A DNA stretch of 46,029 bases, from positions 1 through 46,029 of the forward strand of contig JBIIOU010000003.1 of the NCBI GenBank assembly GCA_044336815.1, read 5' to 3'. Under the pieces are notes generated by a model. That model did no database searches and was not told the DNA's origin. It saw nothing but the letters and a program-made list of their open reading frames with translations. Every line of letters begins with the position of its first letter. Position 1 is the stretch's first letter. This document shows, one piece after another, positions 1-46,029 of this stretch. The position numbers and the translations under genes were made by a program. Source of the stretch: Candidatus Nanopelagicales bacterium. Its GTDB lineage: Bacteria > Actinomycetota > Actinomycetes > S36-B12.

Positions 1-753
1 AGATTCATAAACTCCAAAATGCGCGAAGTTGATGGTGGATCCGCAACAATCTCATTGGGCGAGACCGCTGAACGAGTCGCTGCGATTGATGGCATTACTC
101 GTTCAGAAAGTGACGAGTACGCAATGAGGTCACACCTGTTAGCCGCAAAAGCAGTTGAGGCCGGCCTGCTCGCAGCCGACATAATGCCCGTTGAGTCCGC
201 AAACGGACCGGTATCGGTCGACGAAGGTCCCAGGCCTGAAACCACCCTCGAAAGGTTGGCCCGCCTGAAGCCAGTGTTTTCGGAAAACGGAATAGTTACT
301 GCTGCTTCGTCATCACCACTTTCAGATGGTGCGGCAGCGGTCGTGGTGGCTTCGGGCCAAGCGGTACGCGAGCTGGGCCTTAAGCCCCGAGCGAGGATTG
401 TTGGCACCGCTAGCGCTGGAGTTCAACCATCACTAATGGGCCTTGGCCCGGTGCCGGCGACCCAAAAATTACTTGACAGGCACGCCATGTCTATCAGTGA
501 TCTCGATGCAGTTGAAATTAACGAAGCTTTTGCGCCGCAAGTTATCGCCTGCGCGCGGAGGCTTAACATCGATGAATCAATTCTCAACGCATGGGGTGGG
601 GCAATCGCGCTTGGTCACCCGCTTGGTGCTTCTGGCGCGCGCTTGGCGTTGACCATGGCAAGGCGCCTTGAAGACGGAGACTTAAACCGTGGGCTCATTA
701 GTTTATGTGTCGGGGTCGGTCAAGGAACATCAATGATTTTGGAGCGGGTGTGA
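1..753 (+). CDS. Acetyl-CoA C-acyltransferase (thiolase), 5'-truncated by the window edge
   Basis: NEAF, GGAIALGHPLGASG and CVGVGQG thiolase motifs. The frame is open to base 1 (RFINSK before the annotated Met), so the gene starts upstream. Confidence 0.95.
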   Translation, partial: RFINSKMREVDGGSATISLGETAERVAAIDGITRSESDEYAMRSHLLAAKAVEAGLLAADIMPVESANGPVSVDEGPRPETTLERLARLKPVFSENGIVTAASSSPLSDGAAAVVVASGQAVRELGLKPRARIVGTASAGVQPSLMGLGPVPATQKLLDRHAMSISDLDAVEINEAFAPQVIACARRLNIDESILNAWGGAIALGHPLGASGARLALTMARRLEDGDLNRGLISLCVGVGQGTSMILERV

Positions 754-1934
754 GCTCGCCAGCAAACAGGCCACTTGAAGGCCTGCGGGTAGTCGAGCTC
801 GGGGCCCTAGTAGCCGCGCCTTTTTGCGGAATGTTGCTTGGGGATCTAGGCGCCGAGGTTATCAAGATAGAACCACCCGAAGGTGATATGGCGCGGGCTT
901 TTGCTCCCTTCGTAGAAGGCGAAAGTGCTTTCTTCATGTCAGTGAATCGTGGTAAACGCAGCGTCGCAATTGATGTCAAGGACCCAGAGGCCCTTTCATG
1001 GGTTCGGAAAATCGCAGCGTCAGCGGATGTAGTGATTCACAACTACCGAAGCGGGGTCGCCGAGCGGCTCGGCTTGGGATATGCGGACCTACAGAGTGAA
1101 AATCCAGGCTTGATCTATTGTGCGGTTTCCGGTTTCGGCCCGACCGGGCCGATGGCTAAGCGTCCGGGTATCGATCTGATATTCCAGGCGGAGTCCGGAA
1201 TGCTGGCAATCACCGGGACGCCCGATGGCCCTCCGGTAAAAGTCGGCACTAATGCCGCTGATGTCTATGCCGCTACCACGGCGGCCGCATGTATAAATGC
1301 GGCACTTGTGCGCCGCGGCATTACCGGGCTCGGTTGTCAGGTCGATGTTTCGCTGCGGGATGCGTTCCTATCGCTACAGGCCTGCTGGTTTGGCAGTTAC
1401 TTAGCAACGGGTATTCAACCAGCGCGGGTGGGTGCTGGCTCGCCCTTTACTGCACCAACCGATGTCTATCCAACCGCTGATGGGTACATCGTGTTGGCGG
1501 TCGTCAATGATAAGCACTGGCGGATTTTCTGTGAGACTCTTGGCTTAACTGACCTTGCCGAGGACTCGCGATTTGTCGATAACGAGTCCCGAGTTACTCA
1601 CGTTGAATTCCTACGGAAAATCGTTTCCGATTCCCTTGCTGCTCGCACCACCGCGGACTGGTTAAGTGCTTTTAAGAGTGCCCAGATCCCGGCCGGGGAA
1701 GTTATGGAATATGCAGACGTAGTTGCCGACGAACAGGTTCAACTAAATCAGATGGTGATTGAGTTTCAGCACGCTGGCGGATTTCCGGTTCGAACTCAGG
1801 GAGTACCGTTTTGGTTCGACGGAGTTAAAGCAGATCTTGTTGTGCCACCGCCGGCCCTGGGCCAACATACGATTGAAATTCTGCGCGAGATGGGCTGTAC
1901 TGAAGACGCAGCTCGGCGGCTGGCGAAACGGTGA
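750..1934 (+). CDS. CaiB/BaiF family III CoA-transferase
   Basis: PLEGLRVVEL, GAEVIKIEPP, NRGKRS and C-terminal PPALGQHT motifs. The GTG at 750 overlaps the thiolase stop (GTGA), with GGAG at 741. Confidence 0.93.
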   Translation: MSSPANRPLEGLRVVELGALVAAPFCGMLLGDLGAEVIKIEPPEGDMARAFAPFVEGESAFFMSVNRGKRSVAIDVKDPEALSWVRKIAASADVVIHNYRSGVAERLGLGYADLQSENPGLIYCAVSGFGPTGPMAKRPGIDLIFQAESGMLAITGTPDGPPVKVGTNAADVYAATTAAACINAALVRRGITGLGCQVDVSLRDAFLSLQACWFGSYLATGIQPARVGAGSPFTAPTDVYPTADGYIVLAVVNDKHWRIFCETLGLTDLAEDSRFVDNESRVTHVEFLRKIVSDSLAARTTADWLSAFKSAQIPAGEVMEYADVVADEQVQLNQMVIEFQHAGGFPVRTQGVPFWFDGVKADLVVPPPALGQHTIEILREMGCTEDAARRLAKR

Positions 1935-1948
1935 CTCAACTAGGAGTG

Positions 1949-2842
1949 CTACCCGACCTCGCGCTTGGTGTCTTCAATCCCGGGCCCCGAATGCAGTTGC
2001 TCGGGAGCACCGAGAACCTTGTTGTTCGATACATCAGTCAAGAACTCCAGCCCGGCGCCGAAGATGGATTCCATCTCGGGGCCAAGCTCGGAGTAGATTT
2101 TCTGGACGTAAATATCATGCCGAATAAAACTTCTGATGAGGCCGACCAACCTTTGATCCGAAGAAGCCAAGCCGCTCCAGTCGCTTCCGCCTACGGCCAA
2201 GGCCCACATAGAGTGCGCCCCGTCGGCAACCACCGCAAGATGGCGGTTCTGATGGTGCGGATACACCGCTTTCGAGGTGGACTTATGGCGGAAGACTTGC
2301 CCCTGGGTCAAAGTCAAATTAGTACGGCCGAATGCCATTGCAATGACTTCGACGCCGCGATCTTCAGCTCGAGCGATTTCCGCGCCAAGGTCTTCAAATT
2401 CGCTACCCCAAGCGGATATGTAAACCTTCGAAGTCGCCTGTGCAATAAGGCTGCGCACGTGATCCAGCAAAGCCGGGCGGCCACTTATGCTGTCCAAGAC
2501 TTCGGGCCAGGTGTGAACCTCTGGGGTCGCAATGATGGCCGCCGCAGCCGCACGCTCAGCGGCTTCAACTCGCTTTGTGTAGTCCAACGCCAGCCCACTA
2601 AGGAGAGCATCGGGGGGAGTCGCCGCAAACCGCTGCGGACTTTCACCCAACATAACTGCCGCACCACGAGCTTCCAGTTTTCGGATAGCTTCGTAAATTT
2701 TAGGTTGCGGCACGCCGGTGACTTTCGAAAGGCCGTACGCTGTTTGCCCGTAGTTACTAAGAAGCCCAACATAAATACGGGATTCGTATTGCGAGAAACC
2801 CAAATTGGCAAGGGCAGAGATCAAATCAGCGCCAGATTCCAC
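1949..2842 (-). CDS. TrmB-family transcriptional regulator
   Basis: N-terminal LGFSQYESRIY...GVPQPKIYE winged-HTH, followed by a PLD-like effector domain (QATSKVYISAW, LAVVADG). Confidence 0.9.
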   Translation of the reverse strand: MESGADLISALANLGFSQYESRIYVGLLSNYGQTAYGLSKVTGVPQPKIYEAIRKLEARGAAVMLGESPQRFAATPPDALLSGLALDYTKRVEAAERAAAAAIIATPEVHTWPEVLDSISGRPALLDHVRSLIAQATSKVYISAWGSEFEDLGAEIARAEDRGVEVIAMAFGRTNLTLTQGQVFRHKSTSKAVYPHHQNRHLAVVADGAHSMWALAVGGSDWSGLASSDQRLVGLIRSFIRHDIYVQKIYSELGPEMESIFGAGLEFLTDVSNNKVLGAPEQLHSGPGIEDTKREVG

Positions 2843-2973
2843 TTACCCACCGTCTTTCCACGTTCGACATATTCACTGGTTTTACAAGATCCGAATACCG
2901 AGTACCGAAGCAATACAACAGCAGCATAACCGCCCTGGCACAAAATTTCACCCATTTTATGGAGGCAAACACA

Positions 2974-3765
2974 ATGGAACGACTACTCGAAGACGTGACC
3001 TACTCCGTAGATCGCGGCCTCGCCTGGATCACGATCAACCGGCCCGACCGGATGAATGCATTTCGCGGACAGACGATCGACGAGCTCATCCACTGTTTCA
3101 AGGTTGCCTGGGGTGACCCAAATGTCGGGGTGGTGGCGTTGACGGGCTCCGGCGAGCGGGCTTTTTGCACCGGCGGGGATCAAAAGCAGCGCAAGGAGAC
3201 GGGTGACTACGGGCCAAACGATTACGGAATTTTCCAAGATGAGTACCTCCAACGGCTTATCCGCGATATCCCCAAGCCCGTGGTGGCAGCGGTAAACGGA
3301 TTCGCCATCGGTGGTGGGCAAGTGCTGCATGTGGTGTGTGACCTATCCATTGCGGCAGACCATGCGCAATTCGGCCAAGCTGGCCCCCGGGTGGGTTCAT
3401 ACGATGCCGGCTTCGGCACTGCCTATCTGGCCCGGATCATTGGTGCCCGAAGGGCCCGTGAGGTCTGGTTCCTCTGCCGGCGCTACAGCGCCCAAACAAT
3501 GCTCGAATGGGGTTTGGTTAACGCGGTGGTGCCCATGAGTGAGCTACATAATGAGGTGCGCAAATGGGCCGATGAAATGCTTGCCCTTAGCCCCACGGCA
3601 TTGAAGGTTATCAAGCACTCCTTTAATGCCGATTCTGAATCGATCGCTGGCATCTCGGCAATGGCCTTTGATGGGCTGGGGATTTTTGTCGGAACAGATG
3701 AGGCCCGCGAAGGTGTAGAGGCATTCAATGCCAAGCGGGCTCCGGACTTCGGAAAGTATCGATGA
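2974..3765 (+). CDS. Crotonase-fold C-C hydrolase of the MenB/BadI (2-ketocyclohexanecarboxyl-CoA hydrolase) group
   Basis: ITINRPDRMNAF, AFCTGGDQ, GFAIGGGQVL, FGQAGPRVGSYDAGFG and REVWFLCRRY motifs. GGAGG at 2961 supports the ATG at 2974. Confidence 0.88.
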   Translation: MERLLEDVTYSVDRGLAWITINRPDRMNAFRGQTIDELIHCFKVAWGDPNVGVVALTGSGERAFCTGGDQKQRKETGDYGPNDYGIFQDEYLQRLIRDIPKPVVAAVNGFAIGGGQVLHVVCDLSIAADHAQFGQAGPRVGSYDAGFGTAYLARIIGARRAREVWFLCRRYSAQTMLEWGLVNAVVPMSELHNEVRKWADEMLALSPTALKVIKHSFNADSESIAGISAMAFDGLGIFVGTDEAREGVEAFNAKRAPDFGKYR

Positions 3766-4607
3766 CACCTGACCTGTCTGTCACGGTGGTGGGCGCCGGA
3801 ACCATGGGTGTTGGGATCGCCTACGTATTTGCCCTCAATGGGGCCGAGGTTGAGATAGTTGAGCCAGACGCTGGGCGGCGTGACTCCGTGGCGGCGCAGG
3901 TAGAGCTGGTAACACAAGGGGGTGTTCGCCGCGGGTCACTTACCCCTGAGGCAGCCGGCCTACTAGCCCAGCGCATCACGACTTTCACTGATTTAGGGCA
4001 GACTAAATTTGCTCCACACCTGCTTATTGAGGCGGTGCCCGAGTCACTCGGCTTGAAACAAGAGGTACTAAGCGCAGCGGAGGGACAAAATCCGCGTTTG
4101 CTGGCAACGAACACCAGCAGCATCTCTATTGACTCAATCGCCGCCGGTTTGACCGACCCGTCAGCGTTAATAGGGATGCACTTCTTCAACCCGGTTTGGG
4201 TTAACCAACTGGTGGAAATCGTTGTCGGCGAGCGAACTAGGCCGGATGCGCCCAAGGAGGCCCTCGACCTGGTGGCTTTCATTCAAAAAGAAGGCATTAC
4301 CGTCCGCGATCGGCCTGGATTTGCCTCGAGCCGGCTAGGGGTGCTTTTGGGATTAGAGGCCATTCGAATGGTTGAAGAGGGGGTTGCCCCTGCAGCGGAT
4401 ATCGATCGGGCCATGGAAGTTGGGTATCGCCACCCCATGGGCCCGCTGAAACTAACCGACCTAGTTGGCCTTGATGTGCGGCTGGCAATTGCCGAAAATC
4501 TGTCAGCAACCCTTGGCCCGCGGTTCGAGCCCCCGGAGCTGCTGCGGTCGATGGTGCACGAAGGCAAACTCGGGAAGAAAACCGGCCAAGGCTTTTATCA
4601 GTGGTAG
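3762..4607 (+). CDS. 3-hydroxyacyl-CoA dehydrogenase
   Basis: VVGAGTMGVGIA Rossmann motif, plus IEAVPE, ATNTSS, GMHFFNP, HPMGP and LGKKTGQGFY. ATGA overlap with the previous gene. Confidence 0.95.
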   Translation: MTPDLSVTVVGAGTMGVGIAYVFALNGAEVEIVEPDAGRRDSVAAQVELVTQGGVRRGSLTPEAAGLLAQRITTFTDLGQTKFAPHLLIEAVPESLGLKQEVLSAAEGQNPRLLATNTSSISIDSIAAGLTDPSALIGMHFFNPVWVNQLVEIVVGERTRPDAPKEALDLVAFIQKEGITVRDRPGFASSRLGVLLGLEAIRMVEEGVAPAADIDRAMEVGYRHPMGPLKLTDLVGLDVRLAIAENLSATLGPRFEPPELLRSMVHEGKLGKKTGQGFYQW

Positions 4608-4614
4608 AAAACCC

Positions 4615-4643
4615 TTGCGCCTGGGTCCGCTCACCCCTATAGT
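4615..4643 (+). promoter_or_regulatory. Sigma70-type promoter for the LLM-LLM-ligase genes
   Basis: TTGCGC (4615-4620), a 17-nt spacer, then TATAGT (4638-4643), about 40 nt before the ATG at 4686. Confidence 0.55.
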
Positions 4644-4685
4644 TCTGAGGAACATACCTACCGTCGTAAGGAATGCGAGTCTCAC

Positions 4686-5732
4686 ATGTCTTCAGTTGAA
4701 GTTGGTGTCGGCATTTGGAGTATGCAGTCGACCAAGGCCGGCCCCCGCCACTTCTCCTATTTATATAAGGAGTTGATGGAGGACGCCACTTTTTGTGACG
4801 AACTGCAGACCATCAAGACCATCTGGCAGACCGAGCACCACTTTTGGTACGACGGGTACTGCCCCTCCTTGCTGACCGTGGCCGGGGGTATTGCAGCAGC
4901 GACAAAGCACATCCAGATTGGCCAATCAACCCTGCTGTTTAGTCAGCATGAGGCATTGCGTGTTGCGCACCAAGCCGCCACCGTCGATCAGCTTTCAGGT
5001 GGTCGCCTCCAACTCGGTTTGGGCCTTGGGTACCGCGACAATGAATTCGATGGTTTCAACATTGATCGGCGTAGCCGCCGCCCGCGTTTTGACGAGGGGA
5101 TCGAAGTACTCCGGCGCTCATGGGCTAAAGGTCCTGTTAACTTCGCCGGCACGCAATTCAATGTCCCGGATGTTGAAGTGACGCCGAAGCCCTTCAATAG
5201 TGATATTCCTATTTGGATTGCTGCTGTGGGTGCTAACCCGATTAAGCGCGCGGCCAAATTAGGCGCCTCAATCATCTTGTCGGATGCTTTGACACTTGAC
5301 CAGATGAGTGAGCACATTGAGCTGTACCACAAGACTGCTGAAGAGTACGGAGTTGATACTTCCAAGGCGAAGATGGGCGTATTACGCCGCGGCTGGGTCG
5401 CCGAGACCGACGACGAGGCCTACCGCGAGGCGCTGCCATCGCTTCGATTCTTACTTCGTGAGCAACTTGGTGGATGGCGCTATCTCGTGGACGAAGAGGG
5501 CGTGCCAGTGGGATTTGATCGTCCCAAGGATCTCGATGCTGCTGCTGGTCGCCTAATTAGTGTGCATGAGCGCACCATCGGTAGGCCGGAGAAGGTAACT
5601 CGCGGACTCCGTGAGATTGCCAAGACTGGCGCAGACCACATCATCTTTGGTACTCGTTTTGATTCGTTGCCTCGTGCAAAGTACCTCCGGTCCCTGGAAC
5701 TTCTCGCGACCGAGGTAATCCCAAACATCTAA
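4686..5732 (+). CDS. Luciferase-like (LLM) flavin/F420-dependent oxidoreductase, alpha-like
   Basis: TEHHF...GYCPS, VDQLSGGRLQLGLGLGYRDNEF and VTPKP...PIWIA LLM motifs. Confidence 0.9.
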   Translation: MSSVEVGVGIWSMQSTKAGPRHFSYLYKELMEDATFCDELQTIKTIWQTEHHFWYDGYCPSLLTVAGGIAAATKHIQIGQSTLLFSQHEALRVAHQAATVDQLSGGRLQLGLGLGYRDNEFDGFNIDRRSRRPRFDEGIEVLRRSWAKGPVNFAGTQFNVPDVEVTPKPFNSDIPIWIAAVGANPIKRAAKLGASIILSDALTLDQMSEHIELYHKTAEEYGVDTSKAKMGVLRRGWVAETDDEAYREALPSLRFLLREQLGGWRYLVDEEGVPVGFDRPKDLDAAAGRLISVHERTIGRPEKVTRGLREIAKTGADHIIFGTRFDSLPRAKYLRSLELLATEVIPNI

Positions 5733-5758
5733 CACACCCGCTAGGCGAAGGAGACAAC

Positions 5759-6829
5759 ATGCGATTTGGATTTGGGCCACTGACTCTTGAGTCCCCCGTG
5801 GGCTGGCGTTGTGTCGGCTGCTCTCGGCCGCCGGATGGATCCTGCTGCGGCAAGAAGCAGGTAGATGTTTTTGAAGAAGGGCTCGAGCAAGCTGTCACGG
5901 CCGAATGGTGGGGTTTCGATTCAGTTTGGGCGGGTGAGGCCAACTTCAGCAAGGTGGGCTTTAACTCTTCCTCGCCAGTCGTGGCGGCCGGCATTGCGCA
6001 ACGAACCGAATTCGTACGAGTTGGAGTAATGCCGATACTCGGCCTGGTTAATGCTATTTATTTGGCCGAAGAAGTGGCGTGTATTGACAATATCGCCGCG
6101 GGCCGGACGATCGTGGCTGCTCAGGTGCCCTCTGCTGAAGTTGCACGCGGATGGGGTGGCTCTGACTCCGCAGAGCGCATCATCGATGACGTAGCAGTGC
6201 TCCGAAAGGCGTGGGGGCCAAATCCTTTTTCGCACAAGAGTGACTTTCACACCATCCCAATGGAAAACGAGATTCACGTCGAGGCGCGCGGTCTTGACAA
6301 AATCTCGATTCAACCAAAGCCAGCACAGTTAGAGATGCCGCTATGGCTTACCGGTGACGCTGCCGCGGCGAGCATTGCGCGTCAAGTTGGCGTGCCATAC
6401 CTCGGTGCGGCTCAACTAACCCTCGATGAGCTGCGGCCGTTGTACGAAGGTGTGGCCACCGACGGGAGCACGATTGTTCCGCTGTCGCGCGAGGTGTTTA
6501 TCGCGCCTACTACGGAGCGCGCGTACGAACTAGCCGCAAATGCCATTGCCGGGCTGTACGAAGCATTCCGGAGAGACGGCACGTATAGCGGGCCGAGTAA
6601 TTTTGATGACATGGTGAAAGATCGGTTTGTCATCGGAGACCCTGACACCTGCATCGAGCAGCTATACCGTTACCAAAATGAACTTGGCGTTAACTACGTT
6701 GTCGCTCGCCTTGCCTATCACGACATGCACCCGGGTGAGACAGCGAAGGCGATTCAACTATTTGGACAAGGTGTAGTTCCTGAATTCCGCATGTTTGGGA
6801 TGCCCGATGAGATCCGCAAGGTGGTATGA
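5759..6829 (+). CDS. Divergent LLM-family protein with an N-terminal Cys-rich insertion (beta-like partner)
   Basis: AEWWGFDSVWAGE, LAEEVACIDNIAAGR, QPKPAQ and IGDPDTCIEQL motifs. EHH is replaced by EAN. GAAGGAG RBS. Confidence 0.85.
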   Translation: MRFGFGPLTLESPVGWRCVGCSRPPDGSCCGKKQVDVFEEGLEQAVTAEWWGFDSVWAGEANFSKVGFNSSSPVVAAGIAQRTEFVRVGVMPILGLVNAIYLAEEVACIDNIAAGRTIVAAQVPSAEVARGWGGSDSAERIIDDVAVLRKAWGPNPFSHKSDFHTIPMENEIHVEARGLDKISIQPKPAQLEMPLWLTGDAAAASIARQVGVPYLGAAQLTLDELRPLYEGVATDGSTIVPLSREVFIAPTTERAYELAANAIAGLYEAFRRDGTYSGPSNFDDMVKDRFVIGDPDTCIEQLYRYQNELGVNYVVARLAYHDMHPGETAKAIQLFGQGVVPEFRMFGMPDEIRKVV

Positions 6830-8157
6830 GCTTGTCTGACGTTTTTGATTCAATTGAGGTTCAGCCCTGGTCAGAAGTTGCCGAACTCCACGAAGCTCTG
6901 CTCCAAGAGCAACTCGATTATGTGGTAGCAAGATCAGATTTCTACAAGGCCAAATTTGCCGGGCTGCGTTCATCAGTGAGCTCACTAGCCGACCTGGCAA
7001 ATTTGCCTTTTACTTCTAAGGACGAAATTCGCGAGAGCCTGTTGGCGCGGCCGCCACTTGGGCTCCATGTGGCCGCCGACCTAGGCGATGTCGTGCAGAT
7101 CCAATCCTCATCCGGCACTACCGGGATGCCAACTTTTGTGGCAGCCACCGCACAAGACATCGATACCTGGAATTCAATGGGTGCCCGGGTCTTTTACGCC
7201 AATGGGTTCCGCCCGAAAGACTGGGTAATGCACGCCTATGCAATGGGCCGCGGATTTGTTGGTGGTTTAGTAAATATCGAGCATCTGCAACATCTGGGAG
7301 TGTGTGTAATTCCGCTGGGGGCCGAGTCGGGTACCGAGCGGTTATTGGGCGCGATTGACCATTTAAAGCCGGTAGCAATGTGTGCGACTCCATCGATGGT
7401 TAGCCACCTCGGCTCAATGGCACCTGAAGTCCTCGGAAAACCGGCTCGCGAACTTTCGATCAGGAAGATCTCGGTGGGAGGCGAGCCAGGTGGAGGCATC
7501 CCTGCGATTCGACAGCAAATGGAAGAACTTTGGGGCGCGGATGTGCGCGACATGATGGGCGGTGCTGACTTTGGCAGTACCTACTGGGCTGAATGCGATG
7601 AAAAAGACGGGATGCATGTCTGCTCCCAAGGTGCTTTGCACGTTGAACTAATTGATCCAGACACTTTGGAGTCGCTACCAATTGCGGAAGGCGTTTCTGG
7701 GGAGCTTGTTTATACGACATTGCGCCGCCAAGCTACCCCTCTTATTAGGTATCGCATGGGTGACATAGTTACCGTGACTTCGATGGATTGCTCATGTGGC
7801 CGAACGGGCTACAAGATCAAAGCCCACGGGCGGGCCGACGACATGCTTATCGTTCGCGGGGTTAATGTCTTTCCTGCGGCCATCAAGGACGTAGTTATGC
7901 AGCTCGTTCCCGACACCACGGGTTACCTAAAGATTGATCTGGATTTCGCTGGGCATAGTACCTACGAACCCCTAAACATGCGCGTTGAGATTTCCAAGAC
8001 GAGCAAGAAATCGGCGCAGGATTTAGCCGTGCTGCTCGAGGGAGCAATTAGAGATAAATTGACGGTTAAAGTGGTGGTAAATATCGTGCCGGAGGGGGCC
8101 ATCGAACGGCCCGGGGCACAAAAAGAAAAGCTGCTAGAACGGGTGTCGAAAGCATGA
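6826..8157 (+). CDS. Phenylacetate-CoA ligase (PaaK)-family aryl/acyl-CoA ligase
   Basis: LPFTSKDEIR, SSSGTTGMP, GELVYTTL, PLIRYRMGD and GRADDMLIVRGVNVFP motifs. Confidence 0.92.
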   Translation: MSLSDVFDSIEVQPWSEVAELHEALLQEQLDYVVARSDFYKAKFAGLRSSVSSLADLANLPFTSKDEIRESLLARPPLGLHVAADLGDVVQIQSSSGTTGMPTFVAATAQDIDTWNSMGARVFYANGFRPKDWVMHAYAMGRGFVGGLVNIEHLQHLGVCVIPLGAESGTERLLGAIDHLKPVAMCATPSMVSHLGSMAPEVLGKPARELSIRKISVGGEPGGGIPAIRQQMEELWGADVRDMMGGADFGSTYWAECDEKDGMHVCSQGALHVELIDPDTLESLPIAEGVSGELVYTTLRRQATPLIRYRMGDIVTVTSMDCSCGRTGYKIKAHGRADDMLIVRGVNVFPAAIKDVVMQLVPDTTGYLKIDLDFAGHSTYEPLNMRVEISKTSKKSAQDLAVLLEGAIRDKLTVKVVVNIVPEGAIERPGAQKEKLLERVSKA

Positions 8158-8338
8158 GTAAAGCGTGTGCAATTTATGCATGGCCTATCCGCCTGAGTTC
8201 CTCTGAGGGCGCGGAATTTTCGGCGTCACATTTTGGTAACTGTTGCTCCGAAATGTTGGCTATTACGCGCGGTATTTCCTATTGTGATGCCATCACTCCC
8301 CAATTGGTCGCGTCATCCAGCAGCGAGAAGAGGATTGC

Positions 8339-9865
8339 GTGAACGTTCTTGAAGTTTCCGGGCTCCACAAATATTACGGTGACTCGGTAGCCCTTGATAA
8401 TGCTGGTATCAGCGTCGGGGCCGGGGTGATTCACGCCATTGTTGGTGAAAACGGTGCGGGTAAATCCACCATGGTGAAAGTTCTTTCCGGCATGGTCACG
8501 CCAGATTCTGGTGAGGTAAAAATTGATGGCAGCGTGCTCGAGCTGGGTGTGCCAAAAGCATCAAGGAGCGCGGGGGTCTTCACCGCGTTCCAAGAGCTAT
8601 CACTGCTACCGAACCTGACGGTTGCCGAAAACTTGCTTATCGCCGAACTCCCAACACGCGCGGGAGTTGTTAGCCGTCGCGCGGTTCAAGGGCAGGCAGC
8701 AAAAATTTTGAAAGAGTGGGGGGTTAATGACCTTGACCCTGGGCTCATGGTCGGTCAACTACCACTGAGTGCCAAGCAGCGACTCGAATTAGTTCGAACA
8801 CTTTCACATAACCCCAAAATCCTTATTTTAGACGAGCCAACCGCAGCGCTACCCGATACTGATTGGCTGTTCCGACATGTCCGCGCGGCCCGCGATAGGG
8901 GCGCGTGTGTTTTGTATATCTCACACAAGCTAGCCGAAATCGGCCAACTGTGTGAAAGCGGCACCATCATGCGAAACGGAAAAATCGTAGGAGATTTTAA
9001 TCCCACAAACTTTAGCCACGATGAAATCATTTCATCAATGATCGGGCGATCGATCAGCATGGCATTCCCACCAAGGGTCAGCGCTATTCCCGCCGATGCC
9101 CCAATACTTCTGAAAGCGATTGATTTCGAGGTTGGCAACCGGGTGCGAGGTGTCGATCTACAAGTCCGCGAGGGTGAAATTGTCGGTGTTGCCGGCCTCG
9201 AAGGCCAAGGGCAGCGCGAACTCTTCTACGGCCTAGCAGGTGCCTCGCCGGTAACAGGTGGCGTTGTTGAGGTAGCGGGAACTGCGACAAAAGTCTCCAA
9301 TCCGCGCAAAGCCCTGAAGGCGGGTCCTGGTATCGCACTTGTCCCTGAAGAGCGAAAGCGTGAGGGGATTTTTGCCGACCTAACCTCGGTCACGAATATC
9401 TCTGTGCCTGCCTTGAAGAAACTATCCTTTGCAGGAATCATTCGTCGCGGCCCTGAGCGCGAAATGGCCTTGGAGGCCGGGCGTGATGCCCATATGCCAG
9501 AGGAGTACTTAGGTCGTGATGTCGGGCGGCTGTCGGGCGGAAATCAGCAAAAGTCAGTGCTGGCGCGCACAAACTTGACCGGCGCCAAGATTTTGCTGAT
9601 GTTTGACCCGACAAGAGGTATCGACCCATCGGCAAAGCTTGAGGTTTACAGCACGCTCCGTACGTCGGCGGCAAATGGCGCGGCAGTTTTGTTTTACTCA
9701 ACAGAGATCCCGGAGTTAGTCGGGCTTTGTGATCGGGTGATCGTTATGTACCACGGGAGAGCCGTTGCCGAGTTCGAAGGTGAACGAATTACTGAAGACG
9801 CAATCATGCAAGCCGCCGTGGGTCACGCCTCTTCGGCAACTGCTGCTCAAGGGGATAAGTCATGA
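8339..9865 (+). CDS. Sugar-type (CUT2) ABC transporter ATP-binding protein
   Basis: GENGAGKST, LILDEPT and a second domain with LSGGNQQK. Tandem ABC domains. Confidence 0.95.
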   Translation: MNVLEVSGLHKYYGDSVALDNAGISVGAGVIHAIVGENGAGKSTMVKVLSGMVTPDSGEVKIDGSVLELGVPKASRSAGVFTAFQELSLLPNLTVAENLLIAELPTRAGVVSRRAVQGQAAKILKEWGVNDLDPGLMVGQLPLSAKQRLELVRTLSHNPKILILDEPTAALPDTDWLFRHVRAARDRGACVLYISHKLAEIGQLCESGTIMRNGKIVGDFNPTNFSHDEIISSMIGRSISMAFPPRVSAIPADAPILLKAIDFEVGNRVRGVDLQVREGEIVGVAGLEGQGQRELFYGLAGASPVTGGVVEVAGTATKVSNPRKALKAGPGIALVPEERKREGIFADLTSVTNISVPALKKLSFAGIIRRGPEREMALEAGRDAHMPEEYLGRDVGRLSGGNQQKSVLARTNLTGAKILLMFDPTRGIDPSAKLEVYSTLRTSAANGAAVLFYSTEIPELVGLCDRVIVMYHGRAVAEFEGERITEDAIMQAAVGHASSATAAQGDKS

Positions 9866-10884
9866 ATACTAATCCCGGCCGAATCCGGCAGATTCTGACA
9901 GACGGCACCGGGCGTGCGGTTTTCTTCTGGATCATTTTGATGGCGATCTGGTTATCGCTCCAAAGCCGTCAGGGCATGGGCCTAGATTTAGGGCAGATTC
10001 AGTCATATCTGGTGTTGTCTCTGCCACTAATCGTCGCGGCGATTGGGGTTACCTTAGTAATTATCATGGGGCAGTTCGACCTCTCGGCTGCCGGTGTTAT
10101 CGGGATAGTTAACGTGACTATCGCCTCAACATTGAGTAGTTGGAACCCACTTCTGGTAGTGGTGTTAATGATGGCACTGGGCGGTTTTATCGGCTTGGTG
10201 AACGGACTTTTCGTTATCCTTGGCAAGCTGCCAGCGATTGCGGTAACCCTAGCTACCCTCATCATTTTGCAGGGGCTAGCTGTTGTCATCCTCCCGCAGC
10301 CAAGTGGGAAAATACCGCCGTTCCTTGTTGACGGTGTGCGAGTGCCATTTGTCGCGCTCGGCATCATCGTCGTAGTTATCATCGTTTGGATGCTCTTCAA
10401 GCGGTCTCGTTTGGGCCTCTACATGTTTGCCATCGGAGCTGACCCTGAGGCGCTGCATCTTTCGGGTCTGCCGGTCAAGAAGATCCAACTTAAGATCTTC
10501 GTACTTGCCGGGGCGCTGTACGGCCTTGCGGGTGTCTTTATGTCAGCTTCGCTTGGATCAGGTGACGGCAATGCAGCGGACAGTTTCCTCCTAACGACTT
10601 TCGCGGCCGCAGCAATTGGAGGTACCGCCTTTGTCGGCGGGCGAGGTTCAGCAGTTGGCACCCTTTTCGGAGCGTTAACTCTTCTCGCGATTCCCAAAGT
10701 GCTCTTTGTCATCGGCGTCAGCGACTGGACCCAGAAAGTTGCTTTCGGCCTATTGGTCCTGCTAGCGGTTGTTGCTGGAGCATTCTCATCCCTGAGAAAA
10801 GACCGCGAGCTCTTACTGGTAGCCCCGTACTCAACTCCCACCGAGGGTGAATCTAGCACCGCGACCAAGGGAGGCAGCGCATGA
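9862..10884 (+). CDS. Sugar-type ABC transporter permease
   Basis: Multi-TM protein with GQFDLS, AAAAIGGT and GGRGS motifs of the RbsC family. Confidence 0.93.
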   Translation: MNTNPGRIRQILTDGTGRAVFFWIILMAIWLSLQSRQGMGLDLGQIQSYLVLSLPLIVAAIGVTLVIIMGQFDLSAAGVIGIVNVTIASTLSSWNPLLVVVLMMALGGFIGLVNGLFVILGKLPAIAVTLATLIILQGLAVVILPQPSGKIPPFLVDGVRVPFVALGIIVVVIIVWMLFKRSRLGLYMFAIGADPEALHLSGLPVKKIQLKIFVLAGALYGLAGVFMSASLGSGDGNAADSFLLTTFAAAAIGGTAFVGGRGSAVGTLFGALTLLAIPKVLFVIGVSDWTQKVAFGLLVLLAVVAGAFSSLRKDRELLLVAPYSTPTEGESSTATKGGSA

Positions 10885-11915
10885 GCGATCAATTAGTAAT
10901 CCAAGCGCAGCAACGCCGAAGCTCAAGGATGCAAACCATCTACCGCCCACTCATCCTGGCCGCTCTTGCGCTATTGGTGCTGGTCTCCGGTCGGCTTGTC
11001 AGCGAGTCGCTTCCATCTTTGATCGCCGTTCAGACTGTGCTTACGCTCGGCATGTTCCTGTCGGTGGTTGCCTTCGGTCAGGGCTTGGTCATGCTTACCG
11101 GCGGCCTCGACCTTTCAGTCCCCGGTGTGATCGCACTCTCGGCGAGCATTGTCGCGGTGTGGGTCAGCTTCATGGACGGCAACCTTTTGGTCGGAATCCT
11201 GCTGGCGCTGGGGGTTTCACTTCTCTTCGGAATAGTCAATGGATTACTTGTATCCGTCCTGAAAGCACCGGCATTTATTGTGACCCTTGCCATGGGGGCA
11301 GTTCTCGAAGGGTTCTCACTCTTTATCACTTATGGCCGCAAGTCCCCGGAGTCACCTGAATTGCTGGTCACACTCTTCAGCGGATCCGGGAAACTTTTTG
11401 GTATTGCTATTCCGGCCCTGCTTTTCTTCGTTGTCGGAATTATTGGTTTCATCATTCAGGCCAGGTCGCGCTTCGGACGCAATGCCTACCTGCTCGGTAG
11501 TTCATTAGAGGCATCGCGAATCGCGGGCCAGCCGGTTAATTTCATTCAGATCAGTATGTACGCGGTCAGCGGGTTCGGGTCTGGTCTGGCTGGTTTGATG
11601 CTTGTTGGTTTTTCAGGTAACGCCCAACTCAGCCTTGGTACAGAATGGCTAATGCCTTCAATCGCCGCGGTCCTCGTGGGCGGTACGGTAATTGGTAGCG
11701 GACGCGGCTTTTGGCAGAGCACCATAACTGCCGGGTTAATGCTGACCGCTATCACCATCGTGATTCAGTCGACCGGCGTCCCCCAGGGCTGGAAATCAGT
11801 TCTTTACGGAGTCGTCGTCCTGGTCGCATTACTTTCCACTAGGTCGGACATCGGACGGCGTAGAAGGAAGCAAATTTCCCAATCTCCACTCCAGGGAAAT
11901 CCACCGCAAAAGTGA
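10881..11915 (+). CDS. Sugar-type ABC transporter permease
   Basis: Multi-TM protein with GGLDLSV, PAFIVTL and SIAAVLVGGT motifs. Confidence 0.93.
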   Translation: MSDQLVIQAQQRRSSRMQTIYRPLILAALALLVLVSGRLVSESLPSLIAVQTVLTLGMFLSVVAFGQGLVMLTGGLDLSVPGVIALSASIVAVWVSFMDGNLLVGILLALGVSLLFGIVNGLLVSVLKAPAFIVTLAMGAVLEGFSLFITYGRKSPESPELLVTLFSGSGKLFGIAIPALLFFVVGIIGFIIQARSRFGRNAYLLGSSLEASRIAGQPVNFIQISMYAVSGFGSGLAGLMLVGFSGNAQLSLGTEWLMPSIAAVLVGGTVIGSGRGFWQSTITAGLMLTAITIVIQSTGVPQGWKSVLYGVVVLVALLSTRSDIGRRRRKQISQSPLQGNPPQK

Positions 11916-11932
11916 GAAACGAAAGGATCCGA

Positions 11933-13300
11933 ATGAAGAGAAATTGGAAAGTGGCGGCGCTAGCTGTTGTAGCAGCCGGCACGCTTGCACTGAGCGCCTG
12001 TGGCGGCTCAACCAGTAGCACCGCTGACGCAGGTGCTGCAAGTGCAGCAGCAACAGAGGCTGCAGCACCCGCTGCAACTGCCGCGGCATCCGAGGCTGCA
12101 GCTGACAATGGCAATCCCTGCGGTTGGGCTGCTGCTCCTCGCGCTGGTGGAGCTAAGTACGTCGTGTACATGTCTTCACTCAATATCGGTAACGCGTGGC
12201 AGGAAGAAGCCGTCAACCTTGGTTCAGCCGAGGCCCTGATGTCTCCATATAGCGACTGCGTTGAACTTCGCACAGAGCGCACCGAGCCAGATCCCGCATC
12301 TCAGATCTCGCAGATTCAGTCAATGACTGCAGCAGGCGCTGACGCGATCGTGACGTTTGCACTGTCCCCGACAGCAATTAACGCCACCTTCAAAGAAGCT
12401 TGCGATGCAGGCGTGACCGTCGTAATCTACGACGCGACCGTTACGGAGCCATGTGCATACAACGTCTCCTACATCACTGCAAAGCCAGTTGGTTCTGACA
12501 TTCCATTCATGGGATACAACGCCATGGCGGCTCTGATTGACATGCTGGGTGGCGCGCCGTCCGACATCTTCGTCGCCCACGGCGTGGCCGGCACCTCGGT
12601 CGACAACGTCCACTACCTGTCGGCACTTGCTGCCTTGGAGCAGTTGTCTCCTGACACGAATATCCTGACCGAATGGGATGGTAACTGGGATAGTGCTCAG
12701 CAGCAGAAGGAAACCACAAAGGCACTTGCATCCTTCCCAGACGTAGCCGGTATCTTCTGCGGTTACGGTGAGTCGGGCTGCGTAAAGGCCCTCAAGGCAG
12801 CTGACAAGACAATCCCAGTCACCGGTGAGACCTCGCAGTACTTCCGCGAGCAGCTTCTCGCTGGCTGGCCAGGCGTCAGCATTGGCTCACCGCCAGCACA
12901 GGGTGGCATTGCAATGAAGGTTGCACTGGGCGTACTTGAGTTCGGTCCAGATGCAGGTATCCCGCATGACATTGAGGTCCCCTTCAAGGTAGTCACGAAG
13001 GACACCGTCATGGTCTGTGAAGAAGACACCTACACCGAAGGCTGCAACGTCTTCCCAGCAGGCGTCGTCGGTGACGAGAACACGGCAGATATCTTCAACC
13101 CACTTCTGCCAGAAGCCTCACTCACCTCGGCCAAGACGGGCGTGCCACCAGCAGGTTTGGTAGCAGTTCCGTTCACGGTTGATGAGCTCAAGGCAATCGA
13201 GCAGGATCCATCACGCCGCTACATTACGCGTGAGGCCTGCCCAGAAGGCTGGGCACAGGGCAAGCTAGCTGAGGGTCTTGACGGCTGCGTGCAGTCGTAA
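11933..13300 (+). CDS. Sugar-type ABC substrate-binding lipoprotein
   Basis: MKRNWK start after GAAAGGA, lipobox LSAC, an Ala-rich tether and a periplasmic-binding-protein-like body (GNAWQ, QISQIQSM, GADAIV). Confidence 0.9.
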   Translation: MKRNWKVAALAVVAAGTLALSACGGSTSSTADAGAASAAATEAAAPAATAAASEAAADNGNPCGWAAAPRAGGAKYVVYMSSLNIGNAWQEEAVNLGSAEALMSPYSDCVELRTERTEPDPASQISQIQSMTAAGADAIVTFALSPTAINATFKEACDAGVTVVIYDATVTEPCAYNVSYITAKPVGSDIPFMGYNAMAALIDMLGGAPSDIFVAHGVAGTSVDNVHYLSALAALEQLSPDTNILTEWDGNWDSAQQQKETTKALASFPDVAGIFCGYGESGCVKALKAADKTIPVTGETSQYFREQLLAGWPGVSIGSPPAQGGIAMKVALGVLEFGPDAGIPHDIEVPFKVVTKDTVMVCEEDTYTEGCNVFPAGVVGDENTADIFNPLLPEASLTSAKTGVPPAGLVAVPFTVDELKAIEQDPSRRYITREACPEGWAQGKLAEGLDGCVQS

Positions 13301-13324
13301 GGATTCGTAGGTATTGAGTTCGAC

Positions 13325-13360
13325 GTCCCGGCAGGCCACGCTCGCGTGGCCTGCCGGGAC
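13325..13360 (+). terminator. Strong stem-loop after the substrate-binding protein gene (terminator or mRNA-stabilising hairpin)
   Basis: Perfect 16-bp inverted repeat GTCCCGGCAGGCCACG / CGTGGCCTGCCGGGAC with a CTCG loop. No U-tract. Confidence 0.75.
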
Positions 13361-13435
13361 TACCAATTTGCGAAGGACTCTAAATAAAGTGAACCGTCGT
13401 ACGGGCACAGAGCACTCTTTTGAAGTTAACTCTCG

Positions 13436-14491
13436 ATGAGTGCATCTAACGAAGATTTCGCCGAACTAATTTCAAGAGTCGAAGCCGAGTTCGGGTTGGC
13501 TGCTGGCAGCGTCACAAGGCTTGGTGGCGAGGTCGACCTAAACCTCAAGGTTGAATGCGCTGACGGAAGCCTGTTCCTCATTAAGGCCACTGAAATTCAA
13601 GGGGATTCTGACACCACCTGGCAGGGGCGAATACTGGATCATGTCGCCCAGTGCGATTCGCGAATCCCGGTTCCTAAAATTGTGCGCACACATTCGGGCC
13701 TCTCAGAAATTTCAGTGCAATTTAATGACTCCAACCACCAAGTGCGGGTGATGACCTGGCTCGACGGCGAGGTAATTGGTAGAGCCGAAGGCGTTGATTT
13801 TGAGTTACTTGGCGAACTTGGAGCGCTAGCAGGATCGATGTTTGAATGTCTCCAGAGCGCCGATCGCACCGGGGTGCCAAAAACACATCACTGGGATGTA
13901 CGAAACCTACGCGAGGCGGTAGCTTCATGCGTAGATTTTGTTCCAGACCCGATCAATGTGGGTGCGGTCGCAACAATTCTCGAAAAGTGCGAGCCGGTTG
14001 AACCCTTGTTGGCGAAACTACCCACTGGCTTAGTACACCAAGACTTAAACGATTTCAATGTTCTTGTCGCAGAAGACGCTGAGGGCCGCCTAAAAGTATC
14101 CGGGATCATAGATTTTGGTGACACACTCGACAGCATCCGAGTGGCAGAGGTAGTGGTTGCCGGCGCCTACGCGATGCTGCGGCAGGAAGATCCAGTCGGT
14201 GCATTGGCCGCGGTCGTGGCCGGATTCCATTCGGTCGTCCCACTAACCGATCTAGAACGCTCAGTGATTTTTCCATTAGCGTCGGCTCGCCTTTGCCTAA
14301 ACGCCTGTACCTGGACAAAGCGCACCATAATTGAGCCGGGCGCCTACGGGGAATCTAGAATGAAGTACACCTGGCCAGCTGTTCAACTCGTGGCGCCACT
14401 GGACCCGGCGCAGGCACTAGTTCGAATTGAGCTTGCTTGTCAGAGTGCTGGGCGCACGAGCGACATGCCAGTGAACGGTCAGAAGCGATGA
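13436..14491 (+). CDS. APH-fold phosphotransferase, hydroxylysine kinase (AGPHD1)-like
   Basis: GGEVDLN, HHWDV, HQDLNDFNVL and GIIDFGD kinase motifs. Confidence 0.88.
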   Translation: MSASNEDFAELISRVEAEFGLAAGSVTRLGGEVDLNLKVECADGSLFLIKATEIQGDSDTTWQGRILDHVAQCDSRIPVPKIVRTHSGLSEISVQFNDSNHQVRVMTWLDGEVIGRAEGVDFELLGELGALAGSMFECLQSADRTGVPKTHHWDVRNLREAVASCVDFVPDPINVGAVATILEKCEPVEPLLAKLPTGLVHQDLNDFNVLVAEDAEGRLKVSGIIDFGDTLDSIRVAEVVVAGAYAMLRQEDPVGALAAVVAGFHSVVPLTDLERSVIFPLASARLCLNACTWTKRTIIEPGAYGESRMKYTWPAVQLVAPLDPAQALVRIELACQSAGRTSDMPVNGQKR

Positions 14492-16434
14492 GCACAGGAA
14501 GGACGCCAACGGTGTTGGGCCAAGAAGTAATGTGGCAAGAAGTAGACCTGAGCCCCTCGAGTGAACTATTTGACACGGTGGCTTGGGATATTCCAAAGGA
14601 TCTCCAAGCTGCAGTCACTGCGTCGCTGGGCGATCGCCACGGCACCCCTGGGTTCACCCAGCATTTGTCTGCATGGATGCCTCGAGCCGCCCAGCGCCGC
14701 CCAGGTGCCGCCGAACCGAGAACTGTTCAAATCGGAACCGGACTAATTGTTGCCGCAGGGCAGGCCGTTAGTGCGCCTCTCCCGGGCACGGTCGTAGGGG
14801 TCGATTCAGCGGGCGTCATCACCATCGAGCACGAAGGGTCTGCGCTGGCCGGCGCTAACGGGAAAATTTGGACCCGGTGGTTTGGGCTTGCTACTAGCCA
14901 CATTATTGGTTCGGTGCTTAAAGCCGGAGACACCGTCGGCACTGCTATTGGTTGGGATGACCAAACCTCCGGGGTTGGTCCGATCATCTTTATCCAAGCT
15001 ATCACCGACCAAGAAACCGCTCTTAGCGAAGCGCGGGTTTTCATCTCGCCAAGTGAGCGCATTGCTTGGAGTGAGAAGTGCATTGACCCCGCGCCGCTAA
15101 TGGGAATTGCTACCGAGCCCGAGCCAGAGCAAAAGCTAACCGGAGATCAAGTTCTGGCGGTGCGTGATCAGCGGCTAGCAAGATCACAGCGCGCCTACTT
15201 CAAGCGTCCACCAAACCTAGTGAGAAGTCGTGGTGTTTGGTTCTATGACGAGGACGCTCTGGGTTATCTGGATGTAATTAATAACGTCACGCATGTTGGA
15301 CACGCGGAGCCGCGCGTAGTGGCCGCGGCCACTCGGCAACTGTCGAGGCTGAACACCAACAGCAGATTTATGTTTGAAGGTATTGCCTCGTATGCCTCGC
15401 GCATTGTAGAAACATTGCCCAAGCCACTGGAGGTAGTCTTTTTCGTTTGCACTGGCAGTGAGGCAAATGATCTGGCTCTGCGAATTTCACGGCAGATTAC
15501 GGGGCGCGAGGATGTAGCCGTCATTGACGGTGCTTACCACGGCAATACGACAGCGGTAATGGGCGTGAGCCCTAATCGATATAAGGGCCCCGGCGGTCGT
15601 GGCACCCCGGCGACCACCCACGAGCTCGAAACTCCGGATAGATTTCGCGGTTCATATAGGTATGACGATCAAGATGCTGGCTTGAAATACGCTGCTGACG
15701 CGAAAGCGCTTTTCGAACGCCTAGAAGCTGAAGGTAGAGCACCGGCCGCGTTCATCGCTGAGTCTCTTATGGGCACAGCGGGGAATATTGTGTTGCCGCC
15801 TGGTTACCTGAAGGCTACCTTTGCCGCCGCGCGTGCTGTTGGTGCATTTTGTATCTCTGATGAAGTTCAGGTAGGTGTCGGCAGATTTGGCTCGCATTTT
15901 TGGGGGTTTGAAGCCCACGGAGTTGTCCCTGACATTGTCACGATGGGTAAGCCGCTCGGAAACGGGCATCCAATTGCTGCGTTAGTCACGACGCGCGAAA
16001 TCGCCGATGCGTTCGATGACGGAGTCAAGTATTTCAATACCTTCGCGGGTAACCCTGTCTCATGTGCAATTGGGACCGCTGTACTTGACGTAGTTCAAGG
16101 TGACAAGTTGCAAGAGCGGGCCCTCGAAGTGGGCAACTATCTCATTGCTGAATTAACTGCCTTACGCGAGCTGCACCCAATGATTGGTGATGTCCGCGGC
16201 CACGGGCTCTACATGGGCGTGGAGTTAGTGACTGATCCTGTCTTGCGAACCCCCGCGACCGACGAAGCCAAAGAGATTTGTGAAATTCTCAAGGACAATG
16301 GAGTTTTCAACTATCCCACCGGAAAATTCGACAACGTGCTAAAAATCAAGCCTCCCATGGTTTTTGGGAAAGAGCATGCAGATATTTTCGTATCCACACT
16401 GGGTGCCGCACTAACACAAATCGAATCCCGCTGA
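14488..16434 (+). CDS. Class III PLP enzyme, phospho-lyase (AGXT2L-like), with an N-terminal degenerate M23-like region
   Basis: [47 protein letters not shown] (PLP Lys) and LKIKPP motifs. The ATG at 14488 overlaps the kinase stop. Confidence 0.9.
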
Positions 16435-16482
16435 CATATCCCTTGATCTAATTTGTCTGCCCTAGATGAAAGTGAGCAAGCC

Positions 16483-17241
16483 GTGGCTACCCAAAAGATT
16501 GACATCAATGCTGACGCAGGTGAGAGTTTTGGCCGCTGGGTACTCGGATCAGATTCCGATGTCCTCCCTTGGGTGACAACAGTTAACATCGCATGCGGCT
16601 TTCACGCGGGGGATCCAGCCAATATGCGCAAGTCTGTGCAGTTAGCTCGGGAATTAGGGATAAATGTTGGAGCCCACCCTGGTTACCCAGACCTCTGGGG
16701 TTTTGGGCGCCGGGCGATGGCCCTAAGCGATGAGTCGGTTCTCGATTACGTTACCTACCAAACCGGGGCCCTACTGGGAATCGCCAATGCTGAGGGGGTG
16801 CGGATGACCCATATGAAACCCCATGGATCCCTTTACGGGCACATAGCAAGGTCGCCCGAATTGGCCCTGGCGCTAAGCCGCGAACTGCAAAATATTCAGC
16901 CGGGGCTCACGCTGCTGACTTCGCCATTTGCCGGTGGCAAGGCGGTTAGGGCAGCTGGCTTACCGGTGATCTTTGACGCTCCGGCCGACCTCGACTTTGA
17001 GGAAGATGGCACCCATGTAATTGAGCCAATACCCCAAGCAAAAGATCCAGTTAAGGTTGCTGATCGAGCCGTGCAGTTGGCTACCGGGAAGGTCACTTCA
17101 GTGACCGGCGTAATCATTGACATGCCAACCGAATCTATTTGCGTTCACGGCGATCGCCCAAACGCCCCTGAGGTAGCCAAGGCCGTTCATGAAAGATTAA
17201 TCGCAGAGGGCTATGTCATTTCATCAGCTTTTACCCGCTAA
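16483..17241 (+). CDS. pxpA: LamB/YcsF family protein (5-oxoprolinase subunit A-like), paralogue 1
   Basis: DINADAGESFG, NIACGFHAGDP, GAHPGYPD, HMKPHG and ICVHGD motifs. Start is uncertain (16453 or 16483). Confidence 0.88.
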   Translation: MATQKIDINADAGESFGRWVLGSDSDVLPWVTTVNIACGFHAGDPANMRKSVQLARELGINVGAHPGYPDLWGFGRRAMALSDESVLDYVTYQTGALLGIANAEGVRMTHMKPHGSLYGHIARSPELALALSRELQNIQPGLTLLTSPFAGGKAVRAAGLPVIFDAPADLDFEEDGTHVIEPIPQAKDPVKVADRAVQLATGKVTSVTGVIIDMPTESICVHGDRPNAPEVAKAVHERLIAEGYVISSAFTR

Positions 17242-17286
17242 ATAGGTAAGTCGGTTTCTGAGTAGTACTCCAGAAGGAGGGGTTTC

Positions 17287-18318
17287 TTGAAGTTCGGTCT
17301 CTCATTTAGCGTCGTGGTTCCACCTGATGGTCCATTGAGTTGGTCGCAGGTTGCACAGGACATGGTGCGTTTGGCTCCCGAAGTTGAGGCATTGGGTTTT
17401 GACTCGTTACACGTTCTCGAGCACCATTTTCAAAAAGATGGCTGGAACCCATCACCACTTCTCACCTTGGCTGCGGTTTCTGCGGTTACTACGACCTTGG
17501 AATTGACAACCGACATTTTGGTGGCAACTTTATATAACCCGGTGAAATTGGCCGAGGACACCGCGGTGCTGGATAACCTTTCCAATGGGCGCTTAACCCT
17601 AGGAGTAGCACCCGGGTATGTGAGCGAGGAATTCGCTGGGCTGATGGTCCCATTTGAGACCAGAGTGCGCCGGTTTGAAGAGTGCATGGACATTATTCAA
17701 GCTGCCTGGAGCCAAGACGAGTTTAGCTATGACGGTGAATTCTTCAAGATCCCGCCGACCTCTTTGATGCCGCGTCCACTACAAACTCCGCACCCACCAA
17801 TTTGGTACGGCGTATCAGGGCCGAAGATGCTCAAAAAGGCGGCTGAAAGAAATGCGCTGTTTGTTGGTTCTCCGCGCCACACCGTCCCGGAGCTCAAGGA
17901 GCACGTCAGTGCATATCGGTTGGCATGCGATGCGGTTGGTTTTAAGCCCTCGGGTCTTCCCATCGGCCGCGGGTTATTCATTGCCCCTTCAAGGCAGGAA
18001 GCAATTGACATTGCTGGCCCTGCCGTTACCCACCTATTTCGCGAGCTCTACGCCAGAAAGTCTGCGGAAGGCGCCCGGGAGTTGCGGTCCGATGATGGGA
18101 CTTTAATAGTTGACAGCAGTAGCGTCGATTTCGAAACTTTCCAAGAGCGTTACATAATCGGCACTCCTGATGATGCCATTGCGCGCATACAGCAACTGCG
18201 CGATGAGGTTGGCATGACAGAACTCGTCGCGTGGACTCAGCTCCCGGGTATTTCTGGGGAGCAGGCTATTGCATCCGCGCGGCTATTAGCGAAGCATGTA
18301 ATTCCTGAATTCAGGTGA
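17287..18318 (+). CDS. LLM-class flavin-dependent oxidoreductase
   Basis: GFDSLHVLEHHF, LDNLSNGRLTLG and PRPLQTPHPPIW motifs. AGGAGG RBS before the TTG. Confidence 0.92.
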   Translation: MKFGLSFSVVVPPDGPLSWSQVAQDMVRLAPEVEALGFDSLHVLEHHFQKDGWNPSPLLTLAAVSAVTTTLELTTDILVATLYNPVKLAEDTAVLDNLSNGRLTLGVAPGYVSEEFAGLMVPFETRVRRFEECMDIIQAAWSQDEFSYDGEFFKIPPTSLMPRPLQTPHPPIWYGVSGPKMLKKAAERNALFVGSPRHTVPELKEHVSAYRLACDAVGFKPSGLPIGRGLFIAPSRQEAIDIAGPAVTHLFRELYARKSAEGARELRSDDGTLIVDSSSVDFETFQERYIIGTPDDAIARIQQLRDEVGMTELVAWTQLPGISGEQAIASARLLAKHVIPEFR

Positions 18319-18378
18319 AAGTTCGGAAGATAAGTGATGAAATTGCCTACAGTTGAGCGGTCGTAGCCAGGCCCCCGG

Positions 18379-19317
18379 ATGAATGGACAAGAACCAATGA
18401 GCGCACGAATAGCAGGCCCAGTACACGTAGCAATGATGAATCTTCTCTGGCCACGGCGTGGGCTGCCCGTGCAGAACTTCTATGACTACTGGGTAGGCGC
18501 GCACACGCAGATTTCCTCTAGATTGCCGGGGATACATCAGTACTTCCAGCACCAACTGGATCCAGTAGCCGGCAGATCGTATCCGCGGTCAATGCAGTTG
18601 AGCCGAGGTAGCGAAGTAATCCCTGGTTTCTACGGAGATGCTGAGATAACTTTCACGACGGAGCAGGATCTAAAACGTTTCGCCGACAGCCTGGCCCCGC
18701 TAATGGCTGACGAACAAAATGTCTTCGAGAAGACCATCTCTTATCAAGCGACGAAAGAAAATGTTTGCACTTTGAAAGATGAGAGTGTTGACGATTCTCC
18801 AAATGGGGATTTGGGTGAAGCCGAGAAGTACCTGCTGTATTTGAAGTGTGACCCAAGTGTTGCTATTTCGGAATTCAGAAGAGTGATCAGCGAAGATGTT
18901 GCCCCCGCGTTGGCGGCGTCAGCGGACGTTTCTAAAGTAAGAATTAGGCTTCTTGAATTCTATGATAATGAAAAGGTAACTTTGCTGGCGCCAAATGTGT
19001 CAAATTACGAAGACGCGAAAGATCAGTATCAGGGATGCATCGAAATCGTGTTCACAAATGCTTTTGCGCGACGACGGTTTGGCGAATCTGAAACTAGCAC
19101 TGCTACGGCCGACAAACTGCTTGCAGTCTGCAGTGAAATAGACATAATGCGGGCGCTGAAAACTTTCACCGTCTACAACCATGGGTCTATCACAACGGCT
19201 GGGCTGCGTAGCCCGCAGATGGCTGACCAAATAAAAGCAATAGGTGCGATAAATCAGATAGATAAGTCAGTTAGGGACCTAATTTTGAGGGAGCACACTC
19301 ACTTTTCGGTCAAGTAA
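18379..19317 (+). CDS. EthD-like dimeric alpha/beta-barrel protein (two repeats)
   Basis: RRGLPVQNFYDYW..AH...PGIHQYFQH and DEQNVF EthD pattern. The second half resembles a degenerate repeat. Alternative start at 18397. Confidence 0.7.
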   Translation: MNGQEPMSARIAGPVHVAMMNLLWPRRGLPVQNFYDYWVGAHTQISSRLPGIHQYFQHQLDPVAGRSYPRSMQLSRGSEVIPGFYGDAEITFTTEQDLKRFADSLAPLMADEQNVFEKTISYQATKENVCTLKDESVDDSPNGDLGEAEKYLLYLKCDPSVAISEFRRVISEDVAPALAASADVSKVRIRLLEFYDNEKVTLLAPNVSNYEDAKDQYQGCIEIVFTNAFARRRFGESETSTATADKLLAVCSEIDIMRALKTFTVYNHGSITTAGLRSPQMADQIKAIGAINQIDKSVRDLILREHTHFSVK

Positions 19318-20534
19318 CTAAGGGCATCGGCATCGCCGAACCCGCCGGATCTCATCAGGATGCTAACTCCTTGAAAACTTTCGAGTCCAAGCACCTTGCT
19401 TACTGCTCCGCCTTTAAGTGAGCTTTCCTGCACCAAGATTGCATCAATACCAGCACTCGCGCAGAAGGCTTGGGCAAGGTCTCCACCAAGTATCACCGCC
19501 AGCAGTGGCACTCGTGGGCTAGCGCACACTGTTTGTAGACAATTCGCCAGCAGGTTAACAATTTCGGCGGCTTGCAGGCGTCGCTGTTTAATATCAGGAT
19601 CTAAAATTGCGCTTGACTCAATTGCCACGAGGCAAGAGTCTCCTTCAGCAAAAGCGGTTTGTATAGACTCACAAAGCGTACTTGCCGCCGGCAAATCATC
19701 AGGGTCAACCCGGATACTTCTCGATTTATTAACATGAGCGGAAAAATATTTAAGTTGGTCTTTAACCTCTTTGCGACGGCTGGCTGTGATAATCAAAAGA
19801 TTCGTGAAAATCAAGGGCGCTGCAACTTGCGGCAGAGCTGGAATGTCAGTGAGAATTCCAGAGCTTCCGATCAAGGCGACTTGGGGCAAATTTAGAGCGG
19901 CTCTTCGCAAGCGAACCATGTCGTCTTCTGTCGCGGCATCGGCGATAACTACCGCACCACGAGTGCTCAAACGCTGCAGGTGTTCGGCTAGCGATGGATC
20001 TCTGACCTGCTCCAATTCCAGTTGGTGGATTGGGCGTTCGCCAGATATGAAGGACTTTAACTCACTATCGAGGGCAGGAGCCAGTGGGTCAGCGGAGGCC
20101 TGAGATTCTGTTATCAACTGGCTTCCGTGGTACTGGTGGCCGCCTGCTGTTACGCGCCCTTGGTTTGGTAGCGCAGGTGCGAACAGGAATGAGCAGCCGG
20201 CAGTTGTTGCTTCAGACATGAAAGCGTCTAACTCGCTGCTGAGGTTACCGCGCATTAGGCTGTCGACCTTCTTCATCAGCCTAAAACCGTTGATTAGCGC
20301 CCAGCCGGTGGCAAGGCTCACTCGGTTCGCCGCCGTGTTCGCGTCAATATTTCTACTGTCCGTAGATATACATAGGAGATCAGGTGCGTGATTCGCTAAT
20401 ACTTGATCCCAGCGTTGTACGGGCTCAATGCTCCAGGGAATGACAAGGCAGTTGGCCGCTGGATTAAATGCTCGATATGCGGCCGCTGAATCAACGGCGC
20501 CCGTTAAATCATCAGCAACAATGGCCAGCCGCAT
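19299..20534 (-). CDS. Four-carbon acid sugar kinase (DUF1537; DtnK/DenK-like)
   Basis: MRLAIVADDLTGA, STDSR, KKVDSLMRGN, PALPNQGR, GGD and SGGFG motifs. GAAGGA RBS before the ATG at 20534. Confidence 0.88.
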   Translation of the reverse strand: MRLAIVADDLTGAVDSAAAYRAFNPAANCLVIPWSIEPVQRWDQVLANHAPDLLCISTDSRNIDANTAANRVSLATGWALINGFRLMKKVDSLMRGNLSSELDAFMSEATTAGCSFLFAPALPNQGRVTAGGHQYHGSQLITESQASADPLAPALDSELKSFISGERPIHQLELEQVRDPSLAEHLQRLSTRGAVVIADAATEDDMVRLRRAALNLPQVALIGSSGILTDIPALPQVAAPLIFTNLLIITASRRKEVKDQLKYFSAHVNKSRSIRVDPDDLPAASTLCESIQTAFAEGDSCLVAIESSAILDPDIKQRRLQAAEIVNLLANCLQTVCASPRVPLLAVILGGDLAQAFCASAGIDAILVQESSLKGGAVSKVLGLESFQGVSILMRSGGFGDADALSYLTEK

Positions 20535-20645
20535 AGTCGTCCTTCGCATCATTGGGGCTCGATACCTCAGCGTACCCGTGTATTCATTTAGTCCCATTTG
20601 CGCGGCTATACTCAGGGCATCCCTGAATTCGAGAAAGGCAACCCT

Positions 20646-21668
20646 TTGCAAAATTTCATTCCGAGAATTGGCATTACCCTTGGTGACCCAGCCGGTATCG
20701 GAACTGAAATCGCAGTGCGAACCCTCGAGGACAACTCGATTTATCAGCTTTGTCACCCGATACTTTTCGGCTCACCCGATGTGGTTGCTAGGGAGTTAAA
20801 GCAACTGGGCTCAAATTCAACCCTGAAGGTTGTTTCGCCGATGGATGAGGTTTCCAGCTCAGCAACTGAGGTTTTGGTGGTGGAGACCTCTGGCGCCGAG
20901 GCCCTCGTACCTTACGGACAGATCTCCGAGGCAGGCGGCGAAGCAGCGGTCAAGTCAATAAAAGCTGCTGTCACTGCGGCCCTAGCCGGCGAGATAGATG
21001 CGATAACGACCGCGCCGTTGAACAAAGAGTCGATGAGAAACGCTGGGTTTCATTACGACGGGCACACTGAGTTGCTCGCCGAACTAACCGGGTGTTCCTC
21101 GGTGAGCATGCTGCTGATCGGCAATCAACTTCGAGTAGCTCACTTGACTACGCATTCAGCGCTTAGAACCGTCTCCGATAAAATTACCGAGGAGAGATTA
21201 CGCGAGGTGATCCGAATCGCATTCGAAGCCATGCGCAATTATGGATTCGAGAGCCCAAGAGTCGCGGTGGCTGGCATCAACCCACATTGCGGGGAAAACG
21301 GCCTATTCGGTGACGAGGAAATAAAATTGATGCGTCCGGTAATTGAAAGCATCGCGGCCACCGGAATTGACGTACGAGGCCCTATTTCACCGGATGCGGT
21401 ATTTATAGAGGCCATGGCAGATAAGCATGACATCGTGGTTGTTGCCTACCATGATCAAGGCCACATACCGGTTAAGTTGATTGAGCGCGACCACGCGGTT
21501 AACGTCTCCGGCGGGCTCCCTATTATTCGAACCTCGGTTGATCACGGAACGGCCTTCGATATTGCAGGAAAAGGCATAGCGGATATCGTCAATATGAAAG
21601 CCGCAATTACGATGGCGGCCAAGATGGCGGTCGGCCGAGAGGCCGCGGGCAGGGCCAAATCTGCCTAG
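20646..21668 (+). CDS. pdxA: PdxA-family dehydrogenase (4-phospho-tetronate / 4-hydroxythreonine-4-phosphate)
   Basis: GDPAGIGTE, TAPLNK, GHTE, NPHCGE, YHDQGH and RTSVDHGTAFDIAG motifs. Next to a DUF1537 kinase, which suggests the PdxA2 type. Confidence 0.93.
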   Translation: MQNFIPRIGITLGDPAGIGTEIAVRTLEDNSIYQLCHPILFGSPDVVARELKQLGSNSTLKVVSPMDEVSSSATEVLVVETSGAEALVPYGQISEAGGEAAVKSIKAAVTAALAGEIDAITTAPLNKESMRNAGFHYDGHTELLAELTGCSSVSMLLIGNQLRVAHLTTHSALRTVSDKITEERLREVIRIAFEAMRNYGFESPRVAVAGINPHCGENGLFGDEEIKLMRPVIESIAATGIDVRGPISPDAVFIEAMADKHDIVVVAYHDQGHIPVKLIERDHAVNVSGGLPIIRTSVDHGTAFDIAGKGIADIVNMKAAITMAAKMAVGREAAGRAKSA

Positions 21669-21852
21669 CAAAAATCAGCGCTATGAGCGGCTTATTCGGC
21701 AAATCGAGAGCCCGCGAAGGTGTGATTTAGGCAACCCGTTGATGCTTTAGTTCGTTGGCAATTTAGTACGGCCCAACGTACCCCCGCGGGCCCGGCTGCC
21801 CTACAATTCGGGGCACTGATTAAAGCAAATTATGACACGTAGGAGTAAGCCG

Positions 21853-22572
21853 GTGAGCATCTCAATCAATTCCGATATGGGTGAATCCCTCGGTATCCAC
21901 TCTTTCGGAAATGACGATGGTCTACTTGAATTAGTTGATACCGCCAACATCGCGTGCGGGTTTCATTCCGGGGATCCCAGCGGCATCCATGCGACAGTAA
22001 TCAAGGCAGCCGAGGCCCAGGTCACCATAGGTGCGCATCCAGGACTCCCAGATATTGCCGGCTTTGGGCGCCGCGAAATGAAGCTTGATGCCGATGAGGT
22101 TCGCGATATCGTCCTGTATCAAGTTGGTGCGCTAGGCGGGTTTTTGAAAGCTGAAGGACTAGAGCTTCACCACATAAAGCCGCACGGATCACTTTATGGG
22201 ATGCTCTCGCGCGACGAGACTCTCATGGAAGCAGTCTGCGATGTTGCAGAGATTTACGGAGTTCCAGTTTTTGGTATGGCTGGTACCGCGCACGAGCGAG
22301 TTACCGCGCGCCGTGGAGTGCCATTTGTGTCCGAAGTTTATGTCGATTTGGACTACCGGTCAGACGGCACTTTGATTATCGCCCGTCGTCCGCAGCGCAC
22401 TCCGTTGGATAAAGTCGAAGCAACCACCCGGCGAGCCCTGGAATCAAGCACCGTACTAACCGAGTCTGGTGAATTACTACCGGTGATATTCGAGAGCATT
22501 TGTGTGCACTCGGATACCCCGAATGCAATAGATGTAGCCCGTGTTGTGCGAAGTGTCATGAGTGAGTTCTGA
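21853..22572 (+). CDS. pxpA: LamB/YcsF family protein, paralogue 2
   Basis: INSDMGES, NIACGFHSGDP, GAHPG, HIKPHG and ICVHSDTP motifs. AGGAG RBS before the GTG at 21853. Confidence 0.9.
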   Translation: MSISINSDMGESLGIHSFGNDDGLLELVDTANIACGFHSGDPSGIHATVIKAAEAQVTIGAHPGLPDIAGFGRREMKLDADEVRDIVLYQVGALGGFLKAEGLELHHIKPHGSLYGMLSRDETLMEAVCDVAEIYGVPVFGMAGTAHERVTARRGVPFVSEVYVDLDYRSDGTLIIARRPQRTPLDKVEATTRRALESSTVLTESGELLPVIFESICVHSDTPNAIDVARVVRSVMSEF

Positions 22573-22611
22573 GTAGCTATTTAGTCCCGCATTACTATCC
22601 AAGGAGCGACT

Positions 22612-22860
22612 GTGGCAATTCACGAAGTTCAATCTCCCATCCCAGGGATCTTTTACCGGCGCCCGAGTCCGGATCAACCTGAGTACTTCAACCTCGGCGA
22701 TACGGTTTCCGCTGACGACACCATTGGCTTAGTTGAGGTTATGAAGCAATTTGCGGAAATTAAAGCCGGGGCCGATGGTGTGATTACGGCCTTCCACGTG
22801 GATAGCGAGGCAATAATTGGCCCAGGGGATCTCATCGCGTCTATCGAAACCATCGCGTAA
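22612..22860 (+). CDS. Stand-alone biotin carboxyl carrier protein
   Basis: SPIPGIFYRRPSP and EVMKQ biotinylation motif. Confidence 0.92.
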   Translation: MAIHEVQSPIPGIFYRRPSPDQPEYFNLGDTVSADDTIGLVEVMKQFAEIKAGADGVITAFHVDSEAIIGPGDLIASIETIA

Positions 22861-24189
22861 ATGCGGAAACTCCTCATCGCAAATCGAGGTGAAATCGCGG
22901 TTCGAATCATCCGGGCTGCACGTGAACTTGGTATTGAAACAGTTGCGGTAGCGAGTGAAGCAGATGCTGAGGCACTACATGCTCGCGCTGCGGATTCATG
23001 CATTGTTATTGGCCCCGCGGCGGCCGGCAAGAGCTACCTAAATGAGCAATTGATCCTCGATGCAGCATTGTCAGCGGGAGCCGACGCCATCCACCCCGGC
23101 TACGGGTTTCTATCTGAGCGTGCAGCGTTTGCCCAAGCAGTTATCGATGCAGGCTTGACGTGGGTGGGCCCAAACCCGAGTTCAATCACCCAAATGGGCG
23201 ATAAGGCGCAGGCCATTAAAACAGCCTTGGCTGCGGGTGTACCAACGATCCCAGGCTCGAACGGGCCCGTTGCGAGCGTGGATGAAGCGGTTGAAGTGGC
23301 AGCAAGAACCGGGTACCCACTAGTTATTAAGGCGTCAGCGGGTGGTGGCGGTAAAGGCATCCGGGTTGCAGCTGACGAAGCTGAACTTCGGTCATTAATC
23401 CCTATCGCTCAGGCTGAGTCACTTGCGGCCTTTGGCAGTGATGAAGTTTATCTGGAACGCATGGTGACTGGCGCGAAGCACATTGAGGTCCAGGTATTTG
23501 GCGACGGTGAAACTTTCGTTCATTTGGGTGAGCGGGAGTGTTCAGTGCAACGCCGCCGCCAGAAACTTATTGAGGAGACACCAGCCCCATTACTCCCAGC
23601 GGCGGTGCGTGCGGAAATTTGCTCCGCAGCGGTGGCTCTCGCCGCCGCCGTCAAGTATCACGGTGCGGGCACAGTCGAGTTTCTATACGAGCCAAAGACT
23701 TCGGGCTACTACTTCATCGAGATGAACACCAGAATCCAAGTTGAGCATCCAATCACCGAGGCCGTGACGGGGATCGACCTAGTGGTTGAACAGCTGCGGG
23801 TGGCGGCGGGAGAAAAACTGTCATTTTCGCAGGAGGATGTAATGGCTAGGGGCCATGCCATTGAAGTACGTTTAAATGCAGAAGATCCAAGTTTTCAATT
23901 TATGCCTTCACCGGGCTATCTTGAGAAATTCAATCTGCCGTCAGGGCCATTCATTCGAATCGATAGTGGCTTCACGGTCGGCGACACCATCACCCCGTAC
24001 TACGATTCGTTATTGGCCAAGGTAATTTCGTGGGGAAGAACACGTGAAGAGTCACTAAGTCGCATGCGTCGCGCCCTATATGAAATGGAAGTTGTCGGTG
24101 TTAAGACCACTTCTAGTTTCCTGTTACAAGTTATTGATTCGCCAGGCTTTATCGATGGTAGCTACGACACCCTGTTTTTGGAGTCCTGA
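22861..24189 (+). CDS. Biotin carboxylase
   Basis: IANRGEIA, HPGYGFLSE, GGGGKG, RECSVQRR, EMNTRIQVEH and YYDSLLAK motifs. Confidence 0.96.
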   Translation: MRKLLIANRGEIAVRIIRAARELGIETVAVASEADAEALHARAADSCIVIGPAAAGKSYLNEQLILDAALSAGADAIHPGYGFLSERAAFAQAVIDAGLTWVGPNPSSITQMGDKAQAIKTALAAGVPTIPGSNGPVASVDEAVEVAARTGYPLVIKASAGGGGKGIRVAADEAELRSLIPIAQAESLAAFGSDEVYLERMVTGAKHIEVQVFGDGETFVHLGERECSVQRRRQKLIEETPAPLLPAAVRAEICSAAVALAAAVKYHGAGTVEFLYEPKTSGYYFIEMNTRIQVEHPITEAVTGIDLVVEQLRVAAGEKLSFSQEDVMARGHAIEVRLNAEDPSFQFMPSPGYLEKFNLPSGPFIRIDSGFTVGDTITPYYDSLLAKVISWGRTREESLSRMRRALYEMEVVGVKTTSSFLLQVIDSPGFIDGSYDTLFLES

Positions 24190-24234
24190 CCCGCAGATCG
24201 GGCACCGACCTGACTGCTTTCGAGAAGGAGCAAA

Positions 24235-25122
24235 ATGAGCATGGAGACGAGCCGCTATACCTGGGGCGCCGATGAGCATTTGGTCGTCCAGTTGTCGCAA
24301 TCCATGAGCCTACGGGCAAATTTTCAGGCTATGGCTATGGGTAGTGACCTCAAAGCACAGGAAATCGCAGGCATAACTGATATTTACCCAGGGAATGCCT
24401 CCTTCTTGGTGCGCTTCAATCCAGATGAGATTGATCCATATGAGGTTGAGAAACTGGTGAGAGCGGCTGAACTGCGGCTTGAGGATGGCGCAGTGCGAGG
24501 TATTGAGACTCGAATTTGTGAGGTACCGGTCTGGTACAACGACCCGTACACGAATGAGACGGGATCCAGATTTCGTGACCGACATCAAACCCCGGATTTG
24601 ACGGACCTAGAGTTTGCCGCCCAACAAAACAATCTGCCAAGTGTCGAAGCATTTATTGAGGCTCACGCGGGTGCTCCGTGGATCACCTCAATGCTCGGGT
24701 TCGTCGCTGGCTTGCCTTGGTTCTTTCAAATGGTTCCGCAGGAGCGTCAGTTGCAGGTGCCGAAGTACGTGCGGCCTCGCACCGACACCCCAAAACAAAC
24801 CATCGGGCACGGAGGCTGCTTCAGTGCCATTTACAGCGTCCGTGGCGCTGGGGGCTACCAAATGTTTGGAATCACCCCAGTTCCGATTTACGACCCAGAA
24901 AACAAACTCCCGGACTTTGCCGAAACGATGATCTTTTTTAGGCCCGGTGACATCGTAAAGTTTCGGGCAATTGACGAGCCTGAATTCCGCACGATCGAGG
25001 CGGCTGTTGAAGCCCGCACCTATCGGTATAAACAAGCGCCAGTTTCATTTGTCCTAGAAGAGTATGAGGCTTCACCTGACCTATATAACGAAAAGTTGAT
25101 CGGGGCGCTAAATGCCAGTTGA
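24235..25122 (+). CDS. PxpB / allophanate hydrolase subunit 1-like carboxyltransferase domain protein
   Basis: GADEHL, GFVAGLP, PKYVRPRT and GAGGYQMFGITP motifs, as in the urea-carboxylase CT-like domain. Confidence 0.88.
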   Translation: MSMETSRYTWGADEHLVVQLSQSMSLRANFQAMAMGSDLKAQEIAGITDIYPGNASFLVRFNPDEIDPYEVEKLVRAAELRLEDGAVRGIETRICEVPVWYNDPYTNETGSRFRDRHQTPDLTDLEFAAQQNNLPSVEAFIEAHAGAPWITSMLGFVAGLPWFFQMVPQERQLQVPKYVRPRTDTPKQTIGHGGCFSAIYSVRGAGGYQMFGITPVPIYDPENKLPDFAETMIFFRPGDIVKFRAIDEPEFRTIEAAVEARTYRYKQAPVSFVLEEYEASPDLYNEKLIGALNAS

Positions 25123-26074
25123 AGTAATAAACCCAGGTCTTGCAACTTCAATTCAAGATTTAGGCCGGCAAGGTCATTACAACGTCGGCATACCTCCATC
25201 CGGTGCGGTTGATAGGTACGCCGCCATTGCCGCAAACACTCTCGTAGGTAATGGGGCGGGGGAGGCCGTCTTTGAATCGGCCTACATGGGACCAAAACTT
25301 CGTTTCACGGAGCCTGGTGTGGTTGCGGTGACAGGGGCGCAGGCGCCGGTATTCATAAATGGCACAGCTGCACCAAGCTGGGAGTCACTACAGGTGGCCG
25401 CTGGTGATGAACTTTCCTTTGGGATATTTACGTCGGGTGCGCGCATTTACATCGCGGTGGCCGGGGGGATAAATGTGCCCATAGTTTTAGGGAGCCGATC
25501 CCACTATGCGCTGGGAGCGATCGGAGGTTTCGAAGGGCGAAATCTATTAGCCGGTGACAGCATTCCGATTGGGCAGTCGGCCGGAACACCGGGTCGGGCT
25601 GTGCCAGAGGAGATGCGCCCGGTGCACGCGCGCGAGATTGACGTCCGAATTGTGCTCGGCCTTTACGACTTCAGGCTTTCTGAAAATGGACTTTCGGCGC
25701 TGATCGACAAGCCATGGCAGTTAACTACGGTCGCAGACCGCATCGGATTCCGTTATGCCGGTAACACCCTCGAGTGGGTTCCGCGCGAGCAGCCATTTGG
25801 TGCTGGGTCTGACCCGTCGAACATTACCGACGCCCCATATCCAGTCGGATCTATACAGGTTCCAGCCGGTACCGAGCCGATAATTTTGCACAGGGATGCT
25901 GTCTCAGGTGGGGGTTATGCCCAAGTCGGCACCGTGATCAGCGCCGACATGGATCTAGTTGGCCAAAGCTCGCCCGGCACCCAGACGAGATTTCGCCCGG
26001 TGTCAGTTGACGAGGCGCTAGATGCCCGCAGGCAGTACATGGATCGCCAGCGCAAACTAATTCAACTTTGGTGA
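25112..26074 (+). CDS. PxpC / allophanate hydrolase subunit 2-like protein
   Basis: PGLATSIQDLGR, GIPPSG, ANTLVGN, LGSRS, DRIGFR, GSIQVP and GGYA motifs. Confidence 0.9.
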   Translation: MPVEVINPGLATSIQDLGRQGHYNVGIPPSGAVDRYAAIAANTLVGNGAGEAVFESAYMGPKLRFTEPGVVAVTGAQAPVFINGTAAPSWESLQVAAGDELSFGIFTSGARIYIAVAGGINVPIVLGSRSHYALGAIGGFEGRNLLAGDSIPIGQSAGTPGRAVPEEMRPVHAREIDVRIVLGLYDFRLSENGLSALIDKPWQLTTVADRIGFRYAGNTLEWVPREQPFGAGSDPSNITDAPYPVGSIQVPAGTEPIILHRDAVSGGGYAQVGTVISADMDLVGQSSPGTQTRFRPVSVDEALDARRQYMDRQRKLIQLW

Positions 26075-26088
26075 AAGGTCTGCGAAAC

Positions 26089-26499
26089 TCAAGCTGGTAG
26101 ATGACCGGCAGGCATGGTGTTATTCCCGTCTAGTAATTCGATTGTGATGTATCGGATTGGCTTGTCACCTACATTTGCTAGGTCGTGCAGCAAGATGTCA
26201 CCATCGCGAAATGTGAAGAATTTTACCTGTCCTCGATCTGGCGTCATTGACATCTGTTCACCGTGGTTTCCTTCGCGAATAATTCTTTGGACTATTGGGC
26301 CGGGGTCGGCTGCAACCCAGAAATAATCAATGGTGTGACAGTGGAAAGGGGCATGCTGCCCAGGTTGAAGAGCTAACTCCCAGACTCGTACCCGAGAGTT
26401 CTCAAAAAGCAAAGTTGTACCTACCGAAAAGTTACTCATACCAGCTGCTATTTCCTCCGCGCAGTCACTGGCATCGAATTCAGTTATTACAGGTGTCAT
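26089..26499 (-). CDS. Small cupin-domain protein
   Basis: LFENSRVRVWELALQPG, FHCH and H..NVG cupin pattern. GGGAG RBS. Confidence 0.8.
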   Translation of the reverse strand: MTPVITEFDASDCAEEIAAGMSNFSVGTTLLFENSRVRVWELALQPGQHAPFHCHTIDYFWVAADPGPIVQRIIREGNHGEQMSMTPDRGQVKFFTFRDGDILLHDLANVGDKPIRYITIELLDGNNTMPAGHLPA

Positions 26500-26514
26500 T
26501 TGCTGCTCCCTCTA

Positions 26515-26536
26515 ATTGTCGGAATACTGTGACAAT
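26515..26536. promoter_or_regulatory. Candidate operator palindrome upstream of the cupin gene
   Basis: ATTGTC-N10-GACAAT inverted repeat in an AT-rich intergenic region. Confidence 0.3.
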
Positions 26537-26708
26537 GCTAGAGGTGAAGAAACTTGATGAAGACTTTTCGCGCTATAAAAAAATCTGCTGCAGGACTTTA
26601 GCTTCTAGTCGTTGAAGAACACAAAAGCGACCAACGATTATTGAGCAATAACACGATCACATCGGACTTAACTAGGTGACACAATGCCCAGGATCTGTGG
26701 GGAGTGGC

Positions 26709-27587
26709 CTATGTGATGGCCGGCTGCTTACGTGAAATCTCTATAACGACGGAGTCATCTTCGCGTTCGTGGCCCTCATCGCGCCCTTGCGCGAACAACC
26801 CGAGTGCGGCACTCGCCAATGGGGTCCCCAGGGAGTGGGCGGCTGCCTCAGCAGTAACTAGGCCGAGGTCTTTAACAAATAGGCCAAGTGCACTTCGCAC
26901 AATTTCCTGAGGCCCTTCGACCATTCTGCGGCCCCGGTCTTCGAACATAAAAGAGGTTGCGGCGCCGCCGCGCAATGCCGACCAGCACTGATTGGCATCG
27001 AGGCCCAGGGATTCGGCAAAAGCAAGCGCTTCACCGGCAGCGGCTATGTGAACACCACACAGCAGTTGGTTTACCAGTTTGGCTTTCTGTGCATCACCAG
27101 GGATTTCACCGAAGTCAGCCACTTCTCGGGCCATCAGGAGTATCAATGGCATGGCCTTGGCTTTATTGGAGTCACTTCCGCTGACCATGAAAAGCAAATC
27201 ACCGGCTTCGGCGCGCGCGACGCCGCCGGAAACAGGGGCGTCCACCAGGCCTATACCCAACTTTCCGAGCCGCTCAGCGCAGCTGACCGCAACTTCAACT
27301 CCCACGGTCGCGGTGACGATCACCACGCTGCCAGGCGCCATAACTTTGGCTACCCCATCTGGGCCGAAGAGCACCGATTCAAGCTGAGCACCGGTAGCAA
27401 CCATAACAAACAAAAGGTCTGCATTTTCGCCGACTTGATCCAGGCTCACCGAGAGCGCACCGGCTTCAACAACCTGAGCTACCTTGGCTGCATCCAAATC
27501 GAAGGCGGAAACCCCGTAACCTCCACGAGAGAGCACCGACGCCATTGGCAATCCCATGGCGCCTAAGCCGATCCATCCTACGTTCAC
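26709..27587 (-). CDS. Beta-hydroxyacid dehydrogenase (L-threonate dehydrogenase LtnD-like)
   Basis: GWIGLGAMG, VDAPVSGG and KLVNQLLCGVHIAAAGEA motifs. Confidence 0.88.
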   Translation of the reverse strand: MNVGWIGLGAMGLPMASVLSRGGYGVSAFDLDAAKVAQVVEAGALSVSLDQVGENADLLFVMVATGAQLESVLFGPDGVAKVMAPGSVVIVTATVGVEVAVSCAERLGKLGIGLVDAPVSGGVARAEAGDLLFMVSGSDSNKAKAMPLILLMAREVADFGEIPGDAQKAKLVNQLLCGVHIAAAGEALAFAESLGLDANQCWSALRGGAATSFMFEDRGRRMVEGPQEIVRSALGLFVKDLGLVTAEAAAHSLGTPLASAALGLFAQGRDEGHEREDDSVVIEISRKQPAIT

Positions 27588-27662
27588 TTACTTCCCTTTC
27601 ATTCAATTTGTGGTTTGGTGCTGAACTCAGATTGATAGCTTCGATAAGCGAACCCTCGCTAC

Positions 27663-29129
27663 CTACCCTTCAAGAATTTCAACCGCGCGGGTGAGTGTAT
27701 TTTCGTCGCCCACGTTTCCAGGAAAAACAATATAGGGAATGCTCTGGCAGTCCGAACTTGCAACGAGTGGCCTAAAAACTGAAATATTGCCGGGGAACAA
27801 TTGCCCAAGTACTCGCGCACGGGTAATTCCCAAACCCTGCACGGCAAGATCATGCGAAGTGATACCACCTTTTGCAATTACCCATTCGGGGAAGTGTGCC
27901 GCGATTAGTCGCAAAATATTGGACATGCCAGCAGAAACACTTCTTGCAATGTCGAGGTTTTCAGCTATATCGGCACCTGGCACCACTGTGCGACTGGTGG
28001 AGATTAAGGTGATGTTTTCCTTAAGTGATTCGATCGCTTGTTTGGCGACTTCATTCACGTACTCCAACCTTCCCGCACCAGTAACTAAGAGTTGTGCCAC
28101 ATCAACCACCAAGTGATTTACCGAACGGTTAGTGAGCAAAGAGTCCATTTGGCTGGTGCTGAGAGCGGTATGTGAGCCCACCATTATCAAGCCTCGCGAA
28201 TTTGTTTCGGGGCGTGGTGGTAGACCTGCCCAAATTACCTCTTTAGTAACAGGTGGAATTGTCTCAATGCCGAGCAGCGGCTTAACGAAAGATGGCCCAC
28301 TGCGGAACACGAAAGTCCCGCCGAGTCGCTCAGCTCGAGTAACACCAAGTGCCACAATCTCAAGATCGGAATAGTCGAGGGCGTTCACTACAACCCAAGA
28401 CCCGGCGGGAACTCCTAAGAGAATTTCGGCGACAGCGTCGGGGCCTCCAAGACGAATAACGTCAAGCGATAAAGAAGCTACATCTTCTGCCTTGATTGAA
28501 CCTTTACTTTTCTCCTCTAGGAAATCCCGTAGGTCGGAGTTGGCGTAGCCAAATGATGAATCTTTTGAGTACTCCGTTTCGGAGACCGGGCGCATCTCAC
28601 CTGAAACTTTGGCCCAATGTGTATCATCTGCGGTCATTCGCGCCGCCTCGATAAATGCAGGTGCGAAGAGGATTGCCTGAAAGCCTTGCCCAGTTGACTG
28701 AACCTGTGCTTTTTCTAGCACGGCAATTTCGGCGATCACGTGCCCGCGGAGCGTGGAGTCACTTCTACTCACGAAACGAACCACAACGTCGTCGTCGCGC
28801 AACAACTCGAGGATATTTCGCACCAAGGTAGAGGTGAGTTCTATGGCCTCACTTTCAGCTAGGCTGCGAGTGTTGGTGAGAACGAAACACGAACCGTTGC
28901 CTTCGCGCAGGGCCCGCACGACTTCGCCGGCCTCAGGGATAAGCACCACATCTATCCCGTGCACCGCCTGCGAGCCTGTTGGGTCATCGTCCAGAACAAC
29001 CGTGAAATAGCGGTTTGCCGCGAGAAATTCTTGGATTTCGCGGGTGGCCTCGGCAGCAGGATTTTGGGGGGGCACGTCGAGACCTTCGAAGGTATTGCCG
29101 GTGCCTGCCGCTGGCGTAGAGGGTGTCAT
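27663..29129 (-). CDS. Four-carbon acid sugar kinase (DUF1537, DDDPTG type)
   Basis: VVLDDDPTGSQ, LTNTRS, SRSDSTLRGH, AKGGITS and VFPGNVG motifs. Confidence 0.9.
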   Translation of the reverse strand: MTPSTPAAGTGNTFEGLDVPPQNPAAEATREIQEFLAANRYFTVVLDDDPTGSQAVHGIDVVLIPEAGEVVRALREGNGSCFVLTNTRSLAESEAIELTSTLVRNILELLRDDDVVVRFVSRSDSTLRGHVIAEIAVLEKAQVQSTGQGFQAILFAPAFIEAARMTADDTHWAKVSGEMRPVSETEYSKDSSFGYANSDLRDFLEEKSKGSIKAEDVASLSLDVIRLGGPDAVAEILLGVPAGSWVVVNALDYSDLEIVALGVTRAERLGGTFVFRSGPSFVKPLLGIETIPPVTKEVIWAGLPPRPETNSRGLIMVGSHTALSTSQMDSLLTNRSVNHLVVDVAQLLVTGAGRLEYVNEVAKQAIESLKENITLISTSRTVVPGADIAENLDIARSVSAGMSNILRLIAAHFPEWVIAKGGITSHDLAVQGLGITRARVLGQLFPGNISVFRPLVASSDCQSIPYIVFPGNVGDENTLTRAVEILEG

Positions 29130-29313
29130 AAAAGGCCTTCCCCTCAGCTCAAGGCTGTTATCGCAGGTTTTTAGTTAATTCAGCAGGATTTCAGGTAGAA
29201 CGCAAATGTATCTGAACAGGGGCAGGCCCATTGACCGGCCTTACTGGAGGGGATTGACTTTGGCCCAAATCCGGCATTGGTGTTACCGTTAGGGCCTACG
29301 GAAGGGTAGCTAA

Positions 29314-29871
29314 ATGACTTGGATTCTTATCGCGATATTGGTGCTAGTTGTCATCTTGGTGCTTGTCGGCTTCAGCCAGTTCAACAAGCTGCGCCGCCTC
29401 AATCTGCTGTGCACCGGTGCCCTTGGCGATATCGATACTTTACTCACCAAACGAGCTGACTTAATCCCGAACTTGGTATCAACCGTCCAAGGAGCCAAGG
29501 ATTTCGAATCGTCAACCCTTGAGGCCGTTACGCAAGCCCGTACCGCTGGTATGCAGGCGCAGAGCCTAGAGGCCAAAGCTGAGGCTGACGGGATGTTGAC
29601 CCAAGCACTCGGCAAGTTGTTCGCTCTTGCTGAGGCGTATCCAGCGCTGACGGCTACCGAGAACTTCCGGTTGCTTCAGGTCCAGATATCAGAGATCGAA
29701 AGTCAGCTGCAGTTCGCGCGCCAGTTCTATAACGACACCGTTGTCACGCTCAACACCGCCGTTGTCACGGTGCCGTCGATGTGGTTCACCGGTATCGCCA
29801 AGGTGACCGAGCGTTCGGTTTACGCTGAGACCGATGAAACCAAGCGAGCCGTGCCAAAGGTTGAGTTCTAG
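29314..29871 (+). CDS. lemA: LemA family protein
   Basis: N-terminal TM, then KRADLIPNLV, AEAYPAL and ARQFYND motifs. Confidence 0.93.
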   Translation: MTWILIAILVLVVILVLVGFSQFNKLRRLNLLCTGALGDIDTLLTKRADLIPNLVSTVQGAKDFESSTLEAVTQARTAGMQAQSLEAKAEADGMLTQALGKLFALAEAYPALTATENFRLLQVQISEIESQLQFARQFYNDTVVTLNTAVVTVPSMWFTGIAKVTERSVYAETDETKRAVPKVEF

Positions 29872-29874
29872 CAG

Positions 29875-31698
29875 GTGGTCTCACGCCGTTTTCGTTTCTT
29901 CACAATTTGGGCTGCTTCACTTTTCGCGCTGTCGGCTGGTTTTGCCTCAGCCGCCAGTGCTCCTCATGCCGAAGCGTCGATAAATCCGTGGGAGTCAATT
30001 ATCTCCTACGACGTCGTTGCTCAGGTGCAGCCAAATACCGACATGTTGATCACCGAAACAATTGTGTACGACCCTGGCACCGACGAGGTTCACCGCGGCA
30101 TCCTGCGCGATATCCCACTGCAAGATGTGCTATCTAATGGTGACATTCGCACCTACGGTGTTGAGATCGAATCAATTAGTCGTGACGGCGCTGAAGTTAT
30201 GTATGAGCAATCCGAGTCTGACTCCTTTATCAACCTGCGAATCGGTGATCCAAATATCCCGATCGAAGGTCTACATACTTTTGTGATCTCCTACCGGGTC
30301 ACCGATGCCTTGGATGTCATCGAGGCAAGTGACCTCACGGCAAACTCACCCGAAAATATTAGTGCTGGCGATATTGGGTTGTATTGGGATTTCATCGGCT
30401 CCCAATGGCCATTTCCGATTTATCGAGGCAGTGCGGCGATAACCGGGCCTACCCCGGCCTTGATAGCGAATTGCTACGCCGGCCCCCAGGGCTCAACGAG
30501 TCAGTGCGTGGTTCAAGAAAATGTTGGCCCGCAGGCTGCCGTAGTTATGGTGGCTGATCTCAGCGCAGGTGGCGGCTTGACCGGTGTTCTCGGTTGGGCT
30601 CCAACCGGGTTCACCGAATTGCCGACTCCAAATATCGTCGCTGACCCAAAAGTCGCGGAGATGGAGCGGGCCTCCTCTTTATTGCCACTGTTCCTACTGC
30701 TTGGTGCAGCTGCCCTAGTCGCGCCCATCGTGATTGCGGTAATGCGCCGGCGCACTAGTGCTGGCGTGGTACTCGGTGCGACCCCGGTCCGCTATCAGCC
30801 ACCGCAGGGCTTGCGGCCAGCACAAGTACAAGCTGGGATTGATGGCACGGTTGACACCCGCGGCTACTCGGCAACCCTGCTAGACCTGGCAGCGCGCGGT
30901 CACATCACCGTCAAGGAGCAGGCGGGTGGCCGGTTCCAAAGCGGTGGCATGGAGCTGAGCTGGACGGGCACCGGCAAAGATGAGATGGCCGATTGGGAGA
31001 CCGCCCTGCTCGCGGCGATCTTCAAGGGCTCTCCAACTGCAACCATCGGTGAGTACGACGAGATTCTTGCGGCGGCTACCACGTCACTTTCAAGTACATT
31101 GGCGGCTGACGCTGCCAAATCAGGTCGGTACAACCCTCTTGGTGATGTACCTGATCGGCCCTACAAGTTACTCGCCCTACTGGGCGGCCTCATGCTTGCC
31201 GCGGGGTTGGCGGCACTTGTTATCGCTGCCGCCTACACCAGTGGCTCGGGGCTAGCGGTCATCGGGTTGGGGCTTTTGCTCGGCGGTATTGCTGGCGCCA
31301 TCATCACTCCCCGCCAACAGACAAAAGTTTCTGCGGCATTTTTAGGGGAGGTCGAAGGGTTCAAGCGACTGCTTAATTCGGATTCGGCTGATGCCCGCCG
31401 CGATTTCGCCCAAAAAATAAACCTACCCCCGGCCGCCATCTTTGCAACCTTCTTGCCGTATGCGGTGGTACTTGGGCTCGAAGATACTTGGATGAAGAAC
31501 TTCCCTGACCTTCGCCCAGAAGAGTTGCAGAACTATGGGATCTATGTAGCAAGTATGTATGCGATGTACGGGTGGTCATCTAGCATGGAGTCTAACTTTA
31601 GTTCGGGCATGACCGAACGCTCAAGTGATTCGGGTTTCAGTGGTGGCGGCGGTTTCAGTGGTGGTGGCGGCGGCGGTGGCGGCGGCGGATCGTTCTAG
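29875..31698 (+). CDS. DUF2207-family membrane protein
   Basis: Signal peptide, ITETI..RGILRDIP, LYWDFIG, ATLLDLAARG, LPYAVVLG and a Gly-rich GGGGGGGSF tail. Typical LemA partner. Confidence 0.88.
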   Translation: MVSRRFRFFTIWAASLFALSAGFASAASAPHAEASINPWESIISYDVVAQVQPNTDMLITETIVYDPGTDEVHRGILRDIPLQDVLSNGDIRTYGVEIESISRDGAEVMYEQSESDSFINLRIGDPNIPIEGLHTFVISYRVTDALDVIEASDLTANSPENISAGDIGLYWDFIGSQWPFPIYRGSAAITGPTPALIANCYAGPQGSTSQCVVQENVGPQAAVVMVADLSAGGGLTGVLGWAPTGFTELPTPNIVADPKVAEMERASSLLPLFLLLGAAALVAPIVIAVMRRRTSAGVVLGATPVRYQPPQGLRPAQVQAGIDGTVDTRGYSATLLDLAARGHITVKEQAGGRFQSGGMELSWTGTGKDEMADWETALLAAIFKGSPTATIGEYDEILAAATTSLSSTLAADAAKSGRYNPLGDVPDRPYKLLALLGGLMLAAGLAALVIAAAYTSGSGLAVIGLGLLLGGIAGAIITPRQQTKVSAAFLGEVEGFKRLLNSDSADARRDFAQKINLPPAAIFATFLPYAVVLGLEDTWMKNFPDLRPEELQNYGIYVASMYAMYGWSSSMESNFSSGMTERSSDSGFSGGGGFSGGGGGGGGGGSF

Positions 31699-31865
31699 TC
31701 GTTAGTGCCCTCAAAGCAATTACATATGTTCCCCCCGATGAACATAGCCGAGGGGTTGAGGGAGTCGCTGTTACCGGCCACACCGGGGCGCACCGATGCA
31801 ACAACAAGTGCAAGCCGATCAGTTGGCGCTGAACTTGCGGGTGCCGCAACATTGATAATTGGCAT
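31695..31865 (-). CDS. Small peptide A, 56 aa: MPIINVAAPASSAPTDRLALVVASVRPGVAGNSDSLNPSAMFIGGNICNCFEGTND
   Basis: GGAG 6 nt before the ATG. Paralogous to peptide B, with many synonymous differences. Confidence 0.8.
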   Translation of the reverse strand: MPIINVAAPASSAPTDRLALVVASVRPGVAGNSDSLNPSAMFIGGNICNCFEGTND

Positions 31866-31978
31866 TTGATGCTCCGATCTTGTAGTCGTAAACCTATTCG
31901 TTGAGTGGTGGGCTGTTATAAATATACATCTATGTTTTTCTTGTAACAACCCAACACACAACGAAGCACGCGGGGACT

Positions 31979-32140
31979 TTACTCGTCACTACCCTCAAAG
32001 CAGATACAGGGATGGCTGTGCCAAGATGGGTTTAGGGTGCCGGCGCTACTGGCCACATCCTGCCGCAATAAAACTACGCCGAGTGCGAGCCGATCGGTTG
32101 GCGCTGAACTTGCTGGTGTCGCAATATTGACACTTGGCAT
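31979..32140 (-). CDS. Small peptide B, 53 aa: MPSVNIATPASSAPTDRLALGVVLLRQDVASSAGTLNPSWHSHPCICFEGSDE
   Basis: Manually translated (below the ORF-track cutoff). GGAG 6 nt before the ATG. Paralogue of peptide A. Confidence 0.8.
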   Translation of the reverse strand: MPSVNIATPASSAPTDRLALGVVLLRQDVASSAGTLNPSWHSHPCICFEGSDE

Positions 32141-32252
32141 TTGGTTCTCCAATCACTTGATGGGTCAATACCCGAACGGGCACCTACTTCAACGGTACGT
32201 CACAAAACGTCATTTACCTAGGTTTCTGTGAAACTTTCTGCACCAGCCCCGC

Positions 32253-32264
32253 TACCCTTGGAGT
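32253..32264 (+). promoter_or_regulatory. Leaderless-type -10 element for the DsbA/FrnE gene
   Basis: TACCCT (32253-32258) lies exactly 6 nt before the GTG start. Confidence 0.45.
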
Positions 32265-32915
32265 GTGATTATTGAGGTTTGGGCGGATGTCGTTTGCCCT
32301 TGGTGTTTTATCGGCAAGCGGCGGCTGGAACGAGCAATCGCGGTACTGCCGGAGCTACCTGAACTTGAAGTCGTTCATCGAGCATTTCAACTCGATCCCG
32401 GGGCGATTTCTGAAGGCGGGCTCACGGTCGATTTGTTGGCGAGCAAGTACGGACTGGATCCTGAGGGAGTAAGGAGCATGCTCGGGCAGGTTGACTCAGC
32501 GGGGGCAACCGAAGGCCTGACAATGCGGTTACACGAAACCCAAAGGGGCAACACTTCCTTTGCCCACCAGTTGATTTTATGGGCGCAACAGCAGGGTAGT
32601 GGACAAGAGCTCCTCGAGGGGATCTTCAGTGGCTATTTCGAAAATGCGCTCCCGATATTTACCATAGATGAACTAATGCCATTCGTGCGCGCTGCTGGTT
32701 TGGATGCCGAAGTTGCACGTGAGGTAATTGCCGCTGGCTCGTATCAAAGTGCGGTGGCGGCTGACCTCGAGATGGCGGCGCAGTTTGGTGCAACCGGGGT
32801 TCCATTCTTTGTTTTTGATCGCAGATTTGGGATTTCTGGGGCCCAGCCGTTTGAGGTATTCGTCGAGACGATAACCAAGGCGCTCGAGTCACCGCTAGAT
32901 AAGTCGAGTGTTTAG
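32265..32915 (+). CDS. DsbA-family (FrnE-like) thiol-disulfide oxidoreductase, cytoplasmic
   Basis: DVVCPWCFIGKRRL, FQLDP, GVPFFVF and SGAQP motifs. No signal peptide. Confidence 0.93.
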   Translation: MIIEVWADVVCPWCFIGKRRLERAIAVLPELPELEVVHRAFQLDPGAISEGGLTVDLLASKYGLDPEGVRSMLGQVDSAGATEGLTMRLHETQRGNTSFAHQLILWAQQQGSGQELLEGIFSGYFENALPIFTIDELMPFVRAAGLDAEVAREVIAAGSYQSAVAADLEMAAQFGATGVPFFVFDRRFGISGAQPFEVFVETITKALESPLDKSSV

Positions 32916-32923
32916 AGCCTGAG

Positions 32924-34180
32924 CTATGAAGTGCAGGCAGCGCGGGCGGCTCGTACGCGGCCAACAGTAAGGGCATTAATGCAACTGAGTTGAAGTGCCG
33001 GAGTGGTCGCCGAGGAGGATCCATCGGTTACCGCTTGGGCGACAGTGGTTGCGAGGTCCAGCCGAGTCAAACTTGCCGCCATCGTCACCAAGTCTCGCTC
33101 GGCTCCACTATTGATAGCGGTGGTTCGAAGATCTTCACGCACCGCGGCGCGCTCATCCTCAGGCAGGGCGCGCAGCCCTGACCAGATGTATACCCACTGT
33201 AAGCGCTTGGCCTGGTCAACCGCCGACCCGATTTGGCCGTAGCCGAGTGAAGAAACCAATTGGGCGGCTAGGTCAATGCGACGCTCAGCGGCCGCATCGG
33301 TGATCACCACTGGATACTCTGCCTGCAATGAGGTGGGAGGCACAAAACTTTGGCTGAGCGCGATCCAAGTTGAGCTCGGCGCCTGCGGTTCTCCACCTAG
33401 CTCACCACCAAGCTCACCACCAAGCTCACCACCGGGCCGAGTGCTTGAAGTAAGTGGAGTCTCTTCAGACCCCCCGTAGATTAAAGTCAAATGATCACTC
33501 CCCGATGGGTAAGCGATTGCCATGTTGTAGGTGTCGTTACCAGCTTGCAGGGTCCACTGCCCGGTTGCGAAGTTGTAGCGGGCCCCGCTGCTGTAACCGG
33601 CGACATTACCGACGCCGTTTGCGGCGGCTGCCGCCTCGACTGGATCCTGCACAGTTTGCAAAACAAGGCGCTGACCGGCCCAGTAGCCTCCGCCATAGCC
33701 CGGGTTTCCTGGCACTAGCGGACTGTTCGCCCCGCAAACTTCTGGAGTGCAAACTATTACACCTCCGGTGACGTTGCCATTTTCATCAACCAGTGCCCAC
33801 CCAGCATGCTCACCCGGGCATAGGCCGCGCCCGGTGACACAGCCCGGATCAGGGTTTGGCACGGGGGGGCAGCCACGGTTCCACGAACCGTAAACGGTCG
33901 GGCATACCTCACCATAAGAATTCGTCGAGGGGGTTGGTGTTGCTGACGGCGTCGCCATCAAGATCTCGTGCGGCAGCGGGGTAGTCAAGGTTGAGCTGGG
34001 ACTAGGAACTGGGGTCAGTGTCGGGGTCGGGGTCGGGGTCGGCTCTGGAACTGGCGTGCTACTAGCACTCGGACTCGGTGCGGGGGTCGGATCCGCGTCA
34101 ACACCGAAAGCGGGTACCGCCAGGGCGAAACTGCAGATCCCGATAAGGAACGAGCCGGCCAACCAACGCTTACCAGTCAT
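32924..34180 (-). CDS. Secreted hypothetical protein with a Pro/Thr linker and a Cys-rich domain
   Basis: Signal peptide ending PAFG, a PTPT/PSPS linker, six Cys in CPTVY...CTPEVCG and a GGEL repeat. Confidence 0.7.
   Translation of the reverse strand: MTGKRWLAGSFLIGICSFALAVPAFGVDADPTPAPSPSASSTPVPEPTPTPTPTLTPVPSPSSTLTTPLPHEILMATPSATPTPSTNSYGEVCPTVYGSWNRGCPPVPNPDPGCVTGRGLCPGEHAGWALVDENGNVTGGVIVCTPEVCGANSPLVPGNPGYGGGYWAGQRLVLQTVQDPVEAAAAANGVGNVAGYSSGARYNFATGQWTLQAGNDTYNMAIAYPSGSDHLTLIYGGSEETPLTSSTRPGGELGGELGGELGGEPQAPSSTWIALSQSFVPPTSLQAEYPVVITDAAAERRIDLAAQLVSSLGYGQIGSAVDQAKRLQWVYIWSGLRALPEDERAAVREDLRTTAINSGAERDLVTMAASLTRLDLATTVAQAVTDGSSSATTPALQLSCINALTVGRVRAARAACTS
33390..33433 (-). repeat. 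12-bp coding tandem repeat (GGEL x ~3.5)
   Basis: AGCTCACCACCA units on the + strand. Confidence 0.75.
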
Positions 34181-34254
34181 GGCATTACCTCTGGATTCAT
34201 TTCACCAAACTAGGCGGCACCCCTGACAATCCAGTTGTACGTACGCGAAGTGAG

Positions 34255-35124
34255 TTAGAACAACACCCTAGCCAGGTCACGGTACTGCTGTCGCGGAAAC
34301 TCGGAAGATTCACCATTTAAGACCTGCACGCAAACCGAATCTGCACCCGCCGCGATCTGGGCAGCAACCCGCTCGGCTATTGCGTCAACATCACCCCAAG
34401 CGATAAGGGCATCTACTAAGTGGTCACTGCCGCCATCGCGGAAGTCATCCTCACTAAACCCAAGGCGGATCAAGTTATTGGTGTAGTTGGGCAACCCTAG
34501 ATAGAGCTCCATGTGGTTTCGAGCAATCGCTCTAGCCAATTGCGGATCCGTCTCGAGCACCACTCCTTGCTCAGGTATCAACTGCGCATTCGGGCCCATC
34601 ACTTCGCGGGCAAATGAGGTGTACTCAACAGGCACGAAATACGGGTGCGCACCCGATGAACGCTCCGAAGCCAATTTCAGCATTCGCGGGCCGAGTGCCG
34701 CCAGCACAAGCCGGTCATGTGGCACCGACGGTTGCTGCACATCTAGCTCATCTAGGTAGTTGACCATGCGGCTAAGTGGACGCTCATAGGTTTGGTTTGA
34801 TGCTTCAACGATGCGGCCATGGCTGGCGCCCAAGCCCAGTAAGAAACGGCCAGGGTGCAGTTGCTCTAGGGAGTTGAAGGCGCTGGTCGTATCGGCTGCG
34901 GAGGAGTGCCAGATACTTAAAATGCCACTGGCTACTGTCATGTGCTTTGTCGCTGCCAAGAGATCACCGAAAACACTTGGAATCCCGACTCCAAAACCCG
35001 CGGAGAGCCAAAGGCTTTCGTAGCCGAGTTCTTCTATCTCCGCTGCCACCTCGCACGCCTCGGTTCGGCGAGCAGGATCTAGCCAATTACCAGTGCCCCA
35101 GATACCTACGTTTGAATTCAACAT
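34255..35124 (-). CDS. LLM-class probable F420-dependent oxidoreductase
   Basis: EELGYESLW, PGRFLLGLGASH, LAALGPRML, GAHPYFV and YLGLPNYTNN motifs. GAGG RBS before the ATG at 35124. Confidence 0.88.
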   Translation of the reverse strand: MLNSNVGIWGTGNWLDPARRTEACEVAAEIEELGYESLWLSAGFGVGIPSVFGDLLAATKHMTVASGILSIWHSSAADTTSAFNSLEQLHPGRFLLGLGASHGRIVEASNQTYERPLSRMVNYLDELDVQQPSVPHDRLVLAALGPRMLKLASERSSGAHPYFVPVEYTSFAREVMGPNAQLIPEQGVVLETDPQLARAIARNHMELYLGLPNYTNNLIRLGFSEDDFRDGGSDHLVDALIAWGDVDAIAERVAAQIAAGADSVCVQVLNGESSEFPRQQYRDLARVLF

Positions 35125-35210
35125 ATTTCTAATACTACCTCTCGGCAGTTTGAACGCCAGCAAGCTCGTTAGCGGTGAAACCCCCGATTGCGGTGTGGAT
35201 GAGTCCGAGG

Positions 35211-35816
35211 CTAGGTATGAATGTCGCCATCCAAGCGCAGGGCCGCAGGTAGTAATTCCACAGCGCCAGTCGGCCAGCCGACCGGCTCGGGCCCGAGTTG
35301 GCTCAGCAAGTCAATTTGTATCAGGCACCAAGGAGAAAGTGCCAACGTTCCATTCTTAGCACCGCGCACTACCTCGGCCCAGGGCACCCAGTTGGTTCTC
35401 TCGACTTCCGCTGGATCCGGTGTGGTCACTGCAGCGGGGGCAACTACCGCCATCAATACCGGGCACATTTCATTTTCGGCGATCCCATTCATTTCTGCGT
35501 GGTATCGAAATGTTGGCAGGATCAACCGCGGATCAGTGATCTTTATGCCAAGTTCATCGCGGCAGCGCCGGGTGGCTGCCGCCTCGACTGTTTCACCGGG
35601 CAGCGGATGCCCGCAGACTGAGTTTGTCCAAAGCCCGGGGAACGTTAACTTCGATAGTGCGCGTTGGCTCAGCAGCAGCCGGTTATCAGTGTCAAAGACG
35701 TAGCAGGAGAACGCGAGGTGCAGGGGAGTTTCGCTGTGGTGGACGAGTGACTTATCCAGGCTGCCCGCCACTGTTCCGTCTGCATAAAGCAGGACTACTA
35801 ATTCAGTATCTGCCAT
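35211..35816 (-). CDS. idi: Isopentenyl-diphosphate delta-isomerase, type 1
   Basis: VHH...LHLAFSCYVF, WTNSVCGHP, ENEMCPV and SPW motifs. Confidence 0.95.
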   Translation of the reverse strand: MADTELVVLLYADGTVAGSLDKSLVHHSETPLHLAFSCYVFDTDNRLLLSQRALSKLTFPGLWTNSVCGHPLPGETVEAAATRRCRDELGIKITDPRLILPTFRYHAEMNGIAENEMCPVLMAVVAPAAVTTPDPAEVERTNWVPWAEVVRGAKNGTLALSPWCLIQIDLLSQLGPEPVGWPTGAVELLPAALRLDGDIHT

Positions 35817-35828
35817 CAAAGAATCCTA
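35817..35828 (-). promoter_or_regulatory. Leaderless-type -10 element for idi
   Basis: Minus strand TAGGAT-TCTTTG-ATG (6-nt spacing), with no SD. Confidence 0.5.
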
Positions 35829-35844
35829 AACCGGTATGAAGTGT

Positions 35845-36456
35845 TTAACTTCCCTCACATGGCAAGGCACCTTGCTGATTGCCGATTGTGCCCTTATATG
35901 TCGGTTCAAATACCTTTTGGCTGGCTATTGGGGGTACGACATAAACTAATGGGTAGGGCCCTTTGCCGACACTTTCCGGGAAGCCCTCCATGGTCACTCG
36001 TCCGACGTTTACTTGGATTGTGACATCCCCAGATTTGGTACCGGCCCAGCAACCAGATGCTTTCGTTGAATCAAGTGCCTGCGCTCGCGTGGGCTGGGTC
36101 CCGGCGGGGACACCTTTATAATGAATGACGATGTTCTGCAGCGCATTTTGATTGACTGCCCAAGGCGCGGTGAAGTTAAAACTCATCCCCTTGGTTTTGG
36201 CCGTTGGCACAGTTGCGGTCGCAACACCGTTGACTACCGTGACGGTCTTCCCCTCGTAGGGCGCACCCGATTTACCTTTTAGCCACTGCGCGGGCTGGAT
36301 GGTGCAACCGTCGCAGCCGACGACATTGAAAGTAATAGTTGTCGTGTTGGCGGCCATGGCGGCAGGGGCCAATAAAGTCGTGGCGGCAAAAGCTGTAGAG
36401 GCTAGAGCCAGGGTTAGCAGTGGGGTGGCGGTCATGGCCGCGATTCGGGTGCGCAT
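35845..36456 (-). CDS. Secreted hypothetical protein with CDGC and two more Cys
   Basis: Signal peptide (AMA site), a beta-rich body, VVGCDGCTI, SGCWAGT and a terminal LPCEGS. Confidence 0.75.
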   Translation of the reverse strand: MRTRIAAMTATPLLTLALASTAFAATTLLAPAAMAANTTTITFNVVGCDGCTIQPAQWLKGKSGAPYEGKTVTVVNGVATATVPTAKTKGMSFNFTAPWAVNQNALQNIVIHYKGVPAGTQPTRAQALDSTKASGCWAGTKSGDVTIQVNVGRVTMEGFPESVGKGPYPLVYVVPPIASQKVFEPTYKGTIGNQQGALPCEGS

Positions 36457-36468
36457 TCCTGAACGCTA
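36457..36468 (-). promoter_or_regulatory. Leaderless-type -10 element
   Basis: Minus strand TAGCGT-TCAGGA-ATG. The hexamer is the loop of a TCCTGA/TCAGGA inverted repeat (36457-36474). Confidence 0.45.
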
Positions 36469-36571
36469 TCAGGATCGCGTGAAATATCTGGTCATTTGCA
36501 GTTTCACCCGACCTGACTACACAGCGGTATGTGAACCACCTTCTTGTCAGTGGCTCACCGGCCGGGTGCAA

Positions 36572-38236
36572 TTACCTTGAGGTCATCTCGACGCCTTGAT
36601 CCTCTTCAGCCGGTTTTTTGGGACCGGTCAACTTCGACCACCATGAAGAGAGTTTGTCCTTGATCCTGCTGCCGAATCCCTTGGCTGAATCCTTAGCATC
36701 AACGGCGGTCTTGCGTGCGTTAAGTGCGGTGGTCTTCACGTCATCGACAGCATGTGAAGCTTCGGTCTTAGCTTGGTGCTTACCTGAGCTCCACAATCCT
36801 TTAAGCCAGCCGGTGATGCCGCCTTCTTTGTAGCTTTCACCGGCAACCGGGGCGGGGTCTGCTGTTTTAGCCCCGGACTTTTCCCAACCAACGCCGCCTT
36901 CACCGGTTGCTTGACCCCGTGACCTAAAACCACGATGCAAAATGCTGCCGGCTTGGGTCTGGGCGGTACCAGCGGCGCGTTCTTCCGCACTACCGCCATC
37001 AAGGTGCTTGTCGTGGGCGTCAGCCTGATCTTGTTTATTGCCACCCAGCCATTGGAAGGGTTTTGAAAGCAGTGTTCCCGCGGCTCTGGCTGCATACCCG
37101 GTGCCTTTAACCGCGGATGACGCCGTGATGCCACCCAATCCTGGAGCCACAATATGGCCGGCGGTTGCTAGGCCAGCTGTCGCTGCTTGGGTGCCGAGGC
37201 CTAAGGCGGAGACCGCTGCTGCAGTTTTCAAATTACCCTTAAGCAGGTCTTCTTCACCATCTGCGCCCGTGATTGTTTCGCCAGTTTTTTTGAGAGCTTG
37301 ACCTGGCAATGCGGCAATCTGCATGGCTTTCGTCATGCCGCTAGTTTCTGGGCGCGCCTCATTAAGCTTCTCAGACTCTTCCATTGTGCCTTCGTATGTT
37401 GCTCGATGCCCTCCATCTTGAACTGCATCGCCAAGCCTCTTTGCGGCCAGCGCCTTCACAGCCGCGGACTTAAACATGCCGGTCTTGTTTTTGCGGGCAA
37501 CCATTCGTTGCATATCTGCAGCTACGTAATCCTTGCGCGCCTCACCCGCTACGTCGGTTGGTTTTTCGCCGGAGGCTTCCTTGGCCATCCAAGCACCGGC
37601 TTGAATGCCAACGCCTAAGTGTTTGGCAACCTGGCCTGGATCAACACCCAACATGGCCTCCGAAAGGCTGGGCATGACCCCACCGCCGAGCGCTTTAGAT
37701 GCAGAGTTCACCCCGCCGATTCCGGTTGCCGAGCCGCTGACGATATTTGCGACTGTCCCGGTGATGTTGCCGGCGGTGTGGCCGCTCACTTTGTTGAAGG
37801 CATTGTCACCGCGCAGGCCGGCGCCGAAACCAGAAAGGGCATCGGTGATGCCGGATTTTTTAGGCTGTTCTTTTTCGGCTGACTGAGTTGCTGGCCCCGA
37901 GATACTGCTCGGGGGAGCTACTTTCGCGGCTTCCGGAGCAGCTGTCGCTTCAGGTTCTGGGGCCGGTTGCGCGGGAGATGCGCCGAACATCAGCGGGTCT
38001 GGATTGAGCAGCGGGTCGATATCGGTGGATTGGGACGTTATGCGTTTAGCAACCGAGGGGCGACTGGTTGCAACTTGTGGTGCTGGCGATGCAACGGCGG
38101 CGGGCTCGGTAAGTGGGCGCGAGGTACTGACTGCTGCAGCTTGGGTGGGCGCCCTCGCGGCTTCGTCCCGGGCAGCCAACCGACGGCGGTCGGCTTCTTG
38201 TTCAGCTTTCGGGTGGAGGATATGAATCATGCTCAT
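36572..38236 (-). CDS. Hypothetical Ala/Gly-rich protein, candidate CIS cargo/effector
   Basis: 554-aa ORF with AAGGAG RBS, a disordered N-terminus with EQEADR and hydrophobic Gly/Ala helices. No signal peptide. Adjacent to CIS genes. Confidence 0.7.
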   Translation of the reverse strand: MSMIHILHPKAEQEADRRRLAARDEAARAPTQAAAVSTSRPLTEPAAVASPAPQVATSRPSVAKRITSQSTDIDPLLNPDPLMFGASPAQPAPEPEATAAPEAAKVAPPSSISGPATQSAEKEQPKKSGITDALSGFGAGLRGDNAFNKVSGHTAGNITGTVANIVSGSATGIGGVNSASKALGGGVMPSLSEAMLGVDPGQVAKHLGVGIQAGAWMAKEASGEKPTDVAGEARKDYVAADMQRMVARKNKTGMFKSAAVKALAAKRLGDAVQDGGHRATYEGTMEESEKLNEARPETSGMTKAMQIAALPGQALKKTGETITGADGEEDLLKGNLKTAAAVSALGLGTQAATAGLATAGHIVAPGLGGITASSAVKGTGYAARAAGTLLSKPFQWLGGNKQDQADAHDKHLDGGSAEERAAGTAQTQAGSILHRGFRSRGQATGEGGVGWEKSGAKTADPAPVAGESYKEGGITGWLKGLWSSGKHQAKTEASHAVDDVKTTALNARKTAVDAKDSAKGFGSRIKDKLSSWWSKLTGPKKPAEEDQGVEMTSR

Positions 38237-38251
38237 GGCAGTTACTCCTTG

Positions 38252-39121
38252 CTACGACTGATCTTCTGCTTTACTCATGCGGCGGTTGAGGATTATTCCA
38301 AAAAGAAGTGAGAGCAGGCCTAGGGCGAGAAGAACGGTAATAAACCCTGGGATTGAGATGATCGTGGTCTCGGTGCCATTTCGGGTAACCGAGAAAGTAA
38401 ATTGCACACTTTGGGCACCGGTGCTCGCCGGGTTTGCCGGGCACATGGAGACCCCGCAGTTAACAAGAACCTGCCAGATCGTCAAGCACACGTAGCTGAA
38501 GAGCCAGCCAATAACGGTGAAGGTTGCGACGCGGGCCGGGCCGCCGTGGTGCAGTAAGCCTTCGTCGTCTGTTTGGTAGGAGGAGGTCCAAAGCAAAATA
38601 AATGCGCAAGCGAGAATCCCGGCAATGCAGAGGCCCAGGGCCCAGTAGTAAAGCGGAATCCCCATGACAATGTCATTTGGGTCAAGTACCAGAGTGCCTT
38701 CAGCGCTTCTTATCGCTTGCATGCCGGAGGCGGCTGATCCAACTAGTGCCGCAATGATCGTGATTGCGTAGTGCTTGGGTGAAAGGCCCATTAGTAAATT
38801 CATGATGGGGCCAATTGCCATGCCGACTAGAGCTGATCGTTCAACGATACAAAGTGCACAGGGCGGTTGCCCGTAACCGAATTGCTGCACCAATGAGCCG
38901 GTAACCACCGCGATGATTATCAGCACGGCGATGATGTTCAGCCACCTTGCCGCTCCCACGGCCGGGGTCGGTTCTGATCCTTGGCTTGAGTCGGCAGAAC
39001 TTGAAGACCCTGAGGCTCCGCCGGGTACTTTTGGCATCGAACTTGGCATTTTCGGCGTAGAACTTGGCTTCTTGGGAAGAGCAGACTTCTCCTTGCTCAT
39101 CATCCCTTGGAGGCCGCTCAC
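38252..39121 (-). CDS. dsbB: Disulfide bond formation protein DsbB family
   Basis: QFGYGQPPCALCIVER motif after TM1, GIPLYYWA, several TMs and a second Cys pair CGVSMC. Confidence 0.8.
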   Translation of the reverse strand: MSGLQGMMSKEKSALPKKPSSTPKMPSSMPKVPGGASGSSSSADSSQGSEPTPAVGAARWLNIIAVLIIIAVVTGSLVQQFGYGQPPCALCIVERSALVGMAIGPIMNLLMGLSPKHYAITIIAALVGSAASGMQAIRSAEGTLVLDPNDIVMGIPLYYWALGLCIAGILACAFILLWTSSYQTDDEGLLHHGGPARVATFTVIGWLFSYVCLTIWQVLVNCGVSMCPANPASTGAQSVQFTFSVTRNGTETTIISIPGFITVLLALGLLSLLFGIILNRRMSKAEDQS

Positions 39122-39379
39122 CGGGTGCCCTCAATCTCAATCATGATGCCCTAGTTCCAGAGGACAAATAGTGTCGAAACCCCGAGGGTGGCCAAAGACG
39201 CCGGGGCGACCCAGCGCGACCTGAAGGCGGCGGCAACTATTACCCCGGCCCACAGAATGAACATGATTACCACGAGAATATGATAGCGAAGGGTAGAGGG
39301 GCCCGTGATCCACTATCTAGCAATATTGGCGAAGAACCCCGGTAAGTGCAGTTGGGGAAGGGGAAGGGCATGAAATACC

Positions 39380-40069
39380 GTGCTATCTGACCTCGATGCT
39401 GCCCTAAAGAACTACCTTCAAAATGAGACTATTTCGGGCCAAAGCGTCCAAGTAGCACTGGACCCCCCGACCAAGGATTGGGCAGCCCGTCGCACCGGGG
39501 CGGTGCTGAACCTCTTTTTGGCCGATATCCGTGAAGACGTGGATCGCCGCGATGTCAATTTGCGTGAGATCACCAATGACCAAGGGGTGATCGTCGCCCG
39601 CCAACAGGCTAACCGCTTCTACCTAGTCACTTACCTGTTGACCGCCTGGACTTCAACCCCAGAGGATGACCATCGGTTACTCGGTTTGGCCCTGGTGGCG
39701 ATGCTGCGCCAGGATTATTTGCCATTTGAATATGTCACCGGTGACCTATCAGTATTGGTTGGCGCCGGTTTTCCGCTCACCACCCGGGTGGGTCTGCGGG
39801 CGATGAATGAGCGCACTTATTCAGAGATGATGACCGCCGTGGGCGCTGAGTATCGGCCACCTCTTTCTATCATCATTTCTATGCCGGTACCGACAGGTAC
39901 GCCCGAAGCGGCTGGGCCCCCACAAACAGTTCCCCCGGTTGTCAGTATCGGAGATACCCGATCTGGTGCCTCGACGACCGTGCAAGGTCCAGATCCAGAA
40001 GATCCCGGTGCCGGCTATCGAACTCGAACTCGACCCACAAGTGATGTCAGTGCTCCGGTAAAGCCGTAA
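39380..40069 (+). CDS. Pvc16/Afp16 (DUF4255) CIS cap/terminator protein
   Basis: MLSDLDAALK, LDPPTKDWAARR, LNLFLADIRED and YLLTAWT..PEDDHRLLG motifs. Confidence 0.88.
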   Translation: MLSDLDAALKNYLQNETISGQSVQVALDPPTKDWAARRTGAVLNLFLADIREDVDRRDVNLREITNDQGVIVARQQANRFYLVTYLLTAWTSTPEDDHRLLGLALVAMLRQDYLPFEYVTGDLSVLVGAGFPLTTRVGLRAMNERTYSEMMTAVGAEYRPPLSIIISMPVPTGTPEAAGPPQTVPPVVSIGDTRSGASTTVQGPDPEDPGAGYRTRTRPTSDVSAPVKP

Positions 40070-42061
40070 GTGGTTGCCGTGAAAGCTGAGCTAAACTCGG
40101 AGCAGGAGAATTCTTACGCGATGCGTCGCGTACTTGACTTTCTAGCTGAACGCATCGCAATGATCATCGAATTTGAGCGAGCTGCTGATGATGTCGCAGA
40201 TCACCAGCGGGGTCACTATTTCCCCCCCCACCTAATAACTCGTGATGCTCGCAAAGGTGCGCCACAAAGTTTTAAGGACGTCATACCATTTGGAGACTTA
40301 CCGGAGAGGTTGATTCATTTAGCTAAGAGTGCTGATCTGCTTGATATTGATTTGGGCATTCTTTTGACGGCAATGTCGGTAAATTTGCAGCAGCGCTTTG
40401 AACATTTCTTCATAGTCCTCAACAATGAAGTTGACACTCGAGGGCCGAACGTCTCAACAGCAATTCGCCTTGCTGGGTATGACCCAGACAGTGCCGATGC
40501 GCGAAGTCGACTGCGCCCTGATCGGCCGCTTCTAGCTCTCGGACTCATTGAGATCACGAACTCCAAAAGGTCCTTACTAACCCAAGTGTTAACCGTGCCC
40601 GAACGCGTGGTTGCGCATTTGCTTGGTGATGATGAGTTTGCGCCAGGCACAAGTTCTATCGCTTCGTTCATGGGTTCACCGCTGCTACCCGAGGAGTTAC
40701 TTCCAAAGCTTCCGGATGATTTGGAGCTACCTGTTATTTTTCGAGCTGGGTCAGGTACAGCTGGGCGTGAACAGGCTTACGCCCTTGCATATCGAACGAC
40801 AGGCAAGTCCCCGTTGCTTATTGACGGGTTAGGTTTAAGTCGAATTGAGGACGTATGTTCGCTGCAGATCCGCGAGTGTGTTCGCGAGGCGGCACTTGCT
40901 GGCAGTCCGATAGTTCTAGATATTCGGCACGCTGACACCGGGATGTCGGTTAGCGAAATCGCGCGGCTATTTGGAACTCTCTCGGTCGCCTTCATCATCC
41001 TTATTGAAGCTAAAGCGCATGTCGAGCTCTGGCATGGTTCGACCGTAGATCTGCCGCTGCCGACCGCGGGCGTGCGGCGCAGTTGGTGGGAACACCTAGG
41101 TGATGGAACCGAGCGAACCGCCGCCGCCGATGCCGCAATTCACGTTGACCCCCAGGAGTTGCACGCGCACCTAACCAATGGGGGCCCGCTGGCTCCAAGA
41201 GCCATCGAAAGCGGCACCTTGACCCAGGCGGTCGACCCGGAGTTCACCCTGGAGGATCTGGTGGCGTCGGCCCGGGTGACCGACGCCCTCCGTGAACTTC
41301 GGGATCGGGTCAGGCATCGCACCGTGGTTCTTGATGAGTGGCGAATGCGGCCCGGTGGTGGCCGCGGCCGCGGGGTAACCGCCTTGTTCTCGGGCCCATC
41401 GGGCACCGGGAAAACCATGGCGGCTGAAGCCTTGGCTGGTGAGCTTGGGGTACCGCTATTTCGGGTCAACTTGGCCAGCGTGGTCGATAAATACATAGGG
41501 GAGACCGAAAAAAAGCTGGATCGGGTCTTTACCTCGGTCGAAGATGTCGATGGGGTACTCCTTTTTGATGAGGCGGACGCCCTATTTAGCAAGCGTTCGG
41601 GGGTCTCTGATGCCCGAGACCGGTACGCCAACCTAGAAGTGGCCTATCTCTTGCAGCGAATGGAGTCCTTTGACGGGCTGGCGGTCTTGACCACGAACCT
41701 CCGGGCCAACCTCGATGAGGCCCTAATCCGGCGCCTGGACGCTGCTATTGATTTCCCGGAGCCCCAGGCCGAAGAAAGATATCTCCTGTGGCTGGCGTGT
41801 CTTAAGGGGAACATGGGGCGGGTGGGGCAGAATCACGTTCAACGGTTATCAGTGCTTCCCCTGACCGGCGGGTCTATTCGGGCGGCATCGGTGTCCGCCG
41901 CTTACTTGGCTGCCGCTCAAGGGGAACTTCTAGGCCCCGCACATCTCCTCCGCGGCGTGCAGCAGGAGTGGAGCAAGCAAGGTCGGCTTTCCTTCCCCAC
42001 GACCGAGTTTGAAGAGAGCTTCACGGAGGCTGCACATGACGAACCTGATAAACGAATTTGA
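40070..42061 (+). CDS. Pvc15/Afp15-type CIS AAA+ ATPase
   Basis: N-terminal LNNEVDTRGP and VPERVVAHLLG, a degenerate first AAA module, then ALFSGPSGTGKT, VVDKYIGETEK, LLFDEADALF and DRYANLEVAYLLQRME. Confidence 0.92.
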   Translation: MVAVKAELNSEQENSYAMRRVLDFLAERIAMIIEFERAADDVADHQRGHYFPPHLITRDARKGAPQSFKDVIPFGDLPERLIHLAKSADLLDIDLGILLTAMSVNLQQRFEHFFIVLNNEVDTRGPNVSTAIRLAGYDPDSADARSRLRPDRPLLALGLIEITNSKRSLLTQVLTVPERVVAHLLGDDEFAPGTSSIASFMGSPLLPEELLPKLPDDLELPVIFRAGSGTAGREQAYALAYRTTGKSPLLIDGLGLSRIEDVCSLQIRECVREAALAGSPIVLDIRHADTGMSVSEIARLFGTLSVAFIILIEAKAHVELWHGSTVDLPLPTAGVRRSWWEHLGDGTERTAAADAAIHVDPQELHAHLTNGGPLAPRAIESGTLTQAVDPEFTLEDLVASARVTDALRELRDRVRHRTVVLDEWRMRPGGGRGRGVTALFSGPSGTGKTMAAEALAGELGVPLFRVNLASVVDKYIGETEKKLDRVFTSVEDVDGVLLFDEADALFSKRSGVSDARDRYANLEVAYLLQRMESFDGLAVLTTNLRANLDEALIRRLDAAIDFPEPQAEERYLLWLACLKGNMGRVGQNHVQRLSVLPLTGGSIRAASVSAAYLAAAQGELLGPAHLLRGVQQEWSKQGRLSFPTTEFEESFTEAAHDEPDKRI

Positions 42062-44339
42062 TGCCCTTGGGCAAAACAAATATGTGACTCAGGGCAAGAC
42101 CGCTGCAACGAACATGCGCCATAAGGGCGGAAGCGCCAGCGATGACCAAATCGGCGACGATGTAGAAGATGTTCAGTTTGATACCACGATGGATCCGCAG
42201 ATCGATCCTGATCGCGTTGATCCTGCATTTGACCCTTCCAGTGCTTCGCTCGCTACCCGCCCACTCATCTGGATGTCCGACGCTTTAACTGACGTAGTCC
42301 CCGGGCAATCTGTCCGAATAAAAGTTAGCGTTCGAAATGTCGGAACTATTGTTGAGACTTACGATCTAAGTGTCTTGGGTCCGGCCCGCACATGGGTGTC
42401 GGTGGCACCATCTGAGATCTCGCTTTTCCCAGGTGACGAGGGCTCAGCTGTTGTCACCATTAAGCCACCGCGAAGCCCAAATATGCTCGCCGGCAGGTAT
42501 GAGGTGGCCATCAAAGCGACTTCACAGGTCTTGTGGGCCGAAAGGGCCGTTGCTGAATTCAGCGTCACTGTTGCGCCGTACCATCAATTCAAGGCAGTCA
42601 TTGCGCGCAGCACCTTGGAACTTAAAACGAAGACATCGACATACCTTCAAATTGTCAATGAAGGAAATTCATCAACCAAGTTTTCTGTTGACGTAACAGA
42701 CCCGGATGGCGTCTTTGAGGGCACATTAGATGCCCCTACGTATGTACTAGATCCCGGGCAACCAGCCTGGCTAAAAGTGGAAGTCACTGGCCCCGTTCAC
42801 ATTATTGGCAAGCAAGTACATGGGGCCGTATTCGCTCACGTCAACCAAGTTCTTGACCTGGTCACCAATACACCGGTGATCGGGTCAAAGCCATTTGTGC
42901 AGCGCGTGGCGGTGACGCAAAAACCAGTCATTCGTTTCAGACTTGGCTGGTTCGGACGGATACTCATAATCTTCCTCCTCCTCGCTTTGGTCGCTGCATT
43001 CGTCCTCTCTCGGTTTTTCAGCACAGCGCCCCAGTCAAGCGCGGGGGCGCCTTCTTACCCAACTAACTTCTCCGCAGTAATGAGCGGAAACACCAATGTC
43101 GTTCTCACCTGGGACCCAGTAACTGGAGCCACGGGCTACCACATCTATGCGGTGGGTGAGGCCGGGAGTTCTGCCTCTCCTTCTGCGGCTGCGACAACCG
43201 CACCGGCCCCTGCGACAACCGCACCGGCCCCTGCGACAACCGCACCGGTCCCTGCGACAACCGCACCGGCCCCTGTGACAACCGCACCGGCCCCTGTGAC
43301 AACCGCACCGGTGAACTATGTGCAACCTGCCGCTGCCACCAACCGGACGAAAGCTGTGATTTTGTCAAGTACGTACGCATTGGACTCATCGGTTTTCGTG
43401 TTTGAGCCACAAACCAAGAACGGGAAGACTTCTAAGAATAACGCGAAGCAGCGAAGTCAAAAGTTCCAAGAAATTGCAGCGCGACTACCTATGGTGGTAC
43501 CGCAAGGTGGATCGGTATCGTCCTCGTCACCGAGTGCGTCGAGTGCATCGAGTGCATCGGGCTCCTCTAGCGGGGCGTCAGGTTCGCCAACACCGTCGTC
43601 GACCGTTTCCGCCTTGAGCTCGGCTTCCGCCGCGTCATTGGATTTGTCTAACCCAACTTCAGCCTGCCAAAACTGCACATCGGTGAATTCGTTGCCGTCG
43701 GGATCGACTCGGTATGAAGTTTCTGGAGCTAAGGCTGGCATCTTGGCCTGCTACCGCATTGTGGCTCTCAACGGAAGTTACAGTTCCCTTTACAGTGGCG
43801 CCGCTTGCGTGCAGGTGCCAACTGTCGAGCAGGCCGCAGCCGCTGACAACGCCGCCGCCGCGGCCGCGGCATCCAGCGCCGCTTCAGCCTCACCGTCGCC
43901 AACAGCTATTCCGGCGTGTGCGCCGGTGAAATTCAAGGTGACCGCGATGAGTTCAAGTGCAATAGGGATTGTGTGGCAGGCTCCAACGAAGTTACCAAAA
44001 GGCGCGGTAGATGATTACTGCGATTTAACGATTCCAATTACCGGGTGGGATATTCAGCACCAAATTCTTACCGGGTGGTCATCGGTTTCGCCAGCACCGC
44101 AATTAAACGACACCGCTTTGCAACTCAGCGGATTATCCCCGGATACAGAATATTGCTTCAGAATGAACAGTGTTACGGCTACTGGCCCCTCCTTGTTTAG
44201 CAAGGAAGTGTGCGCCACAACAGATGAGGAAGTCGTGGCATCACCTTCCGCGTCACCATCGAGCAGTGCATCCGCAAGTGCGTCAGCGAGTGCGACGGCA
44301 ACAACCGGAGATACCGCTGTGCCCGCCCCAACCAGCTAA
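42036..44339 (+). CDS. CIS-associated bitopic membrane protein: cytoplasmic Ig-like repeats, TM, extracellular fibronectin type III domains
   Basis: VRNVGTIVETY..V.G..WV.V.P..ISLFPG...PPRSP..AG pattern, recalled from Streptomyces CIS 'hydrolytic proteins'. TM ILIIFLLLALVAAFVL. FN3 motifs LTWDP/GYHIY and LSPDTEYCFR. GGAGG before the ATG at 42036. Confidence 0.8.
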   Translation: MTNLINEFDALGQNKYVTQGKTAATNMRHKGGSASDDQIGDDVEDVQFDTTMDPQIDPDRVDPAFDPSSASLATRPLIWMSDALTDVVPGQSVRIKVSVRNVGTIVETYDLSVLGPARTWVSVAPSEISLFPGDEGSAVVTIKPPRSPNMLAGRYEVAIKATSQVLWAERAVAEFSVTVAPYHQFKAVIARSTLELKTKTSTYLQIVNEGNSSTKFSVDVTDPDGVFEGTLDAPTYVLDPGQPAWLKVEVTGPVHIIGKQVHGAVFAHVNQVLDLVTNTPVIGSKPFVQRVAVTQKPVIRFRLGWFGRILIIFLLLALVAAFVLSRFFSTAPQSSAGAPSYPTNFSAVMSGNTNVVLTWDPVTGATGYHIYAVGEAGSSASPSAAATTAPAPATTAPAPATTAPVPATTAPAPVTTAPAPVTTAPVNYVQPAAATNRTKAVILSSTYALDSSVFVFEPQTKNGKTSKNNAKQRSQKFQEIAARLPMVVPQGGSVSSSSPSASSASSASGSSSGASGSPTPSSTVSALSSASAASLDLSNPTSACQNCTSVNSLPSGSTRYEVSGAKAGILACYRIVALNGSYSSLYSGAACVQVPTVEQAAAADNAAAAAAASSAASASPSPTAIPACAPVKFKVTAMSSSAIGIVWQAPTKLPKGAVDDYCDLTIPITGWDIQHQILTGWSSVSPAPQLNDTALQLSGLSPDTEYCFRMNSVTATGPSLFSKEVCATTDEEVVASPSASPSSSASASASASATATTGDTAVPAPTS
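43191..43311 (+). repeat. 21-bp coding tandem repeat (ATTAPAP x ~5.8)
   Basis: GCGACAACCGCACCGGCCCCT units with only single-base variants. Confidence 0.95.
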
Positions 44340-44362
44340 CGTCGCCAAGTAGTTTGAGCGGA

Positions 44363-46029
44363 TCAAGACTGTGAAGTTTTAGAAGGTGTTGGGCTTGCTG
44401 TTGAAGGTGCCGGCGTTGGGTTAGGCGAACCGGTCGTTGTTGGTGATGTAGAAGAACTGGCTGATGGGGTTGGCGACGGGCTAGGAATGGTGCCCGGTGC
44501 CGCACATGGGATAGCCGAGGCGCTCGGAGTAGCGGATGCAGACCCGGACGGGGAGCTAGTACCAGCAGGTGCCGATGTTCCCGATGCCGCCGAACTTGGT
44601 GCTGATGAGGCGGCTGAACTTGGTGCGGCTGACGCGCTGCTGCTTTCGCCCCCAGGTCTAAACGGATTGAGTACCTCTACTGTGCTGACACTTGGACTCT
44701 GCAGGAAGTTCAGTGAGCTGATGGCGACCGCGCCAAAATTTGGATCAGGGGTAATCACGTAGCGCGACGGATACACCGAGTCAATTGAGACCGTCACGCT
44801 GGTTGCGTAAGTGGTCGGGAAACTCATTATTTGTGTGTAGAGAGCATTGCTGGTCGGTGCTTCGAGTAACACAGTGTCGATCGTTCCGCTAGGGGAAAAT
44901 GTCATGCTTATATTTTTCGGCTGGGCAAGGGCTTGGACGTCGATGTCACTGTCTTGGGTGCCGGGTGCGACGATAATTCTATCGATGGGGTAGCACTGCG
45001 TGAAGGTAAATGTAATTGTGGTACCAACTCCGAGGCCGTTCATCTCCGCACTAGCCCAGTAATCGACGGAGTTGGCTTGGTTAAGGCTGGTTGGAGTGGT
45101 TCCCGGCAATGATGAACTGGCGGTAATACTCGCAACCGACGTTTCTTCACCAAGTTTCGGAAAGATGAACTCGGAAATAGTTTGACCAGTTTCCTTAAAA
45201 AAAGCCCTTGTTGTAGCTGCCATTGGGCCCCAGAAGAAAAACCAAATGAGGAACACTATGAGCCCAAGAATTACGTAAAGCAGGTAGCTTTTTCGCCAAG
45301 CCTTCTGAACTGGCGATGAAGTTGACCCACCCGGCCTACCGGCCCCGGTGGACTCTTTTATTACTGGCGGCACCGGTGCCAGGCGATAGGTAGATAGGTA
45401 GCTTCCGCACCATTCGCAGTAGGCATGGTCGATTGGATTGTGGTGGCCGCAGTGAGCGCATTCTACCGCGGGGCCATGGGTTTCTCCCTCAGCAAGAATT
45501 GAGCGCCGAGTGCGTTGTTGTCTCTCCTCTTCCTCTTGTGGGAGCTCTGCAACAACGTCAACGGTGGGATGAGCGGGGATAACATTGACAGTCGCCACCT
45601 CAGTATTGATAAGACCGGCGGCAGGGGAGAGGTCATCTTCACCGGTGGCCGCAGCTGGGTCGGTGCCTGAAGTTGTCGCGTTCGGGTCAGCCGTTTTTGG
45701 CGCTTTGGGGCGCCGCCAAAAGGCCCACCAAGGTATGGGCTTGCTATCAACCGAATCAGAGTCATCGTCACCAGAGTCATCGTCACCAGAGTCGCCGTCA
45801 TGATGACCAAGGTGCAAGCCGTGGAAGCGATGATGGGGCTCGTCCGTTGGCAGAGGTACCGTTTCGACAGGCTCCTCGGGTGTTTGCGTCACCGCGGGTT
45901 CGACAACCACGACGGGTTCGGTTGGCTCGGGTGCAGGCGGCTTTGGCTCGGGCACCGTGGAGGTTACCTCTGTGGGGCTCCAAGATGGGACGCCCATGAA
46001 CTCTAGGTAGGCACCACATGTTGGGCAGT
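44363..46029 (-). CDS. CisA-like CIS membrane anchor (zinc ribbons, TM, discoidin/NADase-type glycan-binding domain), 5'-truncated by the window edge
   Basis: The frame stays open past the annotated Met to the window end (CPTCGAYLEF-MGVP). CAHCG..CEWCG ribbon, TM YLLYVILGLIVFLIWFFFW, then ASSSLPG, YWAS and VAISSLNF. Confidence 0.8.
   Translation of the reverse strand, partial: CPTCGAYLEFMGVPSWSPTEVTSTVPEPKPPAPEPTEPVVVVEPAVTQTPEEPVETVPLPTDEPHHRFHGLHLGHHDGDSGDDDSGDDDSDSVDSKPIPWWAFWRRPKAPKTADPNATTSGTDPAAATGEDDLSPAAGLINTEVATVNVIPAHPTVDVVAELPQEEEERQQRTRRSILAEGETHGPAVECAHCGHHNPIDHAYCEWCGSYLSTYRLAPVPPVIKESTGAGRPGGSTSSPVQKAWRKSYLLYVILGLIVFLIWFFFWGPMAATTRAFFKETGQTISEFIFPKLGEETSVASITASSSLPGTTPTSLNQANSVDYWASAEMNGLGVGTTITFTFTQCYPIDRIIVAPGTQDSDIDVQALAQPKNISMTFSPSGTIDTVLLEAPTSNALYTQIMSFPTTYATSVTVSIDSVYPSRYVITPDPNFGAVAISSLNFLQSPSVSTVEVLNPFRPGGESSSASAAPSSAASSAPSSAASGTSAPAGTSSPSGSASATPSASAIPCAAPGTIPSPSPTPSASSSTSPTTTGSPNPTPAPSTASPTPSKTSQS
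45757..45800 (-). repeat. 15-bp coding tandem repeat (GDDDS x ~3)
   Basis: CAGAGTCATCGTCAC units on the + strand. Confidence 0.8.

Follow-up and report, generated by a model that had tools for sequence, protein, structure and literature searches.

Luciferase-like (LLM) enzymes are normally metal-free. In bacterial luciferase, two paralogous members of this fold, LuxA and LuxB, form a heterodimer of a catalytic and a non-catalytic subunit, and to our knowledge neither has a loop with four cysteines of the kind considered below. The FMN-dependent LLM enzymes MupA/Atu3671, PuwE OX and RslO1 act on thioester-bound substrates, and we know of no description of carrier-thioester-acting LLM proteins as alpha/beta pairs. 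Searches of the open-access literature for heterodimeric LLM proteins other than luciferase with a non-catalytic subunit, for metal-binding LLM proteins and for a catabolic island of the type described here found none in each case.

Here, a stretch of 46,029 nucleotides from a Candidatus Nanopelagicales bacterium (contig JBIIOU010000003.1; the window) was analysed, in which two adjacent genes encode LLM proteins, referred to as alpha and beta (Table 1), both scoring above the 27.9-bit cut-off of the PF00296 (Bac_luciferase) profile. The original prediction was that beta carries the pattern C-x2-C-x7-C-C in the loop after its first strand, that it has lost the EHH and glycine-rich motifs which the adjacent paralogue keeps, and that the two proteins form a heterodimer in which beta binds zinc or an Fe-S cluster. 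The DNA at 5810-5848 reads C18-V-G-C21-x7-C29-C30, an exact match to the predicted pattern, and in an AF2 model of beta, derived from a 53-sequence alignment (mean pLDDT 86.5, pTM 0.86), the motif lies in coil between a strand (residues 2-8) and a helix (residues 34-50), as had been supposed. The modelled protein adopts a (beta/alpha)8 barrel like that of solved LLM structures. When it was submitted to Foldseek the top match was LuxA (1brl_A, TM 0.75-0.78), and matches with E values of ∼1e-17 and TM scores of 0.73-0.82 included 1brl_A, 7bip_A (RslO1), 8cbb (Enhygromyxa LuxA) and 2i7g. A wrongly assigned start codon for beta was ruled out, since the MRFG(L/F)GP N-terminus is conserved in homologues, as was a secreted, disulfide-bonded form of the protein, since its N-terminus forms strand 1 of the modelled barrel and there is no signal peptide.

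Table 1. Features of the alpha/beta locus and of the surrounding island. Positions are those of the window unless another locus is named.
Feature	Position	Strand	Basis
Thiolase (5' end cut by the window edge), family III CoA-transferase and family-less conserved protein (1931-2929)	19-2929	+	
BadI/MenB-like crotonase	2959-3765	+	Profile scores; syntenic in related loci
3-Hydroxyacyl-CoA dehydrogenase	3762-4607	+	Profile matches; syntenic in related loci
LLM alpha, conserved, presumed catalytic subunit, 348 aa	4686-5732	+	PF00296, 176 bits
Shine-Dalgarno-like GAAGGAGA, 4 nt before the beta start	5747-5754	+	Sequence reading
LLM beta, presumed non-catalytic partner subunit, 356 aa	5759-6829	+	PF00296, 94.2 bits
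15-residue insertion W16-C30 bearing four Cys	5804-5848	+	Alignment of 52 assessable rows
Cys codons C18, C21, C29, C30	5810-5812, 5819-5821, 5843-5845, 5846-5848	+	DNA reading
E60-A61-N62, aligned with EHH of alpha	5936-5944	+	Alignment with alpha
G115-R116 kept, then TIVAAQVPSAE instead of alpha LQLGLGLGYRD	6101-6139	+	Alpha/beta alignment
PaaK-like acyl-CoA ligase	6826-8157	+	AMP-binding and AMP-binding_C_2; PaaK models 219-241 bits, below cut-offs
ABC importer: double ATPase, two permeases, Peripla_BP_4 binding protein	8339-13300	+	Syntenic in L002-L006
Alpha2-beta2 pair	L014:369-2148 (source genome G000, contig C82); L001:715-2786; L003:16-1645; L004:7-1654		

With respect to the motifs, beta has E60-A61-N62 where the upstream paralogue has E50-H51-H52, and its glycine-rich segment is degenerate (GRTIVAAQVPSAE versus GRLQLGLGLGYRD upstream); the predicted retention of both the EHH and the GLGLGY-block segment in the upstream gene was confirmed by reading its sequence. 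The loss of EHH is therefore real in the window protein, but it is not a trait peculiar to it, as the site varies throughout the beta family. Across 53 aligned betas the first position is always E, the second is R in 30, H in 8, E in 6, A in 4 and another residue in 5, and the third is H in 25, N in 17, Y in 10 and P in 1, with an intact EHH in six. This variability looks like relaxed constraint at the site rather than a special loss in the window protein.

A joint alignment of alpha and beta sequences contains 43 columns whose conservation among 51 alpha-type sequences is 96% or higher, and E50, H51, H52, G111, G115, Y116, R117, E120 and F121 are invariant in all 51 aligned relatives of alpha. 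Sixteen of the 43 columns are kept in at least 90% of the beta rows and a further 5 in 79-89%, the remaining 22 being replaced or variable; those changed in beta include T49, H51, H52, H88, G111, G115, Y116, R117, E120, F121, R131 and R188. Beta thus keeps the fold with catalytic residues unconserved, in the manner of LuxB, and a catalytic column set that is invariant in alpha and variable in beta is, as judged from these alignments, a LuxA/LuxB-like asymmetry. Divergence of the two genes is likewise unequal, with identities to the window proteins in loci L001-L008 of 79-85% for alpha and 60-69% for beta, and dN against the same loci of 0.12-0.17 for alpha and 0.23-0.31 for beta, i.e. an approximately 2-fold higher non-synonymous rate in beta. 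Beta is nonetheless under purifying selection (dN/dS 0.018 for L005 versus L008) and has invariant motifs of its own (QPKPAQ, PEFRM and AEWWGFDS). Alpha is ∼14 residues longer than beta around alpha residues 258-294, at a sequence position near that of the LuxA mobile loop, which a preprint places at residues 259-283 and describes as characteristic of alpha and not of beta subunits.

The organisation of the genes points the same way. Alpha lies directly before beta in all eight loci with at least 1 kb of sequence upstream of beta (L001-L006, L008 and L011); alpha is cut at the contig edge in L007, and L009, L010 and L012 were left out of this count. In the window the two genes are separated by 26 nt, and the beta stop overlaps the start of the next gene, for the PaaK-like ligase, as ATGA. 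At the level of the genes, order and spacing are as in a LuxB-type subunit that adjoins, and is probably co-transcribed with, its catalytic paralogue. A second LLM pair, alpha2 and beta2, which are 41% and 33-36% identical to alpha and beta, respectively, is found upstream of the thiolase in L001, L003 and L004; in the source genome it lies at the end of contig C82, which probably joins the left edge of the window. The alpha-then-beta order is identical in L017, L018 and the second pair of L014. Since alpha2 pairs with alpha and beta2 with beta, the alpha/beta split predates the duplication of the pair. Taken together, the conserved adjacency, the tight spacing, the asymmetry of conserved columns and the faster non-synonymous change in beta provide good, if indirect, support for alpha and beta forming a LuxAB-like catalytic/non-catalytic heterodimer. 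A comparison of four alphas with Cys4-bearing partners and 15 without revealed no alpha residue that tracks the presence of the loop, hence there is no sign of the loop touching alpha.

The distribution of the insertion was examined by a word-indexed search of 5.8 billion proteins, which returned 61 matches; 52 of these were aligned together with the window protein to give 53 rows, the fragments P0036, P0037 and P0045, the short P0056 and the distant P0057-P0061 (at most 26% identity) being left out. Since P0027 is cut at its N-terminus, 52 rows could be assessed for the insertion. It is present with all four cysteines in 11 of the 53 rows (the window protein and 10 homologue clusters), is shortened and lacks all four in one (P0022), and is absent from 40, including that of cultured Microcella alkalica (L001). 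The expectation that the cysteines would be conserved in homologues is accordingly upheld among the rows that have the insertion, 11 of 12 of which keep all four, but not across the family, as 40 of 52 rows are without the insertion altogether. Four of the ten homologue clusters are near-identical to one another, so independent lineages number only about six or seven. A 13-row alignment of the Cys4 clade shows G15, W16, R17, C18, G20, C21, P24, C29, C30 and G31 to be invariant, which amounts to 10 of the 17 positions from G15 to G31. At the DNA level, the window has an x7 spacer where the other loci have x6, C29 is encoded by either TGC or TGT, and synonymous divergence of the window from the other Cys4 lineages has reached saturation. 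Elsewhere the motif was not encountered: it occurs in the first 60 residues of none of the 149 other representatives among the nearest 50%-cluster representatives listed by HMMER, with the exception of a 163-aa fragment of the window protein itself, and a word search with beta residues 1-60 only gave eight candidates and nothing new. Because 40 of the 52 assessable rows are without it, the Cys4 insertion is, on the alignment, best described as a derived, lineage-specific accessory that is not part of the core enzyme, and its apparent gain is limited to a few freshwater actinobacterial lineages.

In a beta tree built without the insertion columns, the Cys4 rows form two well-supported clades, one of 3 rows and one of 9 rows in which P0022 is nested, and these lie in an unresolved fork with two insertion-less clades. 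A tree constrained to unite all 12 rows that have the insertion is worse by 0.48 log-likelihood units (AU p 0.44), thus a single gain of the insertion is not rejected. P0022 sits within its Cys4 clade with a fork support of 100, on a branch two to four times the length of those of its sisters, indicating that all four cysteines were lost secondarily and at once, and the island and alpha partner of P0022 are intact despite this loss. Three positions outside the insertion, G78, I172 and P325 (5990-5992, 6272-6274 and 6731-6733), are found in 11 of 11 Cys4 rows; any one of them is shared by no more than 2 of 21 close relatives without the insertion, and P0022 shows reversions at positions 78 and 172. 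Small as these numbers are, the joint loss in P0022 and the co-varying outside positions suggest that the four cysteines may act as one unit packed against the barrel.

As to what that unit might be, the loop itself is modelled with a pLDDT of 52-58, falling below 50 at residues 16-21. The loop peptide gave no significant match to PDB sequences (best E ∼6) or to Pfam (best E 0.02, an unrelated viral family); the faint local resemblance to the first zinc knuckle in the PHD finger of TAF3 (E ∼6) serves as a lead only. We take the W-R-C-x-G-C start of the motif to be the aromatic-x-C-x2-C knuckle of the rubredoxin/zinc-ribbon type. Of the two C-x2-C knuckles of such sites only the first (C18-x2-C21) is present, the second being replaced by the vicinal C29-C30, an arrangement that is uncommon among Zn(Cys4) sites. 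The C-x2-C-x6/7-C-C spacing matches no ferredoxin, radical-SAM, Rieske or CDGSH signature that we know of. With the loop absent from 40 of 52 rows, it is evidently not needed for the basic reaction, and a cysteine site confined to certain lineages argues against an indispensable catalytic or electron-transferring Fe-S cluster and makes a metal site with a structural or regulatory role more likely. It is plausible that the loop holds a metal, most likely zinc in a Zn(Cys)4 knuckle with a structural role; a mononuclear site of this kind is preferred over an Fe-S cluster because the island works without the loop in most lineages and because the loop is carried by the degenerate subunit.

These observations can be accommodated by a scheme, which we regard as evenly poised between right and wrong, of a LuxAB-like pair encoded in a CoA island, with a beta sub-lineage that has acquired an inserted, probably zinc-binding Cys4 loop. 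The two genes would encode the subunits of a LuxAB-like heterodimeric luciferase-like oxidoreductase, in which alpha would bear the active site and beta would be a scaffolding pseudo-enzyme. In one beta sub-lineage, to which the source genome belongs, the 15-residue loop W16-C30 would have been inserted between strand 1 and helix 1, and its four cysteines would together bind one metal ion, probably zinc, in a rubredoxin-knuckle-like manner, the bound metal stiffening the new loop. The active sites of LLM proteins lie on the barrel face of the strand 1-helix 1 loop. The motif, its conservation within a restricted clade, the asymmetry of alpha and beta and the synteny are observed directly; the heterodimer, the metal and its identity, and the chemistry of the pathway are those parts of the scheme that we infer.

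Alternatively, the loop may bind no metal at all, with its cysteines serving as a thiol/disulfide switch that alters the conformation of the loop, for example in sensing peroxide from uncoupled flavin turnover. Both CxxC and vicinal CC pairs are capable of forming redox-active disulfides, H2O2 can be a by-product of LLM monooxygenases, and the lack of a fixed loop fold in the AF2 model would suit such a switch. We nevertheless consider it unlikely, as the simultaneous loss of four cysteines in P0022 fits a single shared site better than two pairs, and the conserved Gly, Pro and Trp around the cysteines suggest a fixed knuckle geometry.

It is similarly improbable that beta is an enzyme of different chemistry acting sequentially with alpha, with a Cys loop that is catalytic towards a CoA thioester. 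The strong purifying selection on beta and its invariant motifs would be in keeping with an enzyme, as would the handling of thioesters by the island and the retained G115-R116, at the position of the flavin-phosphate arginine of LuxA. Against this, beta orthologues vary in, or have lost, the EHH and GxGxGYR blocks, most of them have no Cys loop, and alpha/beta and alpha2/beta2 were duplicated as pairs.

A redox-active iron site, either a rubredoxin-like Fe(Cys)4 or a small Fe-S cluster that passes electrons to the flavin or senses redox state, has to be judged very unlikely, despite the four clustered and conserved cysteines and the fact that knuckles of this type bind iron as well as zinc. 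The absence of a flavin reductase gene among the window ORFs scanned, together with the location of the sole PF01613 (flavin reductase) match of the genome on another contig, would accord with a built-in centre of this sort. However, the same island functions without the loop in 40 of 52 assessable rows, the loop sits on the subunit with degenerate catalytic columns, P0022 has an intact island and alpha partner with none of the four cysteines, and the cysteine spacing, as noted above, is that of no Fe-S signature we know of. Finally, there is only a slim chance that the insertion is a functionless, neutral lineage marker whose cysteines persist by shared ancestry alone, since, notwithstanding its narrow distribution, the possible single origin of the two Cys4 clades and its loss in P0022 without visible harm, 10 of the 17 positions are invariant at saturated synonymous divergence, and cysteines make up just 125 of 12,661 residues (0.99%) in 34 proteins of the window, of which beta is the sole one with more than two per 13-residue stretch, against a chance expectation of ∼0.08 such stretches across all 34.

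The metabolic context of these proteins can be read from the neighbouring genes. The order of the island is alpha2-beta2, thiolase, CoA-transferase, the 1931-2929 gene, crotonase, dehydrogenase, alpha, beta, ligase and ABC importer; no acyl-CoA dehydrogenase or second hydratase is present among the island ORFs. The 332-aa product of the 1931-2929 gene (+ strand), which is found at the same place in L002-L006 with 22-30% identity, has no family match in Pfam, the PDB or the Atlas. The gene content suggests that the island is probably for CoA-dependent carboxylic acid catabolism, in which an imported carboxylic acid would be ligated to CoA and the resultant thioester hydroxylated by the LLM enzyme, with subsequent oxidation to a beta-keto thioester, hydrolytic ring opening (retro-Claisen) and thiolysis. 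With regard to the cofactor of alpha, the nearest sequence of known structure is the LuxA-type luciferase 8cbb (E 3.7e-33), and its best PDB matches are FMN enzymes; its best NCBIfam match is the F420-type TIGR03619, at 147.6 bits and below the cut-off of 166.9, and the source genome encodes CofD.

Loci related to that in the window come from Microbacteriaceae, Acidimicrobiales, Nanopelagicales-type MAGs and a single proteobacterial MAG. With 18 clusters at E ≤ 1e-30 in a HMMER search of 1.84 billion cluster representatives, the beta family is a small one, and the island is rare: beta was found in three of 301 sampled genomes of the order, the source genome included, in none of six genomes of the same genus, and in the source genome only among 401 sampled genomes of the class. 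One MAG labelled Bifidobacterium breve (L007 and L010) carries an island that is 66% (beta) to 83% (alpha) identical to that of the window, and as these loci resemble those of MAGs from aquatic actinobacteria, either the label or the binning seems questionable.

The remainder of the window contains several further gene sets. A third, stand-alone LLM gene (PF00296, 178 bits) at 17287-19317 (+ strand) is followed by one for an EthD-domain protein, a homologue of which adjoins alpha2 in L001. Two SBD_N/NBD_C kinases and a PdxA-like dehydrogenase (19299-21668 and 27663-29129) recall, from their domains, the catabolism of four-carbon acid sugars of the threonate/erythronate type. Two LamB/YcsF genes are found at 16453-17241 and within 21832-26074, the second being followed by genes for a biotin carboxylase and for CT_C_D and CT_A_B carboxyltransferase-domain proteins, a set that is 5-oxoprolinase- or allophanate-hydrolase-like as annotated by domain. 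Lastly, the region 39380-44339 (+ strand), which encodes a protein with a Pvc16 N-terminal domain, then an AAA ATPase with a winged-helix domain and a protein weakly matching fibronectin type III, resembles a portion of a contractile injection system.

Should a metal be bound by beta, the luciferase-like fold would, so far as the open-access literature goes, have its first described built-in metal site, and a pseudo-enzyme subunit would be seen to have acquired a new module; if the site proved to hold iron, it would represent a built-in point of electron entry or redox sensor in lineages without a flavin reductase gene in the island. Close orthologues of beta include forms that carry the loop, forms that lack it and forms that carry it without the cysteines, so that its role is open to side-by-side comparison; a cultured strain, Microcella alkalica (L001), supplies one of the loop-less forms. 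The pair also belongs to an uncharacterised catabolic island of aquatic Actinobacteria with two LLM pairs.

In comparison with known systems, the arrangement is closest in outline to LuxA/LuxB, there being two adjacent paralogous genes for LLM TIM-barrel proteins, of which alpha keeps the catalytic residues, and is longer near the sequence position of the LuxA mobile loop, and beta is degenerate. LuxA and LuxB chains are matched by alpha at E ∼1e-18, and LuxB (1xkj) ranks 34th in the Foldseek list for the beta model. Unlike true luciferase subunits, however, alpha scores just 84-85 bits on both NCBIfam luciferase models (cut-offs of 600 for alpha and 500 for beta), and beta scores 23.6 bits on the luciferase alpha model only, with no match to the LuxB family NF052255 (cut-off 500 bits), on which alpha reaches 85 bits; moreover, the pair sits in a CoA-thioester catabolic island as opposed to a lux operon. 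Judged by these profiles, the pair is an independent, analogous alpha/beta split and not orthologous to LuxA/LuxB. The next-best relatives of alpha are thioester-acting enzymes, namely the MupA/Atu3671 family (TIGR04020, 116 bits, below cut-off), the PuwE OX domain (6ket, E 1.3e-25) and RslO1 (7bip, E 1.3e-23), which fits an acyl-CoA substrate here. The Cys4 loop resembles rubredoxins and zinc ribbons in its aromatic-x-C-x2-C first knuckle, its nearby Gly and Pro residues and the occurrence of four cysteines within 13 residues, and differs from them in its second half, a vicinal CC in place of C-x2-C, and in having no confident fold. The island as a whole is reminiscent of the bad/ali pathway for alicyclic acids, with a crotonase that scores 329 bits on the BadI and 343 bits on the MenB models and with a CoA ligase and a hydroxyacyl-CoA dehydrogenase, but it departs from that pathway in that all these scores lie below the equivalog cut-offs and in the presence of two LLM pairs.

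What the first reader, a model, noticed from the sequence alone, without database searches (positions are those of the whole stretch)
31695..32140. Two unannotated tandem peptides with a constant leader, a variable core and a CxCFEG tail (RiPP-precursor-like)
Seen: two minus-strand ORFs of 56 and 53 aa, each with GGAG 6 nt before ATG. Residues 1-39 align without gaps at 24/39 identity, including an identical PASSAPTDRLAL and LNPS. A short variable segment follows (AMFIGGNI vs WHSHP), then C-x-C-F-E-G and an acidic end. Ten conserved residues use different synonymous codons and the stops differ (TAG/TAA), which points to protein-level selection rather than a DNA repeat. Peptide B is missing from the ORF track. 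Inference: the constant-variable-constant layout resembles leader/core/follower RiPP precursors or a small Cys metal/redox peptide. No maturase is in the window and I do not recognise the family.
Basis: partly seen in the sequence, partly recalled or inferred. Interest (0 to 1): 0.85.

Follow-up and report, generated by a model that had tools for sequence, protein, structure and literature searches.

The report
Hypervariable cyanobactin-like peptide precursor library
The two small genes belong to a family of about 45 peptide genes per genome in a genus of freshwater-lake actinobacteria; they look like the substrates of a cyanobactin-type peptide-processing enzyme set encoded elsewhere in the same genome, which would yield a large natural library of small thiazole-containing peptides.

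Summary
The two ORFs are not a lone pair. The 2.3-Mb genome holds 45 family ORFs on 19 contigs. They share a conserved 39-aa leader ending in LNPS, a hypervariable 8-19 aa core and an acidic follower, FEGNEE. Of 36 full-length copies, 35 cores are distinct, and the last core residue is Cys in 34, Thr in 1 and Pro in 1.

Contig C13 of the same genome encodes a cyanobactin-type enzyme set: a PatA-like protease, a second PatA/PatG-family protease, a PatD-like fused YcaO heterocyclase and a ThcOx-like oxidase. Peptides and proteases occur in the same 3 of 33 related genera. In the two sister genera the precursors lie beside the protease genes. Distant relatives carry 2-3 cores per precursor, as PatE does.

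The reading is cyanobactin-type precursors with a new leader family, dispersed and expanded much like prochlorosins. The C-terminal protease lacks the macrocyclase capping helices, so whether the products are cyclic or linear is open. No chemistry is shown. The two window copies are divergent, lineage-specific members.

The parts
31695..31865 (-). Peptide A gene, 56 aa plus TAG stop: MPIINVAAPASSAPTDRLALVVASVRPGVAGNSDSLNPS | AMFIGGNICNC | FEGTND
   Evidence: family HMM E = 2.4e-26
31749..31865 (-). Leader of A (aa 1-39). It holds the family-invariant D16-R17-L18 motif and ends in LNPS, a site like the PatA recognition sequence RSII.
   Evidence: consensus G(L/V)E(A/P)S for PatA-like cleavage from PMC10885120 passages
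31716..31748 (-). Predicted core of A (AMFIGGNICNC, 11 aa, ends in Cys)
31698..31715 (-). Follower of A (FEGTND), a recognition sequence like RSIII
31872..31875 (-). GGAG ribosome-binding site of A, 6 nt before ATG
31979..32140 (-). Peptide B gene, 53 aa plus TAA stop: MPSVNIATPASSAPTDRLALGVVLLRQDVASSAGTLNPS | WHSHPCIC | FEGSDE
   Evidence: family HMM E = 7.3e-25. One contig of an RNA library lies on 31970-32177 with 0 differences.
32024..32140 (-). Leader of B (aa 1-39), ends in LNPS
32000..32023 (-). Predicted core of B (WHSHPCIC, 8 aa, ends in Cys)
   Evidence: the orthologous core in L067 is WNSHPCIC
31982..31999 (-). Follower of B (FEGSDE)
32147..32150 (-). GGAG ribosome-binding site of B, 6 nt before ATG

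Best explanation
The two ORFs are precursor (E-type) peptides of a cyanobactin-type RiPP pathway. They belong to a previously unnamed precursor family that has expanded to about 45 dispersed genes per genome in one genus of freshwater-lake Actinomycetota.

Inferred mechanism, none of it shown chemically:
1. The conserved leader, probably the invariant SSAPxDRLAL stretch, docks on the leader-binding domain of a PatD-like fused YcaO heterocyclase (G000 contig C13, 168-2435).
2. That enzyme converts core Cys residues, including the invariant last Cys, to thiazolines.
3. A ThcOx-like FMN oxidase (C13 4499-6787) oxidises them to thiazoles.
4. A PatA-like subtilase (C13 9413-11536) cuts after LNPS.
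5. A second PatA/PatG-family subtilase (C13 6784-8820) cuts between the terminal heterocyclised Cys and FEGxEE.

The second protease lacks the capping helices of known macrocyclases. Release may therefore be hydrolytic, giving linear peptides with a thiazole C-terminus, or cyclising by a cap-independent route. In this genus an RRE-fused sulfotransferase and a possible HprK-like kinase in the cluster may add further tailoring. One enzyme set would serve all precursors and produce a combinatorial peptide library.

The two window copies are divergent members. They are shared with one close relative and may be under relaxed constraint.
For: Family size and layout:
- 44 matches to peptide A in the genome.
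- 45 ORFs on 19 contigs match my own HMM.
- Of 36 full-length copies, 35 cores are distinct, cores are 8-19 aa long and Cys makes up 18% of core residues. The last core residue is C in 34, T in 1 and P in 1.

Selection on the protein:
- Leader nucleotide identity is 0.82, with codon positions at 0.86, 0.87 and 0.71. The tail is at 0.74-0.92.
- Core (0.27) and flanks (0.26-0.33) are at random level.
- Pooled pN/pS is 0.40 for the leader and 0.37 for the tail.
- No stops lie inside any of the 44 matches.

Enzymes on contig C13:
- Pfam finds YcaO, ThcOx plus nitroreductase, and twice Peptidase_S8 plus PatG_D plus PatG_C.
- NCBIfam TIGR03895 (PatA/PatG cyanobactin protease) is over its cut-off for both proteases, 451 and 734 bits against 421. 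TOMM_cyclo_SagD, cyclo_dehyd_2 and SagB are also over their cut-offs.
- The best PDB sequence matches are PatA, PagA, PatG and the PatG DUF.

Co-distribution among 61 relatives in 33 genera:
- Peptides are found in g1 11/11, g3 2/2 and g16 1/1 and in no other genus.
- The G-like protease is found in g1 9/11, g3 2/2 and g16 1/1 and in no other genus. The two g1 misses are 79% and 57% complete.
- The PatD-like orthologue is found in g1 10/11, g3 1/2 and g16 1/1.

Physical linkage in sister genera:
- Four precursors lie between the PatD-like and PatA-like genes in G013:C15.
- Three lie directly upstream of the PatA-like gene in G028:C22.
- Three lie on G026:C47 beside an MFS-like transporter gene like the one that lies beside the precursors in G013 and G028; the proteases of G026 are on another contig.
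- Their followers are SASDDE, FADDAE and FADDAD.

Motif logic, compared with papers read as passages:
- PatA-like enzymes cut after G(L/V)E(A/P)S and PatG-like enzymes cut before AYDG (PMC10885120).
- The RSIII of PagG is FAGDDAE (bioRxiv 10.1101/2020.03.17.996157).
- Here the corresponding sites are LNPS or APS, and FEGNEE or FADDAE.

Multi-cassette relatives:
- Some have 2-3 cores, each followed by an F-x-D/E-type element and an (A/P)S-type element, for example P0259, P0272 and P0274-P0277.
- Cyanobactin E peptides likewise hold 1-4 cores, each flanked by RSII and RSIII (PMC4663559).

Family size in public data:
- 1352 proteins at E <= 1e-3 of 1603 candidates.
- Among the best 120, 119 could be parsed. 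They hold 115 distinct cores and all 119 end in Cys.

Weak hint of transcription:
- One 208-letter contig of an RNA library lies on 31970-32177 with 0 differences. DNA carry-over is not excluded.
Against: - No product, modification or cleavage has been observed. Every biochemical step is inferred.
- The leader has no detectable homology to known precursor families: no Pfam or NCBIfam hit at E <= 10, and nothing in the PDB beyond E = 0.5.
- In this genus no precursor lies next to the enzyme cluster, so linkage rests on co-occurrence and on the sister genera.
- The C-terminal protease lacks the capping-helix insert that defines cyanobactin macrocyclases. The Asp-to-His spacing is 35, against 71 in PatG-type proteins. 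The fold model matches PagA and PatA at target-normalised TM 0.91-0.94, and PatG at 0.82-0.83.
- No PatB or PatC family hit was found.
- The genome is a 261-contig, 87%-complete bin. That the peptides and enzymes belong to one organism is supported by the genus-wide pattern but not proven for this bin.
- The two window copies deviate from the family consensus in the GVAGIGGT stretch.
- Their dN/dS against the syntenic copies in L067 is 0.66 and 0.70, from only 15 and 10 changes. The L067 copy of A has FGG in place of FEG.
- They are missing at the same site in five other species.
Confidence: 0.82

Rival explanations
1. The family is real, but the two window copies are decaying or relaxed paralogues that the pathway no longer processes efficiently.
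For: - dN/dS is 0.66 (A) and 0.70 (B) against the syntenic copies in L067. For the leader of B it is 1.09.
- Both are only 55-60% identical to the other 34 aligned copies. They replace the consensus GVAGIGGT with GVAGNSDS and QDVASSAG.
- The L067 copy of A has FGG instead of FEG.
- The pair is found at this site only in G006 and in L067. It is not found within about 1.5 kb of the DUF2207 gene end in G009, G005, G004, G001 and G003. G005 has both flanking genes about 125 bp apart.
Against: - Both frames are intact in both genomes at 92% nucleotide identity.
- GGAG spacing, the DRLAL motif, LNPS, the terminal Cys and the acidic follower are all kept.
- The dN/dS values rest on 10-15 changes and are not distinguishable from moderate purifying selection.
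- An RNA-library contig covers B exactly.
Confidence: 0.2
2. The peptides are substrates of a different RiPP system in the genome: the NHLP-type TOMM/thioamide cluster on contig C115. That cluster has a second fused YcaO, a YcaO-TfuA pair, a nitroreductase-family protein and a C39-peptidase ABC exporter. The exporter would cut at the GIGG double-glycine-like site in the leader.
For: - The consensus leader contains GIGG about 5 residues before the core.
- C115 encodes a Peptidase_C39 ABC transporter and YcaO enzymes.
Against: - C115 has its own three NHLP-type precursors with GG sites and short Cys-rich cores.
- The window copies and the sister-genus precursors lack GG.
- Conservation runs past GIGG through TLNPS.
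- The peptides sit beside, and co-occur with, the PatA/PatG-type genes.
Confidence: 0.05
3. The peptides are unmodified small Cys-rich peptides (metal-binding, redox or signalling), and the conserved ends serve folding or export rather than enzyme recognition.
For: - Cores are rich in Cys at 18%.
- A DsbA-like gene is the divergent neighbour of peptide B in the window.
Against: - No metal-binding spacing is conserved; only the last Cys is constant.
- The DsbA-like gene is also present where the peptides are absent, in G005.
- The core is at random-level conservation between conserved flanks, the pattern of RiPP libraries.
- Multi-cassette relatives exist.
- The family is strictly co-distributed with a dedicated protease and heterocyclase cluster.
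Confidence: 0.05
4. The ORFs are not translated. The repeat is a DNA- or RNA-level element.
For: - Many copies lie at contig ends like a repeat.
- No proteomic evidence exists.
Against: - Third codon positions are less conserved than first and second, 0.71 against 0.86 and 0.87.
- pN/pS is 0.4.
- None of the 44 matches has an internal stop.
- A GGAG-type site lies 6-8 nt before nearly every start.
- Flanks are unrelated.
Confidence: 0.02

Closest known systems
Cyanobactins (pat, tru, pag and thc pathways of cyanobacteria)
   Same: - The enzyme families match: a PatA-type protease with DUF, a second PatA/PatG-family S8 protease with PatG_D and PatG_C domains, a PatD-type fused YcaO heterocyclase and a stand-alone ThcOx-type oxidase.
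- The precursor logic matches: leader, an N-terminal cut site ending in (A/P)S, a hypervariable core whose last residue is Cys, Pro or Thr, and an acidic aromatic follower (FEGNEE or FADDAE, compared with AYDGE or FAGDDAE).
- Distant relatives are multi-cassette.
   Different: - The producers are Actinomycetota, not cyanobacteria, going by the record titles. A 2015 review says the clusters were known only from cyanobacteria (PMC4663559 passages).
- The leader has no detectable homology to known precursor models.
- The genome holds about 45 dispersed precursor genes, against up to 10 in a cluster.
- The G-type protease has no capping helices.
- No PatB, PatC or PatF hits were found.
- The genus adds an RRE-fused sulfotransferase.
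Prochlorosins (ProcA precursors with ProcM in marine picocyanobacteria)
   Same: Many precursor genes are scattered over a small genome. They share a conserved leader and a hypervariable core and are presumably served by one promiscuous enzyme set. The abstract of PMC10783134, seen in the listing, says so for prochlorosins. The number of about 30 precursors per strain is recalled, not checked.
   Different: - The chemistry differs: azol(in)e formation and double proteolysis rather than lanthionine rings.
- No LanC-like domain is found in the genome.
- The leader is not of the Nif11 or NHLP type.
- A conserved C-terminal follower is present.
Actinomycete 'cyanobactin-like' RiPPs (curacozole, YM-216391, aurantizolicin; telomestatin)
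   Same: These are actinobacterial azole-rich peptides made from ribosomal precursors by YcaO and ThcOx-like enzymes (PMC11575548 passages).
   Different: - According to that paper the czl, ym and aur clusters lack the class-defining A/G proteases. Here both are present and pass the NCBIfam cut-off.
- Those clusters have a single precursor, and the organisms have large soil-type genomes.
- In a sample of 401 Actinomycetota genomes, TIGR03895 was over its cut-off in only 2, this genome included.
NHLP/Nif11-type TOMM precursors
   Same: They have hypervariable cores behind conserved leaders, and their heterocyclases are related to the cyanobactin D proteins (PMC4603692 passages). A cluster of this type exists in the same genome on C115.
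   Different: - The window peptides do not match the NHLP model.
- They have no double-glycine cut site.
- They carry a follower.
- According to that paper, NHLP and Nif11 systems lack PatA/G-like proteases.

Membership tests
Cyanobactin pathway | PatA-type N-terminal subtilisin-like protease with C-terminal DUF | tested here: met
   C13 9413-11536. PDB matches are PatA 4H6V at E 9.5e-83 and the PatG DUF 4UVQ at 8.3e-83. TIGR03895 scores 734.5 bits against a cut-off of 421.
Cyanobactin pathway | PatG-type C-terminal protease (S8 plus PatG_D plus PatG_C) | tested here: met
   C13 6784-8820. Pfam finds the three domains. TIGR03895 scores 451.2 bits against 421. PagA, PagG and PatG are the best PDB matches at about 1e-60.
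Cyanobactin pathway | Macrocyclase capping-helix insert between the catalytic Asp and His of the G protease | tested here: not met
   - The alignment to PagG (4H6X) skips chain residues 67-98. The cap is Asp59-Lys98 of PagGmac according to the passages.
- The Asp-to-His spacing is 35-37 in 41 of the 44 closest homologues, with 2 unparsed and 1 misparsed. It is 71 in 9 PatG-type proteins.
- In alignment A4 the segment is 36 aa here and 72 aa in 8 of the 51 rows.
- The model (pLDDT 84.9) has no helix pair there.
- Target-normalised TM is 0.91-0.94 to PagA and PatA, and 0.82-0.83 to PatG.
Cyanobactin pathway | PatD-type fused (E1-like/RRE plus YcaO) heterocyclase | tested here: met
   C13 168-2435. 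YcaO at 1.1e-88 plus a winged-helix N-terminus. TOMM_cyclo_SagD scores 251 against 219, and cyclo_dehyd_2 scores 87 against 37.
Cyanobactin pathway | Azoline oxidase (optional in the family) | tested here: met
   C13 4499-6787. ThcOx plus nitroreductase domains. The SagB domain scores 112.5 against 78.4.
Cyanobactin pathway | Precursor with leader, RSII-type cut site, hypervariable core ending in a heterocyclisable residue or Pro, and RSIII-type follower; sometimes several cassettes | tested here: met
   By layout and motifs only. LNPS | core | FEGNEE, with the last residue C in 34, T in 1 and P in 1 of 36. All 119 parsed metagenome relatives end in Cys. Multi-cassette relatives exist.
Cyanobactin pathway | Sequence homology of the precursor to known E-peptide models | tested here: not met
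   No NCBIfam or Pfam family at E <= 10. The profile against PDB chains found nothing better than E 0.5.
Cyanobactin pathway | PatB and PatC short conserved proteins | tested here: inconclusive
   No family hit for any cluster ORF. A conserved 128-aa ORF of no known family sits between the A and G genes in all four relatives examined. The atlas search gave nothing usable for it.
Cyanobactin pathway | N-to-C macrocyclic (or defined linear) azol(in)e product | not testable with these tools
   Needs mass spectrometry of native or heterologous products.
Prochlorosin-type lanthipeptide library | LanM/ProcM-type synthetase | tested here: not met
   No LanC-like domain in the genome, which is 87% complete.
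Prochlorosin-type lanthipeptide library | Nif11 or NHLP leader | tested here: not met
   No NCBIfam hit for A or B.
Prochlorosin-type lanthipeptide library | Dozens of dispersed precursor genes with a conserved leader and a hypervariable core | tested here: met
   45 ORFs on 19 contigs, next to housekeeping genes. 5-49 matches in each of 11 congeners.

The most novel reading that the evidence does not exclude
A genus of small-genome freshwater-lake Actinomycetota runs the actinobacterial counterpart of the prochlorosin system. About 20-50 dispersed precursor genes per 2-Mb genome, and over 1,300 distinct sequences in public data, would be fed through one cyanobactin-type enzyme set. The C-terminal protease of that set has no capping helices. 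Either it macrocyclises by a mechanism not yet described, or the pathway releases a library of linear peptides with a thiazole C-terminus. RRE-guided sulfation or phosphorylation may be added in this genus. The random-level core between selected flanks would then reflect selection for diversity itself.
Probability: 0.4. Interest if true: 0.85.

Novelty: new variant of a known kind. Interest (0 to 1): 0.75.

Why it matters
- Reviews seen here treat cyanobactin clusters as confined to cyanobacteria, with at most about 10 precursors per cluster. The known actinomycete look-alikes lack the A/G proteases. Here the full protease, heterocyclase and oxidase set serves a new, unannotated precursor family in planktonic lake actinobacteria with genomes of about 2 Mb.
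- These organisms spend some 45 genes on the family. That offers a second, independent case of a genome-wide combinatorial RiPP library. It makes testable the question of why streamlined plankton maintain such libraries.
- It also offers enzymes that have evolved to accept over a thousand natural cores, new recognition sequences (LNPS and FEGNEE), a cap-less G-type protease and an RRE-fused sulfotransferase. All are of interest for peptide engineering.
- I found no paper on it. Searches for cyanobactin plus Nanopelagicales, for the motifs FEGNEE, CFEGNEE and DRLALGV, and several wider ones turned up nothing relevant. A 2025 paper on Nanopelagicales holds none of the words RiPP, biosynthetic gene, acSTL, secondary metabol, YcaO or bacteriocin in its main text. 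Supplements were not available, and subscription journals are mostly not in the library.

Tried and rejected
- Complex prediction of the PatD-like enzyme (alignment A2) with the peptide (alignment A1) gave no verdict: score 0.21, mark 0.32. It is not used either way.
- The first AlphaFold model of the G-like protease domain, from 9 close sequences, was unusable at pLDDT 42.7. It was replaced by a 51-row alignment.
- Three structural papers on PatG and PatA are not held. What the cap does therefore rests on the passages.
- A search for AgeG found no paper. Whether G proteases of linear cyanobactin pathways also lack the cap is therefore unchecked.
- RNA libraries: summed contig depth over the leader bins in run X2 was high, 37-574 against about 1-21 in the other covered bins. 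The leader is multi-copy and shared among species, and contig depth cannot rank genes, so this is not used. Parts of the stretch without cover say nothing.
- SPASM and LanC-like domains were not found in the genome.
- The profile of the family against PDB sequences found nothing.
- The atlas search for the 128-aa cluster ORF gave nothing usable.
- The promoter and terminator scan of 31500-32400 found one promoter-like site upstream of A, at 31949-31921. That is no more than the shuffles give, 1 against a mean of 0.6.
- The idea that genes next to the arrays encode the maturase was rejected. Ten neighbours are housekeeping or unrelated: a PBP, COX1, a tRNA synthetase, an aldolase, TetR and others.
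- The DsbA-like neighbour as a functional partner was rejected, because it is present where the peptides are absent.
- Two of the 74 representative hits (P0265 and P0270) are repeat proteins unrelated to the family.
Full report
**1. The observation**

Peptide A is 31695-31865 (56 aa, stop TAG). Peptide B is 31979-32140 (53 aa, stop TAA). GGAG lies 6 nt before each ATG. Residues 1-39 align without gaps at 24 of 39 identities. Nine identical leader residues and one identical tail residue use different codons. The leader is 75% identical in DNA, and the 60 nt upstream are at 33%. B matches A at E = 2.6e-11 in a search of the genome. Neither peptide matches any Pfam or NCBIfam model at E <= 10.

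**2. A large family, not a pair**

The window is contig C172 of a 2.30-Mb, 261-contig genome bin that is 87% complete.
- Peptide A finds 44 places in this genome, none with an internal stop.
- An HMM built from these finds 45 stop-to-stop ORFs on 19 contigs. There are arrays of up to 10 on contig C155, and many copies lie at contig ends.
- Thirty-six full-length copies align to the consensus MPxIDVATPVSSAPTDRLALGVGWVRPGVAGIGGTLNPS, an unalignable stretch, then CFEGNEE.
- Parsed as leader | core | follower, 35 of 36 cores are distinct, cores are 8-19 aa long and Cys is 18% of core residues. The residue before the follower is Cys in 34, Thr in 1 and Pro in 1.
- So the constant tail is C-FEG-x-(E/D)-(E/D).

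**3. Selection acts on the protein**

- Across 31 copies with full flanks, mean pairwise DNA identity is 0.82 in the leader. By codon position it is 0.86, 0.87 and 0.71.
- Identity is 0.74-0.92 in the last eight codons plus stop.
- It is 0.27 in the core and 0.26-0.33 in the flanks. The exceptions are the ribosome-binding site (0.53) and the first 24 nt after the stop (about 0.44).
- Pooled pN/pS over 630 pairs is 0.40 for leader codons 2-28 and 0.37 for the tail.
- Nearly every copy has a GGAG-type site before the start, and most end in TAG.
- This is a translated family with two conserved ends around a randomised middle.

**4. The enzymes**

The window holds none. The neighbours are LemA, DUF2207, a DsbA-like protein, a luciferase-like protein, NUDIX and unknowns. 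In the genome, SPASM and LanC-like domains were not found, but YcaO rings three times.

Contig C13 carries these genes, in order:
- a 755-aa fused heterocyclase with a winged-helix N-terminus and YcaO at 1e-88
- a 406-aa sulfotransferase fused to a PqqD-like RRE
- a 265-aa ORF
- a 762-aa ThcOx-plus-nitroreductase oxidase
- a 678-aa Peptidase_S8 plus PatG_D plus PatG_C protein
- a 128-aa ORF
- a 707-aa protein with the same three domains
- a LuxR-type response regulator, a histidine kinase and rpoC

NCBIfam scores are over the curated cut-offs:
- Both proteases pass 'PatA/PatG family cyanobactin maturation protease' (451 and 734 bits against 421).
- The heterocyclase passes TOMM_cyclo_SagD and cyclo_dehyd_2.
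- The oxidase passes SagB.

By sequence against the PDB, the 707-aa protein is closest to PatA (4H6V, 9.5e-83) and the PatG DUF (4UVQ, 8.3e-83). The 678-aa protein matches PagA, PagG and PatG about equally, near 1e-60.

The other two YcaO genes lie on contig C115. With them are TfuA, a nitroreductase-family protein, a C39-peptidase ABC exporter and a second ABC transporter. That contig has three NHLP-type precursors of its own. It is a separate RiPP cluster.

**5. The link between peptides and enzymes**

Among 60 relatives plus this genome (33 genera):
- The peptide profile is found in all 11 other species of the same genus (5-49 matches each), in both genomes of genus g3 and in the one genome of g16. 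It is found in none of the remaining 30 genera.
- The 678-aa protease is found in 9 of 11, 2 of 2 and 1 of 1, and in no other genus. The two misses are bins of 79% and 57% completeness.
- Orthologues of the heterocyclase are in 10 of 11, 1 of 2 and 1 of 1. More distant homologues (34-45% identity) occur in two further genera.

In the sister genera the precursors lie by the enzyme genes or by the same transporter neighbour:
- G013:C15 has four precursors and a transporter gene between the heterocyclase gene and the PatA-like gene. The layout is ...APS | core-C | SASEDE, SASDDE, SAQDEE or SADDE.
- G028:C22 has three precursors directly upstream of the PatA-like gene (core-C | FADDAE or FADDTE).
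- G026:C47 has three precursors (core-C | FADDAD, LADDAE or FADDGE) beside the same MFS-like neighbour; its proteases are on another contig, C95.

The gene order A, 128-aa ORF, G, oxidase is kept in all four relatives fetched. The 265-aa ORF and the sulfotransferase-RRE were found only in the two congeners, not in the fetched stretches of g3 and g16. In this genus no precursor lies by the cluster. The arrays sit beside housekeeping genes.

**6. Agreement with cyanobactin logic**

From passages of papers:
- PatA-like enzymes cut after G(L/V)E(A/P)S, and PatG-like enzymes cut before AYDG (PMC10885120).
- The follower of PagG is FAGDDAE, and PatG-type enzymes work best on substrates ending in thiazoline/thiazole, a newer class being proline-specific (bioRxiv 10.1101/2020.03.17.996157).
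- E peptides hold 1-4 cores, each flanked by RSII and RSIII (PMC4663559).

In this family:
- The leader ends in LNPS, or in APS in g3.
- The core ends in Cys, Thr or Pro.
- The follower is F-E-G-N-E-E or F-A-D-D-A-E.

An exhaustive profile search of 1.84 billion representatives gave 74 hits at E <= 1e-3, of which at least 2 are unrelated repeat proteins. The distant ones carry two or three cassettes. An example is core-C FADEAAPS core FADGAAPS core FADES in P0274. P0259, P0272 and P0275-P0277 are similar. That is the PatE architecture in a leader family with no detectable homology to it.

**7. Size of the library**

- The profile finds 1352 proteins (clusters at 90% identity) at E <= 1e-3 among 1603 candidates. 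None has a Pfam domain. The only name seen is 'unannotated protein [freshwater metagenome]'.
- Of the best 120, 119 parse. They hold 115 distinct cores, all 119 end in Cys, and 115 have FEGNEE.
- In 66 loci from other genomes, 79 full-length copies carry 73 distinct cores, of which 78 end in Cys and 1 in Pro. Ten of the 36 cores of this genome recur there unchanged.
- The titles of those records call them freshwater-lake Actinomycetota MAGs. Several are labelled Nanopelagicales, acI or acSTL. Some are titled 'Bifidobacterium breve', which looks like mislabelling.
- In an even sample of 401 Actinomycetota genomes (249 genera), the PatA/PatG model is over its cut-off in 2, this one included.

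**8. The open point: cyclic or linear**

Cyanobactin macrocyclases carry a helix-turn-helix cap that binds the follower and stabilises the intermediates of catalysis. The 678-aa protease has none.
- Its alignment to PagG skips chain residues 67-98. The cap is Asp59-Lys98.
- The catalytic Asp-to-His spacing is 35-37 in 41 of its 44 closest homologues, with 2 unparsed and 1 misparsed. It is 71 in nine PatG-type proteins.
- In a 51-row alignment the segment is 36 aa here and 72 aa in 8 rows, including Microcystis proteins.
- A model of good confidence (pLDDT 84.9) shows only one strand there. Normalised by target, it superposes on PagA and PatA at TM 0.91-0.94 but on PatG at 0.82-0.83.

So membership of the enzyme family is met, but the macrocyclase signature is not. 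The products may be linear, or cyclised in another way. I could not check whether G proteases of linear cyanobactin pathways look the same.

**9. The two window copies**

- They are the most divergent members in this genome, at 55-60% identity to the others, and the GVAGIGGT stretch is altered.
- A syntenic pair exists in L067 and in G006, between the same DsbA-like and DUF2207 genes, at 92% DNA identity.
- Against L067, dN/dS is 0.66 for A and 0.70 for B, from 15 and 10 changes. The L067 copy of A has FGG for FEG.
- In five other congeners no family member lies within about 1.5 kb of the DUF2207 gene end. In G005 the two flanking genes are about 125 bp apart.
- The pair is therefore a young, lineage-specific insertion or a survivor of deletion, and possibly under relaxed constraint.
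- One 208-letter contig of an RNA library lies exactly on 31970-32177 without a difference. That is a weak hint of a short transcript of B. DNA in the library is not excluded.

**10. Literature**

I found nothing on this family or on cyanobactin-type clusters in these organisms.
- The review passages state that the clusters were known only from cyanobacteria, with up to 10 precursor genes.
- The Streptomyces 'cyanobactin-like' clusters lack the A/G proteases.
- Automatic annotation already names some homologues of the protease 'cyanobactin maturation PatA/PatG family protease' or 'S8 family serine peptidase [Candidatus Nanopelagicales bacterium]'. The enzymes are therefore visible in databases, while the precursors are not.
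- Supplements were closed, and most subscription papers are not held.

**11. Verdict**

The finding is real and the RiPP reading is right. It is a new variant of a known kind:
- cyanobactin-type machinery outside cyanobacteria
- a new leader family
- a prochlorosin-like dispersal and expansion of precursors
- a cap-less C-terminal protease
- possible RRE-guided sulfation

All biochemistry is inferred.

Noticed in passing
G000 contig C115 (locus L043), about 2680-16950: A second, separate RiPP cluster. It has three NHLP-type precursors (L043 9096-9356 +, 9434-9703 +, 3748-4038 -) with GG sites and short Cys-rich cores. With them are a fused YcaO (728 aa), a YcaO-TfuA pair (thioamide type), a nitroreductase-family protein, a Peptidase_C39 ABC exporter and a second ABC transporter.
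   Followed up: partly
G000 contig C13 (locus L042) 2463-4473, minus strand: A sulfotransferase (PF00685) fused to a PqqD-like RRE, followed by a 265-aa ORF. For that ORF the only lead is HprK-like serine kinase clusters in the protein atlas (score 0.93, 195 shared features). Both are conserved at 72-80% identity in two congeners. Neither was found in the fetched cluster stretches of the sister genera. They may add sulfate or phosphate to the peptides.
   Followed up: partly
proteins P0259, P0272, P0274-P0277: Distant relatives of the family carry two or three core cassettes, each followed by an acidic F-x-D/E element and an (A/P)S element. In P0274 the cores end in C, L and T.
   Followed up: partly
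loci L068-L070, L073, L074 and others: Many related lake MAG records are titled 'Bifidobacterium breve', although their content matches freshwater Actinomycetota of this genus. The labels look wrong.
   Followed up: no
window 32924-34180, minus strand: A 418-aa ORF with no Pfam family. It has a hydrophobic N-terminus, a Pro/Thr/Ser-rich linker and a GGELGGELGGELGGE repeat. It may be a secreted or cell-surface protein.
   Followed up: no
window 35845-36456 and 36572-38236, minus strand: Two ORFs, of 203 and 554 aa, with no Pfam family at E <= 1e-3.
   Followed up: no
window 31620-31698, plus strand: The DUF2207 protein ends in a long glycine run (GFSGGGGFSGGGGGGGGGGSF). Its stop codon overlaps the stop of peptide A on the other strand. 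The repeat made the read-laying tool skip 31652-31693.
   Followed up: no
G000 contigs C112/C244, C155/C244 and C22/C38: A few cores recur at two loci, identically or differing at one residue, behind slightly different leaders: GYNSGAYC, NIFHNPCG(L/V)C and GSGSHYCTC. This could be recent duplication, recombination between arrays, or strain variants binned together.
   Followed up: no

Follow-up and report, generated by a model that had tools for sequence, protein, structure and literature searches.

A lineage-restricted protein family beside contractile injection system genes in freshwater Actinobacteria, tentatively a tube-lumen cargo

A gene for a 554-aa protein of no recognised family borders a contractile injection system (CIS) cluster in the 46,029 nucleotides analysed here (the window), which come from a contig labelled Candidatus Nanopelagicales, and distant relatives of the protein sit in CIS clusters as well. 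The family is very small and freshwater-actinobacterial: it comprises six of 1.84 billion representative clusters, or 12 clusters when a profile search is used, and Pfam domains are absent from all of them. Because it recurs beside injection-system genes, the protein probably works with the CIS machine. Judged from its sequence, it may be a cytoplasmic, non-secreted, lineage-restricted CIS accessory, most likely a cargo of the tube lumen, a tentative reading to which we give a probability of about 40%. The protein would then be carried with the particle, inside the tube: the CIS AAA+ ATPase would recognise its disordered N-terminus and thread it, largely unfolded, into the lumen, from which it would be expelled on sheath contraction. 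Packaging, loading by the ATPase and any activity after ejection are the parts of this scheme that we infer. Actinobacterial (lineage II) CIS are described, in the available portions of three reports (PMC6899500, PMC12237407, PMC13277306), as having no recognised tape measure and mostly unannotated cargo; a small conserved family that stays with CIS clusters across three rearrangements offers a concrete candidate for a missing part. The finding also points to CIS in freshwater planktonic Actinobacteria, the contig of the window included, and a literature search found no paper holding both 'contractile injection' and 'Nanopelagicales'. Since these organisms are known solely as metagenome-assembled genomes, the practical value will be modest until particles can be examined.

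The open reading frame starts with ATG, about 8 nt after an AAGGAG Shine-Dalgarno sequence and 15 nt past the stop of an upstream, co-directional gene for a DsbB-like protein (Table 1). Nucleotide differences from four full-length relatives fall mainly at third codon positions (46, 34 and 204 differences at positions 1, 2 and 3 in the comparison with locus L006) and, by the measure of this bias, the gene is real and under purifying selection. Its product is 17.3% Ala and 12.3% Gly, with no Cys at all. An earlier note on this DNA had given the reading frame, the size, the lack of Cys and several strings, among them TAAAVSALGLGTQAATAGLATAGHIVAPGLGG at residues 338-369, GITGWLKGLWS at residues 473-483 and LSSWWSKL at residues 529-536, and all of these were verified. 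The protein has no family match in Pfam (E <= 10), NCBIfam, PHROGs or PADLOC. A scan of positions 35700-39500 returned no promoter-like sites, and terminator-like sites there were within shuffle range.

Table 1. Features of the candidate gene and its surroundings, in window coordinates
Feature	Position	Strand	Description	Evidence
203-aa protein	35845..36456	-	signal-peptide-like N-terminus, 4 Cys; downstream of candidate	
Candidate gene	36572..38236	-	554 aa, Cys-free, Ala/Gly-rich	ORF and translation
Acidic C-terminal tail	36575..36607	-	residues 544-554, EEDQGVEMTSR	alignment, termini listing
Conserved core	36608..37852	-	residues 129-543, predicted all-helical	alignments, conservation profile, AlphaFold2
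Variable N-terminal region	37853..38236	-	residues 1-128	composition, AlphaFold2 secondary structure
E-x-E-A-D motif	38183..38215	-	residues 8-18, HPKAEQEADRR	sequence
DsbB-fold polytopic membrane protein	38252..39121	-	289 aa	PF02600 at 1.7e-08, synteny, alignment
Pvc16/Afp16-like cap (tail terminator)	39380..40069	+		PF14065 at 8.7e-27
Afp15/Pvc15-like AAA+ ATPase	40070..42061	+	winged-helix domain	PF00004 at 2.7e-26, PF22977 at 2.1e-13
fn3-domain protein	42009..44339	+	776 aa; one transmembrane-like segment near residue 315	
Zinc-ribbon, single-TM, F5/8-type-C protein	44363..45997	-	last gene of convergent CIS structural operon	

The candidate lies at the border between ordinary metabolic genes and the CIS cluster. 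The cap gene is divergent from the candidate's operon and, together with the AAA+ ATPase and fn3 genes, converges on the gene that ends a CIS structural operon; the operon itself runs off the window. This last gene, for a zinc-ribbon protein, comes after Baseplate_J and P2_I-like genes in L006 and L009, and its domain set also ends the Streptomyces plasmid cluster L013. The AAA+ ATPase shares 38% identity with its counterpart in a Streptomyces plasmid CIS cluster, and the L009 homologue of the fn3 protein has a LysM domain in addition. The DsbB-like protein, with five to six transmembrane-like peaks and a Pro/Lys/Ser-rich N-terminal tail, is encoded near members of the candidate family in two different locus arrangements; the 203-aa gene on the other side is syntenic in the window clade only.

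CIS genes are in view at seven of the 12 fetched loci, in three arrangements. In the window clade (L001, L002, L004 and L006), the DsbB-like gene is followed by the candidate and both are divergent from the Pvc16-AAA-fn3 genes. At L009, where the homologue is 29% identical, Pvc16, AAA, candidate homologue and fn3/LysM genes all lie on one strand and converge on an operon of CIS_tube, VgrG-like, gp25, Baseplate_J, P2_I and zinc-ribbon genes. At L010 and L012 the homologue is 28-30% identical and is turned towards an operon made of a DUF4280 (PAAR-like) gene, a DsbB-like gene and a gene of 254-259 aa, and in L012 that operon is divergent from the sheath and tube genes. The deepest split of the family tree (100/100 support) has CIS-linked members to either side of it, and since relatives across that split sit in CIS clusters in three arrangements, the link between family and CIS is supported. 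The CIS neighbourhood of the gene thus recurs in distant relatives, which supports this side of the earlier note. That note had named homologues unlinked to CIS loci as grounds for refutation: seven of the 12 fetched loci are linked, and three show no CIS gene within flanks of 3.3/4.4 kb (L007), 0.3/9.4 kb (L008) and 3/10 kb (L011).

Within the protein, conservation is concentrated in the core and the C-terminus. Alignments of the core show invariant motifs that include KPTDV, GHRAxYExT, QDxxDA and RGxRxRxQxxG, and the acidic tail, present in 15 of 17 distinct members, keeps its consensus (E/D)(D/E)xG(I/V)E(M/L) even in relatives at 28-30% identity. Cys is absent from 11 of the 12 members; the single Cys of the L012 member sits in an N-terminal extension that is probably spurious. 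One close relative, P0003, bears the JGI name 'DUF697 family', which a Pfam scan did not reproduce.

The N-terminal region is of a different nature. AlphaFold2 predicts a short helix at residues 10-27 and no secondary structure over the Pro/Ala-rich segment that follows (residues 28-128); the whole region holds 19 Pro and 27 Ala, and just 2 Gly. Its first 35 residues are hydrophilic (Kyte-Doolittle mean -0.67), residues 6-21 carry a net charge of +1, and across the family its mean identity to the reference is only 0.20-0.26, with an occupancy of 0.32-0.78. Ericson et al. (bioRxiv 10.64898/2026.05.27.728243) report, in the text available, that eCIS cargo is loaded through disordered, system-specific sequences, with an AAA+ protein as loader, and the disordered, hydrophilic N-terminus of the candidate fits that description, in favour of a cargo. 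The disordered N-terminus described in the earlier note is seen as a variable region of about 130 aa, in general architecture like the loading sequences reported for eCIS cargo. An aromatic residue in the first eight positions, which Danov et al. (PMC11297309) list among signal features in the portion available, is missing from the candidate and counts against cargo. Sec and Tat signals are absent from the protein, in line with the lack of a signal peptide stated in the earlier note. This and the absence of a transmembrane segment point towards cargo, the same method having found such segments in the neighbours.

The conservation profile speaks against cargo. Cargo genes are usually variable between related loci, with an N-terminus conserved within a system, and this family conserves its core and C-terminus instead. 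The three loci devoid of CIS genes in view weigh on the same side. So do the searches and predictions, which revealed neither a confident fold nor a toxin domain or catalytic family. AlphaFold2 gave low-confidence helices, with a mean pLDDT of 38.2 for the full-length protein (12 sequences), and of 46.9 with a pTM of 0.41 for the core (17 sequences). A Foldseek search of the PDB with the core model had no match at E <= 0.001, TM-scores being 0.09-0.13, and its top rows, 14-3-3 proteins and aquaporins, were rejected as noise from a helical, low-confidence model; the structural check suggested by the earlier note therefore yielded no PDB match. No match was returned by a profile search of PDB sequences (E <= 10) or by tblastn against plasmid and phage collections, and two ESM Atlas look-ups gave no usable match. 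When the family was compared by hhalign with the two large hypothetical proteins encoded in L013, the Streptomyces plasmid cluster, and with a 'hydrolase' of L014, the probabilities were 0.1%.

The motif EQEAD, at residues 12-16, had been taken in the earlier note for a retained loading motif of DUF4157 type. Composition alone is an unlikely source of it: of 20000 composition-preserving shuffles, 279 contained E-x-E-A-D anywhere in the protein and 16 contained it inside the first 30 residues, although the earlier reader had chosen the motif after viewing the sequence. EQEAD is found only in the window's own clade (>= 70% identity) and is missing from the other family members. That E-x-E-A-D flanks DUF4157 domains was a premise of the earlier note, listed as defining in none of the papers cited here, and it held in part: E-x-E-A-[D/E] lies near the domain in four of seven sampled plasmid-borne DUF4157 proteins, but the exact form occurs in just one of the seven. 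In three of these four, it lies about 31 residues past HExxH, the spacing at which Zhang et al. 2012 (PMC3482391, available text) place the Glu of the HExxHxxQ-E signature, in which case it would belong to the peptidase region there rather than act as a loading signal. The extended DUF4157 motif context (Ala at +8, hydrophobic at +11/+12) is unmatched in the candidate. As the earlier note had remarked, no DUF4157 is recognisable: PF13699 does not match even at E <= 10, at a search setting where two Haloferax plasmid proteins used as positive control score 2.2e-31 and 3.4e-30, and the candidate frame contains no HE..H, whether in the window or at L001-L006. The first 43 residues gave no BLASTP alignment with a DUF4157 protein. 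A search with residues 1-60 retrieved three close relatives only, among 506 candidates, and says little on the motif because five residues could not score at that database size. DUF4157 is described as dispensable for loading in the accessible part of the Ericson et al. report (bioRxiv 10.64898/2026.05.27.728243). The reading of EQEAD as a kept DUF4157-type loading motif is not supported. No PF13699/DUF4157 gene was present among the 39 window ORFs or the 82 scanned ORFs of L006-L012, another point against cargo.

Known cargo proteins offer partial parallels. DUF4157 proteins (PF13699, eCIS_core, 'PVC-metallopeptidase'), such as Cgo1 and Cgo2, likewise have a disordered N-terminal region ahead of the rest, and the E-x-E-A-[D/E] found near the domain in four of the seven sampled proteins resembles the candidate's E-x-E-A-D; they differ from the candidate in their PF13699 domain, HExxH and N-terminal sequence. 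A precedent for a helix-rich actinobacterial CIS cargo that lacks DUF4157 is Sle1 of the Streptomyces lividans SLP system (Nagakubo et al. 2026, PMC13277306), compared here by its published description. According to the portion of that paper available, Sle1-type effectors are actinobacterial, lie at the edge of the CIS cluster, are rich in helices, do not themselves contain DUF4157, have no characterised homologue close to them, and are proposed to travel in the tube lumen, all as for the candidate. The L012 homologue even lies, Sle1-like, on the upstream side of the sheath gene, although L012 is the only locus with such sheath proximity. The same source (PMC13277306) gives Sle1 an N-terminal coiled coil of about 440 aa, a predicted transmembrane hairpin, variable C-termini in its type and a constant partner, the small DUF4157 protein Sle2; the candidate has a disordered region of about 130 aa, no hairpin, a C-terminus that is its conserved part, and no DUF4157 gene in its loci. 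In particular, an N-terminal coiled coil of Sle1 type with remote tape-measure homology is not seen in the candidate. Tme, from the CIS of Streptomyces davawensis (Nagakubo et al. 2024, PMC11126660), is in the available description largely disordered with helical segments and CIS-linked, like the candidate, and suggests a lumen protein related to tape measures. Unlike the candidate, it exceeds 2200 aa, is the largest ORF of its cluster, lies immediately upstream of baseplate genes, and combines an N-terminal DUF4157, predicted transmembrane helices and an EndA-like nuclease end (PMC11126660).

A structural role in place of an effector role is unlikely. As a tape-measure-like protein or assembly scaffold, the candidate would be extended and helical, stretch through the tube lumen while the particle is assembled, help to set tube length, and be anchored by its conserved C-terminal tail at the baseplate hub. 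The accessible text of PMC6899500 reports that afp14 homologues are generally absent from lineage II eCIS, and that of Casu et al. (PMC12237407) notes the lack of a tape-measure gene in the Streptomyces coelicolor cluster, so that the slot is open in Actinobacteria. The L009 homologue comes directly after the cap and ATPase genes, an order that mirrors the afp14-15-16 neighbourhood in Table 1 of PMC6899500 (as far as available). The candidate resembles the eCIS tape measures Afp14, Pvc14 and Alg14 in size, in a central region predicted to be helical and, at L009, in its adjacency to the cap and ATPase genes. Conservation of core and C-terminus but not N-terminus, and an all-helical prediction lacking globular confidence, also agree with a scaffold. 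With the slope of 0.2156 nm per residue given in the part of bioRxiv 10.64898/2026.05.27.728243 that was available, 554 aa would correspond to about 119 nm, a usual eCIS length. Phage tape-measure PHROGs are the sole annotated weak profile matches of the family, in two of 12 members (L012 against phrog_58, E = 0.0016; L010 against phrog_4211, E = 0.026) and not in the window protein. Given the 12 queries, these matches are marginal, and Ala/Gly-rich sequences are readily picked up by tape-measure profiles. Beyond them, the candidate has no detectable homology to Afp14, Pvc14 or Alg14, lies outside the structural operon in the window clade, and carries sharply invariant polar motifs (GHRAxYExT, KPTDV) that we judge unusual for tape measures. 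Another ruler candidate may also exist: in L013, the annotated cluster whose type comes closest, the classical slot between tube/DUF6760 and tube initiator is filled by a hypothetical gene of 1020 aa, and in L012 the sheath, tube and zinc-ribbon genes (the latter's product 56% identical to that of L013) are followed by an ORF starting in the same slot. Against the 1020-aa protein, hhalign of the family found nothing. The three loci with no CIS genes in view also fit poorly with a structural part.

The DsbB-fold neighbour suggests a further unlikely reading, in which the protein is not packaged at all and works as a cytoplasmic partner of this membrane protein; it might dock, trigger or regulate a cytoplasmic CIS at the membrane, in a manner functionally comparable to Streptomyces CisA and not homologous with it. 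The 15-nt spacing holds in the window clade, and the two families are neighbours again in L010 and L012; there the DsbB-like gene runs in the same direction as a PAAR-like DUF4280 gene adjoining the sheath gene. The first CxxC of the DsbB-like protein is lost at both loci (CALC to SALG), which makes a plain disulfide-oxidase role unlikely there. Transmembrane-like peaks make the cluster rich in membrane proteins, the DsbB-like protein having five to six and the fn3 and zinc-ribbon proteins one each. CisA itself (SCO4242 of Streptomyces coelicolor; Casu et al. 2025, PMC12237407) illustrates, in the text available, that firing of an actinobacterial CIS can depend on a non-structural membrane protein. 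Like the candidate, it is non-structural, lineage-restricted, has a long unstructured N-terminal part and is encoded in an actinobacterial CIS cluster (PMC12237407); unlike it, CisA is described there as bitopic and encoded after the baseplate genes, a position held in the window by the zinc-ribbon protein, and the candidate has no transmembrane segment. The pairing breaks down elsewhere: the L009 homologue is part of the cap-ATPase operon and has no DsbB-like gene in the 10 kb to its left or right, none is in view at L011, L007 or L008, and the candidate has no membrane-binding signal above chance.

Elements of these readings could be combined, in what we regard as a long shot. The family might be an undescribed core accessory of actinobacterial lineage-II CIS, a DUF4157-independent lumen protein whose acidic C-terminal tail would dock in the particle and whose variable N-terminus would serve as the handle of the AAA+ ATPase, working with a DsbB-fold membrane protein recruited, with loss of the first CxxC in some lineages, as a membrane station for the cytoplasmic CIS. 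In that case the family would qualify, too, as a candidate length ruler, the part missing from clusters where no afp14 homologue is found.

A very unlikely explanation is that the candidate is functionally unconnected with the CIS, as a gene particular to this lineage that happens to lie at the cluster edge. The metabolic genes on its border and the three loci of 12 with no CIS gene in view are what such a gene would show, and so is a CIS-linked label no more clustered on the family tree than in shuffles. Against this, it would be hard for chance alone to bring the family to within a few kb of the CIS in three different arrangements, and across its deepest split, when a CIS cluster takes up a small share of a genome.

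The reading of the earlier note, a membrane-active and possibly pore-forming toxin retaining a DUF4157-derived EQEAD loading motif, is highly improbable. It can draw on GxxxGxxxG-type glycine-zipper strings, such as GGITGWLKG at residue 472, which recur at aligned places in distant members, on the E-x-E-A-[D/E] near DUF4157 domains in four of the seven sampled proteins, and on tape-measure-related CIS effectors known to have membrane helices, Tme (PMC11126660) and Sle1 (PMC13277306), in the available text. Against it stand the confinement of EQEAD to one clade, the lack of a PF13699 match, of HExxH and of BLASTP similarity to a DUF4157 protein, and a domain reported, in the portion available, to be dispensable for loading (bioRxiv 10.64898/2026.05.27.728243). 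In the candidate, no 19-residue window reaches a Kyte-Doolittle value of 1.6 (maximum 1.22), and the maxima of all 12 members, 0.98-1.44, keep their Gly/Ala stretches under the transmembrane cut-off. Distant members have charged residues in the Gly/Ala stretch. For the proposed 'amphipathic Trp helices' the hydrophobic moment comes to 0.39 and 0.43, and the highest moment in the protein (0.54) compares with a mean shuffle maximum of 0.52, so that by this measure its amphipathicity is no more than chance. Membrane insertion is not indicated by the candidate's hydropathy, and the neighbouring membrane proteins pass the test that it fails.

The candidate, proposed to work with a contractile injection system (CIS), is an ATG-started ORF of 554 aa that begins 15 nt past the stop of the upstream gene, behind a good Shine-Dalgarno sequence (AAGGAG). 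The ORF described in the earlier note was borne out in coordinates, length, absence of cysteine and the place of every string quoted from it. Its product contains 17.3% Ala, 12.3% Gly and no Cys; residues 8-18 read HPKAEQEADRR, and residues 1-128 hold 19 Pro and 27 Ala with only 2 Gly. Against four full-length relatives, most nucleotide differences lie at third codon positions (46/34/204 at positions 1/2/3 in the comparison with locus L006) and the gene is, judged by this concentration, under purifying selection, the first 128 residues being less constrained than the core (residues 129-554).

The candidate's family has very few members: 10 relatives came from a word-indexed search, 6 from an exhaustive phmmer search of 1.84 billion cluster representatives, and 12 clusters from a profile search, with no Pfam domain in any member found. 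A genome scan gave 12 loci (L001-L012), all in actinobacterial metagenome-assembled genomes, several of them carrying freshwater-lineage labels. The maximum-likelihood tree, whose 17 rows omit fragments L004 and L005 and proteins P0001-P0004, P0007 and P0008, separates two deep groups with 100/100 support. Alignments show about 130 variable N-terminal residues followed by a conserved core in which polar motifs are invariant (KPTDV, GHRAxYExT, QDxxDA, RGxRxRxQxxG), and an acidic C-terminal tail, (E/D)(D/E)xG(I/V)E(M/L), is retained at 28-30% identity. Eleven of 12 members lack cysteine; the only Cys lies in an extension of the L012 ORF that is probably spurious. Middle-clade proteins (P0006, P0008, L008) start with MEIEMSD or MEVEMTD, which resemble the family's conserved C-terminal GIEMTS tail and place a short acidic motif at both ends. 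The starts of the window clade (members at least 70% identical to the candidate), MIHILHPKAEQEAD, and of the distant clade (L010, L012, P0014, P0015), MSHAFAVDSDARER, share a loose and purely qualitative pattern of His, two hydrophobic residues and an acidic cluster.

Of 39 window ORFs scanned against Pfam, those to the left of about 35.8 kb belong to ordinary metabolism; the candidate's neighbourhood follows.

Features of the window and of related loci
Feature	Sequence	Position	Strand	Observation
Left two thirds	window	1-31700		ordinary metabolism and transport (Pfam scan): thiolase, CoA-transferase, enoyl-CoA hydratase, four luciferase-like monooxygenases; ABC sugar-type transporter; LemA with DUF2207; two LamB/YcsF genes with biotin carboxylase and carboxyltransferase subunits
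DsbA-like thioredoxin gene	window	32265-32915	+	at most 6 kb from DsbB-like gene
203-aa protein	window	35845-36456	-	secreted-looking, with Cys; first past ordinary metabolism (window scan); also at most 6 kb from DsbB-like gene
Candidate	window	36572-38236	-	after 203-aa gene
First residues, window clade	window	38183-38236	-	
DsbB-fold membrane protein	window	38252-39121	-	PF02600 at 1.7e-08; N-terminal tail rich in Pro/Lys/Ser
DsbB-fold membrane protein	L010	11938-12837	-	same tail
DsbB-fold membrane protein	L012	3297-4238	-	same tail
Pvc16_N cap protein	window			divergent from candidate and DsbB-like genes; Pfam hit at 8.7e-27
AAA+ ATPase with winged-helix domain	window			divergent, after cap gene (Pfam scan)
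fn3 protein, 776 aa	window	42009-44339	+	after ATPase gene
Zinc-ribbon/F5/8-type-C gene	window	44363-45997	-	convergent, runs to window's end
Middle-clade member	L008	278-1714		
CIS cluster	L009	6980-21328		contig labelled Candidatus Nanopelagicales; cap, ATPase, VgrG-like, gp25, Baseplate_J, P2_I, CIS_tube
fn3 homologue	L009	11636-13939		ends in LysM domain
ORF in 1020-aa slot	L012	7529-7876	+	begins past sheath, tube and zinc-ribbon genes
1020-aa slot	L014, S. clavuligerus plasmid	22206-26143		unannotated gap, about 3-4 kb
Terminal zinc-ribbon gene	L013, Streptomyces plasmid	34431-35540		closes CIS cluster with same domain set

In related contigs the terminal zinc-ribbon gene is preceded by baseplate genes, namely Baseplate_J and a 200-aa gene in L006, and CIS_tube, a VgrG-like gene, gp25, Baseplate_J and P2_I in L009. 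By this comparison the window holds one end of a CIS cluster, with the structural operon predicted beyond its right edge.

Homologues unlinked to CIS loci were the outcome that the earlier note set against its own proposal of a CIS cargo; CIS genes are instead in view at seven of the 12 loci, in three arrangements. The window type recurs in L001, L002, L004 and L006, and contig fragments L003 and L005 are compatible with it. In L009 a homologue of 29% identity sits between the ATPase and fn3/LysM genes on the same strand, and the L010 and L012 homologues are each arranged facing an operon that comprises DUF4280 (PAAR-like), DsbB-like and 254-259 aa genes; in L012 this operon is divergent from the sheath gene, from a gp19-like tube gene and from a zinc-ribbon gene 56% identical to its Streptomyces counterpart in L013. 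Adjacency is not universal: within flanks of 0.3-10 kb, no CIS gene was seen at L007, L008 or L011. CIS-linked rows nevertheless fall in both groups formed by the deepest split of the 17-row tree, interspersed with unlinked ones, which is good evidence that the family is functionally tied to CIS. A literature search for contractile injection together with Nanopelagicales found no publication.

The sequence and its context fit a cytoplasmic protein working with the CIS, and our leading reading, to which we give a probability of roughly 0.4, is that it would be a particle-borne lumen protein loaded via its disordered N-terminus. Excerpts of published work describe a disordered N-terminal domain needed for loading, with DUF4157 dispensable (Ericson et al., bioRxiv 10.64898/2026.05.27.728243), no conserved signal sequence being detected (Danov et al., PMC11297309), and a precedent for helix-rich, DUF4157-less cargo in Actinobacteria, Sle1 (PMC13277306). 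The more specific proposal that EQEADR is a loading motif derived from DUF4157 (PF13699, eCIS_core) found little support. EQEAD occurs only in the window's clade (window, L001-L004, L006, P0001-P0004), and the two other clades start differently, yet also with an acidic cluster near the N-terminus. The candidate lacks HExxH, has no PF13699 match even at E <= 10, shares only the five-residue core of the motif, and its N-terminus gave no BLASTP alignment with a DUF4157 protein. That E-x-E-A-D flanks DUF4157 domains was partly right. We sampled seven DUF4157 proteins from six plasmids, two from one Haloferax CIS locus and five picked among the best 24 of 94 matching records (first 379-502 residues each); E-x-E-A-[D/E] was present in four and the exact form in one. 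In three of these four the motif lies about 31 residues past HExxH, just beyond the Pfam model (model end at residue 227, motif at 247); one sampled protein has it upstream of the domain. In its usual position the motif coincides with the Glu of the 'HExxHxxQ-E' signature, as given in an excerpt of Zhang et al. 2012 (PMC3482391), and on this match it would be part of the peptidase region rather than a packaging signal. Excerpts of the eCIS/DUF4157 publications cited make no mention of E-x-E-A-D.

Conservation of the core and C-terminal tail speaks for a tape-measure-like scaffold, as does the homologue's place next to cap and ATPase in L009, and afp14 is reported absent from lineage II in the excerpted sources (PMC6899500, PMC12237407). 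However, the closest annotated cluster found, L013, whose ATPase is 38% identical to the window's and which likewise ends in a zinc-ribbon/NADase_transloc gene, already has a large ORF in the classical slot: its order is cap, ATPase, sheath, tube, zinc-ribbon, DUF6760, 1020-aa hypothetical, tube, LysM, VgrG, PAAR, gp25, baseplate. An ORF begins in that slot in L012 too, and either the real ruler or a Tme-like protein may be encoded there. We consider a scaffold role unlikely. The only annotated matches of the family, both weak, are to two phage tape-measure PHROGs (2 of 12 members, E = 0.0016 and 0.026), with none for the window protein.

We are about equally doubtful that the candidate is a non-packaged partner of the DsbB-fold membrane protein, a reading favoured by the co-occurrence of the two genes in two arrangements, both beside CIS genes, and by the loss of the first catalytic CxxC (CALC to SALG) in L010 and L012. 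There the DsbB-like protein may, given that loss, no longer be a disulfide oxidase. Of two publications that mention contractile injection as well as DsbB, one is, judged by its title, a Xenorhabdus genome study. The second pair, NCGxxMCP, is invariant; the window clade keeps both pairs, so its DsbB-like protein may still serve oxidative folding.

The membrane-active helices proposed earlier found no support, and a pore-forming protein is very improbable. No 19-residue window reaches a Kyte-Doolittle value of 1.6 in 12 members (maxima 0.98-1.44), while the identical script picks out transmembrane-like peaks in four neighbours, the DsbB-like, fn3, zinc-ribbon and secreted proteins. Helical hydrophobic moments peak at 0.54, where shuffles average a maximum of 0.52; the values for the two Trp segments are 0.39 and 0.43. 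The Gly/Ala stretch bears charged residues in distant members; glycine-zipper-like strings are present and by themselves prove nothing. The AlphaFold2 models consist of helices alone and are of low confidence (mean pLDDT 38.2 at full length; core 46.9, pTM 0.41), with no Foldseek match in the PDB at E <= 0.001 and no profile match to PDB sequences at E <= 10. Just as improbable, given the recurrent linkage, is a chance neighbour of the CIS cluster.

Among the other neighbours, the zinc-ribbon protein combines a single transmembrane segment with an F5/8-type-C (NADase_transloc) domain; its gene closes the structural operon, past Baseplate_J and P2_I, in the position of the CisA gene of Streptomyces coelicolor. 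Near residue 315 the fn3 protein carries its only strongly hydrophobic segment, which together with the LysM domain of its L009 homologue suggests a bitopic protein reaching the cell wall.

What the first reader, a model, noticed from the sequence alone, without database searches (positions are those of the whole stretch)
39380..46029. Edge of a Streptomyces-type membrane-anchored contractile injection system in a lower-GC actinobacterium
Seen: a Pvc16-AAA ATPase-Ig/TM/FN3 operon converging on a zinc-ribbon/TM/discoidin protein. Established: this gene set matches the accessory and anchor components of the cytoplasmic CIS of Streptomyces, where CisA recruits the particle to the membrane. Inference: sheath, tube, spike and baseplate genes should lie just right of the window on the minus strand. 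The DNA is visibly far less GC-rich than Streptomyces, so the host is probably a non-mycelial lineage, where the role of such a CIS is unknown.
Basis: partly seen in the sequence, partly recalled or inferred. Interest (0 to 1): 0.75.

Follow-up and report, generated by a model that had tools for sequence, protein, structure and literature searches.

The report
Edge of a Streptomyces-type injection system
The right end of this window holds four genes of a phage-tail-like contractile injection system of the kind known from Streptomyces, here in an uncultured aquatic actinobacterium, so it is a new member of a known system.

Summary
Window 39380-46029 encodes a Pvc16/Cis16 cap protein, a Cis15 AAA+ ATPase and a single-pass Ig/TM/FN3 protein on the + strand. 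They converge on a zinc-ribbon/TM/discoidin protein whose 5' end runs off the window.

All four have Streptomyces type IId CIS counterparts:
- Cis16 hits only the S. coelicolor cap structure 9GTS in the PDB (E 4e-36).
- The ATPase is 54% identical to S. clavuligerus Cis15 over 261 residues.
- The Ig/TM/FN3 protein shares its N-terminal domains with the gene beside S. clavuligerus cis15, which fits the published Sco4256-family architecture (hhalign 99.0%).
- The zinc-ribbon protein is a remote CisA-family member (hhalign 99.7%).

In 30 related loci from aquatic MAGs, its gene directly follows a Cis1b-Cis7 fusion, VgrG, gp25, Cis11 and Cis12. A tube gene and sheath gene ends were seen further upstream.

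So the predicted structural genes are there in relatives, though not shown for this genome. The sheath was never seen whole.

Type IId loci and CisA homologues are already listed for the genus Cellulomonas, non-mycelial from my recall. This makes it a new member of a known kind. The lifestyle claim is untested.

The parts
39122..39379 (.). Intergenic region between the divergent DsbB-like gene and cis16; presumed promoter region of the cis16-cis15-Ig/TM/FN3 arm
   Evidence: Inferred from the ORF layout. The consensus scan found no sigma-70-like site here.
39380..40069 (+). cis16: Pvc16/Afp16-type cap (tail terminator) protein, 229 aa
   Evidence: Pfam Pvc16_N at E 8.7e-27, 94.4 bits against a cut-off of 27. 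The only PDB match at E<=1 is 9gts_0A, the S. coelicolor CIS cap, at E 3.9e-36 over residues 1-195. It is 87-91% identical in L005, L007 and L009, and 46-49% in the more distant aquatic loci.
40070..42061 (+). cis15: AAA+ ATPase with an N-terminal winged-helix domain, 663 aa
   Evidence: Pfam AAA at 2.7e-26 and WHD at 2.1e-13. BLASTP to S. clavuligerus Cis15 (L031:620-2743) gives 54% identity over 261 aa at E 1e-65, plus 35% over the N-terminal 171 aa. Walker A (GPSGTGKT) and Walker B (LLFDEAD) can be read in the translation. NCBIfam and PADLOC hits (IteA, IetA, PAN) fall far below cut-offs and reflect the shared AAA fold only.
42009..44339 (+). Sco4256-family-like single-pass membrane protein, 776 aa: N-terminal Ig-like domains (about 95-300), TM (315-333), then Pro/Thr- and Ser-rich linkers and at least one FN3 domain (638-733)
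   Evidence: Pfam fn3 at residues 638-733 (35 bits, cut-off 25). Residues 343-400 just after the TM hit only two PHROG major-tail-protein families weakly. Ig-like hits at 98-156 are below cut-off. NCBIfam choice_anch_T matches residues 95-264 below cut-off. There is one TM with 3 K/R upstream and 1 downstream. Residues 96-231 are 31% identical (E 1e-16) to the N-terminus of the 559-aa gene beside S. clavuligerus cis15. The family profile A6 against that protein gives hhalign 99.0%, E 6e-18, over 220 columns ending at its TM. The gene was found convergent to the zinc-ribbon gene in 22 of the 22 loci that extend past that gene. The true start codon is uncertain, because the listed TTG start overlaps cis15 by 53 nt.
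44363..46029 (-). cisA-like gene, 5' end cut by the window edge (about 77 codons missing): zinc ribbon 1 (only its last CxxC seen), acidic/Pro-rich linker, zinc ribbon 2, TM, NADase-type discoidin domain, Ser/Pro-rich tail
   Evidence: The frame is open to the window end. The closest full-length relative, P0001, is 98% identical and 631 aa long. Zinc ribbon 1 is nearly invariant in alignment A1. Pfam DZR matches residues 190-212, and NCBIfam NADase_discoid scores 43.1 bits against a cut-off of 38 at residues 303-421. The TM lies at 249-267. hhalign of A1 against the S. clavuligerus 584-aa protein gives 95.3%, and against 5 Streptomycetaceae proteins 99.7%, E 5.4e-27, over 259 columns. In relatives the gene follows the Tail_P2_I (Cis12) gene directly.

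Best explanation
Window 39380-46029 is one end of a type IId ('Streptomyces-type') contractile injection system cluster in an uncultured actinobacterium of about 55% GC. Its nearest relatives are aquatic metagenome-assembled genomes.

**Shown:**
- The + strand arm encodes the cap protein Cis16, the AAA+ ATPase Cis15 and a membrane protein. Its N-terminal Ig-like domains and single TM match the gene beside cis15 in S. clavuligerus. Its architecture matches the published description of Sco4256-4258.
- The - strand gene that runs off the window is a remote member of the CisA family: zinc ribbons on the N-terminal side of a single TM, and a glycan-binding-type domain on the other side.
- In related genomes this gene is the last of an operon: tube, small conserved protein, DUF4157 protein, Cis1b-Cis7 fusion, VgrG, gp25, Cis11, Cis12.

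**Inferred from relatives:** the same genes, and a sheath gene, lie within about 12-15 kb to the right of the window on the minus strand.

**Inferred by analogy with S. coelicolor, not tested here:**
- The particle assembles free in the cytoplasm with help from Cis15 and is capped by a Cis16 hexamer.
- The CisA-like protein sits in the cytoplasmic membrane with its zinc-ribbon region inside.
- On some envelope signal it brings the baseplate (probably Cis11) to the membrane, which licenses sheath contraction.
- The Sco4256-like protein is the cargo or effector, and firing damages the producer's own envelope and leads to cell death.
For: **Identity of the four genes**
- Families were assigned.
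- Cis16 matches 9GTS only.
- Cis15 is 54% identical to the S. clavuligerus protein over 261 residues.
- The Ig/TM/FN3 family against the S. clavuligerus neighbour of cis15 gives E 1e-16 by BLASTP and 99.0% by hhalign. Both have a TM right after the shared region. This fits the published description of Sco4256-4258: a shared N-terminus, one TM and a variable C-terminal domain.
- CisA family: hhalign gives 95.3% against one S. clavuligerus protein and 99.7% against a 5-sequence profile.
- That S. clavuligerus protein follows cis12. It carries two zinc ribbons. It has the species and length, 584 aa, of a reciprocal CisA hit in the CisA paper's source data.
- A profile built only from the aquatic family finds, at library-wide E of about 1e-16 to 1e-30, representatives that are 30-65% identical to the Streptomycetaceae proteins.
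- Vladimirov et al. describe Sco4242 as a Cys-rich putative Zn-binding region, then a TM, then a carbohydrate-related C-terminal domain.

**Context**
- tblastn finds Cis12 upstream of the zinc-ribbon gene in 30 of 30 related loci and Cis11 in 29 of 30. The miss is a 2.3-kb contig.
- Pfam confirms eCIS_core, tube, VgrG, gp25, Baseplate_J and Tail_P2_I in the loci scanned.
- L004 is the nearest relative: 99% on a 176-aa Cis15 fragment, 93% on the FN3 protein and 85% on the zinc-ribbon protein.
- The tube gene was seen in L008, L014 and L016, and its C-terminal half in L009. C-terminal ends of a sheath gene were seen in L008 (33 aa, 67% identical to the S. clavuligerus sheath, E 2e-8) and L016 (20 aa, E 3e-4).

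**Subtype**
- L004 Cis11 matches S. coelicolor Cis11 (9gtp_1K) at E 2e-174, with the next PDB hit at 6e-7.
- In a Cis11 tree of 35 rows, the 26 aquatic sequences form one clade (SH-aLRT 100). They group with 5 Streptomycetaceae against Deinococcus, two cyanobacteria and Rhodococcus (SH-aLRT 97).
- The clusters have a single Cis11 and a single-ORF VgrG. No fibre or tape-measure gene appears in the stretches seen. This fits subtype IId as defined by Chen et al..
Against: - No structural CIS gene lies in the window itself, and its own contig could not be extended.
- No whole sheath gene was seen in any relative. The 10-kb flank limit stops at or near the tube gene.
- The CisA link is remote, at 17-21% identity in the hhalign alignments. 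SCO4242 itself was not compared, because its sequence was not in any collection I could reach.
- The C-terminal domain is called discoidin or NADase-type glycan-binding here. The CisA paper likens the CisA C-terminal domain to solute-binding proteins.
- Cytoplasmic location, membrane recruitment, firing and cell death are known only for Streptomyces. Even there, CisA-Cis11 binding is a model prediction that the authors could not confirm.
- Gene order differs from Streptomyces. The cis16-cis15 arm is downstream and convergent here, and it is absent from that place in 4 of the 15 loci with enough sequence.
- All relatives are MAGs with inconsistent taxonomic labels.
Confidence: 0.75

Rival explanations
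1. It is a classical extracellular CIS. Particles are released by lysis and act on other cells. The zinc-ribbon/TM/discoidin protein is a fibre-like receptor-binding protein whose glycan-binding domain recognises a target surface, as Vladimirov et al. first proposed for Sco4242.
For: The gene sits where eCIS and phages encode fibres, right after the wedge genes. Its C-terminal domain is of a glycan-binding type. Sco4242 was detected in purified particles in S. coelicolor.
Against: A strongly hydrophobic single TM, with the glycan-binding domain on the far side of it, does not fit a soluble fibre. In S. coelicolor, CisA was shown to be a membrane protein and was absent from the solved particle. 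Particles there are cytoplasmic. No fibre-like or tape-measure gene was seen in the related clusters. None of this was tested in the present lineage.
Confidence: 0.12
2. The four genes are orphan remnants. The genome that gave the window has lost the structural genes, and the remaining genes are decaying or have been put to another use.
For: No structural gene is in the window. The window ends inside the zinc-ribbon gene, so nothing to its right is known.
Against: All four frames are intact and long. They are 85-99% identical to those of L004, where the baseplate operon is complete up to the contig end. The zinc-ribbon gene follows cis12 in every related locus that reaches that far. ATPase motifs and zinc-ligand cysteines are kept.
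Confidence: 0.05
3. The particle is real and cytoplasmic, but the two membrane proteins do not work as in Streptomyces. For example, the pair could form an envelope-spanning dock through which the tube fires outward into neighbouring cells or into grazers, more like a membrane-anchored T6SS or the thylakoid-anchored cyanobacterial CIS.
For: Both proteins are single-pass, with folded domains on both sides of the membrane. They are encoded as a conserved convergent pair in 22 of the 22 loci that extend far enough, even where cis15 and cis16 are elsewhere. Vladimirov et al. raise outward firing from a membrane-bound particle as a possibility.
Against: No experiment or model supports a complex of the two. 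The Streptomyces homologues of the Ig/TM protein are needed to fill the tube, and they are toxic when expressed in E. coli, which points to cargo rather than dock. The complex predictor was not available.
Confidence: 0.08

Closest known systems
CIS-Sc, the cytoplasmic type IId contractile injection system of Streptomyces coelicolor (SCO4242-4260; PDB 9GTP/9GTR/9GTS)
   Same: Cis16 matches the CIS-Sc cap alone among solved structures. The relative L004 has a full-length Cis11 match at E 2e-174 and Cis7 and Cis1b matches. The Cis11 tree places the aquatic clade with Streptomycetaceae. The core order is the same as in the S. clavuligerus cluster: sheath, tube, small protein, large protein, Cis1b, Cis7, VgrG, gp25, Cis11, Cis12, CisA. 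No fibre or tape-measure gene was seen.
   Different: Cis1b and Cis7 are fused into one protein of about 480 aa. The cis16-cis15-effector arm lies downstream of cisA and converges on it, instead of lying upstream of the sheath gene. No PAAR gene was seen between VgrG and gp25. GC is 0.55 against 0.75. The hosts are uncultured aquatic lineages. Function is untested.
CisA (SCO4242), the membrane protein required for CIS-Sc firing
   Same: The gene position is the same, right after cis12. Both have a single TM with a zinc-ribbon-type Cys-rich region before it and a conserved domain of about 150-190 aa after it. Profile-profile homology runs across zinc ribbon 2, the TM and the C-terminal domain (99.7%). 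A further zinc ribbon at the N-terminus is shared with the Streptomycetaceae proteins.
   Different: Only 17-21% of the aligned columns are identical. The C-terminal domain scores as an NADase-type discoidin domain here. A long Ser/Pro-rich tail follows it. In one aquatic subclade, two more hydrophobic segments lie between the zinc ribbons. SCO4242 itself was not compared.
Sco4256-4258, CIS-Sc-associated effectors (Casu et al. 2023) / putative toxin (Vladimirov et al. 2023)
   Same: Both have a conserved N-terminal Ig-like region, one TM and a variable C-terminal domain, and both are encoded next to cis15.
   Different: The C-terminal part here holds an FN3 domain and low-complexity linkers. 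The Streptomyces proteins carry ricin-type, toxin-like or peptidoglycan-binding domains instead. There is an extra N-terminal stretch of about 90 aa. The comparison used an S. clavuligerus homologue, not Sco4256 itself.
Classical extracellular CIS (Afp of Serratia, PVC of Photorhabdus, AlgoCIS)
   Same: They share the core parts: cap, ATPase, tube, sheath, spike, gp25 and baseplate J.
   Different: Matches of L004 Cis11 to Afp11 and Alg11 are weak (E 6e-5 and 6e-7). The Afp, PVC and AlgoCIS cap proteins were not hit at E<=1. The related clusters show no Afp13 fibre and no Afp14 tape measure.

Membership tests
Type IId eCIS/CIS (dbeCIS subtype; Chen et al. 2019) | The Afp11/Cis11 sequence groups with known IId loci | tested here: met
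   Tested in relatives, not in the window. L004 Cis11 matches S. coelicolor Cis11 (9gtp_1K) at E 2e-174, with the next PDB hit at 6e-7. The best plasmid-borne matches are Streptomycetaceae at 41-45%, against 33% or less for the others. The tree groups the 26 aquatic and 5 Streptomycetaceae sequences at SH-aLRT 97.
Type IId eCIS/CIS (dbeCIS subtype; Chen et al. 2019) | A single Afp11 copy and a single contiguous Afp8 (VgrG) ORF; no Afp13 fibre and no Afp14 tape measure | tested here: met
   Tested in relatives. There is one Baseplate_J gene and one 600-627-aa GPD plus Phage_base_V gene per locus in most loci. In L021 the gene is split or shorter. No fibre or tape-measure family turned up in the stretches scanned. 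The definition was taken from passages read. The region upstream of the tube gene was not seen.
Type IId eCIS/CIS (dbeCIS subtype; Chen et al. 2019) | A contractile sheath gene in the cluster | tested here: inconclusive
   Only the last 33 and 20 residues of a sheath gene were seen, at the 5' edges of L008 and L016 (E 2e-8 and 3e-4 against the S. clavuligerus sheath). No whole gene was seen, and none in the window's closest relatives.
Cis16 / Pvc16 cap protein | Pvc16_N domain above the Pfam gathering score | tested here: met
   94.4 bits against a cut-off of 27. 9gts at E 3.9e-36.
Cis15 / Afp15 AAA+ ATPase | An AAA domain with Walker A and B motifs, an N-terminal winged-helix region, and a position next to cis16 | tested here: met
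   Pfam AAA and WHD. The motifs can be read in the translation. It is 54% identical to the S. clavuligerus protein encoded after DUF4255.
CisA (SCO4242) family | Encoded immediately downstream of the baseplate genes cis11 and cis12 | tested here: met
   Cis12 lies directly upstream in 30 of 30 related loci. In the window itself the upstream gene lies beyond the edge.
CisA (SCO4242) family | A bitopic membrane protein: cytoplasmic N-terminal region with a Cys-rich zinc-binding stretch before one TM | tested here: met
   One hydrophobic segment at 249-267 with K/R upstream. Pfam DZR at 190-212. The four cysteines are invariant in A1. Topology is predicted, not measured.
CisA (SCO4242) family | The conserved C-terminal extracytoplasmic domain is homologous to that of CisA | tested here: met
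   hhalign gives 99.7%, E 5.4e-27, against 5 Streptomycetaceae cis12-adjacent proteins. One of them has the species and length of a reciprocal CisA hit, 584 aa, E 2e-61. SCO4242 itself was not compared.
CisA (SCO4242) family | Required for sheath contraction and CIS-mediated cell death | not testable with these tools
   This needs genetics and tomography. The complex predictor was not available.
Sco4256-4258 effector family | A shared N-terminal Ig-like (pilus-chaperone-like) region followed by one TM and a variable C-terminal domain | tested here: met
   BLASTP E 1e-16 and hhalign 99.0% to the S. clavuligerus gene beside cis15. The TM positions agree. The definition comes from passages read. 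Sco4256 itself was not compared.
Sco4256-4258 effector family | Loaded into the particle and toxic on expression | not testable with these tools
   This needs an experiment.

The most novel reading that the evidence does not exclude
A self-directed, CisA-gated contractile injection system is a standing feature of a whole clade of free-living planktonic, probably unicellular, aquatic actinobacteria. It was seen in 30 MAG loci from lakes, reservoirs, estuaries and oceans. There it cannot serve hyphal development. It would instead act as a stress- or phage-triggered suicide device of single cells, with the outward-facing discoidin domain of the CisA-like protein reading damage to the cell wall.
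Probability: 0.15. Interest if true: 0.7.

Novelty: new member of a known kind. Interest (0 to 1): 0.4.

Why it matters
The Streptomyces CIS is the only studied system of this subtype. Its role has been tied to hyphal cell death and the timing of sporulation.

A sister clade of the same machine, complete with CisA-like and Sco4256-like partners, occurs in uncultured aquatic actinobacteria. This shows that the CisA-type membrane adaptor is older and more widespread than the mycelial lineages where it was found.

It also gives natural variants that could help map which parts of CisA matter:
- a fused Cis1b-Cis7;
- a nearly invariant N-terminal zinc ribbon;
- different outer domains.

It raises the question of what a self-directed injection system does in planktonic cells. 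The gain is modest. Catalogues already list type IId loci and CisA homologues in the genus Cellulomonas, which I recall as non-mycelial. Nothing here bears on function.

Tried and rejected
- **Structure prediction.** No fold or Foldseek comparison was made. The domain assignment rests on NCBIfam and on weak PDB profile hits: 7ji1_A at E 0.0088 and CBM32-type hyaluronidase modules at E 0.025.
- **Extending the window.** Its 10-kb flanks stop at or near the tube gene.
- **Defence system?** PADLOC and NCBIfam give only far-below-cut-off AAA matches (IetA, IteA). Rejected.
- **Prophage tail?** PHROGs gave no hit for Cis16 or the zinc-ribbon protein, and only weak matches of the post-TM segment (343-400) of the Ig/TM/FN3 protein to major tail proteins. 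The related loci show no capsid or tape-measure genes. Rejected.
- **RNA families, promoters and terminators.** Rfam found nothing. Promoter- and terminator-like sites were no more frequent than in shuffles.
- **The 554-aa protein at 36572-38236 as a tape-measure-like effector.** It has no Pfam, NCBIfam, PADLOC or PHROG family and no Atlas neighbour. It is conserved only in L007. Left open.
- **DsbB-like gene as part of the cluster.** It keeps its place only in the close relatives L005, L007 and L009. The gene at that place in L008 is unrelated. Rejected.
- **Literature.** Three searches found no paper: 'contractile injection' with 'Nanopelagicales'; 'contractile injection' with 'freshwater', 'Actinobacteria' and 'lake'; and 'phage tail-like' with 'Planktophila'. 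The main text of a 2025 metagenome survey of CIS does not contain 'Actinobacteri' or 'Actinomycet'. Its supplements were not read.
Full report
**1. What is in the window**

Four long ORFs fill 39380-46029.

- **ORF 1 (39380-40069, +, 229 aa).** It carries a Pvc16_N domain at 94.4 bits against a gathering score of 27.
- **ORF 2 (40070-42061, +, 663 aa).** It starts on the base after the stop of ORF 1. It has a winged-helix domain and an AAA domain. Walker A and Walker B motifs are readable in the translation.
- **ORF 3 (42009-44339, +, 776 aa).** As listed, it overlaps ORF 2 by 53 nt. It has sub-threshold Ig-like matches at residues 98-156 and one very hydrophobic segment at 315-333. An FN3 domain lies at 638-733 (35 bits, cut-off 25). 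Pro/Thr- and Ser-rich linkers lie between.
- **ORF 4 (44363 to the window end, -).** It stays open at the edge. The 554 residues seen hold, in order:
  - the last CxxC of a first zinc ribbon;
  - an acidic/Pro-rich linker;
  - a second zinc ribbon (Pfam DZR at 190-212);
  - one TM at 249-267;
  - a domain that NCBIfam calls the NADase-type glycan-binding (discoidin) domain, above its cut-off (43.1 bits against 38);
  - a Ser/Pro-rich tail.

The nearest full-length relative is 98% identical and 631 aa long, so about 77 codons lie beyond the window.

GC is 0.50-0.57 throughout.

The rest of the window is metabolism and transport. Of the 34 other large ORFs scanned, none gave a CIS-related family.

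**2. What lies to the right**

The window cannot be extended directly.

*The loci found*
- The scan gave 30 loci, all from metagenome-assembled genomes.
- 26 are labelled Actinomycetota. Of these, 7 are labelled Candidatus Nanopelagicales, 2 Micrococcales and 6 Bifidobacteriales/Bifidobacteriaceae. The last label is implausible for lake and sea samples.
- 2 are labelled Rhodothermota and 2 are unlabelled.
- The isolate names point to lakes, reservoirs, an estuary, an inland sea and oceans. I did not look into the samples.

*The nearest relative*

The best locus, L004, is 99% identical to the window on the 176 residues of Cis15 that it retains. It is 93% identical on ORF 3 and 85% on ORF 4. Oriented with the ORF 4 homologue on the + strand, L004 reads:

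| Gene in L004 | Size | Family evidence |
|---|---|---|
| small protein | 127 aa | no Pfam family |
| large protein | 973 aa | eCIS_core (DUF4157) domain |
| tube-type fusion | 482 aa | gp19 plus CIS_tube |
| VgrG | 627 aa | Phage_GPD plus Phage_base_V |
| gp25 | 137 aa | GPW_gp25 |
| baseplate J | 644 aa | Baseplate_J |
| small protein | 200 aa | none here; homologues score as Tail_P2_I |
| zinc-ribbon gene | 638 aa | zinc-ribbon families |
| convergent FN3 gene | 779 aa | fn3 |
| start of the ATPase | fragment | AAA |

*How general the layout is*
- tblastn finds Cis12 in 30 of 30 loci and Cis11 in 29 of 30. The miss is a 2.3-kb contig.
- The FN3 gene is convergent in 22 of the 22 loci that continue past the zinc-ribbon gene.
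- Cis15 follows the FN3 gene in 11 loci, and Cis16 follows it in 10 of them. L004 ends inside cis15.
- Neither gene is found in the 7.7-8 kb that follow the FN3 gene in 4 loci (L025, L027, L028, L030).
- This point cannot be judged in 7 loci.

*Tube and sheath*
- Further upstream a 147-aa gp19 tube gene appears in L008 and L016. Most of it appears in L014, and its C-terminal half in L009.
- The first 99 and 60 bases of L008 and L016 encode the last 33 and 20 residues of a sheath protein. These match the S. clavuligerus sheath at 67% and 75% identity (E 2e-8 and 3e-4).
It holds only by these fragments for the sheath. It is not shown for the genome of the window.

**3. Which kind of CIS**

- In the PDB, ORF 1 matches one sequence only, chain 9gts_0A (E 3.9e-36). 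The CisA paper lists 9GTS as the S. coelicolor CIS cap.
- L004 Cis11 matches S. coelicolor Cis11 (9gtp_1K) end to end at E 2e-174. The next hit, AlgoCIS, is at 6e-7.
- The 482-aa protein matches Cis7 (9gtp_P, 3e-24) with its C-terminal half. Its N-terminal half matches the small tube protein 9gtp_a, which I take to be Cis1b (4.6e-4). It is therefore a fusion of two proteins that are separate in Streptomyces.
- Among plasmids, the best Cis11 matches are Streptomycetaceae (41-45%). Deinococcus and cyanobacteria follow at 31-33%.
- A quick maximum-likelihood tree of 35 Cis11 sequences puts the 26 aquatic ones in one clade (SH-aLRT 100). That clade groups with the 5 Streptomycetaceae sequences against Deinococcus, two cyanobacteria and Rhodococcus (SH-aLRT 97). 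Monophyly of the Streptomycetaceae themselves is weak (53), and long branches were flagged.
- The related clusters have a single Cis11 and a single-ORF VgrG. No fibre or tape-measure gene was seen. This fits subtype IId as described by Chen et al. (passages).

**4. The two membrane proteins**

*Reference cluster.* The S. clavuligerus plasmid cluster reads: DUF4255, ATPase, a convergent 559-aa 'hydrolase', a regulator, sheath, tube, small proteins, Cis1b, LysM/Cis7, VgrG, gp25, baseplate J, a 'phage tail protein', then a 584-aa hypothetical protein.

*ORF 4 and CisA*
- The 584-aa protein has zinc-ribbon matches at residues 6-29 and 356-378 and one TM at 407-425.
- The aquatic family profile aligns with it at 95.3% probability. 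The alignment covers zinc ribbon 2, the TM and the C-terminal domain.
- In three more Streptomycetaceae plasmid clusters the gene right after the Cis12 gene is a zinc-ribbon or hypothetical protein. In a fourth the zinc-ribbon gene lies about 1.5 kb further down.
- A profile of the five (A3) aligns with the aquatic profile at 99.7%, E 5.4e-27, over 259 columns.
- A library-wide profile search with the aquatic family alone finds 40 representatives at E<=1e-30, 355 at <=1e-10 and 2546 at <=1e-3. Among the listed hits are proteins 30-65% identical to the Streptomycetaceae proteins.
- The source data of the CisA paper (supplementary file 1, parts 1, 4 and 5 read) list reciprocal best hits of CisA. 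They include a 584-aa S. clavuligerus protein at E 2e-61 and SCO4242 itself at 468 aa.
- Vladimirov et al. (passages) describe Sco4242 as having a Cys-rich, probably zinc-binding stretch just before a TM, and a carbohydrate-related C-terminal domain of about 150 residues.
- ORF 4 is therefore a remote member of the CisA family, in the CisA position and with the CisA layout. I did not compare it with SCO4242 itself.

*ORF 3 and Sco4256-4258*
- Residues 96-231 of ORF 3 are 31% identical (E 1e-16) to the N-terminus of the S. clavuligerus 559-aa protein.
- The family profile A6 aligns at 99.0% over 220 columns that end at that protein's TM.
- The S. clavuligerus C-terminal part carries a peptidoglycan-binding domain instead of FN3.
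- This is the published picture of Sco4256-4258: a shared N-terminus resembling pilus chaperones, one TM, a variable C-terminal domain, and a position beside cis15. Deleting them leaves empty particles, and they are toxic in E. coli (passages).
- ORF 3 is thus better read as the cargo or effector family than as an anchor.

**5. How it probably works**

*Shown here:* gene identities, family links, predicted single-pass layouts and conserved context.

*Taken from the Streptomyces work* (passages):
- Particles are cytoplasmic.
- A Cis16 hexamer caps them.
[quoted passage not shown] It is not part of the purified particle, yet it is required for contraction and for stress-induced cell death.
- Its contact with Cis11 is a model prediction that the authors could not confirm.

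*Carried over by analogy only:* the CisA-like protein recruits the baseplate to the membrane on an envelope signal, and firing then delivers the Sco4256-like protein and kills the producer.

The N-terminal zinc ribbon with its following motif is nearly invariant across the aquatic family. I would test it first as the baseplate-binding piece. That is my inference.

**6. Novelty**

- Three literature searches for CIS in these aquatic lineages found nothing. The main text of a 2025 metagenome survey does not mention actinobacteria.
- However, the list of 120 type IId genomes in the CisA paper already includes Cellulomonas fimi, C. flavigena, Sanguibacter keddieii, Microlunatus phosphovorus, Ilumatobacter coccineus and Deinococcus deserti.
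- The two Cellulomonas species have reciprocal CisA hits.
- That these genera are not mycelial is my recall, not a tool result.
- Vladimirov's remark that the genera are filamentous concerns Sco4256 homologues.
- So a type IId CIS with CisA outside the mycelial actinomycetes is catalogued, though unstudied.
- What is new here is a distinct, well-supported aquatic clade with its own gene order, a Cis1b-Cis7 fusion and different outer domains.
- Cell shape and lifestyle of the host were not tested.

**7. Limits**

- No structure or complex prediction could be run.
- The tree used the quick method without a mixture model.
- All relatives are MAGs, and some labels are doubtful.

Noticed in passing
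window 38252-39121 (-): A 289-aa multi-pass membrane protein with a DsbB-like N-terminal half (Pfam DsbB at 35.4 bits, cut-off 22.1). It is transcribed divergently from cis16. It keeps this place in L005, L007 and L009 (79-95% identical), but the gene at that place in L008 is unrelated. A DsbA-like gene lies at 32265-32915.
   Followed up: partly
window 36572-38236 (-): A 554-aa Gly/Ala/Lys-rich protein with no TM. It has no match in Pfam, NCBIfam, PADLOC or PHROGs and no Atlas neighbour. It is found again only in L007 (87%), at the same place beside the DsbB-like gene. Whether it belongs to the CIS cluster, for example as cargo, is open.
   Followed up: partly
window 35845-36456 (-): A 203-aa protein with a signal-peptide-like N-terminus and no family match.
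   Followed up: no
L004:3466-4914 and homologues in the related loci: Cis1b (gp19-type tube) and Cis7 (CIS_tube/LysM-type initiator) are fused into one protein of about 460-540 aa in the aquatic clade. They are separate genes in the Streptomycetaceae clusters.
   Followed up: partly
L004:10-393, L009:255-638, L008:598 onward; L031:9493-9984: The small protein encoded after the tube gene is the best conserved gene of the cluster. It is 77-82% identical between distant aquatic subclades and 61% identical to S. clavuligerus, and it has no Pfam family.
   Followed up: no
L025:7380-8852, L016:9932-11635: In one aquatic subclade the CisA-like protein has two extra hydrophobic segments between the two zinc ribbons. 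This would keep both ribbons on the same side of the membrane. In four loci of the same subclade, cis15 and cis16 are absent from the stretch after the FN3 gene.
   Followed up: partly
L003, L011, L014, L017, L019, L022, L028, L029 (record titles): Some MAG records that carry this actinobacterial cluster are labelled Bifidobacterium breve, Bifidobacteriaceae, Rubrivirga or Rubricoccaceae. These labels look like labelling or binning errors rather than true hosts.
   Followed up: no
window 21832-26074 and 16453-17241: There are two LamB/YcsF genes. One is followed by a biotin carboxylase and by carboxyltransferase subdomain C/D and A/B genes. I recall this as a 5-oxoprolinase/allophanate-hydrolase-type set. 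Five luciferase-like monooxygenase genes are scattered through the window.
   Followed up: no
window 29314-31698 (+): A LemA and DUF2207 membrane protein pair.
   Followed up: no
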